This document shows positions 1 through 64,000 of a stretch of DNA of 64,000 bases, piece by piece. The notes beneath the pieces are model-generated. The model was not told the DNA's origin. It was given only the letters and a program-made list of their open reading frames with translations, and made no database searches. Position 1 is the first letter of the stretch. Every line of letters begins with the position of its first letter. The stretch is from assembly GCA_047495785.1 (NCBI GenBank), contig JBLDXI010000029.1, forward strand, positions 3,038,001 to 3,102,000. Reading direction: 5' to 3'. This stretch comes from Lepidodermella squamata (lineage: Eukaryota; Animalia; Gastrotricha). The translations under genes were made by a program, and so were the position numbers.

Positions 1-659
1 TAAACTGTCACGTTATTCCCGTCATTTGGGCCATTTCCTTCATTCGATCTGCCCTTCCGGTCTGCATAACCGATGGCATCGGGACAATGCTCAAATTCTT
101 TATTAACACTAGGAAGCTAGTTCCAACAATTTCTGACGAGAAAACATCGTCATTCAAGTCGCATTTTTTGTGCCACAAGCTACCTCTACCAGCAGCTGAT
201 GCCTTCCTATTGTGACTGAAATCACAAGCCAGTCTCCCAGGTTCCCCAGGTTGACAAATTTACCTTCTCGCGTCTTTTCTGGCAAAATATTCTAGTGCCC
301 CGCTGATAGCTTTCAAGTCATCGGACAATTGTGTGCACTATTTTGTGTGGCACTACCTGTGATTTAAACCACAACTAGACTAACCCGTTAATTTATTTAG
401 AATTCATTCGATCATGATCCAATCACGACTCTGTTTCGGTCTTCACGCGGCTTGGAAGATATCTCGACCAAGTCGATATGAACGCGATACTAAATCCCTT
501 TGGCTGTGATAGGTTGACCTCTGGGAAAGCTTTGGGATCGGTCGCTATGCTTCGCTGAACGGAAGCAATTGGGCATTTCGAATTGAGAAAATTATGAAAT
601 TATGAACATCAGGCTTGAAATAAAAGCTTAGTCGGGCGAGGCGTGTGTCTTGGCGCGTA

Positions 660-754
660 CCGTAAATTCCGAAATACAAGCCCAGGCGGCGCTCTTTGTC
701 GGCACTTTGATGTTCTTTGTAGTGTCGCCTGGGCTTGTATTTGAATATTTACGG
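660..754. mobile_element. ~95-bp MITE, Tc1/mariner/pogo-type
   Basis: Inverted repeats ccgtaaattccgaaatacaagcccaggcg (660-688) and cgcctgggcttgtatttgaatatttacgg (726-754), with TA on both sides (658-659, 755-756). Confidence 0.75.
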
Positions 755-894
755 TATCTGTCTTCGATCTAGCGGGATTGCTCATTACGCTAGATTTTTA
801 ACATGGGGCAAAAAATCTGGGTTTAGGAGCAAATTGGTCTAAAAATGGTCTAAAATCTAGGTTTTAATCCAATATACAATTTGCTCTTTGTACG

Positions 895-1248
895 TCATAT
901 CTTTATCTTATCGGAAAAAACACTACTTACTGAGGGTGCAGGACAGGGACTGGCTATTGGCTGGCAAGATTTCGATGGATCCGAGCACAGGTTAGTGGTT
1001 GGTACGCATATTTGACTGCTTGGGCAAGTAAGAGGGGCTATTGGCTGGCAAGATTTCGATGGATCTGTGCACAGGTTATTTGCTGGCACGCACACCTGAC
1101 TGCTTGGGCAACCATTATATGAAGGCGGACTGGTAAATGGTACGAAGCTTGATGGAGGCGATGGCGAAGTGCAAGCTTGGCTAGTTGTCAATAAAATTGA
1201 TAAAATTGCAGTTATCAGCATTAGATGATTCCAATTGCAAGGCAACAT
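895..1248 (-). CDS. Secreted cysteine-rich repeat protein (first exon or whole gene)
   Basis: ATG at 1248 gives MLPCNWNHLMLITAILSILLTTSQA (signal peptide-like), a Pro/Ser linker and two 28-aa (84-nt) repeats CPSSQ[VI]CVPxxNLCxDPSKSCQPIA. A gtaagt donor at 930 suggests more exons downstream that I could not place. Confidence 0.7.
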   Translation of the reverse strand: MLPCNWNHLMLITAILSILLTTSQACTSPSPPSSFVPFTSPPSYNGCPSSQVCVPANNLCTDPSKSCQPIAPLTCPSSQICVPTTNLCSDPSKSCQPIASPCPAPSVSSVFSDKIKI

Positions 1249-1740
1249 ATTCGTTGAGACTATATAAGAGTAGTGGATACTGCAGTGAGTGTAAATAGAT
1301 GCGCTTTGCTGTTTTTGTTTAAACTGCCACAAGCGTCTTCAAAACATGCTAAGCTTCTCACGTTAACTAGCCAACGATGAAGCAGTATAAGTGCTTGTTT
1401 GAAACCGGATGTTATCCATCAAGTCAGGGCCGGATTAACGCATGGGCACAGCGGCATTTTACTAATAATTTCAGAACGATTATTGGGCCTTCCTTCGGTC
1501 GCATAATTATGTTGAAATGTAACTACGAGGTAGTGTTTTGTTTGCAAGAACTTTCGAGGAACAAGTTTTATATGGTTTTTTTTACCTGGTCGTATTTATT
1601 CGGCATCAATTTGCGCTACGGATTTAATTAGAAACTTGGAATATCTGTGATTGAATATTAAATTTTCTGAGGTTGTTCTTTTACGTTAAAATTGTTGGTG
1701 ATCATCTGTGCTATTCAGCGACGCATTACTTACTGATTAT

Positions 1741-3405
1741 ATGGCTGAAAACGGCAGACCGCCCTCCGGTCGCCGCCGGGGGCGTTCAGCAGAAGTCAAA
1801 ACCGGACCCACCGTCGTCTGCCACTGACGGCGCGAAGCTGCCGAAGAAACTCAATGTGAAGCAGGGCCTCTCGGCCGCTGCCATCGCCGAGGTCCAAGCA
1901 CTCATCCTACAGCACCGCAGTGCCGATGCCTCCCCCTCGTCCTCCGTCGACCGCATGGATGCCGACGCCGATTTTCCTGTGCTCCGGGCGTCGTCGTCCT
2001 CTCCGCCGGTCGCCAACCAGCCGCCAGCTCTGTCCCCTCGTGGTGCTCCCGTCGGCCTGGCTCGTCACGCACCGGCCCCGTCTAACCCTGTTAGCAAACG
2101 TGTGGTTATCATTGATAATGTCTTTGGCATGTCTCGAAGTGAGCTCGAGCCCCAACTAGCTAGAGCTGCGCCCTGGCTCGAGTATCAAGCGGCGGTCTAC
2201 ATGCGGAGTGGTGGCCTTCGGGTCATCTGCTCCACGCCGGCTGCAGCGGATCGCCTCCTGAAGAGAGACCTTGTCGCCGGTGCCTTCAGAGGGTCTAACT
2301 ACCGTGTTCATCGCCCCGGTGAGCCAGATTCGACTCGTCCCTTGCCTCCTGCAGTTGAGAAAGAACACCGTACCGTGCTGACCTCGCGTCTATCGGCCTG
2401 CTACTCTGTTGACGATCTGCGGGCCCACCTCTCGCCTGACTATGTCGAGGAAATTCGTGATTTGCCAGCAAAGAATCCCCAGCGTCCCCCCCCACCCGGG
2501 TCATCGTATTCGCGAATAAAGACGGCTACGAAGATGCACGCGATAATGGCCTCAAGTGGTTGAACCGGCGCGTCAAAATTCGGCCTCTTCGCCCAACCGG
2601 TAAGTGCAACCGGTATGGGCATGTTACCATCGACTGCCCGCCCGGTACCCCGGTAAAGTGTGGCCGTTGCGCTCAGAAACACCCTTCTGAGAAGTGTGAA
2701 GCAACCCTCAAGGAAGCTCATTGCTGCAACTGTCCCGATGGCGGGGCTCCGAAGCATTTCAGCACTTGGCGCGGCGGCCCCGCATTCAAGGCCGCCCAGT
2801 CGGCTGAGATCGAATCCCGACGTGCTCACGCTGCTGCCAAGCTCGAAAAGCCTGCCGCGGCTGCCAGCATTCGGCATGGTGGTGGTAGGTCGTCCCGCGT
2901 CACCCCGGGTCGCAGCTTTGCTCACACCGCTGCACCGCCGCCGCCACCATCTACGCCTCCCTCTGGTCCAGTGGTCACCTCCGGCGCCGAGTCGTCTTCG
3001 TTTGCACAGCTCAGTGCCGCTGTTGCGGGCATCTCTTCTCTGCTCAAGAATATCCAGCTTTCTGACGCCCTGTCTGACGCCTGGCGCTAACCAGGTCGCT
3101 AACCAGAAGAATCGTTGGCTCACCTGACCAATGTCCAATGAAGTCTACGACCTCCACAGTGGCGGCAACGACCAGCGGATGGATGACACCGGCTCGTACC
3201 GCTATGACGACAACTCAACTCATTCCCGTCTCTATGCTGCAGTGGAACCCTCGGGTGCCAATGGCAAGCCTGTCGAAATAACGTATTTATCTGACTTAAT
3301 TGATGCCTTGTTTGTGTTTTTAAGTGAAACTTTTCGTGCTGTGCCTGCGCCTTTTTTCTTACCTTCCTACATTTTCGTTAGGCATCATTCATCTGGAAAA
3401 AAGGA
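1741..3405 (+). mobile_element. Decayed non-LTR retrotransposon 5' half (I/Jockey/R1-like): gag-like ORF1 plus start of the APE endonuclease
   Basis: GC-rich island. ORF1 frameshifts at the C-run near 2490 and then has three zinc-knuckle-like motifs (KCNRYGHVTIDC, CGRCAQKHPSEKC, CCNC...H). At 3230-3340, MLQWNPR/GANGKPVEITYLSDLIDALFVFLSETF (one frameshift) matches the QWN...lsET start of LINE APE domains. Truncated at about 3400. Confidence 0.8.
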
Positions 3406-3479
3406 CAAAATAAAAAGCTTTCGTTTTCGTTGGATAGCTTTATAAAAATATAAGTAATACATAAGACAGAATAAAAGCT

Positions 3480-3742
3480 AATTTTTATTCAATTTCAATT
3501 TGCCGGCATTATTGGAATAACAATGCTGATAAACAGGTTCACGACATTCCTGCGCTGATTCTGCTTGATGTGCTGCCGTCGGAAGCTGGTTCCACCAATC
3601 AGGCCCGCGGTAGCCTAAACTGAGTGCACCGCGCTCTTTGCGTTCTGTTGGCTTGATCATTGGCTCAAAATGACGAAAGCCGTTCGCGTTGGAACAGTGT
3701 TTGCAACATTGTTGGTGCTTGTTGATGTAGACAGTTCCAGAT
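3480..3742 (-). mobile_element. 3'-terminal fragment of a LINE ORF2
   Basis: Translates as ...RGALSLGYRGPDWWNQLPTAAHQAES..., resembling the WNxLP C-terminal tail of CR1/L2-type ORF2. It begins exactly where homology to the intact paralog gene ends (3743). Confidence 0.55.
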
Positions 3743-4079
3743 AGCTTGACAGTCTTACTGAAGATTGAACCAAAAGTCGCACATGTACACAATTGAAAGG
3801 TTTGCTGTTGCAAAAGGAGCATTTTAATGTTCGGCTAGTTATATAGGCACAAGAGTTTACCGCTTTAGAGCACGCCTGAGTGCCTTGGCATTGAGTTCCG
3901 GTCTTGTCGACGCAGTTTTTCGACGATGTATCACAGTTGTTCGACGAAGCATAACACGCTTGGCCGGAAGGGCAAGCGGCCGAACCGGTCGGACATGACG
4001 TCGAAGAGGCTGGGCTAGCTGCAATGGCACTGCAGGCAGCGGTGAGAACAGCAGTCACAGCCAGTAATACATCAGTAAT
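3743..4079 (-). pseudogene. Disabled paralog of the Cys-rich secreted gene at 4930-5845
   Basis: Exon 1 (...CPSGQACYASSNNCDTSSKNCVDKTGTQCQGTQAC), a short intron and the start of exon 2 (QTFQLC...KTVKL) align with the paralog. There is no in-frame ATG (ATT near the equivalent position), and exon 2 breaks off into LINE-like sequence. Confidence 0.65.
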
Positions 4080-4929
4080 AGGTCTTTGTCGCGAGCTTTG
4101 AGAAATGGAATTGCCTGGAATTTCGGCCGAATTTATAACCTTGAATCCGCATCATGGTGGAATGCTATTTAATACTTTCGCACCCGGTCAACTTTGCTAG
4201 CTAGCAAACTTTGCGTCTTCGCCAGCTAGCTCGGCCTTATTAGTGACATAACAACGCAACGCAGATATGCTCAGATAATAGAAGGTGATGACTAGTATAA
4301 GTATACTGCTTGCCCAGTAGTTTCAGCCAATTTGTCTTGGCATACAAAGTTTTACGGAAGATTTTGGCATTCTCACCAAATCACATGCCACTTTCTGCAA
4401 AAATAGGGGTAGCTGTGATCTTGTAAATGGGACACTATCATCAGTTCCGATGCAAGCCAGAGAAGGTGCTACAGTTTCTGTGATGCCTGGAAGGACTTAG
4501 TAGCGAATGTGTGTAGCGTTCGGCTGCGGCTGCGCATCAGTCTGAGATACACATTTCTGGGCAACCCTGAGGTTTTCCGCGTTTTAAGGCGGATGGGAGC
4601 ATCCAAGAGGTCTGAAATTCGAAAATTTGAAATCATCAAGAAAAACTGAGTAAGAGCATCACTGAATCCAAGAATCGTCCATCTTCAAGTGAACACACTT
4701 TTGCGATTTGCTGGAAAATATAGAAAATTCGCCAAACCCCACTTTTCATTTGTTGACGGTCATTTTATTTTGTGTAACAATTAATACTCGGATTTTTTTC
4801 TACCTATTCATTCATCATCATTTCATCATTTTGTCAGCACAAATTATCAGCGACAAGTTAAGTATACTGTAGCATGGGAATGTTTCGCTTGCCAAACCCT
4901 CTTCGATCAAATGTGAGATCAAAGGTTCT

Positions 4930-5845
4930 TTACGGCGTGGTGGATGAGCATCGATCCAACGAGAGGCCATACGCCGATGTTATCTGATAGTACACAAGAT
5001 TGGGGGCGTTACCAGCGCCAGTTCCAGCTACTAGAGCGAGACAGCAGGCTGAGTACGAGGTGAAGGCTTTTAATGAAGGGCTCGGCTTCTGAGATGGCAA
5101 TGGTTGATTTGCAATTAATAAAAAACGTAAAAAGAAGAAGGTTACTTACGACTCCTGTCCCTGCTTCAACATCACCGACAGCATTGGAAGTGTGCGGGAA
5201 GCGAACGCAGTTGCCAACCTTAACAACGGTGTCAGTTGCAGTAACCTTGTATGGGATACTATCATCAGTTGAGATGCAGGCAAGTGCCGGAGCTACAGAT
5301 GCCGTGAGGCCTGGGAGAACGTCGTAGCGAATGTTGCCGGTCAGTCCCGCACCAGTTGGGGTTGCAGCGGCGCAGCAGTCTGCGAACGAGTTAAACGAGT
5401 TCGGGGCAGCAGCTTGCTGAGAATACAACTGATTTATTACTCGATCTCATCGATACTCTATCTTACCGTGAATGTGTTAGGGCCGAAAGCAGCGGTGCAA
5501 GCCAGGCCGTTAGAAATGCACAGCTTGACAGTCTTAGAGACTGCTGTTCCAAAGGTCGAGCCAGTGCATAATTGGAAGGTTTGCTGTAGCAAAATGAAAA
5601 ATTTTGAGTTCCGAGGAATCATTATTTACAGACATTGGATTTACCGCTGGAGCGCACACCTGGCTGCCTTGGCATTGAGTTCCAGTCTTGTCGATGCAGT
5701 TCTTGGTTGATGTATCGCAGCTGTTCGACGTAGCAATACACGATTGGCCAGAAGGGCAAGAGCTCGAGCTAGTTGTTGAGGACGGGCAAGCGATAACGGC
5801 ACAGCAGGCGGCGGCAAGAACCGCCAGAGTCAATTCAAAAGCCAT
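4930..5845 (-). CDS. Secreted cysteine-rich protein, 4 exons
   Basis: ATG 5845, MAFELTLAVLAAACCAVIA signal peptide. Exons at about 5845-5645, 5584-5468, 5416-5150 and 5088-4930 are joined by three short phase-0 GT-AG introns into one open frame ending ...LDRCSSTTP* (TAA 4932-4930). It has a C-x5-C-x6-C-x6-C module and two F(N/T)S(F/Y)xxCC motifs. Confidence 0.8.
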
Positions 5846-5897
5846 TGTCAAAAATGTGAAGTCGAAAAATGGGCATGTTCTGAGAGAATTTTCGGCC

Positions 5898-5952
5898 CGT
5901 TTTATAGCGTCGTCGAATCATTTTTTAATAATTTCGCACCCGGTTAACTTTT
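5898..5952 (-). promoter_or_regulatory. TATA box plus upstream element conserved between paralogs
   Basis: TATAAAA on the minus strand about 55 nt upstream of ATG 5845. Plus-strand tttcgcacccggttaacttt (5932-5951) recurs as tttcgcacccggtcaacttt (4176-4195), upstream of the TATAAAT of the paralog. Confidence 0.55.
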
Positions 5953-7954
5953 TGTGCTTTTTGCTATAAAAAATGGCCAGGTAGGCCTAATTGGTATAAT
6001 AACTCGGGCAATAGATACGCTCATAGATAAGAAGAGTGCGATATACCAACTGCTTGGCTAGCTCGATTGCACACGAATTGGTGCGTTCAGCATATGATTG
6101 ACAGCAAAAACACTGTCGGCCGAGTCAATTATCCGACTTTAAAGATGACTTTATGCTCTAGGAGCCATAGGAGCCACGCTTAAAAAAAAAGAAAAATGAA
6201 CAAGATCAGTAATTTTACAGCGAAAAGCGAAAAGTGATGAAAAGATTACTGCAATCCTGTAGGGTGACTACAACCCCAGGCATATCTCCGCGCTGGGAAG
6301 TTGTATAAATTTAGTGAAAACCGATAAATGACCAGTGTCTCGTCGGCTTGGCGATGAGCTAGGGCCGTTTTTTGGGACTGTCACCAAACTGCTCTAAAGT
6401 GACATCAAAATCGATGTTACACGATGAAGTATCACCTATGCATTTCTCGGTAGATCTCATCACGCTGCTTCCTATGTGTTACCGTTCTCGAGATAACCGT
6501 CCAGGTAAGGTCACGTGACCGACTTGACTCTGGAATGTCTCCGTAACCGTAGGTGATAAAAATGAGGGGTTTTCGAATTCTTTCTCCCTAATTTTTTCTC
6601 TATCGAACCGACGCGAATACGTCAATAGGGGAAGAAAAATAAACGATTTTTCAAAAACAGTCTGGGCTGTAATGGGGAAAAAGAATGAAAAAGAAGGGTA
6701 GATATAGTCCCAGAGCCTAAAATCGGATTGAAGTTTGACCTTTATGTCTCCCATCTCGCACCGGTTCATTGTATAACGTATAACAGAACATCCTTTAGCG
6801 GAACCAACTTTGTCTTTTGCTTTTCTAAATTTGTGCTGATCAATCATAGCATCTTTAGAAGCTTCGAAAAGTGGTTTCCAAGCCCGTTGAAAATTCAAAA
6901 ATTTGGTTCCGCTAACAAAAGTTAGACCCATTGTCTAATGAGCTCGGAATATCGTGATGTTTTATTTTTAATATTATGTTATACCAACTAGCTATATACA
7001 AAAGCCACGTGCTAATGAATGGTGCTATTTAGCTCGAATAATTGGCTAGTTGGCAGATGGTTTTTTTTATATTGACGCCGCAATATATACGTTGTCTCAG
7101 CTCACGCAAGCGACTTGGCTATGCTATCTCGATCCTAACAAATTAAAGAAATAATAAATAAAATGTGCTTGTGATTGATGGCTTGGCTGACAGTATTTAT
7201 AAGCTCCGAGAATGGTACTTGTATCACTTGTTCGAAAATTGGCCAAGGTCGCCATATAATCCAGCTGATTTCAGCCAATTTATTTCTGTATTGAATTGCC
7301 TTATAGATTATGCTGCATGAATTTAATGGTGAGTTTTTTCTAATTATTGTGGCCAATCTTGAAATCATCAAGAAATTTCCGAGAAGTGATTTCAGGCCAC
7401 TAGAAAGTTCCAGAATCTGGCTCCGCTAAAGCAAATTAGGTTCCGCATGGTCTCTGCTCTCCGTAAATTTGGTTCCAATAAAAGGAGGACGCTTTCTTCA
7501 ATAGTTTCTCCTTTACTGTAATTTATCAAATACTATCCAAAACCTCAAATAATAATACCGAAAATTAACTTGAATATTGGTTCCCGCAAAGATGACAATA
7601 TATTTATAAGCTGACAACAAAAAAGTTGTGTTTGGTTAACGTTTGCAACGGCAAAAAAGTCGGTTTTTTTCGTTGAACATTGCACATTACATTGAAAAAA
7701 CGTAATCAAGCGCCATTTTTTGTAACGACACGTTAATAAAACGACATTTTTTGGCATGGGAAGCTTCGCAGGGTATAAATAATAGCCTGCCTGGAAGCCC
7801 CCTCGATTAACTGCCCAATTTATTTCACTATTTTTTTAGTTCGATAAAAATACTATACCAGGATACTATACAATAAGTTACGGTAATCTTAAATTAACTT
7901 TATGCTTCAATTTTACGCTCAATTCAAACAAGCCATAAGGCAGCTGGAAACGGT

Positions 7955-8235
7955 TTTTGTTCAGAATATTTTGCATTTAAAGCTGAACATGAATCATATT
8001 TCATCCAGAAAGCTAAGATGATGATAACCTTATCAAATTTGCTGGCAATCAAGAGAGAACTCCCCTTATTTTCATTAGGTTCGATCTAAGGTCCAGGACC
8101 TTTTAGGTTCCCGGAGCTTTCCAACCCTAATTGCATGTTTTAGCCAGCAAATTTGATTGAAGGCCAAGTTATCTTCTTAGCTTTCTAGATTCGATATGAT
8201 TCTTGCTCAGTTTTATACACAGAATTTTATGAACA
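7955..8235. repeat. Old imperfect inverted repeat (probable MITE)
   Basis: tgttcagaatatttt...atcatatt...agaaagctaaga...atcaaatttgctggc is mirrored by gccagcaaatttgat...tcttagctttcta...atatgattc...ttatgaaca. Confidence 0.6.
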
Positions 8236-10225
8236 GGAAATATAATCAAATATTACGTAACCGGAAAGTATTTTTTATATTAAAATTGTTGTTGGTGTTT
8301 TTTATTCAAATTCTTAAGGCCATCAAACATTCATCAAAGTGCGAAGGGAATGCGAATTTTCAAAAAAATTAATTTCTCATAGCAATGAAAATGTTAAGAC
8401 TGAAATCGAGGGTTCGCGATGCTTATTGTCATTGGGGGTTATTTTTAGTTGCGAATTTCTCGCGGTCATGTGCTTGGCACCCGGCGTATTTGTTTTTGAC
8501 GGTGTGGCTAGCGCCAAGAAAATATAAAACCAACCTCTCAAACTATTCACTAACACAACATGATGCGCATCCTAACCGCATAACATTTTTTATTATCATT
8601 TTTTTAATTACCGCAATTATTTTCAATTTTTTCGCACCTTGAGCAAAAATATCTCCGTTCTACCGCATAACGCTGGATACATTTGATCGGTGTAATTTTG
8701 GACACACTCTGGCTTTGCCAATTACAATCAACCATATAATTGAAAACTCACAATATTGCCCTTGCATATGCAAATGAGTGCGTCCAAAATTACCCGGAAT
8801 ATTGTCCAAATTGATGCATAACGTTTTTCCATAGCCAAAAATCAGGTAAAATTCGTAAAATCGCCAAAATTTACAGTAAAATTGGGAATAACCTTAAACA
8901 CTTTTTTACACAAAAATTAAATTAACAAATATTTTTTTAAATTATGAGTAATTAATTAAAACATGGTTTTGTCTTAAATCGCCCAATCCTAACATATACG
9001 GCACTGTTATTCTTTTCGAATTGAGTTTTTTCTGCACTTAATTTTTACATCGGAGCAAGGTATAGAGACATTTCATGCGACCGTTCGGCCTATCGAAAAA
9101 ATTCAATGAGAGCGTTTCGACTATTTAATGCATGGACATAAAAAGTAGTCGGAATTTTAGCATTTTTTCTTAATAGTAATAAAATAACCCATCTTCTGCA
9201 GGGTCTGCCACCTTTCTGATATTCACGGCTCGAATTAATCAAAGATATTTTTCACCCAGCTGAAACAGTTCAATAATATGATACGCAAGCATTCAATAAA
9301 ACACGTGTTACAATAAAATAGAGTGTAAAAAAGTGTCAACCCAGAGCTATCAGACGGCTTGTATAATTTAATAAGGCCAATTTCCTACATTTTTTATTTG
9401 ACTTCCTTATAAAATCCACTTTTTCATCCACCCATCCGCAGTGGTGTTAGTTGTTTCTACTTAATTTTATATTGATACATTTCCTTCGCAAACATTCAAA
9501 GTAAATTCTCATCGGTTCGATAAAGTAAATTTTCAGAGCCGGAATTTCGCTTGCTTTTGCATATTATTTGACAAAATTCTTCAACGCAGTACCACGCAAA
9601 AAATAATATTGGGTTCCGCAAGTTCCTATTTTAAAAAAATTAAGCTGGATTTTTTCGGTATCTTTTATGCGCGCAAAATGTCGCATAAATTCACGCAATA
9701 AATTTGAGCGCATAATTTGCGTGAGAATTTATATTATTATTATTATATTATATCACCTGGGTCATTTCTTGCGCGTCGTCATCATTATTCTGGCACATTG
9801 CATAATTAACGTACAAGGCATAAGCAAATGCGGGCTTTATATGAGTTTCGTGAAATAATGCCTTAATAAAACTTGCTATCGCACTAAAAGTCACGTTTAA
9901 TACATATTAAAGCTAAAATTTTATATTTTTATATAAATATTTCCGCAGGGTTGAAAAAAAGCATTATTACGTTAATTTTTCCCATTTATTTACACAGCAG
10001 TCTACTTTTTTTTTAATTATTATCTGATCTATCTTTCTGCCTCAAGGGTCCGCTTTGTTTTTTTCAACTTGCACCGAGTCTGAAAATACATTAGAGTCCT
10101 ATTAGAAAAATTTGTGATAGTCTTTGAAGCCTTAGGCATAATCTTAAAATAAGAGCACGCGCTGCAGTGGAAATAACAAAATTTACCCTCGAATTTTTAG
10201 TCACAAAAAATTATTTTATTCTAAA

Positions 10226-13335
<3,110 letters not shown>

Positions 13336-13663
13336 TTGTCCTTACTATTTCGATTCAACATTCGATTCAAACCTTCTCTTCATTTATGCGAATTATATTA
13401 TTTGTGCAATTATCAATATTCGTGAATTCGGTCTCAATATGGCGCTTCTTTGATTAACGTAAAAAAATCATCCCGATAAAATTATATATATTTTTTTCTT
13501 GAACGGTGCTCGTGACCTATATAATATTTAAATATGACATAATTATACGCAATAAAAAGTTTTATCCAAGATTTATTCAGAATTTTTGTCCAAGCAAAAA
13601 AAACAAATATATCCAATTATTTTTTTACAAATTCCATATATTTTCTAAATTTATATAAATGAT

Positions 13664-15105
13664 TCATCTTCTAGTGCACATTTTTATGCCGATTTGCTTC
13701 GGATAAGTTTCGATGACGCGTTTTAGGATGCGCTTCCACAAATTGATCGTCTCATTGCGCGTCCACAGGTAAAACGTTGTCGTTCGGTGGCAAATGTGCG
13801 GCGATTTAAATTGAGCCAAACACTCGGTCATAAATTCTTTCCGCGCTTTGGCGACTACTATTTGCAGGTATAATTTAGGCGAAACGCACCGCGGTTCGCG
13901 CTGATGAGGCGACGAATCCAAGGTTCGAGGCGAACGCGTGGCCGGCACAGCGTCGTCCTCATTATTGTCCTCGACTGAATTTTCAGCACCTGTCAGAAGA
14001 AAAAATGCGACAACTTAAAATCGAGGTAAAATTGGAAAATTTCAGAAAATTAAAATTTTCGAAATATGAACTAAAAAATTGAAATTTTTGAAATTTTTGA
14101 AACCTCGATAAATTTACAGAACTAAAGTTGAGGTTCCAAATTCACTCTGTCGCTTCATTTTTCCGATAATTTTCGATAGGATCTGCCATATAAATCCAAA
14201 ATATATTAAGTTTTCAATACTAAATTTGAAGCTATACTGCGTAAAGTATGGCTTCTTAATATTCCTCCTTAATATTTTTTTTCAAATTTTCAAATTTTTC
14301 AAATTTATGACCTACCTATAAATCCCACTATTACACACATTTTTCGATATTAGTGGTCAATTTACGAGTTAAATTTCAGCCTGGAGAGCTGATATCGATT
14401 TCAGTTATCGATTTCACAAATCAGTGATTTTCCCGATAATAGCAAACTTGGAGGGTAATATTGAATATTTTTCTACCTAGCTGATGATTCCAGGTAGCGG
14501 AAATTAAAATTCCCAGGGTCATGGGGCAATCAGTATCGATTAGGAAAATTTCAAGTCCAAATCGTAGAAATTTATTTCAGCACTGGAACCTTAAGGTGGG
14601 TCAAATTTCAATTCATATCGGCTCGATCGGAATTTTCCATTGATTTTTCTTTCCGAAAAGGTCACGCACCAAGTTGGGGGTGGGGTTAAATAATTAATTC
14701 CCCCACAAACTTGTGTCAGTTTGTTAATTTAAAATTCACCTGGCAAAGGATTCAACCCACACTGAATGAATAATCTGCACTGAATTTTTTAAAAATTTCG
14801 GAAAAATGTAAACAAAAATTGGAAAAATAAATTAAAATAAAGGAAAAAAAAATCAAAATTTCCAGATAATTTACAGTGAATAAATGTTATATACCAGGCG
14901 AATTTCTATTGAGCATCATTGCGTGAGCAGGTAAAGGGTCGCGGAATATCAACGAGCGCCTACCCTTCAGGCTGTTAGTGCCGCCGTCGATGAACTGGTG
15001 AAGCGACGATAGGGACGCGAAATCGCCACCACCATTGTTGCCGGCCAACACATGATGACCGCCCATACCAATCAAGCAAATGATGACCAGCCCGCTGATT
15101 ACCAT
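13664..15105 (-). CDS. Secreted protein, C-x9-C / FYLW family member 1 (2 exons)
   Basis: ATG 15105, MVISGLVIICLIGMGGHHVLA signal peptide. Exon 15105-14895 joins exon 13989-13664 through a phase-1 intron. C-terminal domain CVSPKLY...EFMTECLAQFKSPHICHRTTTFYLW...LW...C. Confidence 0.75.
14340..14570. repeat. Dispersed repeat family (other copies near 23000-23200, 25080-25160, 30680-30900)
   Basis: Shared core ggtca[ag]tttacgag...agagc[tc]gatatcgatt...tatcgattt.acaaatcagtgatttt.ccgata. Confidence 0.6.
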
Positions 15106-16325
15106 TGATAAAACAATATACACACTAAAAAAATTGGTAAAAAAACATGAAAAAATGTACCGAAAAAAATGTATTTTAGGACATATATCAATCGAATGAG
15201 CAAAGTCAGACGATTCGATTGGTATACGTCACTAGAATTGGTCGAAAAATCGTCTGAACCCGCCACTTGAACGTTTTGAAAAACACTGCGTGCTGGTTAT
15301 TTTTATTTGTTATTGCGCGCGCGCATGATTTCATTTTCAGGTGGATTATTTTCGCGCGGCGGCGAAATTAACTACTATAGTAGACACAATAACACCCCAC
15401 GGAGTCACCCGTTGTTTGCTTATCTACTGAAAATGATAAATTTTTCACGCACCGATATTATTATCATTTTATAGTAACACCCAATAGTCGCGGGGGTGAT
15501 GTGTGTAAAAATACGATTTTTTTTTATTGTTAATATTTAATTTCCGCGTAGACACTTGCGTGAGTCACAGCTGGGCGTGTTTTATTGTAGAAAAATCGCC
15601 GATTCAATTACGATATATCAAATAAAAGGAGTGTCTATAGGGATTGGCCGAAATCGCCGTTGCTGTATATTTTATTATGCAAATTATCAAACTGGGCACG
15701 GGCGATGGTCCAGTTTTCGCGTGTACTCTTCGACGGCGTCGCTCAGTGTGGCTTTCCATAGAAATTCGGCTTCGTCTCGCAGCCACACGTAGCCGCGGGT
15801 GGTTTTGCGAAATTGACACGTATACTGCGATTGAAAGCGGTTTAGGCACTCGAGTTCGAATCGCTTACGAGCCAGGTCCGTTATAAGTCCGGCCAGGGCT
15901 ACGTGAGAAATGCAGTCCGATTTGTTGCTGGAATTGGTGTCCGAAATTAGGAAAAAATTATAGGTCAAACTCCAGAATGTAACACAGCCGAATAACAACA
16001 ACATACAAATAATTCCTTGCTTATTTCGATTAATTTTCAGTGAGATATTTGCGGCTATAAATGGGTTGATGGTGCGATTAATTCAATTTATATAATATTA
16101 ATTTTCCGTCTCATTGAGCAATGAACAACATTAGGACAAAACAAATTTATTTGCGTAAAAATATAGGTTAGAGAGGGCTGTTATATAGAAATGGCCGCAA
16201 TAATGAGTGATTATCGACGAGACCATGAATTTCGAAGGCGAAAAAATCAGATTTTTGAATGAGAAGTAAAAACAAGTGGTGAAATTTATTCAAAAAATGT
16301 CCACATTGCAGGTTTATTTTAAATC

Positions 16326-17067
16326 GGTTCTACGACATTTCAGCCAACTCAGCTCAGCCAAGCGACAACTCAGCCCGACATTTCAGCTAACGACAACTCA
16401 GCCAAAAATGTTGAAACGACATCTCAGCCAACGACAACTCAGCCAAAACTCAGCCAAAATTAATAATAATATTTTAAATAAATGAAAACGACATTTCAGC
16501 CAAAACTCAGCCAAAATCAATTAATTTTCAATTAAAACGGCAATTTATTACGTAATATCAATCAAATGATTTGAGAGGGCGCCTGGGAAGGATCAGACCC
16601 AGCTATCGGACCCAACAACGTTGGATGCTACAGGCTTTGAAGACGGGGTGGTCCAGGAAGAAGCTGTGGTTAAGGAAGGCATGGTTCAGGAAGACCGATG
16701 ACGAGGACAAGGACGCGCCTAGATGGTATTGGGGCGAGGCAGAGGTCGTCTACCAGTATCCTAAATCAGTCAACGTTTTTCGGTCATGTCCTACGATATC
16801 TGATCCTTCTCGAACCATTTGATTGATATTACGCAATTAATTGCCCATTTTTCTGAAGTTAATTGATTTTGGCTGAGTTTTGGCTGAAATGTCGTTTTCA
16901 TTTATTTGCAATATTAATATTAATTTTGGCTGAGTTTTGGCTGAGTTTTCGTTGGCTGAGATGTCGTTTCAACGATATTAAAAATGTTTGGCTGAGTTGT
17001 CGTTAGCTGAAATGTCGTGGCTGAGTTGTCGTGGCTGAGTTGTCGTTGGCTGAAATGTCGCACTACG
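16326..17067. mobile_element. Foldback / Mutator-like non-autonomous element
   Basis: ~240-bp inverted arms (16326-16570 and 16818-17067) built from ~15-bp subrepeats cgacaactcagccaa. Direct repeat tttaaatc on both flanks (16318-16325, 17068-17075). GC-richer 250-bp spacer. Confidence 0.8.
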
Positions 17068-17773
17068 TTTAAATCGTGTCCCATGTGTAACGCAAGCCAA
17101 GAAATAATTACACGGGAAAGGGTTCAGAAACTTCTTAAATGAGAAACGAAATCACATCTCATGGCCAGAAAAATTGTGGAAGAATTCAAAAAATCACGAG
17201 AGTGGTAATCAATTATGTCATTATGGGGGTTGTGATCGAAAGGTGCATCAAATTTTTTCGAAATGTTCGATCAGCTTCATTATCAGCAGCCTCTGGACAG
17301 GTGAGAATTGTCAAAAGAATGATATGGTTTCTTCCAGCAGCACTATTTATTCAAATTTACTGTTACTGGTATCAATAGAACTACTGTTAAGCTTCGCTTG
17401 GACAATGATTACGCGACGTAAACAATTGAAAATATGCTTGCCGATCTTTGGACCAATAACGAGTCATTTTGAGTGCTCATTAGCAAGAAAGTTTGGAGTT
17501 TCAAGATTCACGCCTGAAAGTACGAATAAAAAAAAACTGAAAATCAGCTAGTTTTGCTTGGACTTTTAGAATAATTGAAAAAATAAAATTAATTAACTAA
17601 TTAATATTTAAATTGAAAAGATGCTTTTTAGCAAACCGACGATGACGAGTTGGGGTTAGGGTTAAGTGGAGTTTCAGGTTTTTACAAAGTCCGATTTTAT
17701 AGGACCCTTGCCTTTAACCAATAATTATAACTGATTATAACTTAGAATTCTACGCGAAAATCCCATATTTTAG

Positions 17774-19093
17774 ACGTTTAACCTTGAAAGGGTACAATCA
17801 ACTTCGGAGCCAAAAGCGTTCAAGGTTGCCATTGGGATCAGATTTGTAGGCTTTGTAGCTGTCTCGATATTAGTTATCATCACCATAGCTGCCTGGCCTA
17901 GACCAAGCTGCAGAATGCCTATTGAATTGCTAAATCTTATGTCACCTTCAAAGAGGAACCCTGAATGGTATGTATAAATAGAATAAAAAATAATACATTT
18001 TGAATGTAATTTATTCTCAGTTTTGACACCTGCGATTCATCGATAAGAATCAATCCAATGCCGGGATCATTCGTATTCCTAGACCGATACTTCCACCTTG
18101 TTAGGTTAGCTTCGAATGACACCGCAACGTGGGGTGATTTCAGATAGTGTATCGATCAATGTTTCCAGGTTTTAACCTAAAAAACTGGTATTTTTGCAAA
18201 CGATTCTTCGTCTCATCACTTCTCGCAATTTAAGCGGCAAAAATTGATTTTCAGAAAAACATACAGTCTAACTTTTGGGACCCACCCAAGTCTTTGTAGT
18301 GATTGAATGATTCAGCATGGGCTTGTGATACGATGGAGCATGGATACGATTGGAAATGAGCTGAGGATTCTGAAAATGTGTTCAAAATTGGTAAAATCGG
18401 CATCCAAGTAGGTGAAAAGTGTTGCCTACTACCTGGCACTGCCATTTTTTATGAGCGTAATGGCGAGTGGCTGAAAAAGGGTGCGTAATAAATTGTAAAT
18501 AACCATTTTTTGCTGATTTTTTGCATTCGCATGGACTTCTTCCCTATTACTGAGCCTTGCATCCTCTACTCATTCGGGTATATAGGACTTTTTTACCAGA
18601 TTTTTTGAGATTTCCTACAATTTATTTTAGAATAAATTACGACTTCACATTCGATGACGACTTAGCTGCTCGTGGTTGCTCGGTTTTTTCCTTCGATATG
18701 ACGATGAATGCTTCAGAGCCAATTCGAGATAACGGTGTTCACTTCTTCCAGCTAGGAATTAATGGCGAAGATGAACAAAATCGCAAAAACAACACAAACA
18801 CCTTGGCCGAGATTATGAAGATGCTGAACCATACCTATATAACCGTGCTAAAACTCGACGTTGTACTCGACGAATGGGTTTCATTGCGAAGGGCCCTTGA
18901 TGACGGGGTGATGGGGAATGTTGGGTTCCTTTCGATCGAATGGCACATCTACGGCAGTAATCCGCTTCGGTATAATTTAAATAGGCTGGAGCGATTTGGT
19001 AACGGTTTGGTTTATGGTCTATGGAGCTTAGGCTACCGGAAGTACTATACTTTGAAAACTGGTACGCGCGGCATGATCAGATGCAGTATTTAA
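17774..19093 (+). CDS. METTL24-like (Methyltransf_22/FkbM-type) methyltransferase with N-terminal signal-anchor, possibly decaying
   Basis: Exon at 17774-17967 encodes the TM FVGFVAVSILVIITIAAW. Later exons give PCILYSFG|INYDFTFDDDLAARGCSVFSFD...VHFFQLGI...TLAEIMKMLNHTYITVLKLDV..DEW...FLSIEWH. The start codon and middle exons are unresolved, and one acceptor near 18528 looks mutated. Confidence 0.65.
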
Positions 19094-19359
19094 CAATCGC
19101 AGGCTACTTTAATCAGAATCGAATAATAAAATAAAATTTTCTTAATCAAAAGCAATCACTCAGCTAATGAATTATTTGCACAGTTTTTTTTGCGAATAAA
19201 GTTCTGGCATTTAAATCGAAGGTGATTCCTGATTTCCCTGCAAATTTTAGTGCCGTTTTTCTATTCTCGCCGGATTATTGGCAAATTAAATTATGCTTGT
19301 CGATCATTATAACAAGTCATGTTGAGCGCTCATTTGCATATTAGCAAGGTTGTCAGGAG

Positions 19360-19725
19360 GTTCAAGATTCAAGCTTGAAAGTTCAAATTTCGAAGAAATT
19401 AGAAATCAGCTGGTTTTTTGAAATTTCAGAATAATTGGAAAAATAAAATAAATTAAAAATAGTTTATTATTATTATACATATTTTTTACATTAAAATAAT
19501 GTTTTTTTAGCAAAACAACGATGAGGAGTTGGGGTTTGGGTCAAGCGGAGCTTCGGGTTTTTTTCACTAAGTTCGATTTAATAGGGTCCTTGCCTTTAAC
19601 CACTAATTAAAACTGATTATACTTAGAATTCTATGCGAAAATTCAATATTTTAGACGTTTAACCTTGAAAAGGTAAAATCAACTTCGGAGCCAAAATCGT
19701 TCAAAGTTGCCATTGGGATCAGATG
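19360..19725 (+). repeat. Partial duplicate of the 5' end of the METTL24-like gene
   Basis: Aligns with 17500-17845, ending at gttgccattgggatcagat in both copies. Confidence 0.8.
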
Positions 19726-20344
19726 TATATCATAGATATCTACGGGATTTTTCATCCACATTTTTTAAGGCGGACTTTTTACCTAACAGAATCTTGTGGA
19801 GGTCGCCGATCTATTTCGCAATTTAGCGGAAAATTGTTCAAATTTTTCATTGTGCTGTGAGGAAAACAGTTGTTGCATTATTTCAGTTGATGAAGGCATT
19901 AAGTTCAATTTCGCTCGGTGGGTGTTTGTTTTAGAGTTTTTAACATTCGTGTCGACCGCGCTTGACGTTACAACCGTCAATTTGGCAGCTCATCGTAAAT
20001 TACATATATCAGCAATTAACCAGGCAAAAATGAAGCTAATGCACGCAAATGATATAATAAAGAAGAAAATACACTCGATACTCTCTTGAAATTTAAAACT
20101 TATATAACTGCGCTCCGGCAATAATGTACAAATACCTGGAAACACAGCATCGTCATTTAAAAAAATTAGTTTTAAAAAATGTAAAAAAACTAAGATTGAG
20201 TAGCAAAAAAATATTGAGGTGCAAAATCCATTCTAAACAAATTATCTAATTAAAAATTACGTGTAATTTTGTTTGATATGCCGTTTTTTCAGGGTTATCA
20301 CTATACTTGGTCGTGGCAAGCAGTAAAAGGTGTATTCACAATAA

Positions 20345-21590
20345 ATGAAACCTAAAGAACAGTTTAACATGCTTCAATTAATCACTAAAACCTCAATTTT
20401 GTTTCTAAGCCTTTGTATTAGTGCTAAAGCCTCGTCTGATCAGGCCTGGATTCATCTATCAGCTTCCATCTATTCAATCAGCAGTGGCAATAATTGCGAA
20501 TCTAAATCTGGTCAGTTCGTATTGCACGCTGAGCTGACAAATTCGTCATCGTTAATCGAATTTGAATCAAATAATTATGGCAAGCGAGAAATTATAACTG
20601 GTCAACTTTCGGAAAATGGCGGTGAAATCGGAGACATTTTCAAGTTGGTTTGCTACCCAGCTCAAGGTAGCAATGCCAGCTGCGATTTGACGGACTTTCT
20701 ATCTTCAAATGGCTCCAGCTCCAGCATCGGCGATTCGAAGAATTTTTATCAGATTTTATTGCAAAATTTATTGCAATTAACGGCTTCAACCAACGCTCCT
20801 GATGAGTTAGTTGTAAATTTGAAGTATGGCGGTGAAAATTTCAAGTCGGCAGTGACGTTTGATTTTTCGAAACGGCTGGAATTAGTGCAATTTTCCTGTG
20901 TGGCGATGAGTGACCCGATTTCGTTGGAAAGTGCAATGCAAAAGGTCAACGCTGGTACGCACATTATTGCAGAGGTAAGCAATAAAAAGGCATAAAATCT
21001 GGGTCATCAACGATTTATCACTCGCAATTCCTTGTTTTCATATAAAAAATGCCAGAATATTTCATAAAATTTATCTCGATTATTTTTAATTTTGTTCGAA
21101 TTTTTTTTATAAATCTATAATTTTCCTCAATGCCATCCTTTTTTTTTTTTATTTTAATTTAAAATTTTATGTCGTTGTTTTTTTTAGTTTTTTTTCAACA
21201 TTTCCTAAAATTTTGAATTTTTAAAATTTTTTTATTATTTTTCAGGACGATTATGCTGATGATGATTCATATGCCGATAATGGAGGATTTAAAATTTGGT
21301 ACCTCGCTATTCCAATCCCACTCATTATCATCGCCATCGCAATTGTCATTCGATTGAGGATGAATAATTTCCAAAAGCCGTTAAACGACGGGAATCTCCA
21401 TCATTTACTGCACCTTCAAGCTATTGCTATTCTCATGGATAAAGACCCGATGTCACCTGAGGACATAACATTCGCCTTGAATGATTCTAAACGATCGAGC
21501 ATTGTGCCATCTTCGATTTACAGCGAACCCAGCTGGTCGCCTCTACTAAAGACTTTTGAAGAAGATTCGATGAGAACAAAAACAATTTGA
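20345..21590 (+). CDS. Orphan type I single-pass membrane protein (2 exons)
   Basis: Signal-like ILFLSLCISAKA and a ~190-aa ectodomain with 4 Cys. Phase-0 intron 20975-21245. Exon 2 gives DDYADDDSYADNGGFK, the TM IWYLAIPIPLIIIAIAIVI and an ~80-aa tail containing IYSEP. Confidence 0.7.
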
Positions 21591-23725
21591 TTATTAGTAC
21601 CGGCATTTCGAGCTAAAACAAATATTTAAAAATATTTAAGGCTTTTGATAAAATAAGTAAAAATAAAATAATTCTGCTTGAAAATTGTGGACGATTCTGC
21701 TTGATTTATGCTGGGCAAACATGAATTTTTCCATTTTTTTCGAAAAGCATGATGCGCCGAATTTTTATCGAAATTATTTTTGGACTAATGAGTCGCAAAA
21801 AATCAGGTAAATTTACAAAAATCACCAAAATTTGCAGACATCTCGGGAATTCTCTCACTCACTTTTTCATTGAATGTCACCAGTTTTTAAACTTGGACTG
21901 ATTTTTAAACCTCGAAAACATTATTTTATCCGGAATTACCCTATACTATACGGCATATGGTTTTTTTAATCTCCCAAATTTCACAAAATTTCCAAAAAAG
22001 CTGATTTAATTTCCTTTCTTGTCCTAAATGTGCTATCTCGTTGCAATTTTAGTTCTTAATTAAATTTTGAATTAATTGGTCAGCCCAAAAAACAGCCTCC
22101 CAAAATTTGTCTTGAATTCCATGATAAATCCAATTAAATTTTGATTAAAATATATTAGAAATTCGCGTTATTTCGAATTGCGATTTGCGACGCATCACGT
22201 TTATTGCAGTCCGTTCAATTAGCTTCAATTATCGCAATTGATGTTATACGGTCAGGTAATTTTCGTCTGTTTTTTTTTAATTTGATCAATTTCAATGAGG
22301 CACGTTCATTGCCCCGCAAAACCTCGGAAGTTTCGCCTATTTAGGTGCAAGTTGGACAAGCCATTACTCATCTTCTCATCGCATTAATAGCATGAAATGA
22401 GGCTGTCTGGCTGTTGTTGTTGTGGACAATTCAGTGAACTAATTCAACACCTGAGCTTTCTTATAATAAGGTGTTCATATAAAAATCACGCATATCGAAA
22501 ATAGATGCAAGTACTATCTTCGTAATAGTTTGTTATTCGATAGGATAGCAGCTGTTTTTGAACCTGTTGGAAAAGAAGGAAAGACATTGATTTCGTTCAA
22601 ATAACGACAAGGTATCTTGAACATTGAAGCTATACTCTCTTCACAATTTTCACAATTTAGAATAGAAAAACTGAAAATTAACAAGAATAAAATGAAAACT
22701 ATGAAAAAGAAAGGCCGGCGAATTTTTTGAATTTTCCAGCTGGTAAATTGCGAATAATTCAATGGAAGAAAGATAATTCTCATCTTTCTCAACGCCCTAT
22801 AACCCAGAGATTCACAAGAAAAAAAACAGATTTTTTTGTGAGGCAGATTCAAAAAATTGAAGTACGCACCCAAAATTTAGGGTTCCAGCAAGCACTAAAA
22901 TTGCCTCAAACATGGTTTTTCGAGTTTCTAGTCTTCACTAGAATCTCACATGCTTTGTTATCGTGCCTAACCGATAGACCTTCATATTACGCGTAATTCG
23001 CGCTATTAGCGGTCAGTTTACGAATAATACTAAATCGTATAGAGCCGATATCGATTCAAAGTATCGATTTTACAAATCAGTGATTTTGCCGATATCAACC
23101 GTCTTGGAACCCAACATTGATAACTTTTCTACATAGCTTAGGGCGCCAGGTAGCTAAAATAGAAAATCCTAGGCTCAGAGATGGCATCAGTATCGATCAA
23201 AAAAAAAGAAAACGCTGAGAGAACGCTCTCAAAGAATATGAAAAATGTGGTACCAGGACACTTTTATTTAGAGCTGGAACCTCATTTTTAGTGCTGCAAA
23301 TATTTGGACCCTTAGAAATATAGCTGGTGCAGATAGCTTATTTAGCAGGGTGGCCAAAAACCGCCGCAGGTGCGAAGTTCATTCATTGGAGTGCGCGTTA
23401 ATTTCTTCAAAATCTTCATAAAATTATTGATGCGCACTTTCTGGGGCCACCGATAAAAAAATATCTCTATAAAAATAAAAAATAGGTATGCATTTTTATC
23501 AGTTTTTATCAGTTTGGGAAACCGCTATGCCTCAGCTTTGTCACGTGATGTCACACCTTATCTTCCTATAATGGTGATAGCTGCGGTTTTAGCTGCAATT
23601 TTCCCAGAACCATTCAAGATCTCAAAAAAAAAATCAACACGCGTTATTCCTTTAATTTAAAATCCGATTTTTCCAAAAAAAATAACGGCAATTTTGAGCA
23701 CAGGTGTTGTTAAGTATATTACTGT

Positions 23726-24151
23726 TCAGCAATGCCTAAGGAGTGGATTTTTCGAAAATTGAACCACAACTCTTTGGAGAGTTCTATTCCACAAATTTTC
23801 CGTCTCCTGCCGCGTCCACAGGTAGAAAGTCGCCCGCCTTAAACAGATCGATTTCGATCGAAATTGAGCCATGCAATCGGCCATAAATTCATGCTGTGTA
23901 TGCTTGAATAACGTTCGAAAATACACGTCGTAAGGAATGCAAGGAATTTTCGCAGATTCGACTTTTTTCGCAACTGAAATTAAAAATAATTTAATAAAAA
24001 TTAATTGAAATTTAAATAAATTTAATTTACCTTTGGTGTTATCGTTTATCAAATTGATAATTCTCGATGTTTCACCAGAATTTTCCGAGGCTGATAAATA
24101 GCCGATGAGTGCGAAAATCGTGAGAAAAAACATTGCAGCGTTGAAAATCAT
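23726..24151 (-). CDS. Secreted protein, C-x9-C / FYLW family member 2 (2 exons)
   Basis: MIFNAAMFFLTIFALIGYLSA signal peptide; ~57-nt phase-1 intron at about 24030-23974. Domain CIPYDVY...EFMADCMAQFRSKSICLRRATFYLW...LW...C*. TATAAA about 40 nt upstream. Confidence 0.8.
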   Translation of the reverse strand: MIFNAAMFFLTIFALIGYLSASENSGETSRIINLINDNTKGKLNLFKFQLIFIKLFLISVAKKVESAKIPCIPYDVYFRTLFKHTQHEFMADCMAQFRSKSICLRRATFYLWTRQETENLWNRTLQRVVVQFSKNPLLRHC

Positions 24152-25951
24152 TTTTTCAGCATGGGAAAAATTGGCTGTTGCAACCTAGTATTTATAATAA
24201 CGAACCCAAATTAGCTTAATCAAAAGTTCCGACATTGCTTGACAAGTAAAGGTGACGGGGGTAAATTAACTTCAGACAGATTAGACATGTGTTCTTGTAA
24301 AGAATACGGGCTAATTATACTCTCGGATGCCCTCGACTGGCGTTTTTTTTATTATTGTGAAGGCAAACTGAGACAGACAGGTAATTTTTAGTGTCATGCA
24401 ATTTCCAAGAATTTAATTTGTCTTAATTTTATTTATTGGAAATTTTTTATCCCACTGCAAAAATTTCCTGGTTTTTTTAATTTTGAAATAATTTTGAATT
24501 CAAAAAATTCAAAATTTAATGATAATTTTTTTTATAATTTTCCAGCCGATTAAGTCTTGCGTGTGCCTATAATTAGGATAATTTACCTGCCCCAGACGTC
24601 TAAGAACGCGCGTGATGTTGTTTACGATTTTAAAACGTCCATAATTATAATAGCTAATTTTTCTAAGAAATTTCATTCCTTCAATCATCATTATATCGCG
24701 TCAATTAATTAGCCTAATTTTAAATTCCGGTGTGATAATTGATCACGCGACTTTTACCCGCCTGCGGATGAGAGGCGACATTTTTGTGCCTCAGGATTCG
24801 AATTTGAAGACAATTATTTTTTGAAGAGATAGCACAGACGTCTTTATAAATCATGACAACATGTTCAACCGAGAAACTTTGATCAGTTTTATCTTGTCGT
24901 GTACTAAATAATGGGAAAATATATCGACCCAATGATCCGGTTTTGTCCATCTCGAAAGTAAAAATATTTCGCTGATCAACTTTTCGTGGTTTTGTACATT
25001 TCAGAAAATAGGTTCCGAGTGTTAAATTTAGGGTTCCACCGCTGCAAAATTAAAAACTAATTATCCAAATTTTGCGCAATCGGAGGTCAATTTCCGAGTT
25101 AGGATTCAGTCTCCAGATGCCAGATCCGATATCGATTTCTGGTATCGATTATCGATTCTTGGCCGAACATTGAAATGGGAATAGAATGTTAGTTCGGTAT
25201 CTATCTCACTCAAAGCGATTGAAAATTTCGAAGAAATTCGGTCCCACCGGGAAAATTACCGAAAATTCCCGAACCAGTTAACATCGGGTTTTTCCGGGTT
25301 TTCCGCGCTACATGTTTTGAATTTTCGGAAAACTTTTATTAGGGCGGAAAATCTCAGGGTTGCGGCTGCGATACAGTAAGAAAAGAAATTTGAAAAGTTG
25401 CAAATGGAAATTGGAACGTCATTGGGGCTTTTGTCCCATAACCACGCGACCATTTTGCTAATTTTTCAGGCTTTTCATTTATTTTCCGAAAAACTGTAGC
25501 CTGAGGGACACGTTTCCTATCCTTTATTCGCGATTTCACCGAAGAAATTTAAAAATTACCGAGAAAAAACTCCGATGGTAACTAGTTCGGGTTTTTTCGG
25601 TATTTTTCCCGGTAAGAACCCATTTTTTCCAATTTTTTCATGCTTTAGCAAAGTTTCATGCGTGGCTGTATTGACATTTTTTATTCTTGTCATTAAATTG
25701 GACATTACCGCTCAGAATTTCTTATCAGTTTTTCTCGCATTTTCCTCAGCTGCGTCATTTATAATGGGACACTCGTCCGAAAATTTCACAGATTTATTTT
25801 TCCAGGCAAGATTCGCAACATCAAATCGTGAAAACAACATAAAGCGGCGAAATAGCCCAACAAGCTTTTGGCCTCATTTCGGACAATTCACCGGGAATCA
25901 TCACATTATTATTTTTACAAAATTAATTTCCTAAAAATAATGATACAACTA

Positions 25952-26569
25952 TTATTTATCCTCGCAAAAATCTAGCGGTTGAAGTTGCCGCATGATGTTG
26001 TCGCGATTCGCCTGCATTTTATCGCGCCACATTTGACTAACAGCATCCTGTTCCCAGATAAAGTACGCCGTCGATTGCGTGCATATCGAATAGAATTTAA
26101 ACCGTTGTAGGCACTCGGCGACGAATTCGGCCTCTTCAGCCAGCTGAATCAACTCAACTTGCCGTACAATCGCATTTAGAGTACACGTTTTAACCAATAA
26201 TTTCAAATTCTCTCGCACTAAAAAAATTGAAAAAAATTTGAAAATTATTGAAATTTAATTTAAAAAATAACTCACTATTTTCTAATGTATCTGAGATGGC
26301 ATGGAGTTTTTTTGAGGTCACGGAAATTCTGCTACCTTCCTCTAATTTACTCAACAATGCGCTGGCTAAAAATTGAAAAATTATGAAAAAAATTTTGAAA
26401 TTTTTTTGAAAAATTTACCTTCAGGGGAAATGTGTTGCTTATTCGTTCTCCGGTGTAATCTTGCCTCTGAGAAGTCTGAAATTGCGATAAATCCGAATAT
26501 GACCAGTACATAGGTCCATTTAGCGAAATTGCTCAAATTTACGCTGCTATTTATAGCGAAATTCGTCAT
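25952..26569 (-). CDS. Secreted protein, C-x9-C / FYLW family member 3 (3 exons)
   Basis: ATG 26569 and hydrophobic WTYVLVIFGFIAISDFSEA. Two short phase-1 introns. Last exon ...CTLNA...EFVAECLQRFKFYSICTQSTAYFIW...MW...C. TATATAAA at 26660-26653. Confidence 0.75.
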
Positions 26570-27725
26570 ATTTTTTTGCAATACAATTGCCAAGAAAATA
26601 AAATTGCTTTGAAAGTGATGTCGAATAATTCTGGGCGGATACAAAACCGGCATTTATATAGGGCCGCGATTAAACCCCCCACGTTGTTTGAAAAACAGAT
26701 ATGATTAATGCTTTTTACCGTTCAAGATAATAAGTGCAATATTATTATATTAGCTAATTTTTTTTCGGTTTATTATGTTTTTTTATTACCGCGCCGCTAA
26801 TTAGGTATACAAAAAAGGTATCGGTGAGATAAGACCCGGGACGCGGGGCAAATGTTAACAGTCTCTATGACACGTTTAGCACCACGCTGACGTCAATCGA
26901 CCGGAACGGTAGTGTTGTTTTCTTACTAAAATACCTTTTCATTGATTACATAAGATTACATAAGATACCGCACACCTTCAGATTTTTTCGAATTTGTCCT
27001 TGAGCGAAAATATCGCACGAATATTTTTCAATTTTAATTCAAAAAATTGGAAAAATTCGGCTTCCACATGGCGATTTTAGATTTTGGATTTATGATTTTT
27101 TCAAAAATTTAATAAAATTTTGAAATTTTGAAGATTTAAAATGATATTAAATTGAAAATTTGTCGAATATTTTGAATATTTTTCCTCTCCATTTTTTCAA
27201 TTTTTAAGGTAGCAAGATTTTTTGCGAAGTCTTTAATGCGGCTATCTCGTTAGTCGTGCACAGGTAATAAAAATTCCTCCGCGCACTTTATCTCGCGCAC
27301 TATAGTTCCCAAGAAAAACAACTCGTCGCGCCTTGTGTGCCAAACAATGACGCGGCAATGCGCAAACGAGACACGCCTATATTATTAATAAATTGAGGTT
27401 TTTTTTTCTAGGACACACCGCCGTTACGCACGAGTGCTTCACGTGTCAAAATGGCGACTCATTTTTTTCTTTGCTTCGTGGCTATTACTCACTTGAACCT
27501 TGGCCAAAAATACTTGATAAAAAAAATTGAAAAAAATCCTCCTTAATCGAAAAAATTCAGCGCTGGAACGCCAATTTTACATTGACCTCAAAAACGTGGA
27601 CTCCAATTTTTTTCAATAGAAAAATTCTTCATTTTATTATGTTCAAAGAGATTGGAAAGCTGAGTATTACAAAAAAGCTAAAACACAACAACATTATTTG
27701 ACACTAATTAAACGAGATTATTACA

Positions 27726-28248
27726 TCAACGTTCACTTTTATCTATCGCAGAATCGTTACTACTACTAATACTGCCGCCGTCGCCATTGTTTTTATTGAG
27801 CAGCCGCCTCGCCTCCATTTGCTGCCAAATGTAGAACATGGCCGAGTTGTTGCACACGGATTTCGATTTGAACGTTTTGAGACACTTCGAAGCCGCGGCT
27901 TGCCGCTCTTTTTGCTTGATAAATTGCAACAACAGTGTCAAACTGTCGTACTCCTTATTTTCAATCATCGTCGAAATCAATTGTTCAGCTGTAAGAAAAA
28001 AATTTATCAATTTGAATTTTCAAGAAATTTCGGAAAATTTTACCTGTTTTAAGGTCAGTCGAAGGTTTCGGCCCAGTCGCGCTTTGTTTCCGGCTTTTCA
28101 GCGCCTTAAAAATCGAGGCGAATAGTTGAGTTTCGGAGCTGGACGGATCGCTGTTGAACGCGGCCTGGCTGGGTGCCGGCAGCAATGTCGCAATTAAAAC
28201 GGCAATAGAAATCGCCGAGCAGTAGCATTTCATCGTTAAATCGTTCAT
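27726..28248 (-). CDS. Secreted protein, C-x9-C / FYLW family member 4 (2 exons)
   Basis: MKCYCSAISIAVLIATLLPAPSQA signal peptide; phase-1 intron at about 28043-27990. Domain SKCLKTFKSKSVCNNSAMFYIW lacks the outer Cys pair. Confidence 0.75.
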
Positions 28249-31200
28249 TTTTTTCAAAAATATTTCTATGATAAAAATCGTGATTGAATGAATTATGATT
28301 ACGCGCATGTGTGTGAGATAAATTTTCTCGTGTTATTAAGCGTGGCTTGTAATAATCAAACAATGTCGCGCCACGTCTAGCTGCTGCGTTACTCAACGTA
28401 TTATTACCTGACTGGTATATTGTTGCTTAGGACCAGCGCCTATTGTTTGTTTATCGACATGGAGGCGTAGGTTAGGCGCAAAAAATGGATGATGTAATAA
28501 GACGAGAGTGTGTGTGTAAAACCACGCGTGGTTTTTATCATGACTCAGCCGCATTATAAAACGCGCGCACACACACTTGACAAGTGAAAAATGGTAATTT
28601 CGGTCAAATTTTCACGTAATTAGAGCCCTATATCAATCGAATCAGCTCACTTTGCTCTATCGGAATATACTAATGGCTAAACACGTGATAAAAATTCCGA
28701 AAAATCCAGGTTTTTATTTGATTTGAGTGGTAATGTAACGATTTCCGTTAGTTCTAAAAGCGGACGACTGCGTTATATGTGTGTTGTGATTCAACGCTAT
28801 TGCAGGGTTTATGCCATAAATTTATAATGAACCAGTTACCTTAAGACGAAATTCGCCGTGTGCGGTGATTCATTGAACTATGTAGGGCAAATTGCGAGAT
28901 AAAAATTTCGCAAAAATTTCTATTTGATGAAGGGCAAAAAATGTTAGTCATAATAATAATAATAAGCTCATGTGTTTATACAATGACTTGTCGTGGCGCT
29001 GTGGCTATACGAAGGTGGTTTTTCGTGCTGTTTATAAATGAAAAAAAATATTCGAAAAAAGGAAAAAGCGACGAAAATAAAGCTAAAAATGCGCCCTGGA
29101 TTCCTGATTTTCTCACGGAATAAAATTGGGAAAAATTCCTAAAAAGTTCCTATTTAGAAGTTCTGATCATTATCGAAAAAATATAAAAATCATTTAAAAT
29201 TTTTTAAAAATCCTTAAAACAGGGAGAATTTAGAAAAAATATGCAAAATATTGTTCATAAATTTCCTGATATAAAAAAGAGTGCAGTCTTATTCCAACTT
29301 GATAAACCTTGATTTTAAATAAATATTGGTACTCGTAAATGTAAATTTTCCCAACTGCTGATTGGTACCGTTGTTAGGCAGTGCATTGTCATCAAAATAT
29401 TATTACCAGGTACCAGCGCAACATTATTAAAAAATATTAATTTTTATGAATGATTTCCTATATATATATAATATAACGGCAATATTTGCCTTAATTATTC
29501 AAGGCACATAGGAAAGTACCTTGGCCATCATAGCTTCCGAATAAACAAAAGTGCCTACTCACCTGGTACCGGTGCATTATTAATTGAATAATTATTATTG
29601 CTCACTCTCTGGACCCACGCATTGACATAAACCGGCAATGATTCGTGGGAGGCGAAATTTACAAGGGTGACTAATAAAATCGACATGAAATTCGGCGACA
29701 TATAATAACAGGAAGCGCGTGATAATTTCGGAGCAAATACCAAAATAGGTCAGTTTCGCAATGAAATGCACCGATTGCCGATTGATTTGGGACATCAAGT
29801 GACGGGCCGCGGTTCAAGTACCTGTAAATAAAAATCGTAAATATAATAAAAATAACCAGAAATAAATGCATATTTTGACGATGAAATAAGGCCATGTCAA
29901 TATTGAGGTCCATTCAGAACGAGAGCAGCAGTGATTTTTCAGAGGTCATCCTAATAGTCTAAAATACCAAAATTTCAATTTCAAATTATTTTTCGAATTT
30001 TTCGAATTTTTTTCTTCCATCACTTAATTTTGACAGGAGTTTCACAATCGAACCCTTTGATTTTAACTTTAAATCAGCCTTGAAATAAAAAAATTCCTTC
30101 CATCTTGACGTTTCAATTTTCCGGGGATCAAACTATTGTTGACTTAGTACGGCTGCAGCACCTGTACTGATTATGTTGGATTTATTTACCGAGTTAACAT
30201 CAGGAGCGGAAGCGATAACAGCTGTTCAGCTAAAATTTGATCGGCTTAGGGCTCCACTTGTCAGCCCAACAAAATTCCCATCAAATAAGGATTTATAGGA
30301 CTTTTCATCTCAACGACTCTTGATTTCGTTACCACAATTCCTAATTCATGGCTTTTGAATTTTGAACATTTCCTGGAATTTATGATAATTTTTCTACGAT
30401 TTTTCAATATTTACTTCGAAGTTCGATAAAATTCCTTCAAGTTTAAACAAAATTCTAATTTTTTTGAAAATATACTTTTCAATTCCTATACACCCGAGTC
30501 TCAGCGAAATTATAGGCACCTATGTGGACACCTTAGGGTTCTGGCACAAACCATGGGGCTCCATACCTTAGTGTCTTCAAAATTCGACCTATCGATTGAC
30601 TAGTTTTCCATTAAATAGGATTTTTCTTATCGCTGGGCTCGACCGATAATTCGCACTATTACGCGTATCAGGGGCTCTATCGGTGGTCAGTTTATGTGTT
30701 ACATTTCATCCTGTAGAGCTGATAACGATCGATTTTATCTATCTGTCCATCTATGTTATATCAATAACCGATATCTTCAACACCCAAAGCTAACAAGATA
30801 TGAACCCGATATCGATTTCAAGTTTCGATTGTAACATTGAATGATTTTTCTGAGATCAACAATTGTTTTCGATGCGCAACCAGTTGTTTTATTTCTAAAT
30901 ATTTTCCCTATTATTTACCGATTTTCCCAATAAAATTTAGACAATACCAGCCTTCTGCCACGAAAAACCCGAAAAATCCCAGGTTCGGTAATTATCGGTA
31001 TTTTACCAGGCTTTACCGAATTTCTCCGGATTTTAATATCTGTTGCAAATTTTCGAAGCATTGTTATTCTGGCAATTTGGATAGGACATTCCGATCTTAT
31101 TTCCATGGTTGGGTTACTTATGGGACTCACTAGAAGTGCTAAAATGGTCATGTCTAGTGCAGGAATCTCGATCTTAGTGGTTCACACAATTTCCTGAATT

Positions 31201-31460
31201 TTTTTAATTTCAACATTTTTTAATAGGTATTTTCTTGGAAGGGCCAAAAATAATTTCCCAAATTTTGATCTATTTTATTTTATAATTTAGAAAATATAAT
31301 TATTCGGAATTTGTTATCGCACGATAATTTCGATAATTACGGCGATAATTGATTTTATTTCCGAAGTAAATAATCCCCGAAAATTGGTGCGAGTGACGAA
31401 GCTTGGCAGCAAGTCATCGCGGCATCGCAACCGCCCCAGCCATCCACGTTCCGCCTAATT

Positions 31461-32036
31461 ATGGACATGCAGACCCTACTCATCCTACTTATCGCCCTAT
31501 TCGCCCTACTCGCATGGGCCATCGTCGGTATTCTGCTGTGCCTCATCTGCAAACGGCGCAAAAAGGTGCGGCGGCATCGTCACATCAGCAATCGAGCCCG
31601 AATTTTACATAATAACAATAATAACCGCGAAATCAGCCTGGTCGAGGTTGCGCCGCCTAATTACAACAGTTCAATGCTCGAGGCGGTTGAATTCGCGAAT
31701 TCGATTCAATTATCGCCGAAACCGGTCGTGCTACTGCCGGGTAATTTAATAGGACAAAGTGCCTCAAACTCGACGCCATCATTCGGTACCAGCTTGGCAC
31801 CACCAAGCCGGCCTCATCGACATAGCAATAATAATAATAACCGACGGCATAACAGTGTGTCAACTCATAATGTGAGTCATCAGCTGCGATTTGGGTCAAC
31901 TTCGTCGGCGAATACGTTGATGATGGTCGCTTCAGCGCCGGTTCAGCCGTTCCCGATCATCGGCGAGGAATCTCCGCCTAGTTACGAAGAATCGATGCGC
32001 AGCAGTCGAAGTGCCGTTGTCAGTTACCGCCGGTGA
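31461..32036 (+). CDS. Small single-pass membrane protein with PPxY motifs (WW-domain/NEDD4 adaptor-like)
   Basis: N-terminal TM LLILLIALFALLAWAIVGILL, juxtamembrane CLIC, basic KRRKKVRR, and a disordered tail with PPNY and PPSY. GC-rich intronless ORF in AT-rich surroundings. Confidence 0.75.
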   Translation: MDMQTLLILLIALFALLAWAIVGILLCLICKRRKKVRRHRHISNRARILHNNNNNREISLVEVAPPNYNSSMLEAVEFANSIQLSPKPVVLLPGNLIGQSASNSTPSFGTSLAPPSRPHRHSNNNNNRRHNSVSTHNVSHQLRFGSTSSANTLMMVASAPVQPFPIIGEESPPSYEESMRSSRSAVVSYRR

Positions 32037-33569
32037 TGCACAACAAATTAATTAGTAAATTTATTATAAAAATTATTTCTCGAATTATTATTTGTTGAAA
32101 AATGCGATTTATTTCTTGTCGAGGAAAAATTTAATTTTTCTTCTCTGTGTTTTTATTGCTCAGATCTGCGAATTGGAGCAGTTTTCGCTAAGTTGGAAGA
32201 CTTATTGCCATTGTTGTTGTTGATTTTGCGTTATGTGCGATTTTTCAAAAAAATCAGCCATTTTTCCTCATGTCGTGACCTCGTTTTTTGAGCGCTATTA
32301 TGACACCAAGTGAATTTTCGGAAAATAAAATAATATTGACGTGTGCTCATCATTTCCGATGCTAATAATGTTTTACGTAATCCTGGATACCCACAGCAGT
32401 ATGCCCTAATTGACGGGATTTCTTAGCTGAAAGACCGACGTTTAGCATCCTTAATTAGGTTCATTCAAAAACCAAATAATTGCAAGTTAGGGCTGATTGC
32501 GTCGAGGGAGGTTGAATATTCCAGTGGGGGGGTCACTTTGACATGCCAGAATAGGGACGACTTACGCATAGGATATCTCGGAGGTAGCAAGAAGGAGACG
32601 ACTTGATCGGGTTACCGTTCGAAAGCCCGAGAAAAGGCTAACCTGAATATCTATAAGAAATTAACAAACAATTAAATACAACCTTTAGAAAGCGGCCGCG
32701 GTTCTTGCACTTGGTATTCGCCTTTCTCCTATTTACTTTGAAGGACAGAGCATTGAACTAAAATTTGTTTCATATTCACAGCCGCGATACTCACAGTCCG
32801 GGCAATGACTGTGGTGAACTTTCAATTTTCTGGTTTGGCTGAGGAATTCTTAGTAGTACTTGTCATCGACTTTATCGCTCATCGGCTTACGAGACTTACT
32901 TGAGTTGGATTTTTTTTCTCTTTTTCGGCTTTTAAATACAAGGTACAAACAACAGGTTGCTATTGGCGGGGAATGCGACGATCGGCTGTTCATGCATGAA
33001 AACAGTATGTTTTCTACCGTGTCGAGGTATGATAGGCTAGGGTTTTCCACGGGTCGAAAATCGAGGCTTGACCTTGCCCGTCAGTAAATATCTTCAAACA
33101 GACCGAGCGGAGAAATATGGCCCACTAACCCAGTTACACCACATCCCGCCCACGGCATAACGGGTAAAACCATCCAGGCAGAAAACTGCGTTTTGAGTAT
33201 TAAAATTACATTTTTCATTTGTTTTTTCTTTCTCCTGCACACGATAAAAAACATGTTAGAAGCAGACGTAAAACGACGAGGTCAAGGTTTGATGTCAAAG
33301 TGGAAATAGGTCGCTTTCATCAATCGCGTGTCGTCTGGCCAAAGTTCAATTCCAAAAATAGCCCAACCATTATTTCTTGAACACCCTGTACGTCCGCAAA
33401 GAGGAGACCTTATGAGTTGGATAACGTTTGAAAGCCGAGAAAAGACCATCCTGAATGTCTATAATAAGCATATACCCATATTGCATTATTTTGTATCAAG
33501 GACAGGGTTATTTGAGGGTGAAATTAGGATTCAGGCAAAATCCGACGACTCTGAGGCCGAGCATCTATG

Positions 33570-34040
33570 TTCCAAAATGAAGTTCGAATGAATGGTCTGC
33601 GGTTTGCGCTGGGTTGTGTCTTAGGGATCTAAGGCATTTGAACGGTTTCATCTGGCCAAGCATACCAGAGTTCGGTTTGGTATCGATTTCCCGTAAATCA
33701 AATCTGAATGTATCGATTGGATAGTAAAATCGAATATTTCGAATCGATATTTCGATGAGTCCCGGTCCGATTACCCCCTTGATATGAATACTTATCAATG
33801 CATAGGAACTTCTGAAAAGATTCGAGAAGGTTCCCGGAGTTCTTTTCACGGATATGTGAATGAACTAGAATCCTATGTAGGACGTCGGGCATGTTGCTTG
33901 GACTTTGTATTGGCCAATGCCCTTTCTTCTTTGAAGGAAACAGCTCTGTAGTTGAATAAAATGTAAATTGAAGGGCTCCATGTAGCGTGGAGGCATCCAA
34001 AATAGTAACGCCCCGTATACGCAAATAAACTCTTTAATTC
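33570..34040 (-). mobile_element. Highly decayed LINE (CR1-like) ORF2 C-terminal fragment
   Basis: Across shifting frames: LKSLFAY...LDAS...WSP...SY...NLLESF, resembling the post-RT region of CR1/L2 elements. Confidence 0.4.
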
Positions 34041-34121
34041 TGAGAAAAGCGCCAAAGTACTGAAAATAATTCTGAAAATTTCGAAAATCTCGATACACAA
34101 AATTCTAATCTTATTACATAG

Positions 34122-37052
34122 TTATCTAGCGTTAGCTTTTATCAAAATATCAATTGTTTTCTCCTTGTCCTCATCTGTAACTTCGATTTCGCATTCCATA
34201 GCGTAATGCAGAGCAGTTTTTCCATCATTGCAGACCGCGTTGACATTTGCTCGAAATTTATTGATCAGCGTATCGACTACTGCGTGTTCGCCGCGTTCTG
34301 CTGCTAACATCAATGGTGTACGGCCATCACTAGCGGCTGTCTCGACATTGGCGTTAAACTGGCCAGCCAGTGTCTTCACCAACTCGACGTGGCCATTACC
34401 GGCGGCGGCGTGCAAAGGTGTAACTCCACTTAATTCATAGACATCTGAAGTGGTAGCCTCGACATTGGCGTTGAACTGGCCAGCCAGTGTCTTCACCACC
34501 TCGACGTGGCCATTAGCGGCGGCGACGTGCAATGGTGTAATGCGATATTCATTGATGTTAGCTTCGACATTGGCGTTAAAGTTGCCAGCCAGTGTCTTCA
34601 CCATCTCGACGTTGCCCAAACCGGCGGCGATTTCCAAAGCTGTAAAGCCACCTAATTCACAATCTGTAAATATAGCTTCGACATTGGCGTTGAACTGGCC
34701 AGCCAGTGTCTTCACCACCTCGACATGACCATTAACAGCGGCGACGAGCAATGGTGTAAGGCCACATTCATTGTTGTTAGCCTCGACATTGGCGTTAAAC
34801 TTGCCAGCCAGTGTCTTTACCACCTCGACGTGGCCTTTACTGGCGGCGATGTGCAATGGTGCCAAGCCATATTTATCGTTGTTAGCCTCGACATTGGCGT
34901 TAAACTTGCCAGCCAGTGTCTTTACCATCTCGACGTGGCCATTACCGGCGGCGATGTGCAAAGGTGTATCGCCATATTTATCTGTAGCCTCGACATTGGC
35001 GTTGAATTGTTCGAGAAGGATCTCCAAAATGTCGTTGTATCCTAAGTCAGCAGCAATATACAGCAAAGGAGACCCATCTTCGTCTCTGCAGTTGGCGGTA
35101 AGACCGAGCTTCTTATCCGCCAGTAGCTCCACTAATTTCAACTTGTCGTTGTTCCGCACGCATTTAAATAACTCCTGATAAATAAAATCATAATCAACTC
35201 ATCGACGATGCCTAATTCAGTACCTGAACAGCCTCTGCATCTGGCTGTGGCGTTGTGGTAGTGGACAAGTCAGCCTGAAAATCGGAAGAACCACACTCAC
35301 GCTGATCTCTGGCTAAAAATCTCACCTCATTATCCTCTGGCGCGTTCAGTAGAAAGGTATCTTTCACGAGCTGATCAGTACTCGGTCGAACCTCAGCGTT
35401 TCTCGTGAGCATGGCCATTACAAATTCGCTGATACATTTTGAATAACCACGAGACTCGTCGAACTGTTGAGCTTCATGTCTAAAGGAAGCGACATTCAGT
35501 AGTTTCCGATTGAATCCTGTTAGCCGTAGATGGAGTAGGATCCACGAAGGGATGAAGGGTACGCTTGGATAAATTCAGCCTCAAATTTATCTAACAAAAG
35601 GCGGGTCCCCCTAGTGTTTTTAAGGTTGCCACGCCTGAACCTCTCGAGTAGGGTGTGACTTTTTTCATCCTACCAATGTCTTTTTTTTATCCGACCAATG
35701 TCTCATTTCATCCGGCGACCAAAAATGTGACTAAAATCATTCGACATTAAAATATCGATTTTCTCGATTTTCCCGAATTCGATTTGTCCATATCCCGTTC
35801 ATGCACCCTATTTTGGCCCCCGAACTGGCAGCATTTTATGGTTATAACAATCCGAGTGGTAGCTTTTTTACTGTAATTTTTTGAAAATGTGAAAAAGTCA
35901 GCAGGTTTTAGTCACATTTTTGGTTGTCGGATGGAATAAGACAGACATTGGTCGAATAAAAAAAGACATTGATCGGATGAAAAAGTTCTCTCGAGGTGGG
36001 GCGCCCACCTGTACCTCTTCTTCGCACACTGCCTGTGGGAATATGTGAAGTAGCTAATCTGACTTACGTCTCGATAGTTTGCATTGGGTCGAACTATAAA
36101 AAATAAATGAAACTTGAATGACAAGGTTAACTCATTGTCAAACTGGTATTTTGTAGTTCGCAAGTTGGTAAAGCGTAACACCCAGCGACCAGACATCACT
36201 AGCTTGTGACAAAGGCGCGCCGTTCCATACTTCAGGGGGCAAATAGCAATACATAGTTTCCAATAGAGATATCGTTTTTGATTTTCTGAAAAATTATGGC
36301 TATAAAATACATGTAAAATCTTAAATACGATGGCTTTACGTGTCGAAAGTTTCGATTATTCCCAACTCCGCCAATTTCACGGTGCCTTGATTCTTCGATA
36401 GTAGGATGTTGCTTGGCTTAATGTTGCCATGGACAATGTCTTGACTGTGTAGATAATGCAAAGCCGATACGAGCTGGCGAGACCAACTATGCAGCCTAAC
36501 TTCGCGAATCGGCGCACCCTTAGCTTTGATCAGAGTTTCGAAACTTCCGCCCCCGCAAAACTCCATCACCAAATATTGCAGGGATTGTTTATAACAAGCA
36601 ACGTCACTACCTAGGTCTTCCTCTTTTTGAACAAAATCTTTGAGATAGGTTTGACATGATAGTATTACATGCAAACCTTCGAACGTGCCAAATACTCGGA
36701 CAATGTTTGGGTGGTTAATTTTTACCATTTTCAAATCCTGAAAACAAGATTTAAATTCTTTATGACATCCCAAGTAGTTATCAGCAACTTTGGATTGTTT
36801 AATTCCATTTCCAATGTTCTCAAGAATTAATGGATTCCTTACTTTTTCGCGAAGAAGTCGGGTAATTGTTTCAAAGTCTTCCTCGAATTCCCCCTGCAGC
36901 TTGCTCAGATTAGCTTTTTTAATGACGAAGTCGTAGGGGTAACACGTATCGCGTCTGCATAGTTGTGCGTCTCTAAGGAGTTTCTCGTTACATAACAAAC
37001 CCTTAACGTCTGTGAACTCGGCTATTGATCGAAACGAGTAGGGTGAAGTCAT
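34122..37052 (-). CDS. Pseudokinase-ankyrin repeat fusion protein, copy A (apparently intact, multi-exon)
   Basis: ATG 37052. Exons give FVIKK, HPNIV, LVMEFC, HGNIKPSNILL, KLAELG, YLPPE, SDVWSLG, ML...RP, then a linker exon and a terminal exon (about 35176-34122) with 9 ankyrin repeats, 6 of them internal KTLAG-type repeats. Intron phases are compatible. Confidence 0.8.
35649..35987. mobile_element. hAT-type MITE in an intron of copy A
   Basis: 8-bp TSD ctctcgag (35641-35648, 35988-35995), 5' end tagggtg, ~45-bp inverted repeats. Absent at the equivalent site in copies B and C. The right terminus lacks its last ~9 bp. Confidence 0.8.
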
Positions 37053-37639
37053 CTCCAAGCAGCTAAAAATGTATTCTCAAAATGAAAAAGCGCAATAGGG
37101 CCGGTTCTAGGTAAGTGATAGGCCGTATACAATATCAACAGCAATGTTTCTTGCCGTTACGATGATAAGAAGCTTGCGCGGGCGAAGGCTTCTTTCATAC
37201 GCCACTGATATGAAAATCTGTCATAAGACGGTTTTCTGTTATTCATCTTAGTTCGGATATGCATGATCAAAGTCCAACTTATAAATAGAAACAGGTTCGT
37301 GATTCCGTTATTTTGTTGTCGTATTTAATCTTTAAAAAAAGTAAAATATAAAGAAACTAGTCCAATGGAGGCGGCTCGAACTATGGATCTTCTGACCACT
37401 ACGCTATCATTTTCGGTTGAGAATAAGAGCTGTGAATAGATGGGAATAAGGGAGTATGGTCAATTTTGCCATTGGGAAATTGAATTTCTCTATGGCTACC
37501 AAGAATCTTGGCAGCATTTCACTTGGAATTGGCCACAAAACCCCCATTTCATTATCTCGAAAATCTTAGGAAAGTCACAAAAACAACGAAAATCTCTATT
37601 TTACTTAAAAGCAATTTCACGTGCAAAAACAAAGATATG

Positions 37640-38540
37640 ACAAAATGAGGCGAAAAACGAGGTCGTCGAAATCTTTTGCTGGCAGTTGTCGCGATGCAGA
37701 TCCGGTTTTTCCTCCGGAATCGCGGTTTTGAGCAGCAACTGAAATTCAGCGACTAGCCATAGCAACGTTAGAGGCGACAATGACTGGTTTCTCGGCGCGT
37801 CTTCGACCGACAAAATTCGACCGGCCATCGCCCAACAGCATCACTGAGGTATACGCCGATCACCGATGACCTCACCATCTGTGCCACCTGTATGAATTTC
37901 AAAACCGCCCAAGAAGCAGCCCGATCTGAAATAAACTGAATCTTCGCCAGTGACTGGCACCAAAAATTCAATGCAAGCAAAAGCGAACATGGCATTCGGC
38001 ACTGTGCCAACCCAAAACCCAACTCAACCTATCCGTTAAGTGAATCGTGGACCCCGGATCCGGCGGTCACCTCCATCCGTGTCCTGGGCATTCACTTAGA
38101 TCCGGCGACTAACGTGGCAGACCCACATCGATCAAGCGCTACGTCGCTGCTCTCAGGACATCATGTCATTGTTCCACCGAATAGCCAGGACCCCAGGCCC
38201 GAATCTGCGCTGCGTCAGGATGGTGTATTTCTCCCTGATTCGCGCCATTCGCATATGGCAACATCGTCCTTGGCAGTATGTCAGCGCGACAACTGAAACG
38301 CCTCGAAGTGCTAGAAAACGACTGCCTGCGTGCCGCGTGCCGCCCTCCGGGCGCGCTGCAGTGACCGCTTGCAACCACCGCGCTCAAGCAGCACATCCAC
38401 GTCGAATCCCTTGACCGGTTCTTACAAAAATGTCAGACCCGCTACGTGGCCAACGCCGTTACAACCATCCTCCACGTACGAGAGGACATCGAAGACTCTG
38501 AAAGGACCCGCCAGCTCGGTCCCCCATCGCCTATCTTTAA
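37640..38540 (+). mobile_element. Decayed LINE reverse-transcriptase 3' fragment
   Basis: GC-rich. Fragments EVYAD, KFNASKSE, IRVLGIHLD and RMVYFSLIR follow LINE RT domains 5-7 and the downstream region, with many frameshifts. Confidence 0.65.
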
Positions 38541-39228
38541 ACCTAACTAAATGCTCAATGCTCAATTTCATACTCTTGCGAATACAAACAAACCTCTTTC
38601 CGCGTTTGCAATTGCCTCATGCTTTGTATAAGTATTCGGATACTTGTACATTTGTATATATCGTTAGCGACGTTGAATAACTCGGATTTAAGCTTGTTTA
38701 CGTCCGTTTCAAAGTTAGAGGTGGCAAGTAAAAATTCTTTTGTTTTACCTCTTCATTCACGATAAGAAGACTGAATGAATGAATTATGCATCAAGACTGA
38801 ATCGAATTACAACAATTGAAGAATTGTCATGTCCATCGTGGCAGCTGTTTCACGAGACGCCAAGTTCAAATTTTGGCGTTGACAGAAAAATCCTTGAAGA
38901 AACGCTGGCCTTGCGACTAAGCCGAAATCGAAGACTATCCAGAAAGTTTGGAAACAAAAACAATCAAGGCATATTTGCAGGATTTCATAATTTTCTATCC
39001 CTATGGCCCTGACCTTACTCGATATTTGAAAAAATTGAATGCCTGCTTTTCAATATATATCACTCGGGTAAAATCACACGAAAACAATCTCGATAACTGC
39101 GCTCAGCCGGCAGCAAATTAACGATAAAGAACTGAAACTTGAAACAATTCTAAACATTTCGAAAATTAAATAAGCAATCGCGGCAATTCTCATGAAAAAA
39201 ATCGCGATTCCGTTTCATATTACTCTAG

Positions 39229-41449
39229 TTATCTAGCGTCATTCGCTTTTATAAGGATGTCAATTGTTTTCTGCTTCTTCTCGGCTGTAACATACCAGAA
39301 GCAGTTTTTAGCGTAATGCAAAGCCGTTTTTCCTTCATTGCAGGCCGCGTTAACATTTGCTCGAAATTCATTTATCAGCGTATCGACTACGGCGTGTTCG
39401 CCGCGATTCGCTGCGACGATTAACGGTGTGTGGCCTTTTTTATTGGCAGCCTCGGCATTGGCGTTAAACTGGCCAGCCAGTGTCTTCACCACATTGACGT
39501 GGCCATTCCAGGCTGCGTCGTGCAAAGGTGTATCGCCACCTTTATCATTAACCTCAACATTGGCGTTGAACTGGGCAGCCAGCGTCTTCACCACCTCGGA
39601 GTTACCGTAATAAGCGGCCTTGTGCAAAGGTGTCCGGCCCCAGTTATTGGTAGCCTCAACATTAGCGTTGAACTGGCCGGCCAGTGTCTTCATCATCTCG
39701 ACATGTCCCTTCCAGGCTGCGTCGTGCAGAGGTGTATCGCCATATTTGTCTTTAGTCTCGACTTTGGCGCTTAATTGCTCGAGAAGGATCCACACAATGT
39801 CATTGTAGCCTGAGCGAACAGCAGTACATAGCAAGGACACCCATCTGTGTCTCTGCAGCTGGAGCTAAGACCCAGCTTCTTATCCTCCAGTAGCTTCATT
39901 AATTTCAACTTATCGTTGTTCCGCACGCATTTAAATAACTCCTGATAAACATAATCACAATAAACTCATCGACGTTGCATAATTCAATACCTCAACAGCC
40001 TTTGCATCTGGTTGCGGCGTTGTGGTCGTGGACAAGTCCGCAGTCCGCCTGAAAAACGGAAGAAAAACAGAATACTCACGCTGATGTCTAGCCTCTGGCT
40101 AAAAATCACACCTCGATATCCTCTGGTGCGTTCAGTAGAAAGGTATCGTTTACGAGCTGATCAGTGATCGGCCGAACCTCAGCGTTTCTCGTGAGCATGG
40201 CCATTACAAATTCGCTGATACATTTTGAATAACCACGAGACTCGTCGAACATTTGAGCTTCTTCTCTAAACAAAGCGAGATTCAGTAGTTTTAGATTGAA
40301 TCCTGTGAGCAGTGGATAAAGTCGGATCCCCGAGGTGAAGGTACTGGACAATTTCAGCCTCGAATTTACCTGACAGAAAGGTCCTCCTCATAGTTTTTAA
40401 GTTTTTCACGCCTGGACCCTCGACCTCTCGAGGTGGGGCACACTGCCTGAGAAAATATATGATAGTTAATCCGACTTACGTCAAGATTGTGTGCATCGGG
40501 TCGAACTAAATAAATAAATTAGTCTTGAATTTCAACGTTAACTCATTGCCAAACCGGTCTATTGTAGTTCGCGAGCTCGTACAGCGTCACACCCAGCGAC
40601 CAGACATCACTAGCTTGTGACAATGGCGCACCGTTCCATACTTCAGGGGGCAAATAGCAACACGTAGTTTCCAATAGAGATAACGTTTTTGATTTTCTGA
40701 AAAATTATGGCCAAAATCTATGTAACATCTCAAATACGATGGCTTTACGTGTCAAAGGCTTCGATTATCCCTAACTCTGCCAATTTCACGGTGCCTTGAT
40801 TCTTCGATAGTAGGATGTTGCTTGGCTTAATGTTGCCATGGACAATGTCTTGCTTGTGTAGATAATCCAAAGCCGAGACGAGCTGACGAGACCAACTATG
40901 AAGCCTAACTTCGCGAATCGGCTCACCGTTAGCTCTGATCAGAGTTTCGAAACTTCCGCCAACGCAATACTCCATTACCAGGAGGTTAAAACAAGTAACG
41001 TCACTACCCGGATATTTTTCTAAATTAAATGTTAAGGATTAATTTTTACGAGACAGAATTAGATGCGAACCTTCGAACGTGCCAAATACTCGGACAATGT
41101 TTGGGTGGCTAATTTTTACCATTTTCATATCCTGGAAAGAAGATAAAAGGATTCATAACATCTAGTTATCAGCAACACTGGATTTCTAAATTTCATTTCC
41201 AATGTTCTCACTGATTGCAAGAATGGATAGATTCCTTACTTTTTCGCGAAGAAGTCGGGTAATAGTTTCAAAGTCTTCCTTGAATTTCGCCTGCAGCTTG
41301 CTCAGATTAGCTTTTTTAATTACGAAGTCGTAAGGGTAACACCCATCGCGTCTGTATAAATACGCGTCTCTGAGGAGTTTCTCGCTGCCTAGCAAAGGTT
41401 GAACTTCCGTTAACTCGGCTATTGATTGAAACGAGTAGGGCGATGTCAT
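39229..41449 (-). pseudogene. Pseudokinase-ankyrin copy B (kinase-like exons open, ankyrin part out of frame)
   Basis: Same exon structure as A and C. A 7-bp tandem duplication gcggact-gcggact (about 40035-40048) in the linker exon leads to TGA, and there is a 1-bp deletion near 39833 relative to copy C. 6 ankyrin repeats (3 internal). Confidence 0.7.
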
Positions 41450-42019
41450 CTCCTAGCAGCTAGAACAAATGAAAATGAAGACGGTTCTATATGTATAAGT
41501 GTTAGTAGGTAGGCAATGTTTCTCTCTGAAAATTATGGTTACGGGAAGGTAGGAGAGGGTAGTGCGGGGGAAGGCTGCTTTCCAACATGCGTCACTGATA
41601 CGGAAATTTGTCGCTCGTCATAAGGCGATTTTTTCGCTACCCATCTATGAGGTGTTTATTATTCATCTTACGAAAAGAACAAGGGGGAAAGTTCGAATTA
41701 TTCCATTTATCTGATTCTGAGGAAATTCTGAGGAGTTGAAAAAGCCAAAATGATAACAATGCACTTATCTTAGGCTCAGAACATGTGTTATTCTAAAAAT
41801 GACTAAGCCAGTGCCAGTGCATGTTGCATAAGCTGGAAAAGATTCTTATCGTTTCACTTGTCTGCCACTAAATTCTGTCGCTCTCCAACCTTATGTTATC
41901 AAAATAACATTGGATAACGGTAAAATGCGTTGGTCTTCGTCACTCGGCGAAAGGAACGGCATTATAAACCCCCTTCTGCCAACTATAAAAATAAAGTTTC
42001 ATTAACGCTTGGAACAAAA

Positions 42020-42748
42020 AGTTCGGGTCATTTTACTTGCTGGGACACATCTAGTTGGGACCTTGCGTAAAACAGAAACGGCAACCCTCAGGAACTCTTG
42101 CAGCGACGCATCGAGCGTGGCAATCTGGCTGCTGCGACCGATGATCTCGGAACTTTTATGATTTTTCGGTTCTTTGATCGACGGGAAGTCATGCTTCTCT
42201 CAAACTTCCACCAAAATAAAAAATCCTTGGACCATTCGAAGCGTACAGGGCATCCCAGATTACTTCCACAAGCGTTGATTAACCACAATCTCTGCAAATG
42301 CGGCATCGATAAACAAGACCAGATGGCTTCTTACCACTCGCCATTGCGGAAGTCGCGACGGTGGGAATTCAAAGTTGCCGTAGAACTGCTGCTGAACAGC
42401 GCTGTGGTCAACACATGGTGTCTTTTGCGAAAAATGCCAGGTACAATGGATATCAGAGATGTGAGAAAGCAGATCATCGAAGGGATAACTCGGCCCTAGT
42501 ATCAATACCATTTATTCAAAAACCCAGCGTTGCGTGTCTCAAATGCTCAGCCAGGCTAATTTTTCTTGCTCTTGACATTTCCTTGGGGATTTCGAATAAA
42601 AATAACGGTATTGTATGTAGTAACGGTGAATTTCAACGGCACAAAATTCCGGTAGAAAATAACAAAACTTAGTGTCAATACGAAATACCGTTACTAAGTT
42701 ACGACCGCAACGGTACTTTTGCCGTAATTTGGGCAGTTAAAGTGTTAA
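42020..42748 (+). mobile_element. piggyBac transposase fragment with right terminus
   Basis: VGTLR...DRREVMLLSNFH...HNLCKCGIDKQDQMASYHSPLRKSRRWEFKVAVELLLNSAVVNTW matches the piggyBac DDD-core C-terminal part. The element ends ...gggcagttaaagtg followed by TTAA (42745-42748). Confidence 0.8.
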
Positions 42749-42762
42749 AACAATTGAAGGAT

Positions 42763-42918
42763 CAGTGCTCCGAGTACGGGGGGGAAGGGGGGTAAACAAA
42801 CCCCCCTGGCCTTCGAAAATTTCTGAAAAACGTAAGGGTCCCCCCTGTTGATTTGCTAATTTTGGGCTCAAAATGGCTCTATTTACCCCCCTCAGAGCTG
42901 GACCTAGTCGGATCACTG
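42763..42918. mobile_element. 156-bp hAT-type MITE
   Basis: TIRs cagtgctccgagta / tagtcggatcactg and a perfect 8-bp TSD tgaaggat (42755-42762, 42919-42926). A related-looking left end occurs near 58274. Confidence 0.8.
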
Positions 42919-43629
42919 TGAAGGATTGTTATGTTCAACGTAGCAGCTGTTTCACGAGACGCCAAGCTCAAATTTTGGCGTTGACAGAAAAAACCTGAAA
43001 AAACGATGGCCTTGCGACTAAGGCGAAATTGGAGACTATCCAAAAATTCTGGAAACAAAAGCAATCAAAGCCTATTTGCAGGATTTCATCGAAGTTATGA
43101 CTATCAGATAATCACCGTGTCGATGCCAGGGCTGATTCAATGAGCCGAGAACTTTGCCAAATCGGAGGTAAACATCGTGAAAAAAGTGCGTTATTTCGCA
43201 AAATACAAATTTCAAGACGTTCAAATTCAAGCAAGTTTAAAACAAACTTTCCGTGAAATAAGCTTTATTTTTACAACGTCTAAACACTGATAGTCGAATT
43301 TCTGCTATTTTTACGATTTTTTTTTAAATTTCCAGCATCAACAACTCGAATAAAATAGCAGGCAGCATAAAATAGCGGGGAAGCCGCTCGTTTTCTAAAA
43401 TTTTCGAAAAATTTCAATGCCTGCCTATGATTCCGAAAAATCACATCAAATCAATAGTGATAAAGCTGCTCGGATCCAACAAATTGTGACCAATGAACTC
43501 TTGCAACACATCAATTCTGAGAAATACGCCAAATAAGAACGATAAAACACTGAAACAATTCTGAAAATTTTAAACATTTATTGAGCGATCGCGGCAATTC
43601 CAATACAGAATCTTCATTCCATTGCAGAG

Positions 43630-46023
43630 TTATCTAGCATTCGCTTTCATCAGAATTTCAATTGTTTTCTGCTGGTCCCCGGCTGTAGCAAGAAAAAAGC
43701 AGTTATTAGCGTAATGCAGAGCAGTTCGTCCTTCATTGCAAGCCGTGTTGACATTTGCTCGAAACTCATTGATCAGCGTATCCACTACTGCGTGTTTGCC
43801 GCGATTTGCTGCGTATATTAATGGTGTCCAGCCACTGTTATTGGTAGCCTTGATATTGGCGTTGAACTGGCCAGCCAGTGTCTTCACCACTTCGACGTAG
43901 CCGAGCCGGGCGGCCTTGTGCAAAGGTGTATCCCCATCTTCATCTGTAGCCTCGACATTGGCGTTGAACTGGCCAGCCAGTGTCTTCACCACATTGACGT
44001 GGCCATTCCAGGCGGCACTGTGCAAAGGTGTATCGCCATTTTTATCTGTAGCCTCGACATTGGCCTTGAACTGGCCAGCCAGTGTCTTCACCACATCGAC
44101 GTGGCCATTCCGGGCGGCACTGTGCAAAGGTGTATCGCCATTTTTATCTGTAGCCTCGACATTGGCCTTGAACTGGCCAGCCAGTGTCTTCACCACATCG
44201 ACGTGGCCATTCCGGGCGGCACTGTGCAAAGGTGTATCGCCATTTTTATCTGTAGCCTCGACATTGGCCTTGAACTGGCCAGCCAGTGTCTTCGCCGCAT
44301 CGACGTTGCCATTCCGGGCGGCCTTGTGCAAAGGTGTATTGCCATATTTATCTTTAGTCTCGACATTGGCGTTGAATTGCTCGAGAAGGATCTCCACAAT
44401 GTCATTGTAGCCCTTCATTGCAGCAATACACAGCAAAGGACACCCATCTGTGTCTTTGCAGTCAGAGCTGAGACCGAGCATTTCATCCTCCAATAGCTTT
44501 CTTAATATCAACTTATCGTTGTTATTGACGCAGCCAAACAACTCCTGACAAATATAATCACAATAAACTCATCGACCTTCCCTAAAATTCAATACCTCAA
44601 CAGCCTTTGAATCTGGCTGTGGCGTTGCGGTTGTCCGCGGCAAGTCCGCCTGAAAACAGAAGAGGAAACCAAACTCACGCTGATCTCTGGCTAAAAATCT
44701 CACCGTTGCGTTCAGTAGAGAGCTATTTACGAGCTGATCAGTGCTCGATCGAACCTCGGCGTTTCTCGTGAGCATGGCCATTACAAAGTCCCGGATATAT
44801 TTTGAATAACCACGCGACTCTTCGAACTCTTGAGCTTCTTCTCTAAACAAAGCATAATAATCGAGATTGAATCGGAGTAGTTTCGGATTGAATCCTGCTG
44901 GTTTTTGGTTTTTGGTCTGTCTTGCCTCCGGACCTCTCGAGATGGGCCCCCACTATGGGGATGCTGTAACCCCCGTTCCCCTACCCCTCCTCCGCACACT
45001 GCCCGTATGCAAATATGTGAAGTAGTTAATCTGACTTACGTCTGGATAGATTGCATTGATCGGAACTATATGTAATAAATTAGACTTAAATTTCAACGTT
45101 AAATCATTGACATACCGGTCTTTTGTAGTTCGCGAGTTCGTATAGCGTAACACCCAGCGACCAGACATCACCAGCACGAGTCAAAGGTCTACTGCCATTT
45201 CCGTTCCATACTTCAGGAGGCAAATAGCCATGCATTCCATGCAGTAGAGATATCGTTCTTGATTTTCTGAAAATAAAGTTTGAAATATATGTAAAAACCT
45301 GAACTACTGATGGCTTTACGTGTCAAAGGCTTCCATTATTCCTAACTCCGCCAGTTTCACCGTGCCTTGATTCTTCGATAGTAGGATGTTGCTTGGCTTA
45401 ATGCTGCCATGGACAATGTCTTGCTTGTATAGATAATCCAAAGCCGAGACGAGCTGGCGAGACCAACTTCGAAGCATAAATTCGCGAATCGGTTCACCCT
45501 CAGCTTTGATCAGAGTTTCGAAACTTCCGCCTCTGCAAAACTCCATCACCAGGTGGTTAAAACAAGCAACGTCACTACCCGGATATTTTTCTAAATTAAA
45601 TGTTAAGGATTAATTTTACGTGACAGCATTACATACGAACCTTCGAACGTTCCAAATACTCGGACAATGTTTGGGTGGCTAATTTTTACCATTTTCAAAT
45701 TCTGAAAACAAGATAAAAAGACGTTATGACATCCAATAATCAGCAAAACAGGATTTCTGATTTTCATTTCAAATGTTCTCAATGGCTATTACGAAAATGG
45801 ATCGATTCATTACTTTTTCGCGAAGAAGTCGGCTAATTGTTTCAAAGTCTTCCTTGAATTTCGCCTGCAGCTTGCTCAGATTAGCTTTTTTAATGACGAA
45901 GTCATAAGGATAGCGCTCATTGCGTCTGCATGAATATGCGTTTCTGAGGAGTTTCTCGCTACGTAACAAAGGCTTAACGTCCGTGAAGTCGGCTATTGAT
46001 TGGAACGAGTAGGGCGATGCCAT
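43630..46023 (-). CDS. Pseudokinase-ankyrin repeat fusion protein, copy C (apparently intact, multi-exon)
   Basis: ATG 46023. Motifs FVIKK, HPNIV, HGSIKPSN, KLAELG, YLPPE, GDVWSLG. Terminal exon has 8 ankyrin repeats (5 internal), three of them near-identical 102-nt units. Confidence 0.8.
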
Positions 46024-47129
46024 CTCCAAGCAGCTAGAACAATTTCTCAAAAAGAAGAGGCGCGATAATGCTGGTTTTATGTAAGTGATTGTAGGTAGAC
46101 AATATAAATAGCAATGTTTCTTGCGGTTATAGTTACGATTTACGATGATAAGAAGCTAACGCGGGCTAAGGTTTTGATTCAAATATGATTTTCAAATGAA
46201 GGTTTCTAGAAAACATTTGTCGCTTGTCATCAGGCGGATAAGACTGTTTTGTTATCCTTGCGAAATAGAAAACAAGGGCTGAAAAGTGAGAACTAATAAT
46301 TCATCTTTCGTAATTCTTCCGGTTATTCTGAGGAGTATTTTGCGAACTTTGACTTAGACTTGTAAAGCGAAATCTCCATTTCAGCTCGAAATTGAGTTGA
46401 AAAAAGCAAAAATGACAGAAATGCGCTTATCTTAGGCTTAGTCAGTGCCATTTATTTTGTTTTAGTTTGCGACTAGAAAATTTATTCGACAGATTTTCTT
46501 GGCCGTGACGCAATTAAGAAAGGGTCGTTTTAGTCGCCTTTCGCCCTGCAATAGTAAATGGTCAAAGTAAGAAAAGGAAACTTGTAATATATCTTGCTTG
46601 ATAGGTATATGTTTTACTTAGGACACCAACTCTTTCGAGCATTGTTGGGGGTGCCGTTTCTCTTATCTGCCGCTAAATTCTGTCGCTTCCAAACCCTATG
46701 TTATCAGGATAGCAAGACACAAAACAGTGCATTGCGATGGGCTTCGTCACTCGCCGAAAGAAAAGGCATTATAAAGAAATGAAATAAGAATGAATATTGA
46801 AGTTTTATTAATGGTAGGAGAAACAATTATGGGCCTTTTAACTGCCCAAATCAACTGTAATAAAAAAGCAAATCAGCGAAAGTGTGTCTGAGGACAGTAT
46901 TCCGTTGAATGGAGCTGGAACTGAGAAAAGAAGATCCAATTCTATTATTCTATGCTTCTCTCCACTTCTGAAATTGGCCGAAGCCGATTTTCCGCATATA
47001 TTTCGTACAACAAAAAACAAGGCTTCTCTTCTTGAACGTTTTTCCGTACTTTTGAAACCTTCATTTTATTTGGCAAAATTGAAAAGCTAAAGCTTCTTTC
47101 ATAAACGGGTAAATGAGGTAAGCTCGATT

Positions 47130-47400
47130 TGCACGCATCGCTCAATAAATCTCATTCAATTTTATCAAGAAGTGCAATATGACTGTCAACAGGTGAAAAG
47201 TGGGGTTCAGGGAATTTATCATATTTTCTAGAAAATCCCAGATATAGAGTGTCGGCTTGAAAAGAAGCGATTGGCAGATTTAACAATTTGCTTAGCCAGA
47301 TTTTCTTGAAGATTGTTGATTCTTCTATTTTATGATCTCATGGACCCCATCCACCTTAAAACAAACGTGTCGCCGAAGAGTCTGTAGGTTCACATAGAGA
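47130..47400. repeat. Dispersed repeat (copies at 4570-4790 inverted, 53260-53530, 61303-62010)
   Basis: Shared aagtgcaa[ct]atgac...aacaggtgaaaagtgggg...tagagtgt.ggcttgaa...cttagccag. Confidence 0.7.
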
Positions 47401-47917
47401 CACTAGCTTGATTCCAACAGAATGTTTGAATATCTAGCGAGATTCCATACCTCAACTTATCCTGGACAACTTCGACCTCGAATAAGAAAAAAAGATTACA
47501 ATTAATTGTGTTGCGAACTGATGCAATGAAATCTTTCGAATTTTTGAGCGCGTTTTTTTCGAAATGAGCATTTGTTAATTGAAGTTGAAGCCTGTATTTC
47601 AGCAACCCTGGAGACTTTCAACTTGTTTTTGATATCGTTCGGCTCCTCGCCAATCGGTCTTAAAAGCGGCATCAACATCCCACAATGTAAACTTTTTTAC
47701 CAAGCCTGTTAACATTCGTATCAATATCAAGATCAATATCAAGAGTAAAATAGCGCTTCTTTTTGCATCATAAAAATCCACAACCGCATGCAACAACACG
47801 GAAACAACCATCCGACAGAGACAGGTCAAAAAACGTCAGCGTATTTGGCCTAAATGGTCAAGACAAAAGGAGAATTATAACCGGGACTGAGCCAAGTAGA
47901 TCACTTGTAGATCATTC

Positions 47918-49165
47918 TTAATCCAGTTGGCCACTCATTTTCAAAAATAGGAAAAGGTCGATGATAAGCAAAGAGAAAATTGAGAAGACAGTGACTGCCA
48001 AGTCGATAAGTCGAACCTTAGTTAGGCGCAACTTACCGATAGCAACTCGCTGCCGGCCCCATTTCGACTTCGCAATATTGCAAGCAATCAACGCGTAAAT
48101 TGTCATCAGAACACAATATAGCACTTTCATCGTAATCATAACGATCAAGTAAACAGTTTGAGACGTACGCGGAATCTGGCTGAAAACCAGAGCCAATAGA
48201 AACGATATTGCTATAACAACTGTGATGCAATAAGTAGGCCTATCAGGGTGTTTAGGATTCATAATCAAAGCACACATCTGTAAGATTACAGTCGCAAAAA
48301 CTGGGAGAAAAATATTGCCGACATAGTAGTTATACCTTCGTTGCAAGGAAAATGACATTGTAAGATGGCTGTACCTGCCCTTTTGGGAAATATTGGAAGC
48401 AGATGAGCCACGTATTGAATCCCAGACGTCAGTATCAGAAACGAATCTTGCTGCGCTAGCAATTGCGAAACTGGCCTCTGTTATTTTGAGAACTGAGACA
48501 CTGTCCCTAGGTTCAACCTCAATCGAACAATTAAGTTTGTCGTAGGGGAAGTTGCGGATGTCAAAGCCGTAGCAGTACGTTTTCATAGGTTTGAAAACAC
48601 GGACGTAGCCGTAAACAGGACTCTCTGATGCGGCGTAGAAAATTCGCAAATCGGGTTCGCCGGCTAAAATGTCGCCTGAATCCATGCCATTCATATGCTC
48701 AACAACAGGCCGCCACGATCTTGAAGTGTCACTTGGTACATATATCGTGGTTTCATTCGACATGCTAGGTACATCGTTCGTACTCATTGGTTTGCAACCT
48801 GAAGGCGGCATGTACCAAGTGAGCCAATAGCTCGCGAGAACTGTTAAACTGATAAAGAAAATATAGCCTTATCCGAAGCCTATTCTGACTTACCTCTGAG
48901 AAAGATCGTCAACTTCAACCAATCTGTGCATACGCACATAGATTGAGATGTTGATGGGCAGGTCGGTTAGTCGGCCTCTGTGCCCAATCTCCAGGTCGAG
49001 CTCGATCTCGCGCGCGAGAGGACACGCGCTATTGAAGAAGTAGTCGGATATTTCTTTCGTGTAGCTCCGCTTATCGATATCATCGTTTGTATTTTGCAAA
49101 AATCCAGATGGCCGCGCCACTGTGAAGTGTACAGCAAAAAGGATGATGCAAACGCTGATCGCCAT
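47918..49165 (-). CDS. Divergent Cys-loop (pentameric) ligand-gated ion channel subunit, copy 1
   Basis: ATG 49165 with signal peptide; 45-nt intron 48893-48849. Motifs LVEVDDLSQSLTV...W, WRP, Cys-loop CYGFDIRNFPYDKLNC, LQRRYNYYVGNIFLP (M1), CITVVIA (M2), QIPRTS, then M3 and M4. Confidence 0.85.
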
Positions 49166-49539
49166 TTTCAGTATGTTGCAATTTGCAGGCTCGATCTGAT
49201 GCCAACAGGTCGGATGCACCCATTCGAATTTAAGCGAATTAAATACATAATTTAAGCGTAAATGTTATTATCAACTCAGACGGGCGATTGCACCGGCGTT
49301 GCTACTAGGCACGAACAATGACGCCGGTTAAAATCGCTGCAAGAATACGCCATGATGCGTGATATCGTTTCATTAATAATGCAAATACTCGTAAACAACA
49401 AGAAAAAAAGATTTTTCCTGGAGCCATTTGCATGCCAAATATTTTTTTTAACAAAACGTGGCATAATTTATTAACCAATATGAACATTTTGCCACTGTTT
49501 TGCAGGATTGGATTGGAAAAATTGTCATCCGGAGATCCC

Positions 49540-50065
49540 AATGGGATGGGGAAAATTTAGCGAAATCAATAATTGTTTCCTAATTCAGCAGTTGGGGAAA
49601 CGTTGGGGAAGAACGGATTTCTGAGTGGTTTTTTAATGATTAAATAGTCAGTTTTTTCCTGTTTGATTTGCATCAATAATTGACAATCGCTTATTGCTTC
49701 CGGCGTAATTTTTGCCGAAGGCACAAATAGAGAATCAATAATTGTTCCCTCTCTCGGCCTTTTTTTAGGATTTTTAGGATAACCTTAGGAAGAAGCGGAT
49801 TTTTGAATAGGTTTCTATTGATTAAATAGTCAGTTTTTTTCCTGTTGGATGATCATGAATCATCAATAATTGACAATGGTCTCTGGCGGGATGTTTACCA
49901 AAGGGACTGGGGGAAAATTAGAGAAATCAATACGTTGTTCCTTAATTCGGCATGTTCGATTGGGAACAAAAGCGGATTTTGAGTGTGTTTTTAATGATTG
50001 AAATGTCCGTTTTTTCCTATTGGACGATCATCAATAATTGATAATCTGCTGGCGTGATTTTTCAC
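49540..50065. repeat. Three diverged ~180-bp tandem repeats upstream of the channel gene
   Basis: Unit ...aaatcaataattgtt.cc...cggattt...gattaaatagtcagtttt...catcaataattgac recurs three times. About two units are present upstream of copy 2 (55755-56760). Confidence 0.7.
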
Positions 50066-51039
50066 CAAACCCGCGGAATCAGTGAAGTTTCCGGTTTACA
50101 TCCCGGAGCGGCAATTTTCAAGAGCAGAATTTAATTTATGAAAGATCGTCGTGTTAGCTACTGTAAATACCGAAATATGAGGCAGGGCCGAAATAAAGGG
50201 CAGAACCTGTATCTGTTTTGTTAATTGTTCTTACTATGTGTATGATTAATTAGCAAATAGATCACTCGTGTAGCAGGCGGTATTTTTTCGAATATCTTAG
50301 CGCAAATGCTCAAAAATCCTAAAAAACGGTCAAACATTACTCGCTCAAGAATTTCTGACATTTCTCTGATGAAATTTGAGAGAGTCCACGATCTCCATTA
50401 TAATAATTGCCTTTGCACCCTCCCCAACACGGCAAGAATAGGAGCGATCTCACAGATAGCAAAAATTTGAAATAGCATCGCTTAGTTTCGAATGCAAATA
50501 AGCGAAGCTAGAGATTTGTTTTTGAAAGTTTCTCCTTCAAAGCGGATTTTTGAGCACTCTTGAACTTAAAATTAGAATTAAAAATTATATTTTACTAGGA
50601 AAAAAGGTTCAATCTGGCAGGTAACTCCCGGACATCAAACCTCCTGGGTTTGCCCGTCCCCGGCGCTACCCCAAACGTTTCTTGCGTCCCTGGCATAACT
50701 TTCAGCGCTGACGAATACCAAAATTTAATGCACCAAAAATTAATTATAAGTAAATAAAATAAAATGATTCCCCAGCGGCTATGATTCGGCCATCATGGAT
50801 CAATAAAAGAATGGAATGATGGACTCCGCCACCAATTCTGGTGATTCAACAAGACTAGGGTTGATTGTTTGAATAGACCTGTAATACGGTGTTAGAGGTG
50901 GCACAACAGAATACGAAAACAAATTATAAAAATATACTCTTGTCCGTGCGTGTTTTTACTAGAAACAAAGCTAAGCTGGCGTCAACAACTTCTTAATTTC
51001 TAATAATCTTATTTCGATAAGCCTACGCGAGCTAATGAC

Positions 51040-51300
51040 GCGAGCGTTCCTCTAGGTACTGTCCTCGGCCTATTTGTTGTTTATCCTATTTTTGATTGCT
51101 ATTGATGCCAAGTTTAATATATCGATTCCTCGCTATATTTTTTGCTGATGAGGACACAGTTTACAGACCTGTTATGACCGACGAAGATGCAAAAATAGTG
51201 CAATGTGACCTTGATAAACTTGATAGAATCCTTCTTTACCAACGGTCTCGAAATTGATTTTCGGAAATCTAGCGTTCTTTGAATCGGGGAAAAATGAAGA
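51040..51300 (+). mobile_element. LINE RT core fragment (duplicated at 57040-57260)
   Basis: [SG][VI]P[LQ]GTVLG.LLFILF...FAD[ED]...FRP, the QG and FADD-type motifs of non-LTR RT. Confidence 0.7.
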
Positions 51301-51465
51301 AAAAACATAATTTTCCTAAGAAATCTTCCAGCACGCTTCCAGCACACTTATCCAGCACTAATCCAGCACTAATCTTGTCCAGCACAGGTTACGAGCGTGA
51401 CCAGCTCCCATCCAGCACAACTATCCAGCACTTATTTTTTTGTTTACCAAGAAAATTCGGCCACA

Positions 51466-52560
51466 TCACAATTTTTTATATTTATATCTTCGGCCTAGAG
51501 CGTTCATCTTCTGTTTGAAGTAGGAAATGTCAAATTTTGGAGGGAAGCAGTTTATTGGTAGGTTGTTCCAGGTTGTGACGGTGTTTTGTAGTCTTGATAA
51601 TATTTCGGTGTCACGGCCGGTTGACTTAGGATGATGCGCGTTGACGGGCGAGCGAAGTTTTGCTCTGAAGCGATGTTGCTGCTTTGCCGAATCACGAGAT
51701 TTCGTTTGTCGCTTGGATTTGAGTTGGAAGCGGTCGCGGATTTCTTTCGTTCCTTTTCTACCGACGATGACTTTGTAAAAGTAACACATCACGCCGACGA
51801 ATCGTCTTTCGCCCAGAGACAGTAGTTTTACCCCTGTTTGGTGAGTTTAAAGCGATCTTGGGCGGACTGAAGGCGGTCTAGTGTGCTTTGCGACGCGTGG
51901 GCCGGACTCGAGTATTGCCAGGCCGTTTGTTTTGAACGCCTTTACCAGTTGCCATGGTGCTACGAATAGGCGGAGGCGAAGCGGCTGGGTCACAGCTGGG
52001 TGTTAGCGAGCGCTACCAGTTTCGTGACACATGGCTCCATAGAGAGTGCCGGGTTGAGAGTGAGGCCCAGCAGGACAGATGGGTCGCAAGTCGGTTGTTG
52101 CCATCTGGGTGTCAGTCGTACAGCAGCCTGACAGAAATGCCGCCTGGTCGGGAGATCTTGTTCCGGATCGCGGATGCAATCAGCTTCGTAGCAACCGTGC
52201 GCTCGAACATTTTTCCGTTGACCTCGCCCATGCTGACAGGACTGTAGTTTTCTTTTAGCAATTTGGACTTTTTCTTATGGATTGGGCAGACGTTGACAAT
52301 CTTGAAGAATGACGGCCAGACGCCTTCACCTTGCATTTTCTCCCCTAAGGTGAGCAGTGGTGCTGCAATCCAGTCCGCTGGCTTGCGCAGAGGTGTGGCG
52401 CCAATACCGCTTGGGCCAGGGGCTTTGCCGAGTTTGAGTGATTTCAGGCGTTTCGAAATTTCAGCTTTCTTGACGCGGATTTCCGATAAGATTTCCGTCG
52501 GCTCGTTCTTCGCACCTTGCCAGTCTCCGTTATAGGTATCGGTAGCTCCATTTTCGCTTG
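51466..52560 (-). mobile_element. Decayed, internally deleted LINE ORF2 (CR1/L2-like)
   Basis: KAPGPSGI...IAAPL...WPSFFKIVNVCPIHKK...ENYSPVS...GKMFERTV, and the C-terminal WNNLP...DISYFKQK. Confidence 0.75.
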
Positions 52561-54142
52561 GAAATGATCGGCTAGAAGTTCAGCTTTTTCCAGGAATTCT
52601 ATAGAATTCTATTCTCGAGTTCGGTTTATTTCCGATTGAAGTTGCTGCTTTTCTTGTTCTTCCACTGTTCCACTGAGAAAAAGTGAGTGCTGCAGAATAT
52701 GAATAATGTTAAAGTAAAGCTATTAGAAAAGGCGTAACTCACTCATGTTTAATTGCTATTTCCATGAATTATCTCCACTTGCGTTTTATTTCATTTTTTG
52801 CCTTTTACCTGGATGCAAGAATCAGGAATCTGCCTTTTCAATTACACCACCTGACCGGAAAAACAAAAAAATCACCGGCCCGACAAACAAGAAAATTAGC
52901 ACAAAGCAAACGTGACCAAAATTTCAAATTTAATTTTTTTAAATGATTAAATGATTAAATAAATTGACGGGAGAACATTTGACTCAGGTGTCTCGGGAGA
53001 AGCAGAAGCAGAAAATCATCTGCGAAGTTCAAAGGCAGTTGAATAACGTGAAATTTTTCATTTCACCATACTTGAATTCATGTTACCGAGCACTCATCCA
53101 GCAGACTGGAGATCCGCTTTGAATTAGCTGAAACATTTCCCCCAAAATAACTAGGTTTTTTCCGAAAAATGTTCGGTACTTATCAAAACGTCAGTTTATT
53201 CGCAAAAAATGTAAACTTTAAAGTTTTCAAAAGGGATAAAAGAGATATCCTCACGCAGCACGCAGCGCTCAATGAATCTCATCAAATATCATCGAAAAGT
53301 GCAACATGACCGCAAACAGGTGAAAAGTGGGGCTTGAAATTTACCGTAATTTCCAGAAATCACAAATAGAGTGTTGGCTTGAAAGGAGTGACTTGCGGAT
53401 TTAACCAGATTCTTAGCCAGGTTCTCCTACAGATGTTGATTCTTCTATTGTCAGACCTCATGGAGGGCAGTATCCACCTCAAAAGAATGGAATCCTTTAA
53501 TGTCGCTGAACAGCTTTTAGGTTCACCCTCACACGTTCGTTTGATTGAATCAAACGTTTCGAATGTCTAGCGAGATGTTTTTGATATCGCTGAACTCCTG
53601 GACTCAATGGGTCATAAGCCCCATCCATACTCTTGGGTATTCGGCTCAGAGCCTTGCCGTTCGGGACACATTACTCTCTATGTTACTCTATGTTAGAGAT
53701 GTTACTCTCTATGCTATAGCGCATGGCATGATAGAGGGCGTTTCCTCATCGCTTCATTATACAAACTAGCCAACCATATTCTTAGGCACCTTAATGAATT
53801 TCAAAAAACCCGGATTGATTTTCCATTTTAAGTTTTCCCATTGGAGAAGAAAAAAGTAGCGAATATCTTTAATAGTAGGTACTGTTTAAAAAAGTATGCC
53901 AAACCTCACTTTCCACTAGTTCAAGGTCATTTCAGAGATATCAATATCAAGAGTAAAATAGCGCTTCTTTTTGCATCATCAAAAAATCCACAACCACATG
54001 CAACAACATGAAAGTAACGATCCGATGTAGACAAGGCTAAAAACATCAAAACTAACTAACCCGCTGTCCGGGTTCGGATTATGTAGCATCTAATGTATTA
54101 TAACCGGGACTGAGCCAAGTGGCCTTTTGGAGATCATCATTC

Positions 54143-55388
54143 TTAATCCAGCTGCCCATTCATTTTCAAAAATAGAAAAAGGTCGATGATAAGCAAAGAG
54201 AAAATTGAGAAGACAATGACTGCCAAGTCGATAAGCCGAACCTTAGTTAGGCGCAACTTGCCGATAGCAACACGCTGCCGGCCCCACTTTGACTTGGCAA
54301 TGTTGCAAGCAATCAGAGCGTAAATCGTCATCAGACAACAATAGAGCACTTTCATAGTAATCATAACGATCAAGTAAACAGTTTGAGACGAACGCGGAAT
54401 CTGGCTGAAAACCAGAGCCAATAGAAATGATATTGCTATAACAACTGTAATGCAATAAGTAGGCCTATCAGGGTGTTTAGGATTCATAATCAAAGCACAC
54501 ATCTGCAAGATTACTGTCGCAAAAAGTGGCAGAAAAATGTTCGCAACATAGTAGTTATACCTTCGTTGCAGGGAAAATTGCATTGAAAGATGGTCGAACC
54601 TCGAGTTTTTGGTTATATTGTAAAACACGGAGTTTCCTATTGAATCCCAGACATCAGTATTAGAAACGAATCTTGCATAGCTAGGAATCGCGAAGCTCGC
54701 CTCTGTTATTTTGATAATCCCTCCGTAATCTCTAGGTTCCAACTCAATCGAGCAATCAAGTCTGTCGTAGGGGAAGTTGCGAATGTCAAAGCCGTAACAA
54801 TACGTCTTAATAGGTTTGAAAATACGGACGTAGCCGTAGACAGGACTCTCTGATGCGGCGTAGAAAATTCGCAGATCTTCGCTGCCTAAAATGTCGCCCG
54901 AATCCATGCCATTCATATGCTCAACAACAGGCCGCCACGATTTTGAAGTGTCACTAAGGACGTATATCGTGGTTTTATTCGACATCGTCGGTACATCGTT
55001 CGTGCTCATTGTTTTGCAACCTGAAGGTGGCAGGTACCAAGTGAGCCAATAGCTCGCGAGAACTGTTAAACTGATAGAAAAAATATAGCTTTTTTCCTAT
55101 GCCGGAATCGGCTCACCTTTGAGAAAGATCGTCAACTTCAATCAATCTGTGCATACGGACATCGATTGAGACGTTGATGGGGAGGTCGGTTAGTCGGCCT
55201 CTGTGCCCAATCTCGACGTCGAGCTCGATTTCGCGCGCAAGAGGACACGCGCTATTGAAGAAAGTGTCGGATATTTCTTTCGTGTAGCTCCGCTTATCGA
55301 TATCATCATACGTATTTTGCAAAAATCCAGATGGCTGCGCAATTGTGAAGTGTACAGCAAAAAGGAAGATGCAAACGCTGATCGACAT
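54143..55388 (-). CDS. Divergent Cys-loop ligand-gated ion channel subunit, copy 2
   Basis: ATG 55388 and the same single short intron (about 55116-55071). Cys-loop CYGFDIRNFPYDRLDC; four TM segments nearly identical to copy 1. Confidence 0.85.
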
Positions 55389-55882
55389 TTTCAGTATGTT
55401 GCAATTTTCAGACTCGAACTGATGCCAACAGGTCGGATGCACCCATTCGAATTTAAGCGAATTAAATACATAATTTAAGCGTAAATATGTTATTATCAAT
55501 TCAGACGGACGATTGCAGCGGCGTTGCCAATGGGCACGGCCGGTTAAAATCGCTGCAAGATACGCTGTGGTGCGTGATATCGTTTCATTAATTATGCAAA
55601 TACTCGTAAATAACAAAAGCTGGATATTTTTCCTGGAGCCATTTGCATGCCAAAATTTTGTTGTTTTTTTACAAATCGTTGCATAGTTAATTAACCAATA
55701 TCAAAATATTGCTACGGATAGGGTTGGAAAAATTGTCATCCAGAGTTCCTAATGCGATTGGGGAAACATGTAGAGATATCAATAATTGTTCTCTCATTAA
55801 TCATTATCATTTATCATTTATCATTTCTCGGCAAATTCTTTTTGGGAAAATGTTGGGGAAAACGGATTTCTGAGGGGTTCTG

Positions 55883-56618
55883 GTGAAAATAAGCCCGGCT
55901 TATATTCGAGTACTATTTCAAAATTTAAGCGTTTTCAGCTAAATAAATTTAAAAGCCCGGGCTTCTAATATGGCCCCGGGCCTATAGCTAAGTACTTTTC
56001 GTTTTTGGCAGAAAATATTCGGAAAATAAACTTGATTCAATTCAAACATCTTCATTCGTCATTTAAACGGACCGCAGCCCATCGCTCGCAGGACAAAATC
56101 ACATTGGAAACATCAAATGATATCAGGCGGCATGTAAAACGGCTTGTAAAACGGTAGCACATCTCCCATGTACCACATGAGTCTCCGAGCTTGAGAGAAC
56201 ACGAGGAGAGAGAGCGCTGTGAAAATCGCCCCATTTTAATACATTAAAATTAATTTCAGTGGAATTTATTAAAAATAAGTTCAAAATGATAATATTTAAT
56301 GCATTAATGTCAATATATTGCTACTTCCGCGCCAGAACAGTGAGCCGGAAATAGAAATGGCGTAATGCATTTGATGCAAAGAAAAAACTGGTGTTCAGCT
56401 TTTTTTCTAGCGATCAGGCACGCGACTGACTTGGCGGAGATGCAAAAAGTTAGTTTTACGCCATTTGTTTCTATTTCCGGCACACTGTTCTGGCGCGGAA
56501 GTCGCGATATAGCCACAGGTTTTGATTTCGATTTTGGTACCGAAATTAAGGCCCACCCCGTTATAGAAGCCCATGGGCTTGTGTTTGAGACCGGGCTTAT
56601 TTTCAGGCAAATACGGTA
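55883..56618. mobile_element. Tc1/pogo-type MITE inserted upstream of channel copy 2
   Basis: Inverted tgaaaataagcccgg / ccgggcttattttca, right end ...aaatacggTA, left tip missing. Absent from the paralogous site near 49630-49645. Confidence 0.7.
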
Positions 56619-58689
56619 AATAGTCAGTTTTCCTGTTTGATGTGCATCAATAATTGACTATCGCTTCCGGCGTGATTTTGCCGATGGGATTGGGGACAAA
56701 TTAGAATAATCAATAATTCTTCCCTCATTCAGCCCTTTTTGATTCGGATAACGTTTGGGATAGATGCGTGATATCTATCACGCATGGATAGATGTATGGA
56801 ATAATGGATATTGGACTATACCACCAATTCTGGTGATTTAACAGGACTTGTGTTGATAGTTTGAAAGACCTGTCATTAGAGCTGTGTTAGAGGTAGCGCA
56901 ACAGAATAGAAAAATAAATTATAAGAATATACTCTTCTCCGTGCGTGTTTTTACTCGAAACAAAGCTAAGCTGGCGTCAACAACTGCTTAATTTCTAATA
57001 ATCTTATCCAACACTTCGATAAGCCTACGTGAGCTAACGCGGGCATTCCTCAAGGCACTGTCCTCGGCCTATTGTTGTTTATCCTATTTTTGATTGCTAT
57101 TGATGCCAAGTTAAATATTAATTCGTCGCTTTATTTTGTTTGCTGATAATAACAACGTTTTCAGACCTATTCTGACCGACGAAGATACACAAATATTGCA
57201 AAGCGATCTTGAAATTAATGGTTGGAAATCTGGCGTTCTTTGCATCGGGAAATGGAGAAAAAAATAATCTTCTTAACACAAGTGTTAGTCATGTGCTCCG
57301 TTATCAAAAGCGTTCGGATGTAATCGTGAGAAAATGTGTACGTACCTATTAAAGCCTACGTCTTATGGGGTCGGTCTTGCTCAAGGCCTCCGAGAAACGA
57401 ACTGCGTTTACGGAGCCCGGATTTCACGTTCGTTTTTGGCTTGAAAAGCTCGTTTGGCTTGACGGGCGCTTGAGAAAATGGACGTGCTGGAATATTAACT
57501 TGCGTGTGCGTGCCATCTTCCACCGAGAGTGAGCTCTCAACCAGCACTGAATACATTTCAAATGCCGAGTAGATGCTGAGTAGTGCAGTAGCCGAGTAGA
57601 TAATGATATCCAGCTTAATTTTCCGTAATTTTTGTCCGTACTTTCCCTGCAAACATATGCAATCAATGCCAAGCTTTGGCCGCAAACTACTGTATGCATG
57701 AAATTTGATGGACAGTTGAGGTGACATGTTGATCAAACGAAGAAATAAGCCAGCCGGAGAAAAAATGTTACGAAATTTCCTGACGTCACGTAGTTGCTCT
57801 GAATATTAAATGTACTGATCATATAGCAAGCCTCTGAATCAATAACAACAATTCTTTCAGCTTGAGTTATAATTTCAGATGGCAATCGCCTTAGCTTTTC
57901 TATTAGTCGCTTCATCATATGTTATCCCGCTAATCCTAACGCAAAGTAAGCAGTTGATCATTCGTAGGTCTCGATAAATGTTGGCTTTATCATTAACTTA
58001 TAGCATGCTCCCCTGCTTGCATGAACGGAGGCACGTGCATCGCGACAAATAGTTGCATATGTCAGCCGAGTTACTCGGAAAAAATCTGCGAAACTCGTAA
58101 GTTTTACTTTTTACCACAGTGGTGTTTTGCCGCTTGAATTTACTTAACATCCCTCGTAGCGGTTTGCGCTGACACATGCAACCCGCCGACTTCCGGCTGC
58201 ACTGCGCCCAATGTCTGCACTTGTTTGGCTCGATTCACTGGCCCTCGATGTTCAGAATGTAAATTTAAAAATCCAGTACGCGAAGTACAGGGGGAACAAG
58301 GGGTACCGTACCCCCAGCTCCAGAGATCCGAGCAAGAAAACTTGGTACTTGGCTTGGCAAATTTCTGTATTTCCCAGCAAAAAGTGTGTTGACTTGAAGA
58401 AGGATCCCAAATTGTGGATATTAGGCTTCTATTCAGGATTTGCTATCTTCAAATTTTTGATCTTTAGGGGGTTCCAATTTCCAATCCTCCTTGAAAGACA
58501 GGTAACCCCCAATTATCTCAAGTCTTGTGGAAATTTTGTATGCTTGCCGAATCTGAGAATAATTTCTGCGAAGTTCTCAGAAGAAACTAAACAATAGGTA
58601 TAGTTTAGTTTATATTATCATCAATTAAATTTGATTTTTTTTCTCATTATTTTCATTTTATTACTCGCGCTACTTTTTTCGTTTCCATT

Positions 58690-59411
58690 ATGGCTTCAAC
58701 TGAAGAAGCAGTTTCTATAAATAACACTAGCGCGCACTTCTCGCCAGTTTCTCCAAAAACTGTCATTGTTGAAACAGCAAGGCGCATTACGCTGCGTTCG
58801 CGCTCAACGGTGATATCGAGAAAAAAGAGACTGAGAAAGCTAAACAAGCTGCTAAACAGAAGAAAAATCGCGATGCGGCAGTCAACAAGCGGCGCGGAAG
58901 GCCGATGAAGAACGCGGATAAAGACTCTGTTTTAGCAGCCGGTCCTCCACTGCCACTGCCGAATCCGTCCGGCTTTCCAACCTCATTTGGTGCGTCCTCA
59001 TCATCGACGTTTCATACGCTATCCACGGGAATGTCCGTTTCTCCCGATTCGGCAGGTACCTCAAACCAAGGTTCATTTGGTTCGTTTGTTTCCGCGCCGC
59101 CAAATTTGCCGCCTGATACAACAGGATTTCAGGCCCCGAATGTGACTTCAATTCAACTGTACTATCAAACCTCGCGTGCAAAAAGACAATGGAACCCGTG
59201 CGAGATGAGCCTTCTTGAATGGGTCATATGGTACTGCAATTCACTGGGTGATAAACCTTCGGAGCAGATGGTCGATGACTTTATCGCTTGGTTCCGCAAT
59301 ACTGGTCGGGGCGATTTTTCAGCTTTGCTGTGCCGCAACTCTAGAGCGATTTCTTACAAAGCCAGCCAAGTCATCAGGGATCGCAAAAAAATAAATAAAA
59401 CTTGTATTTGA
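58690..59411 (+). pseudogene. Frameshifted ORF with AT-hook-like and Myb/SANT-like segments
   Basis: Frame upstream of 58905 is open from about 58775 and reads ...KRRGRPMK. C-terminal KRQWNPCEMSLL...RNSRAISYKA. At least one frameshift separates it from ATG 58690. Confidence 0.45.
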
Positions 59412-59529
59412 AGCGTTTAATTTGATGAAGAAGAAATAAATCATTACTTCAGGTGTTTGCTCCTCACAGCTTTTATTCTCTTATAATTCTTATAATTCTC
59501 GCCAATTTCGAAATCGCAATTAATGTTTG

Positions 59530-60943
59530 ATATTTAACCCATTATTGGTTCGCTCGCGATGCAGGCTGGTAGATTGTTTAGCACATGGCGATCGCAATTA
59601 GCCACAAGTTCAGGTGTAATAATAAACTGCACGAATATGCCTTTCAATGATTTCACTGAAAAATTCACGACGGGTATTTTCTAGAACAGCGCCAACAACA
59701 CGCGCAGCCTCGATAAGCTGGTAGTATTCCAGCCTACGCATAGCTAGTTCGTTTTTTATCGCAGCTTTCACAGCTGAAAAAAACGTTTTCGATAGGGTTC
59801 AAAAACGGCGAATAAGGTGGGAGAAATTTGAACTGATGCAGCTCCCACAGCGGAAAATCGGCGTCAGGATAATGGCTTCTCAAATTGTCCAGAATAATGA
59901 CAGCTTCGTTTTGATGGCCAATTCGCTCGCTAGTTTGCGTGGTAAACGTTGCGAATCGTTCAGCAGTCATGCCCGTTTCAGAAATTTCGTAGCAGACCAG
60001 CCCTCTAACAGTTGACCTTGGGAACGTGAGCTTTCAAAATTGATGAAGTATTAATTGCGAGCCTGTTGTAGAAAAGCCTTGGTCGCCCTTGGAAACCTGT
60101 TCGTACGTCAAAGAAACCGAAATTTCTGGCAATAAAAACAATCAATCGAAACAACATACGAGTTATAGCGGCAAAACCGGAAAATTTTTTATATTTCTTC
60201 GTCAAAAAATTCTAAAAACGAACGATAAAAATTAAATATTTAAATATCAATAATGTGATGATCAATAATGTAACTTGTAACTCTGACTCATGGACCGAGA
60301 GCACCTTCGGGTGGAAGGTCGATAAACAATAAATCTAAAATTTTGCCAACAGGTGAAACTACCACCGCCACAGACATATTTTTGCCGGGAGAAGCTGTCG
60401 GCAGTAAAACATAGGCTCGCTGTCCTTTTGGCGCTCTGCCACGGCTGCGACGAGTCCAGAGCAAAACGCCGAATTCGTCTTGGTAGTAGTGAATTTGGCG
60501 ATTGCGGATATCAGAGAACCAGAGCGCATATGCGGCTCGTTCCAAAATAACATCAGCCCGGTTGCGAGTAGCGGGATACGGGTGAAGACGTTTCATCGTA
60601 ATTAGGGCGCCATCCAATTTTCTGTGCGGATCGTCGTGATCGAAAATTCTGCATTACAATTTTGCAGCAGTCTCATCCTGAGATCCTCCAACGTCAGCTG
60701 GGAGTTTTCTTCGATTGCCCCAACTAAATGTTCAGTAAACTGAGCTTCCCAACGGCGGGGAGCAACTCCTCGATGCTTAGCTTCAATGCGAGCATCGGTG
60801 CGATATGTGTTGATGATATTATACATGGTTCTGTTTGAAATTCCGAGAACCTTTGCAGCCGCATGAAAATCTTCGCCATTTTCGATGGCAGCTACCAACC
60901 TTTCCCTGTCAATATTTGATGTCTTTTTGTACGCTCGCGGCAT
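59530..60943 (-). mobile_element. IS630/Tc1-mariner superfamily transposase, frameshifted
   Basis: N-terminal HTH (AAKVLGISNRTMYNII; LTLEDLR...STTIR), YYQDEFG (D1), IILDNLRSH (D2) and FLPPYSPFLNPIE (E). Frameshifts near 60617 and 59770, plus a ~345-bp interruption at about 60005-60350. Confidence 0.85.
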
Positions 60944-61363
60944 TTAAACGGATATCGAATGAATATTTTTTCAATGGTAAAAAATTTACTGATGTTATTT
61001 ACAACTCCAAGTGAAACGCTGACTTTATCGCTTTTACGGTCGATTTCCGGAAAATTCTCAATGAAAGATAGGAAAAACAGTGAAAAAATGAAAAAATGAA
61101 TACGCAGAAAGAAATTGGCTCGTGCTAAGAAACCATTGTGAAATTTGTTTTGCACATTATGAAAATGCAAATGAAAAAAGGTGTATTATAATTCATTTAC
61201 AAGAAGTTTTACGAGCCTCATATTAATCCTTCGCAAGATTAACTCAGTAGTACAAGAACTCACGAGAGATATTTTTCATTAGTTTACAAAGTTTCCGTAC
61301 TACAAAATATCATCGAGAAGTGCAACATGACCGCAAACAGGTGAAAAGGGGGGTTTAAGTTTA

Positions 61364-61927
61364 CAGTGCGCCCTCCATAAATGCAACCTCTGTTAATGGA
61401 AAACCTCCGTATTTGCAAGCGATTTTGTCTCCCGTTTATTTTATTTGTTAAAAAATTATTTTTCATTAAAATAAAAATTTTAGTTTGATAATTTTTATTT
61501 ACGGTGAAAAATTAGGCGTCGTTAGCAACAAATTTCAGCGCTGCGGGCAGCTTTCTAGCTTTTTTACTTGACGGTCGCGCGGTGTTATCTCACCCAAACA
61601 CCCAACCTCTCGATCTTTACAGACCATTGTTTTTTATAAAGCTCATTGATATTTCGAATCAACAAAATCGTGCGCACGCGATTTGTCGAGTTTTTGCTTT
61701 TACAAATACTACAACCCATTCAAATCAATGAATTTTACTAAATTCGTTCCGGCTTATCTTAAAACATGGCTAACCAGTAAAATCATCGTCGCCTTAGCAA
61801 CTGAGAAAAAAACTTAGCGACGCTCTTATGATTCATCGCTAGCTCTTTAACAGCCCTCCATAAATGCAACCCTCCGTAAATGCAAACGCGTGTCTCCCGA
61901 GCCTTTGCATTTGTGGGGGGCGCACTG
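61364..61927. mobile_element. pogo/Tigger-like MITE
   Basis: TIRs cagtgcgccctccataaatgcaa / ttgcatttgtggggggcgcactg with TA TSD. The empty site is visible in the paralogous repeat near 53340. Confidence 0.85.
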
Positions 61928-62165
61928 TACCATAATTTCCAGAAAATCACAAATAGAGTGTTGGCTTGAATGGAGTGACTTGAAGATTTAACCAGATTCT
62001 TAGCCAGGCATGGCTAGCGAGGCACGATAGGGGGCGTTTCCTCATCGCTTAATTATACATACCACCCAACCATATTCTTAAGTACCTTAATGAACTTCAA
62101 AAACCCAGATTCAAATTTTCAAATTTTCCCGTTGGAGAAGGTCATTTCAGAGATATCAATATTAA

Positions 62166-64000
62166 GACAATGTTGGGGATTTGATTTGATATCAAAATCA
62201 AAATCAAATCTCGCTCCCTCTAAAATCATTTCCTGCTCCCAAAATCAAATCTCAAAACACTGAAATCAAATCCCAAAATCGTTGAAATCTCTGGAAATCA
62301 TGTAAGCTTCGCAGTCTGACTGCGACGAGGAAGATAGGCAGAGAGCTGCCGAAGCATCACGCATTAAACCGCCGCCGAAAAATTCGAAAAAGCAGCAAGC
62401 TGCCTCATCGTCACCCAAAGAAGCATTTGACGTTGAAGAAGAATCTAATTCTGGCAATAACGGGAATGATAACAAAAAATGGACCGATGAACGGGTGTTG
62501 CAGCGATTGCATTGTTCAAGCCAAAGAAATCCATGATCGATAAGGGGAAGGTGAAGGCGATGCCGATCTATAATAAAATCGGCCGGGAATTGTCAACCAA
62601 CGAAGTTAATGTTACCGGACCTCAGGTTAAGTCGAAGCTTCTCGCCCTTAAAGCTTCTTTGACAAGCTATAACACCGCAACCAGCAAGACTGGCTCTCAG
62701 GCCGACGAAATCGAGGAACCGCCATTTTATGAGCAGCTGAAAGATTTGTACGAAGATGACCCTTCCGTCAAACCCGTGACAAACCTGGCTCCAGGTGGCG
62801 TTGTACGCAACGACGATGACGACTTTGCGTCGGAAAAGGAGGAAGAGTCGCAGTCAAAGAAGAAGTCTCGAAAGAAACCCAAGCAGCCGGAGATGACCCC
62901 TTTTCAACAAAGCTTTCTCGAGGAATTCAAACAAATCGAAAAGCGCCGGGCGGACCAATACGACAAACTTCTGGCGATACTGGAAAAAAATGCATCGAGC
63001 GAACAGGGCACTCCGAAGCGTTCTCGTTCTGTCATTATTCAGGATGATTTGGATCTTCCGGATATTCCGGAACCTGATAGCTGAATCTTTGAATCGTGAA
63101 TGAGAAGATCTGTTGTACTAGAAGCAATTCGAGTGATAATAAATGCGGAAGAGTTTTAATCTCAACTATATGAAATGAGGTGTATATTTTTATGTTTAGG
63201 TTCATTTTACCAAGCATTATTCGTAATGAATCCCATAGCGCTATTCATGGCGGCTAGTTATTTCCTGGGATCTTGTGCGCCAGCTGGTCTGATTTCTGAG
63301 GCATTACAGACGAAGAGGCAGCGGCGTAAACATTACCGTGTCCTTGGCTATTATGAAAGGGTAGTTCCCAACTATGATCCAGACGACTTTATCCTGCATT
63401 TTCGAATGACTCGTCGAAAAGCTGTGCAGCTGACCAATTTCCTCGTCAAACAAGGAATAATCATCTCCAATTTAGCCAAACGCCGACGTGGGCGGCCTCC
63501 GTTACCACCGCATGCAAAGGTATTGATGGTACTTCGATATCTTGGTACGAACGAAACCCTAGCAGCTATTGGTGACAAATGGAATGTTGCTACTTCGACC
63601 GTTTGTAATGATGTATACTAAGTCTGTCGTGGTCTATCCAGGTTTCAAAGTCGTTTCATACGATGGCCAAATCATGCTGAAATCGATGAAATTTCAAATC
63701 GCGTGTACGAAAAAACCGGGTTTTCTGGCTTCGTAGGAGCAATAGATGGGACTCACATTCAAATATCCGCGCCTACGAATCAAGGACATGTTTACACCAG
63801 TTACAAGAAGCAGTGCTCACTGCATATGCAGGCTGTTGCTGACGACCGTGGTCGTTTCATCGATGTGTTTATTGGTTACCCTGGCTCCTGCGGCGATCGG
63901 CGTGTTTACAATGAATCGCTGCTAAAGGAAGCGATACGAAACGATTCTAAAACGTTTTTTCCCAGCAACAAGCATCATTTAACAGGAGATAGTGCTTATC
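62166..64000 (+). mobile_element. PIF/Harbinger transposon (runs off the window end), decayed
   Basis: Myb/SANT(MADF)-like ORF at 62300-63084 (KKWTDER...TGPQVKSKL...TGS...PFYEQL; stop at codon 2 and a frameshift). Transposase from ATG 63226 (HFRMTR, LRYLGT, GAIDGTHI, QAVAD, GYPGSCGD, LTGDSAY; frameshift near 63615). Starts right after TTAA, where homology to the paralogous flank ends. Confidence 0.9.

Follow-up and report, generated by a model that had tools for sequence, protein, structure and literature searches.

A tandem array of predicted pseudokinase–ankyrin genes with a diversified binding face in the gastrotrich Lepidodermella squamata

Results

Three paralogues share one exon plan

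The analysed window, a 64,000-nucleotide stretch of the Lepidodermella squamata genome, contains three co-oriented paralogues on the minus strand, referred to here as A (34122-37052), B (39229-41449) and C (43630-46023). Each is modelled with eight exons, six encoding a pseudokinase, followed by a linker exon and a single ankyrin exon (Table 1), and GT-AG boundaries are present at 21/21 introns of these models, which bears out the common plan proposed in an earlier note on this DNA. Exons 1-6 measure 210/61/271/142/26/154 nt in both A and B, and 210/61/271/151/26/139 nt in C. Most introns are 49-66 nt long, with intron 1 at 105-112 nt and intron 5 at 197-588 nt, and introns 2, 3 and 4 may match the human NEK1 boundaries c.214, c.464 and c.606. 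On these models the kinase exons would be spliced to the ankyrin exon, and the open frames of A and C predict proteins of 655 and 608 aa, respectively. A Pfam search identifies Pkinase (E 3e-20) together with Ank families, and neither a signal peptide nor a membrane span is found in the predicted proteins (maximum 19-residue hydropathy 1.2).

A coding exon within intron 5, which would break A through its MITE-like insert and would also break C, was considered and rejected: the three genes have a pyrimidine-rich phase-2 acceptor in common, conservation climbs at this acceptor, and the resulting spacing fits both a relative and NEK1. Weaker, open acceptors for exon 6 are possible 78-93 nt upstream of the chosen one.

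Table 1 Features of the pseudokinase–ankyrin locus, in window positions
Feature	Position	Strand	Description
A exons 1-4	36144..37052 (37052-36843, 36737-36677, 36610-36340, 36285-36144)	-	predicted pseudokinase, N-lobe to subdomain IX
A exon 5	36068..36093	-	26 nt; length and phase as in B and C
MITE-like insert, A intron 5	35649..35987		terminal inverted repeats and an 8-bp direct repeat on its flanks; B and C lack it
A exon 6	35326..35479	-	end of kinase C-lobe
A exon 7	35224..35274	-	Thr/Pro-rich linker, 17 aa
A exon 8	34122..35174	-	ankyrin: N-cap, then 6 internal repeats spaced 34-39 aa with hairpin insertions, then 2 C-terminal cap repeats
B exons 1-6	40112..41449	-	predicted pseudokinase, open frame
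B exon 7	39991..40048	-	58 nt; 7-nt tandem duplication giving a frameshift and a stop at codon 307
B exon 8	39229..39941	-	ankyrin, 3 internal repeats; frame shifts again near 39835
C exons 1-6	44704..46023	-	predicted pseudokinase (HGS, ELG), open frame; branch dN/dS ~1
C exon 7	44596..44649	-	linker, 18 aa
C exon 8	43630..44544	-	ankyrin, 5 internal repeats of 34 aa each, the second and third identical at the DNA level

A predicted dead kinase under purifying selection

The kinase domain has no Gly loop and retains the Lys (FVIK); the HRD motif reads HGN, HGN and HGS in A, B and C, respectively, and DFG is replaced by ELG, with a PPE motif also present in A. With the HRD and DFG aspartates gone, the domain is predicted to be a catalytically dead pseudokinase, in line with the earlier reading. 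None of the kinase exons of the three genes carries a frameshift or stop (0/18), and the domain is under purifying selection, with a dN/dS of 0.49, confidence intervals below 1 and a dS close to intron divergence, although the C branch looks unconstrained (~1, against 0.33-0.41 for A and B). Within the domain, conservation peaks in the dead catalytic loop, and the activation-segment region varies among paralogues.

Among solved structures, the kinase piece from the window is closest to MAP4K3 and STK11, with NEK1 at rank 15; a kinase profile places GCN2 first and NEK1 second; and NEK1 is the top solved match for both of the two nearest relatives. Homologue searches, queried with single exons or with the open frame of A across introns 1-2 and covering limited length ranges, found no close homologue of the kinase ORF and none of the ankyrin exon, for which the best matches reach 29-46% identity. 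Fragment, viral, metagenome and Atlas searches over similarly limited length ranges yielded nothing beyond generic kinases or ankyrins; two metagenome loci with a human-gut label (L021, L026) were set aside. A distant kinase–ankyrin relative was found in another public sample. NACHT, NB-ARC and death-type effector domains are absent from the searched ORFs, and the exon models leave no room for NACHT or NB-ARC.

Amino-acid change is concentrated on the ankyrin groove

The arrays contain 6, 3 and 5 internal TPLH-type repeats in A, B and C, and these counts, like the residues listed at three helix-1 sites, agree with the earlier note. The array of A additionally carries hairpin insertions of 1-5 residues that the note had overlooked. 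Identity to the repeat consensus is 0.81-0.89, exceeding the 0.7 cut-off of PMC13449251; by a stricter criterion of 85% over 100 aa, only C qualifies.

The seven repeat positions of highest entropy (2, 3, 5, 10, 13, 14 and 33) coincide with the positions that designed ankyrin libraries randomise, and the probability of matching this pre-set list by chance is 2e-7. The note had equated the variable helix-1 positions with those randomised in DARPins; the residue after TPLH, however, is a fixed Leu in classic DARPins. The ANK-N5C library, by contrast, does vary that residue (PMC4308713). Library positions were picked since natural ankyrins vary there, and a match to them alone is therefore expected. 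Single-sequence structure prediction, at low confidence (pLDDT 63), confirms the ankyrin fold only; the assignment of variable positions to the groove derives from PMC4308713.

Across all 14 repeats, dN/dS is 3.2-5.3 in the groove and 0.4-0.6 in the scaffold (p 1e-3 to 3e-9; two trees and a multi-hit model), so that values above 1 fall on groove positions and are not spread evenly over the scaffold, as expected of the variable binding surface proposed earlier. Similarly, the tree-free groove pN is 0.575, compared with ~0.19 in neutral simulations with recombination, and the observed value was reached in 0/250 neutral runs in each of eight settings. Between closely related repeats, changes at groove codons come with no silent change. 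The excess of amino-acid change on the binding face thus survives tree, multi-hit and recombination controls. CpG hypermutation is an unlikely source of the variation, as the window shows no CpG depletion (observed/expected 1.2). The same groove-variable pattern recurs in an unrelated ankyrin array, and the signature is therefore no proof of immunity.

Gene B is broken

The earlier note had described all three genes as kinase–ankyrin fusions. A and C are open, but B cannot make a kinase–ankyrin fusion protein, a defect that the note missed: exon 7 opens with 7 additional nt that introduce a stop, and 1 nt is missing in exon 8. These shifts do not cancel out, as the stop falls between them. Transposon fragments lie between and inside the three genes. 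Repeat exchange between B and C is not claimed, since B3 and C4 differ at 6/90 nt, which shared descent can explain.

Discussion

We tentatively favour the reading that A, B and C belong to a lineage-specific birth-and-death family of variable non-self sensors. The proteins would be cytoplasmic binders whose ankyrin groove holds a protein ligand and has been diversified through repeat duplication, hairpin indels and selected amino-acid change, with the dead NEK-like domain retained as a scaffold or switch. Their most likely use would be recognition of foreign proteins from a microbe, virus or mobile element, and the signal might be relayed to a family member with an active kinase, or to a different effector. 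A variable binder is favoured because the eight-exon frames of A and C are open and lack a signal peptide or membrane span, because the kinase is constrained and groove change exceeds neutral expectation, and because fungal NLR repeats evolve alike. The sensor reading is weakened by the missing effector domain, the seemingly unconstrained C kinase branch, the broken B, the similar pattern in the unrelated array, and the fact that Giardia Nek-ankyrin proteins have no demonstrated immune role. A bolder extension, by analogy with plant kinase–pseudokinase receptors, seems rather improbable: a large set of germ-line-encoded, DARPin-like intracellular receptors, evolved independently of NLRs, in which NEK-derived dead kinases carry the sensor and signal via active paralogues.

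It is also conceivable, if doubtful, that the paralogues are endogenous adaptors, each directing a dead NEK-like scaffold to a host partner or location of its own (cilia, cytoskeleton or germ line). Gene conversion would homogenise the scaffold and selection would keep repeat-specific contacts, inflating dN/dS; this combination of homogenised silent sites and retained contacts can push dN/dS past 1 with no arms race involved, which weighs against the sensor reading, and is compatible with the simulation run. The top rank of NEK1 among solved matches of the nearest relatives and the unrelated array with the same pattern point this way, as do the Giardia Neks, which localise to the cytoskeleton or cytoplasm and of which one dead member was relocalised after deletion of an ankyrin repeat (PMC3218828). 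Rapid loss and change of repeat number (B broken, C2 identical to C3, 6/3/5 repeats), however, ill suit stable partners, and zero silent change between close repeats that differ at groove codons also argues against adaptors.

An unlikely alternative is that the array blocks a foreign or selfish protein directly, by binding it and without signalling, the dead kinase serving as bait or stabilising partner. This would fit the absence of an effector domain, the divergent activation-segment region and the C kinase branch, but not the clear constraint on the A and B branches or a dead catalytic loop that is the best conserved block. Functionless decay of a recombination-prone tandem family, to which the two frameshifts in B, the transposon fragments and the unconstrained C kinase could be ascribed, is very improbable and already disfavoured by the selection tests: the kinase exons are intact with dN/dS confidence intervals below 1, the scaffold is invariant and groove change lies far above neutral.

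No publication on this family came to light, and kinases, ankyrins and immunity go unmentioned in the gastrotrich genome paper. Should the ligands be foreign, the locus would add to a little-studied animal group a variable receptor system that is not of the NLR kind, and would supply natural ankyrin binders bearing loop insertions; otherwise, it would be another case of homogenised repeat arrays diversifying.

Comparison with known systems

The earlier note had allowed for a match to a conserved single-copy gene. RIPK4 and ANKK1, which are encoded by conserved single-copy genes of the TKL group, are animal proteins whose N-terminal kinase is followed by ankyrin repeats at the C terminus; here there are three tandem copies, and no RIPK-type kinase is among the solved-structure matches listed. 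RNase L and ILK are conserved and place ankyrin repeats N-terminal to a pseudokinase, RNase L coupling an ankyrin sensor to a dead kinase, in the opposite domain order to the kinase-first paralogues. Plant ZED1/RKS1 pseudokinases and tandem kinases derive from receptor-like kinases and lack ankyrin arrays. By analogy, A, B and C may resemble RNase L, ILK and the plant proteins, in which a dead kinase serves as switch, adaptor or decoy.

Among described designs, the Nek-ankyrin expansion of Giardia, an association not seen outside Giardia according to PMC3218828, comes closest, and the architecture, which the earlier note did not recognise as a described family, is in this respect not new. Both combine an N-terminal kinase, Nek-like in Giardia and possibly here, and mostly dead, with a variable ankyrin array, and both show quick gene turnover with pseudogenes and no membrane span (PMC3218828). 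The genes described here differ in being multi-intron genes of an animal, with near-identical TPLH-type 34-aa repeats in place of Giardia TALM repeats and a measured excess of groove change. The two designs are probably convergent, because searches over limited length ranges turned up no close relative of either domain; no named Giardia protein occurs among the ankyrin matches, and the kinase matches are nameless. Our analysis extends the design to an animal and adds a measured selection signature on the binding face.

As the earlier note had suggested, fungal NLRs offer a comparable mode of evolution, their ankyrin repeats being internally conserved and variable in number, with positive selection on the interaction surface (PMC4986451, PMC13449251). 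A, B and C, compared within one genome, share these features without a NACHT or NB-ARC domain or a cell-death effector. Designed libraries (DARPin, ANK-N5C; PMC4308713), though artificial, likewise combine a fixed scaffold and caps with variation at the same seven positions.

Gene models and integrity

Genes A, B and C, minus-strand paralogues sharing about 76–85% DNA identity, are all accommodated by a single predicted eight-exon GT-AG model, in keeping with the earlier note's description of three co-oriented genes of one exon structure. Pieces of the models were searched against the databases one by one, and the joined model was examined by local translation and comparison. The acceptor chosen for exon 6 is pyrimidine-rich and identically placed in all three genes, with identity over 60 nt rising from 22–48 before it to 51–56 after it, and both the MITE in A and a scrambled stretch in C fall within intron 5. 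The predicted products of A (655 aa) and C (608 aa) contain no internal stops and are predicted to be soluble.

The kinase exons of B are open. Its linker exon (exon 7, 39991–40048) carries a 7-nt duplication, as a result of which translation would end at codon 307, with the stop lying 1 nt short of the last exon junction; its ankyrin exon lacks one base near 39835. B is therefore either a recent pseudogene or the producer of a kinase-only protein, which might comprise 306 aa. Alternatively, these lesions may be assembly errors.

In gene A, introns 1 and 2 (105 and 66 nt, within 36611–36842) are in frame and stop-free and the intron 2 acceptor used by B and C is lost; A may therefore retain intron sequence here or splice to a shifted acceptor. 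A pyrimidine-rich AG lies 10 nt upstream of the ATG in each gene (37062, 41459 and 46033, minus strand), possibly an acceptor for trans-splicing or the 3' end of an intron in the untranslated region.

A constrained pseudokinase and its relatives

The kinase domain matches Pfam Pkinase (E 3e-20) and retains the beta-3 Lys. Because the Gly loop is absent, HRD is replaced by HGN, HGN or HGS and DFG by ELG, established kinase rules class it as a pseudokinase, which agrees with the catalytically dead fold proposed earlier. The domain is constrained, without freedom to drift: pairwise dN/dS is 0.35–0.61 with intervals below 1 (joint estimate 0.49), and dS of 0.20–0.24 lies near the intron divergence of 0.22–0.28. 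This constraint is uneven, with private nonsynonymous:synonymous changes of 15:13 in A, 12:11 in B and 29:10 in C, where dN/dS is about 1 (Fisher p 0.049).

When single domains were searched against 1.84 billion proteins, two Logan proteins came out as the best matches. P0029 (SRR21279729) appears to be an active kinase; the end of its ORF is a probable phase-2 splice donor whose position coincides with that of intron 3 in A, B and C. P0142 (SRR23086389) carries HGD and DLG and shares with the three genes a phase-1 intron after an 'FE' motif. Its kinase is followed by a 59-nt phase-0 intron and then an in-frame ankyrin exon, so the kinase-ankyrin layout is present in at least one other sample; another ankyrin frame ends just upstream, all of this lying within 1–1252 of the locus. 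NEK1 is the best PDB match of both proteins, although not of the window's kinase piece, and P0142 groups with the window kinases with support of only 86/74. 'NEK-like' is a fair label for the latter, membership being unproven.

Selection on the ankyrin binding face

Between conserved caps, A, B and C carry 6, 3 and 5 internal repeats, the numbers originally reported. Hairpin length also varies in A, and C contains an exact recent repeat duplication. In the ANK-N5C library, positions 2, 3, 5, 10, 13 and 33 are randomised and form one continuous surface on the beta-turn and helix 1 in the crystal structure (PMC4308713). The seven most variable of the 34 repeat positions are this set plus 14, so the clustering claimed for library-randomised binding positions holds. 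In classic DARPins, position 14 is used in place of 10.

Since any ankyrin array would be expected to show such a match, rates were tested, with the groove positions fixed in advance and codon models covering all 14 repeats. The dN/dS ratio is 3.2–5.3 in the groove versus 0.4–0.6 in the scaffold, hence neither even nor confined to values at or below 1. The groove's excess over 1 is stable across two trees and when multi-nucleotide changes are allowed. It recurs when the analysis is limited to A (p 0.002–0.006), to B and C together, or to the intact pair A and C. A tree-free statistic gives groove pN of 0.575 versus pS of 0.175, a pN never reached in neutral simulations with 1–30 recombining segments.

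Proposed function and alternatives

The observation is real, the arrays are selected and two of the three copies are intact. Neutral decay, with the lesions of B on one side and the constrained kinase and selected grooves on the other, is very improbable. The groove signal is carried by only 14 repeats, at 3–7 codons per repeat, and the same signal would be expected if conversion homogenised silent sites while selection retained each repeat's own contacts. Furthermore, the same pattern (pN 0.55 versus pS 0.10) appears in a control pair of ankyrin genes from an unrelated metagenome contig of high GC content. The signature thus denotes selected binding faces in homogenised arrays and does not identify a ligand as foreign.

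Our preferred, though tentative, reading is a variable intracellular binder, in which the ankyrin array would bind non-self proteins inside the cell and the dead kinase would serve as a scaffold or switch for an active paralogue. Of the variable-receptor idea put forward in the earlier note, the variable, selected binding face stands, and the immune-like sensor role is only a candidate one. Adaptors for host partners, for instance scaffolds of cilia or the cytoskeleton, whose ligands would not be foreign, are a rather unlikely alternative, and direct blockers or decoys seem a little less probable still.

The control genes (JGI 3300066022, 8738–11645) are in tandem on an apparently eukaryotic contig, lack a kinase and have 34-aa TALM-type repeats. 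Their helix-2/turn motif is very similar to the window's, through either convergence or shared origin, and they show the same excess groove change.

Genomic surroundings

The window has the character of animal DNA, with short introns and genes for PAPS synthase and ligand-gated channels.

Features of the window and their basis
Feature	Position	Basis or remark
Small Cys-rich repeat proteins, probably secreted	898–1338, 3660–4151, 5537–5917	Minus strand
GC-rich ORFs, possibly retroelement gag or ORF1	1655–3087	Cys/His knuckle-like motifs; no Pfam match
PAPS synthase gene	10599–12693	ATP-sulfurylase and PUA-like domains
Gene A	34122–37052	
GC-richer stretch between A and B	37700–38650	By eye resembles a decayed LINE reverse transcriptase end; no match in Pfam or plasmid searches
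Gene B	39229–41449	
piggyBac-like DDE transposase fragment between B and C	42098–42496	Pfam DDE_Tnp_1_7
Gene C	43630–46023	
Two divergent ligand-gated ion channel-like genes	47732–49585, 53940–55798	DNA 86% identical
Harbinger-type element	62491–64000	DDE_Tnp_4 transposase (63622–63999) and a second ORF upstream

Comparison with known systems

Among the papers listed by a literature search for kinase-ankyrin expansions in invertebrates, none used that term. The three genes share their mode of repeat evolution with fungal NLRs that have highly conserved repeats; unlike these, they have no NTPase domain and are therefore not NLRs. The design, which the earlier note did not recognise as a described family, has the architecture of the Giardia Nek-ankyrin family, where most Neks are dead and ankyrin arrays occur in 133 of the 198 (PMC3218828). 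As the repeats of A, B and C, unlike those of that family, are not of the TALM type, and kinship is unestablished, the three genes are analogues that work like the Giardia family without belonging to it.
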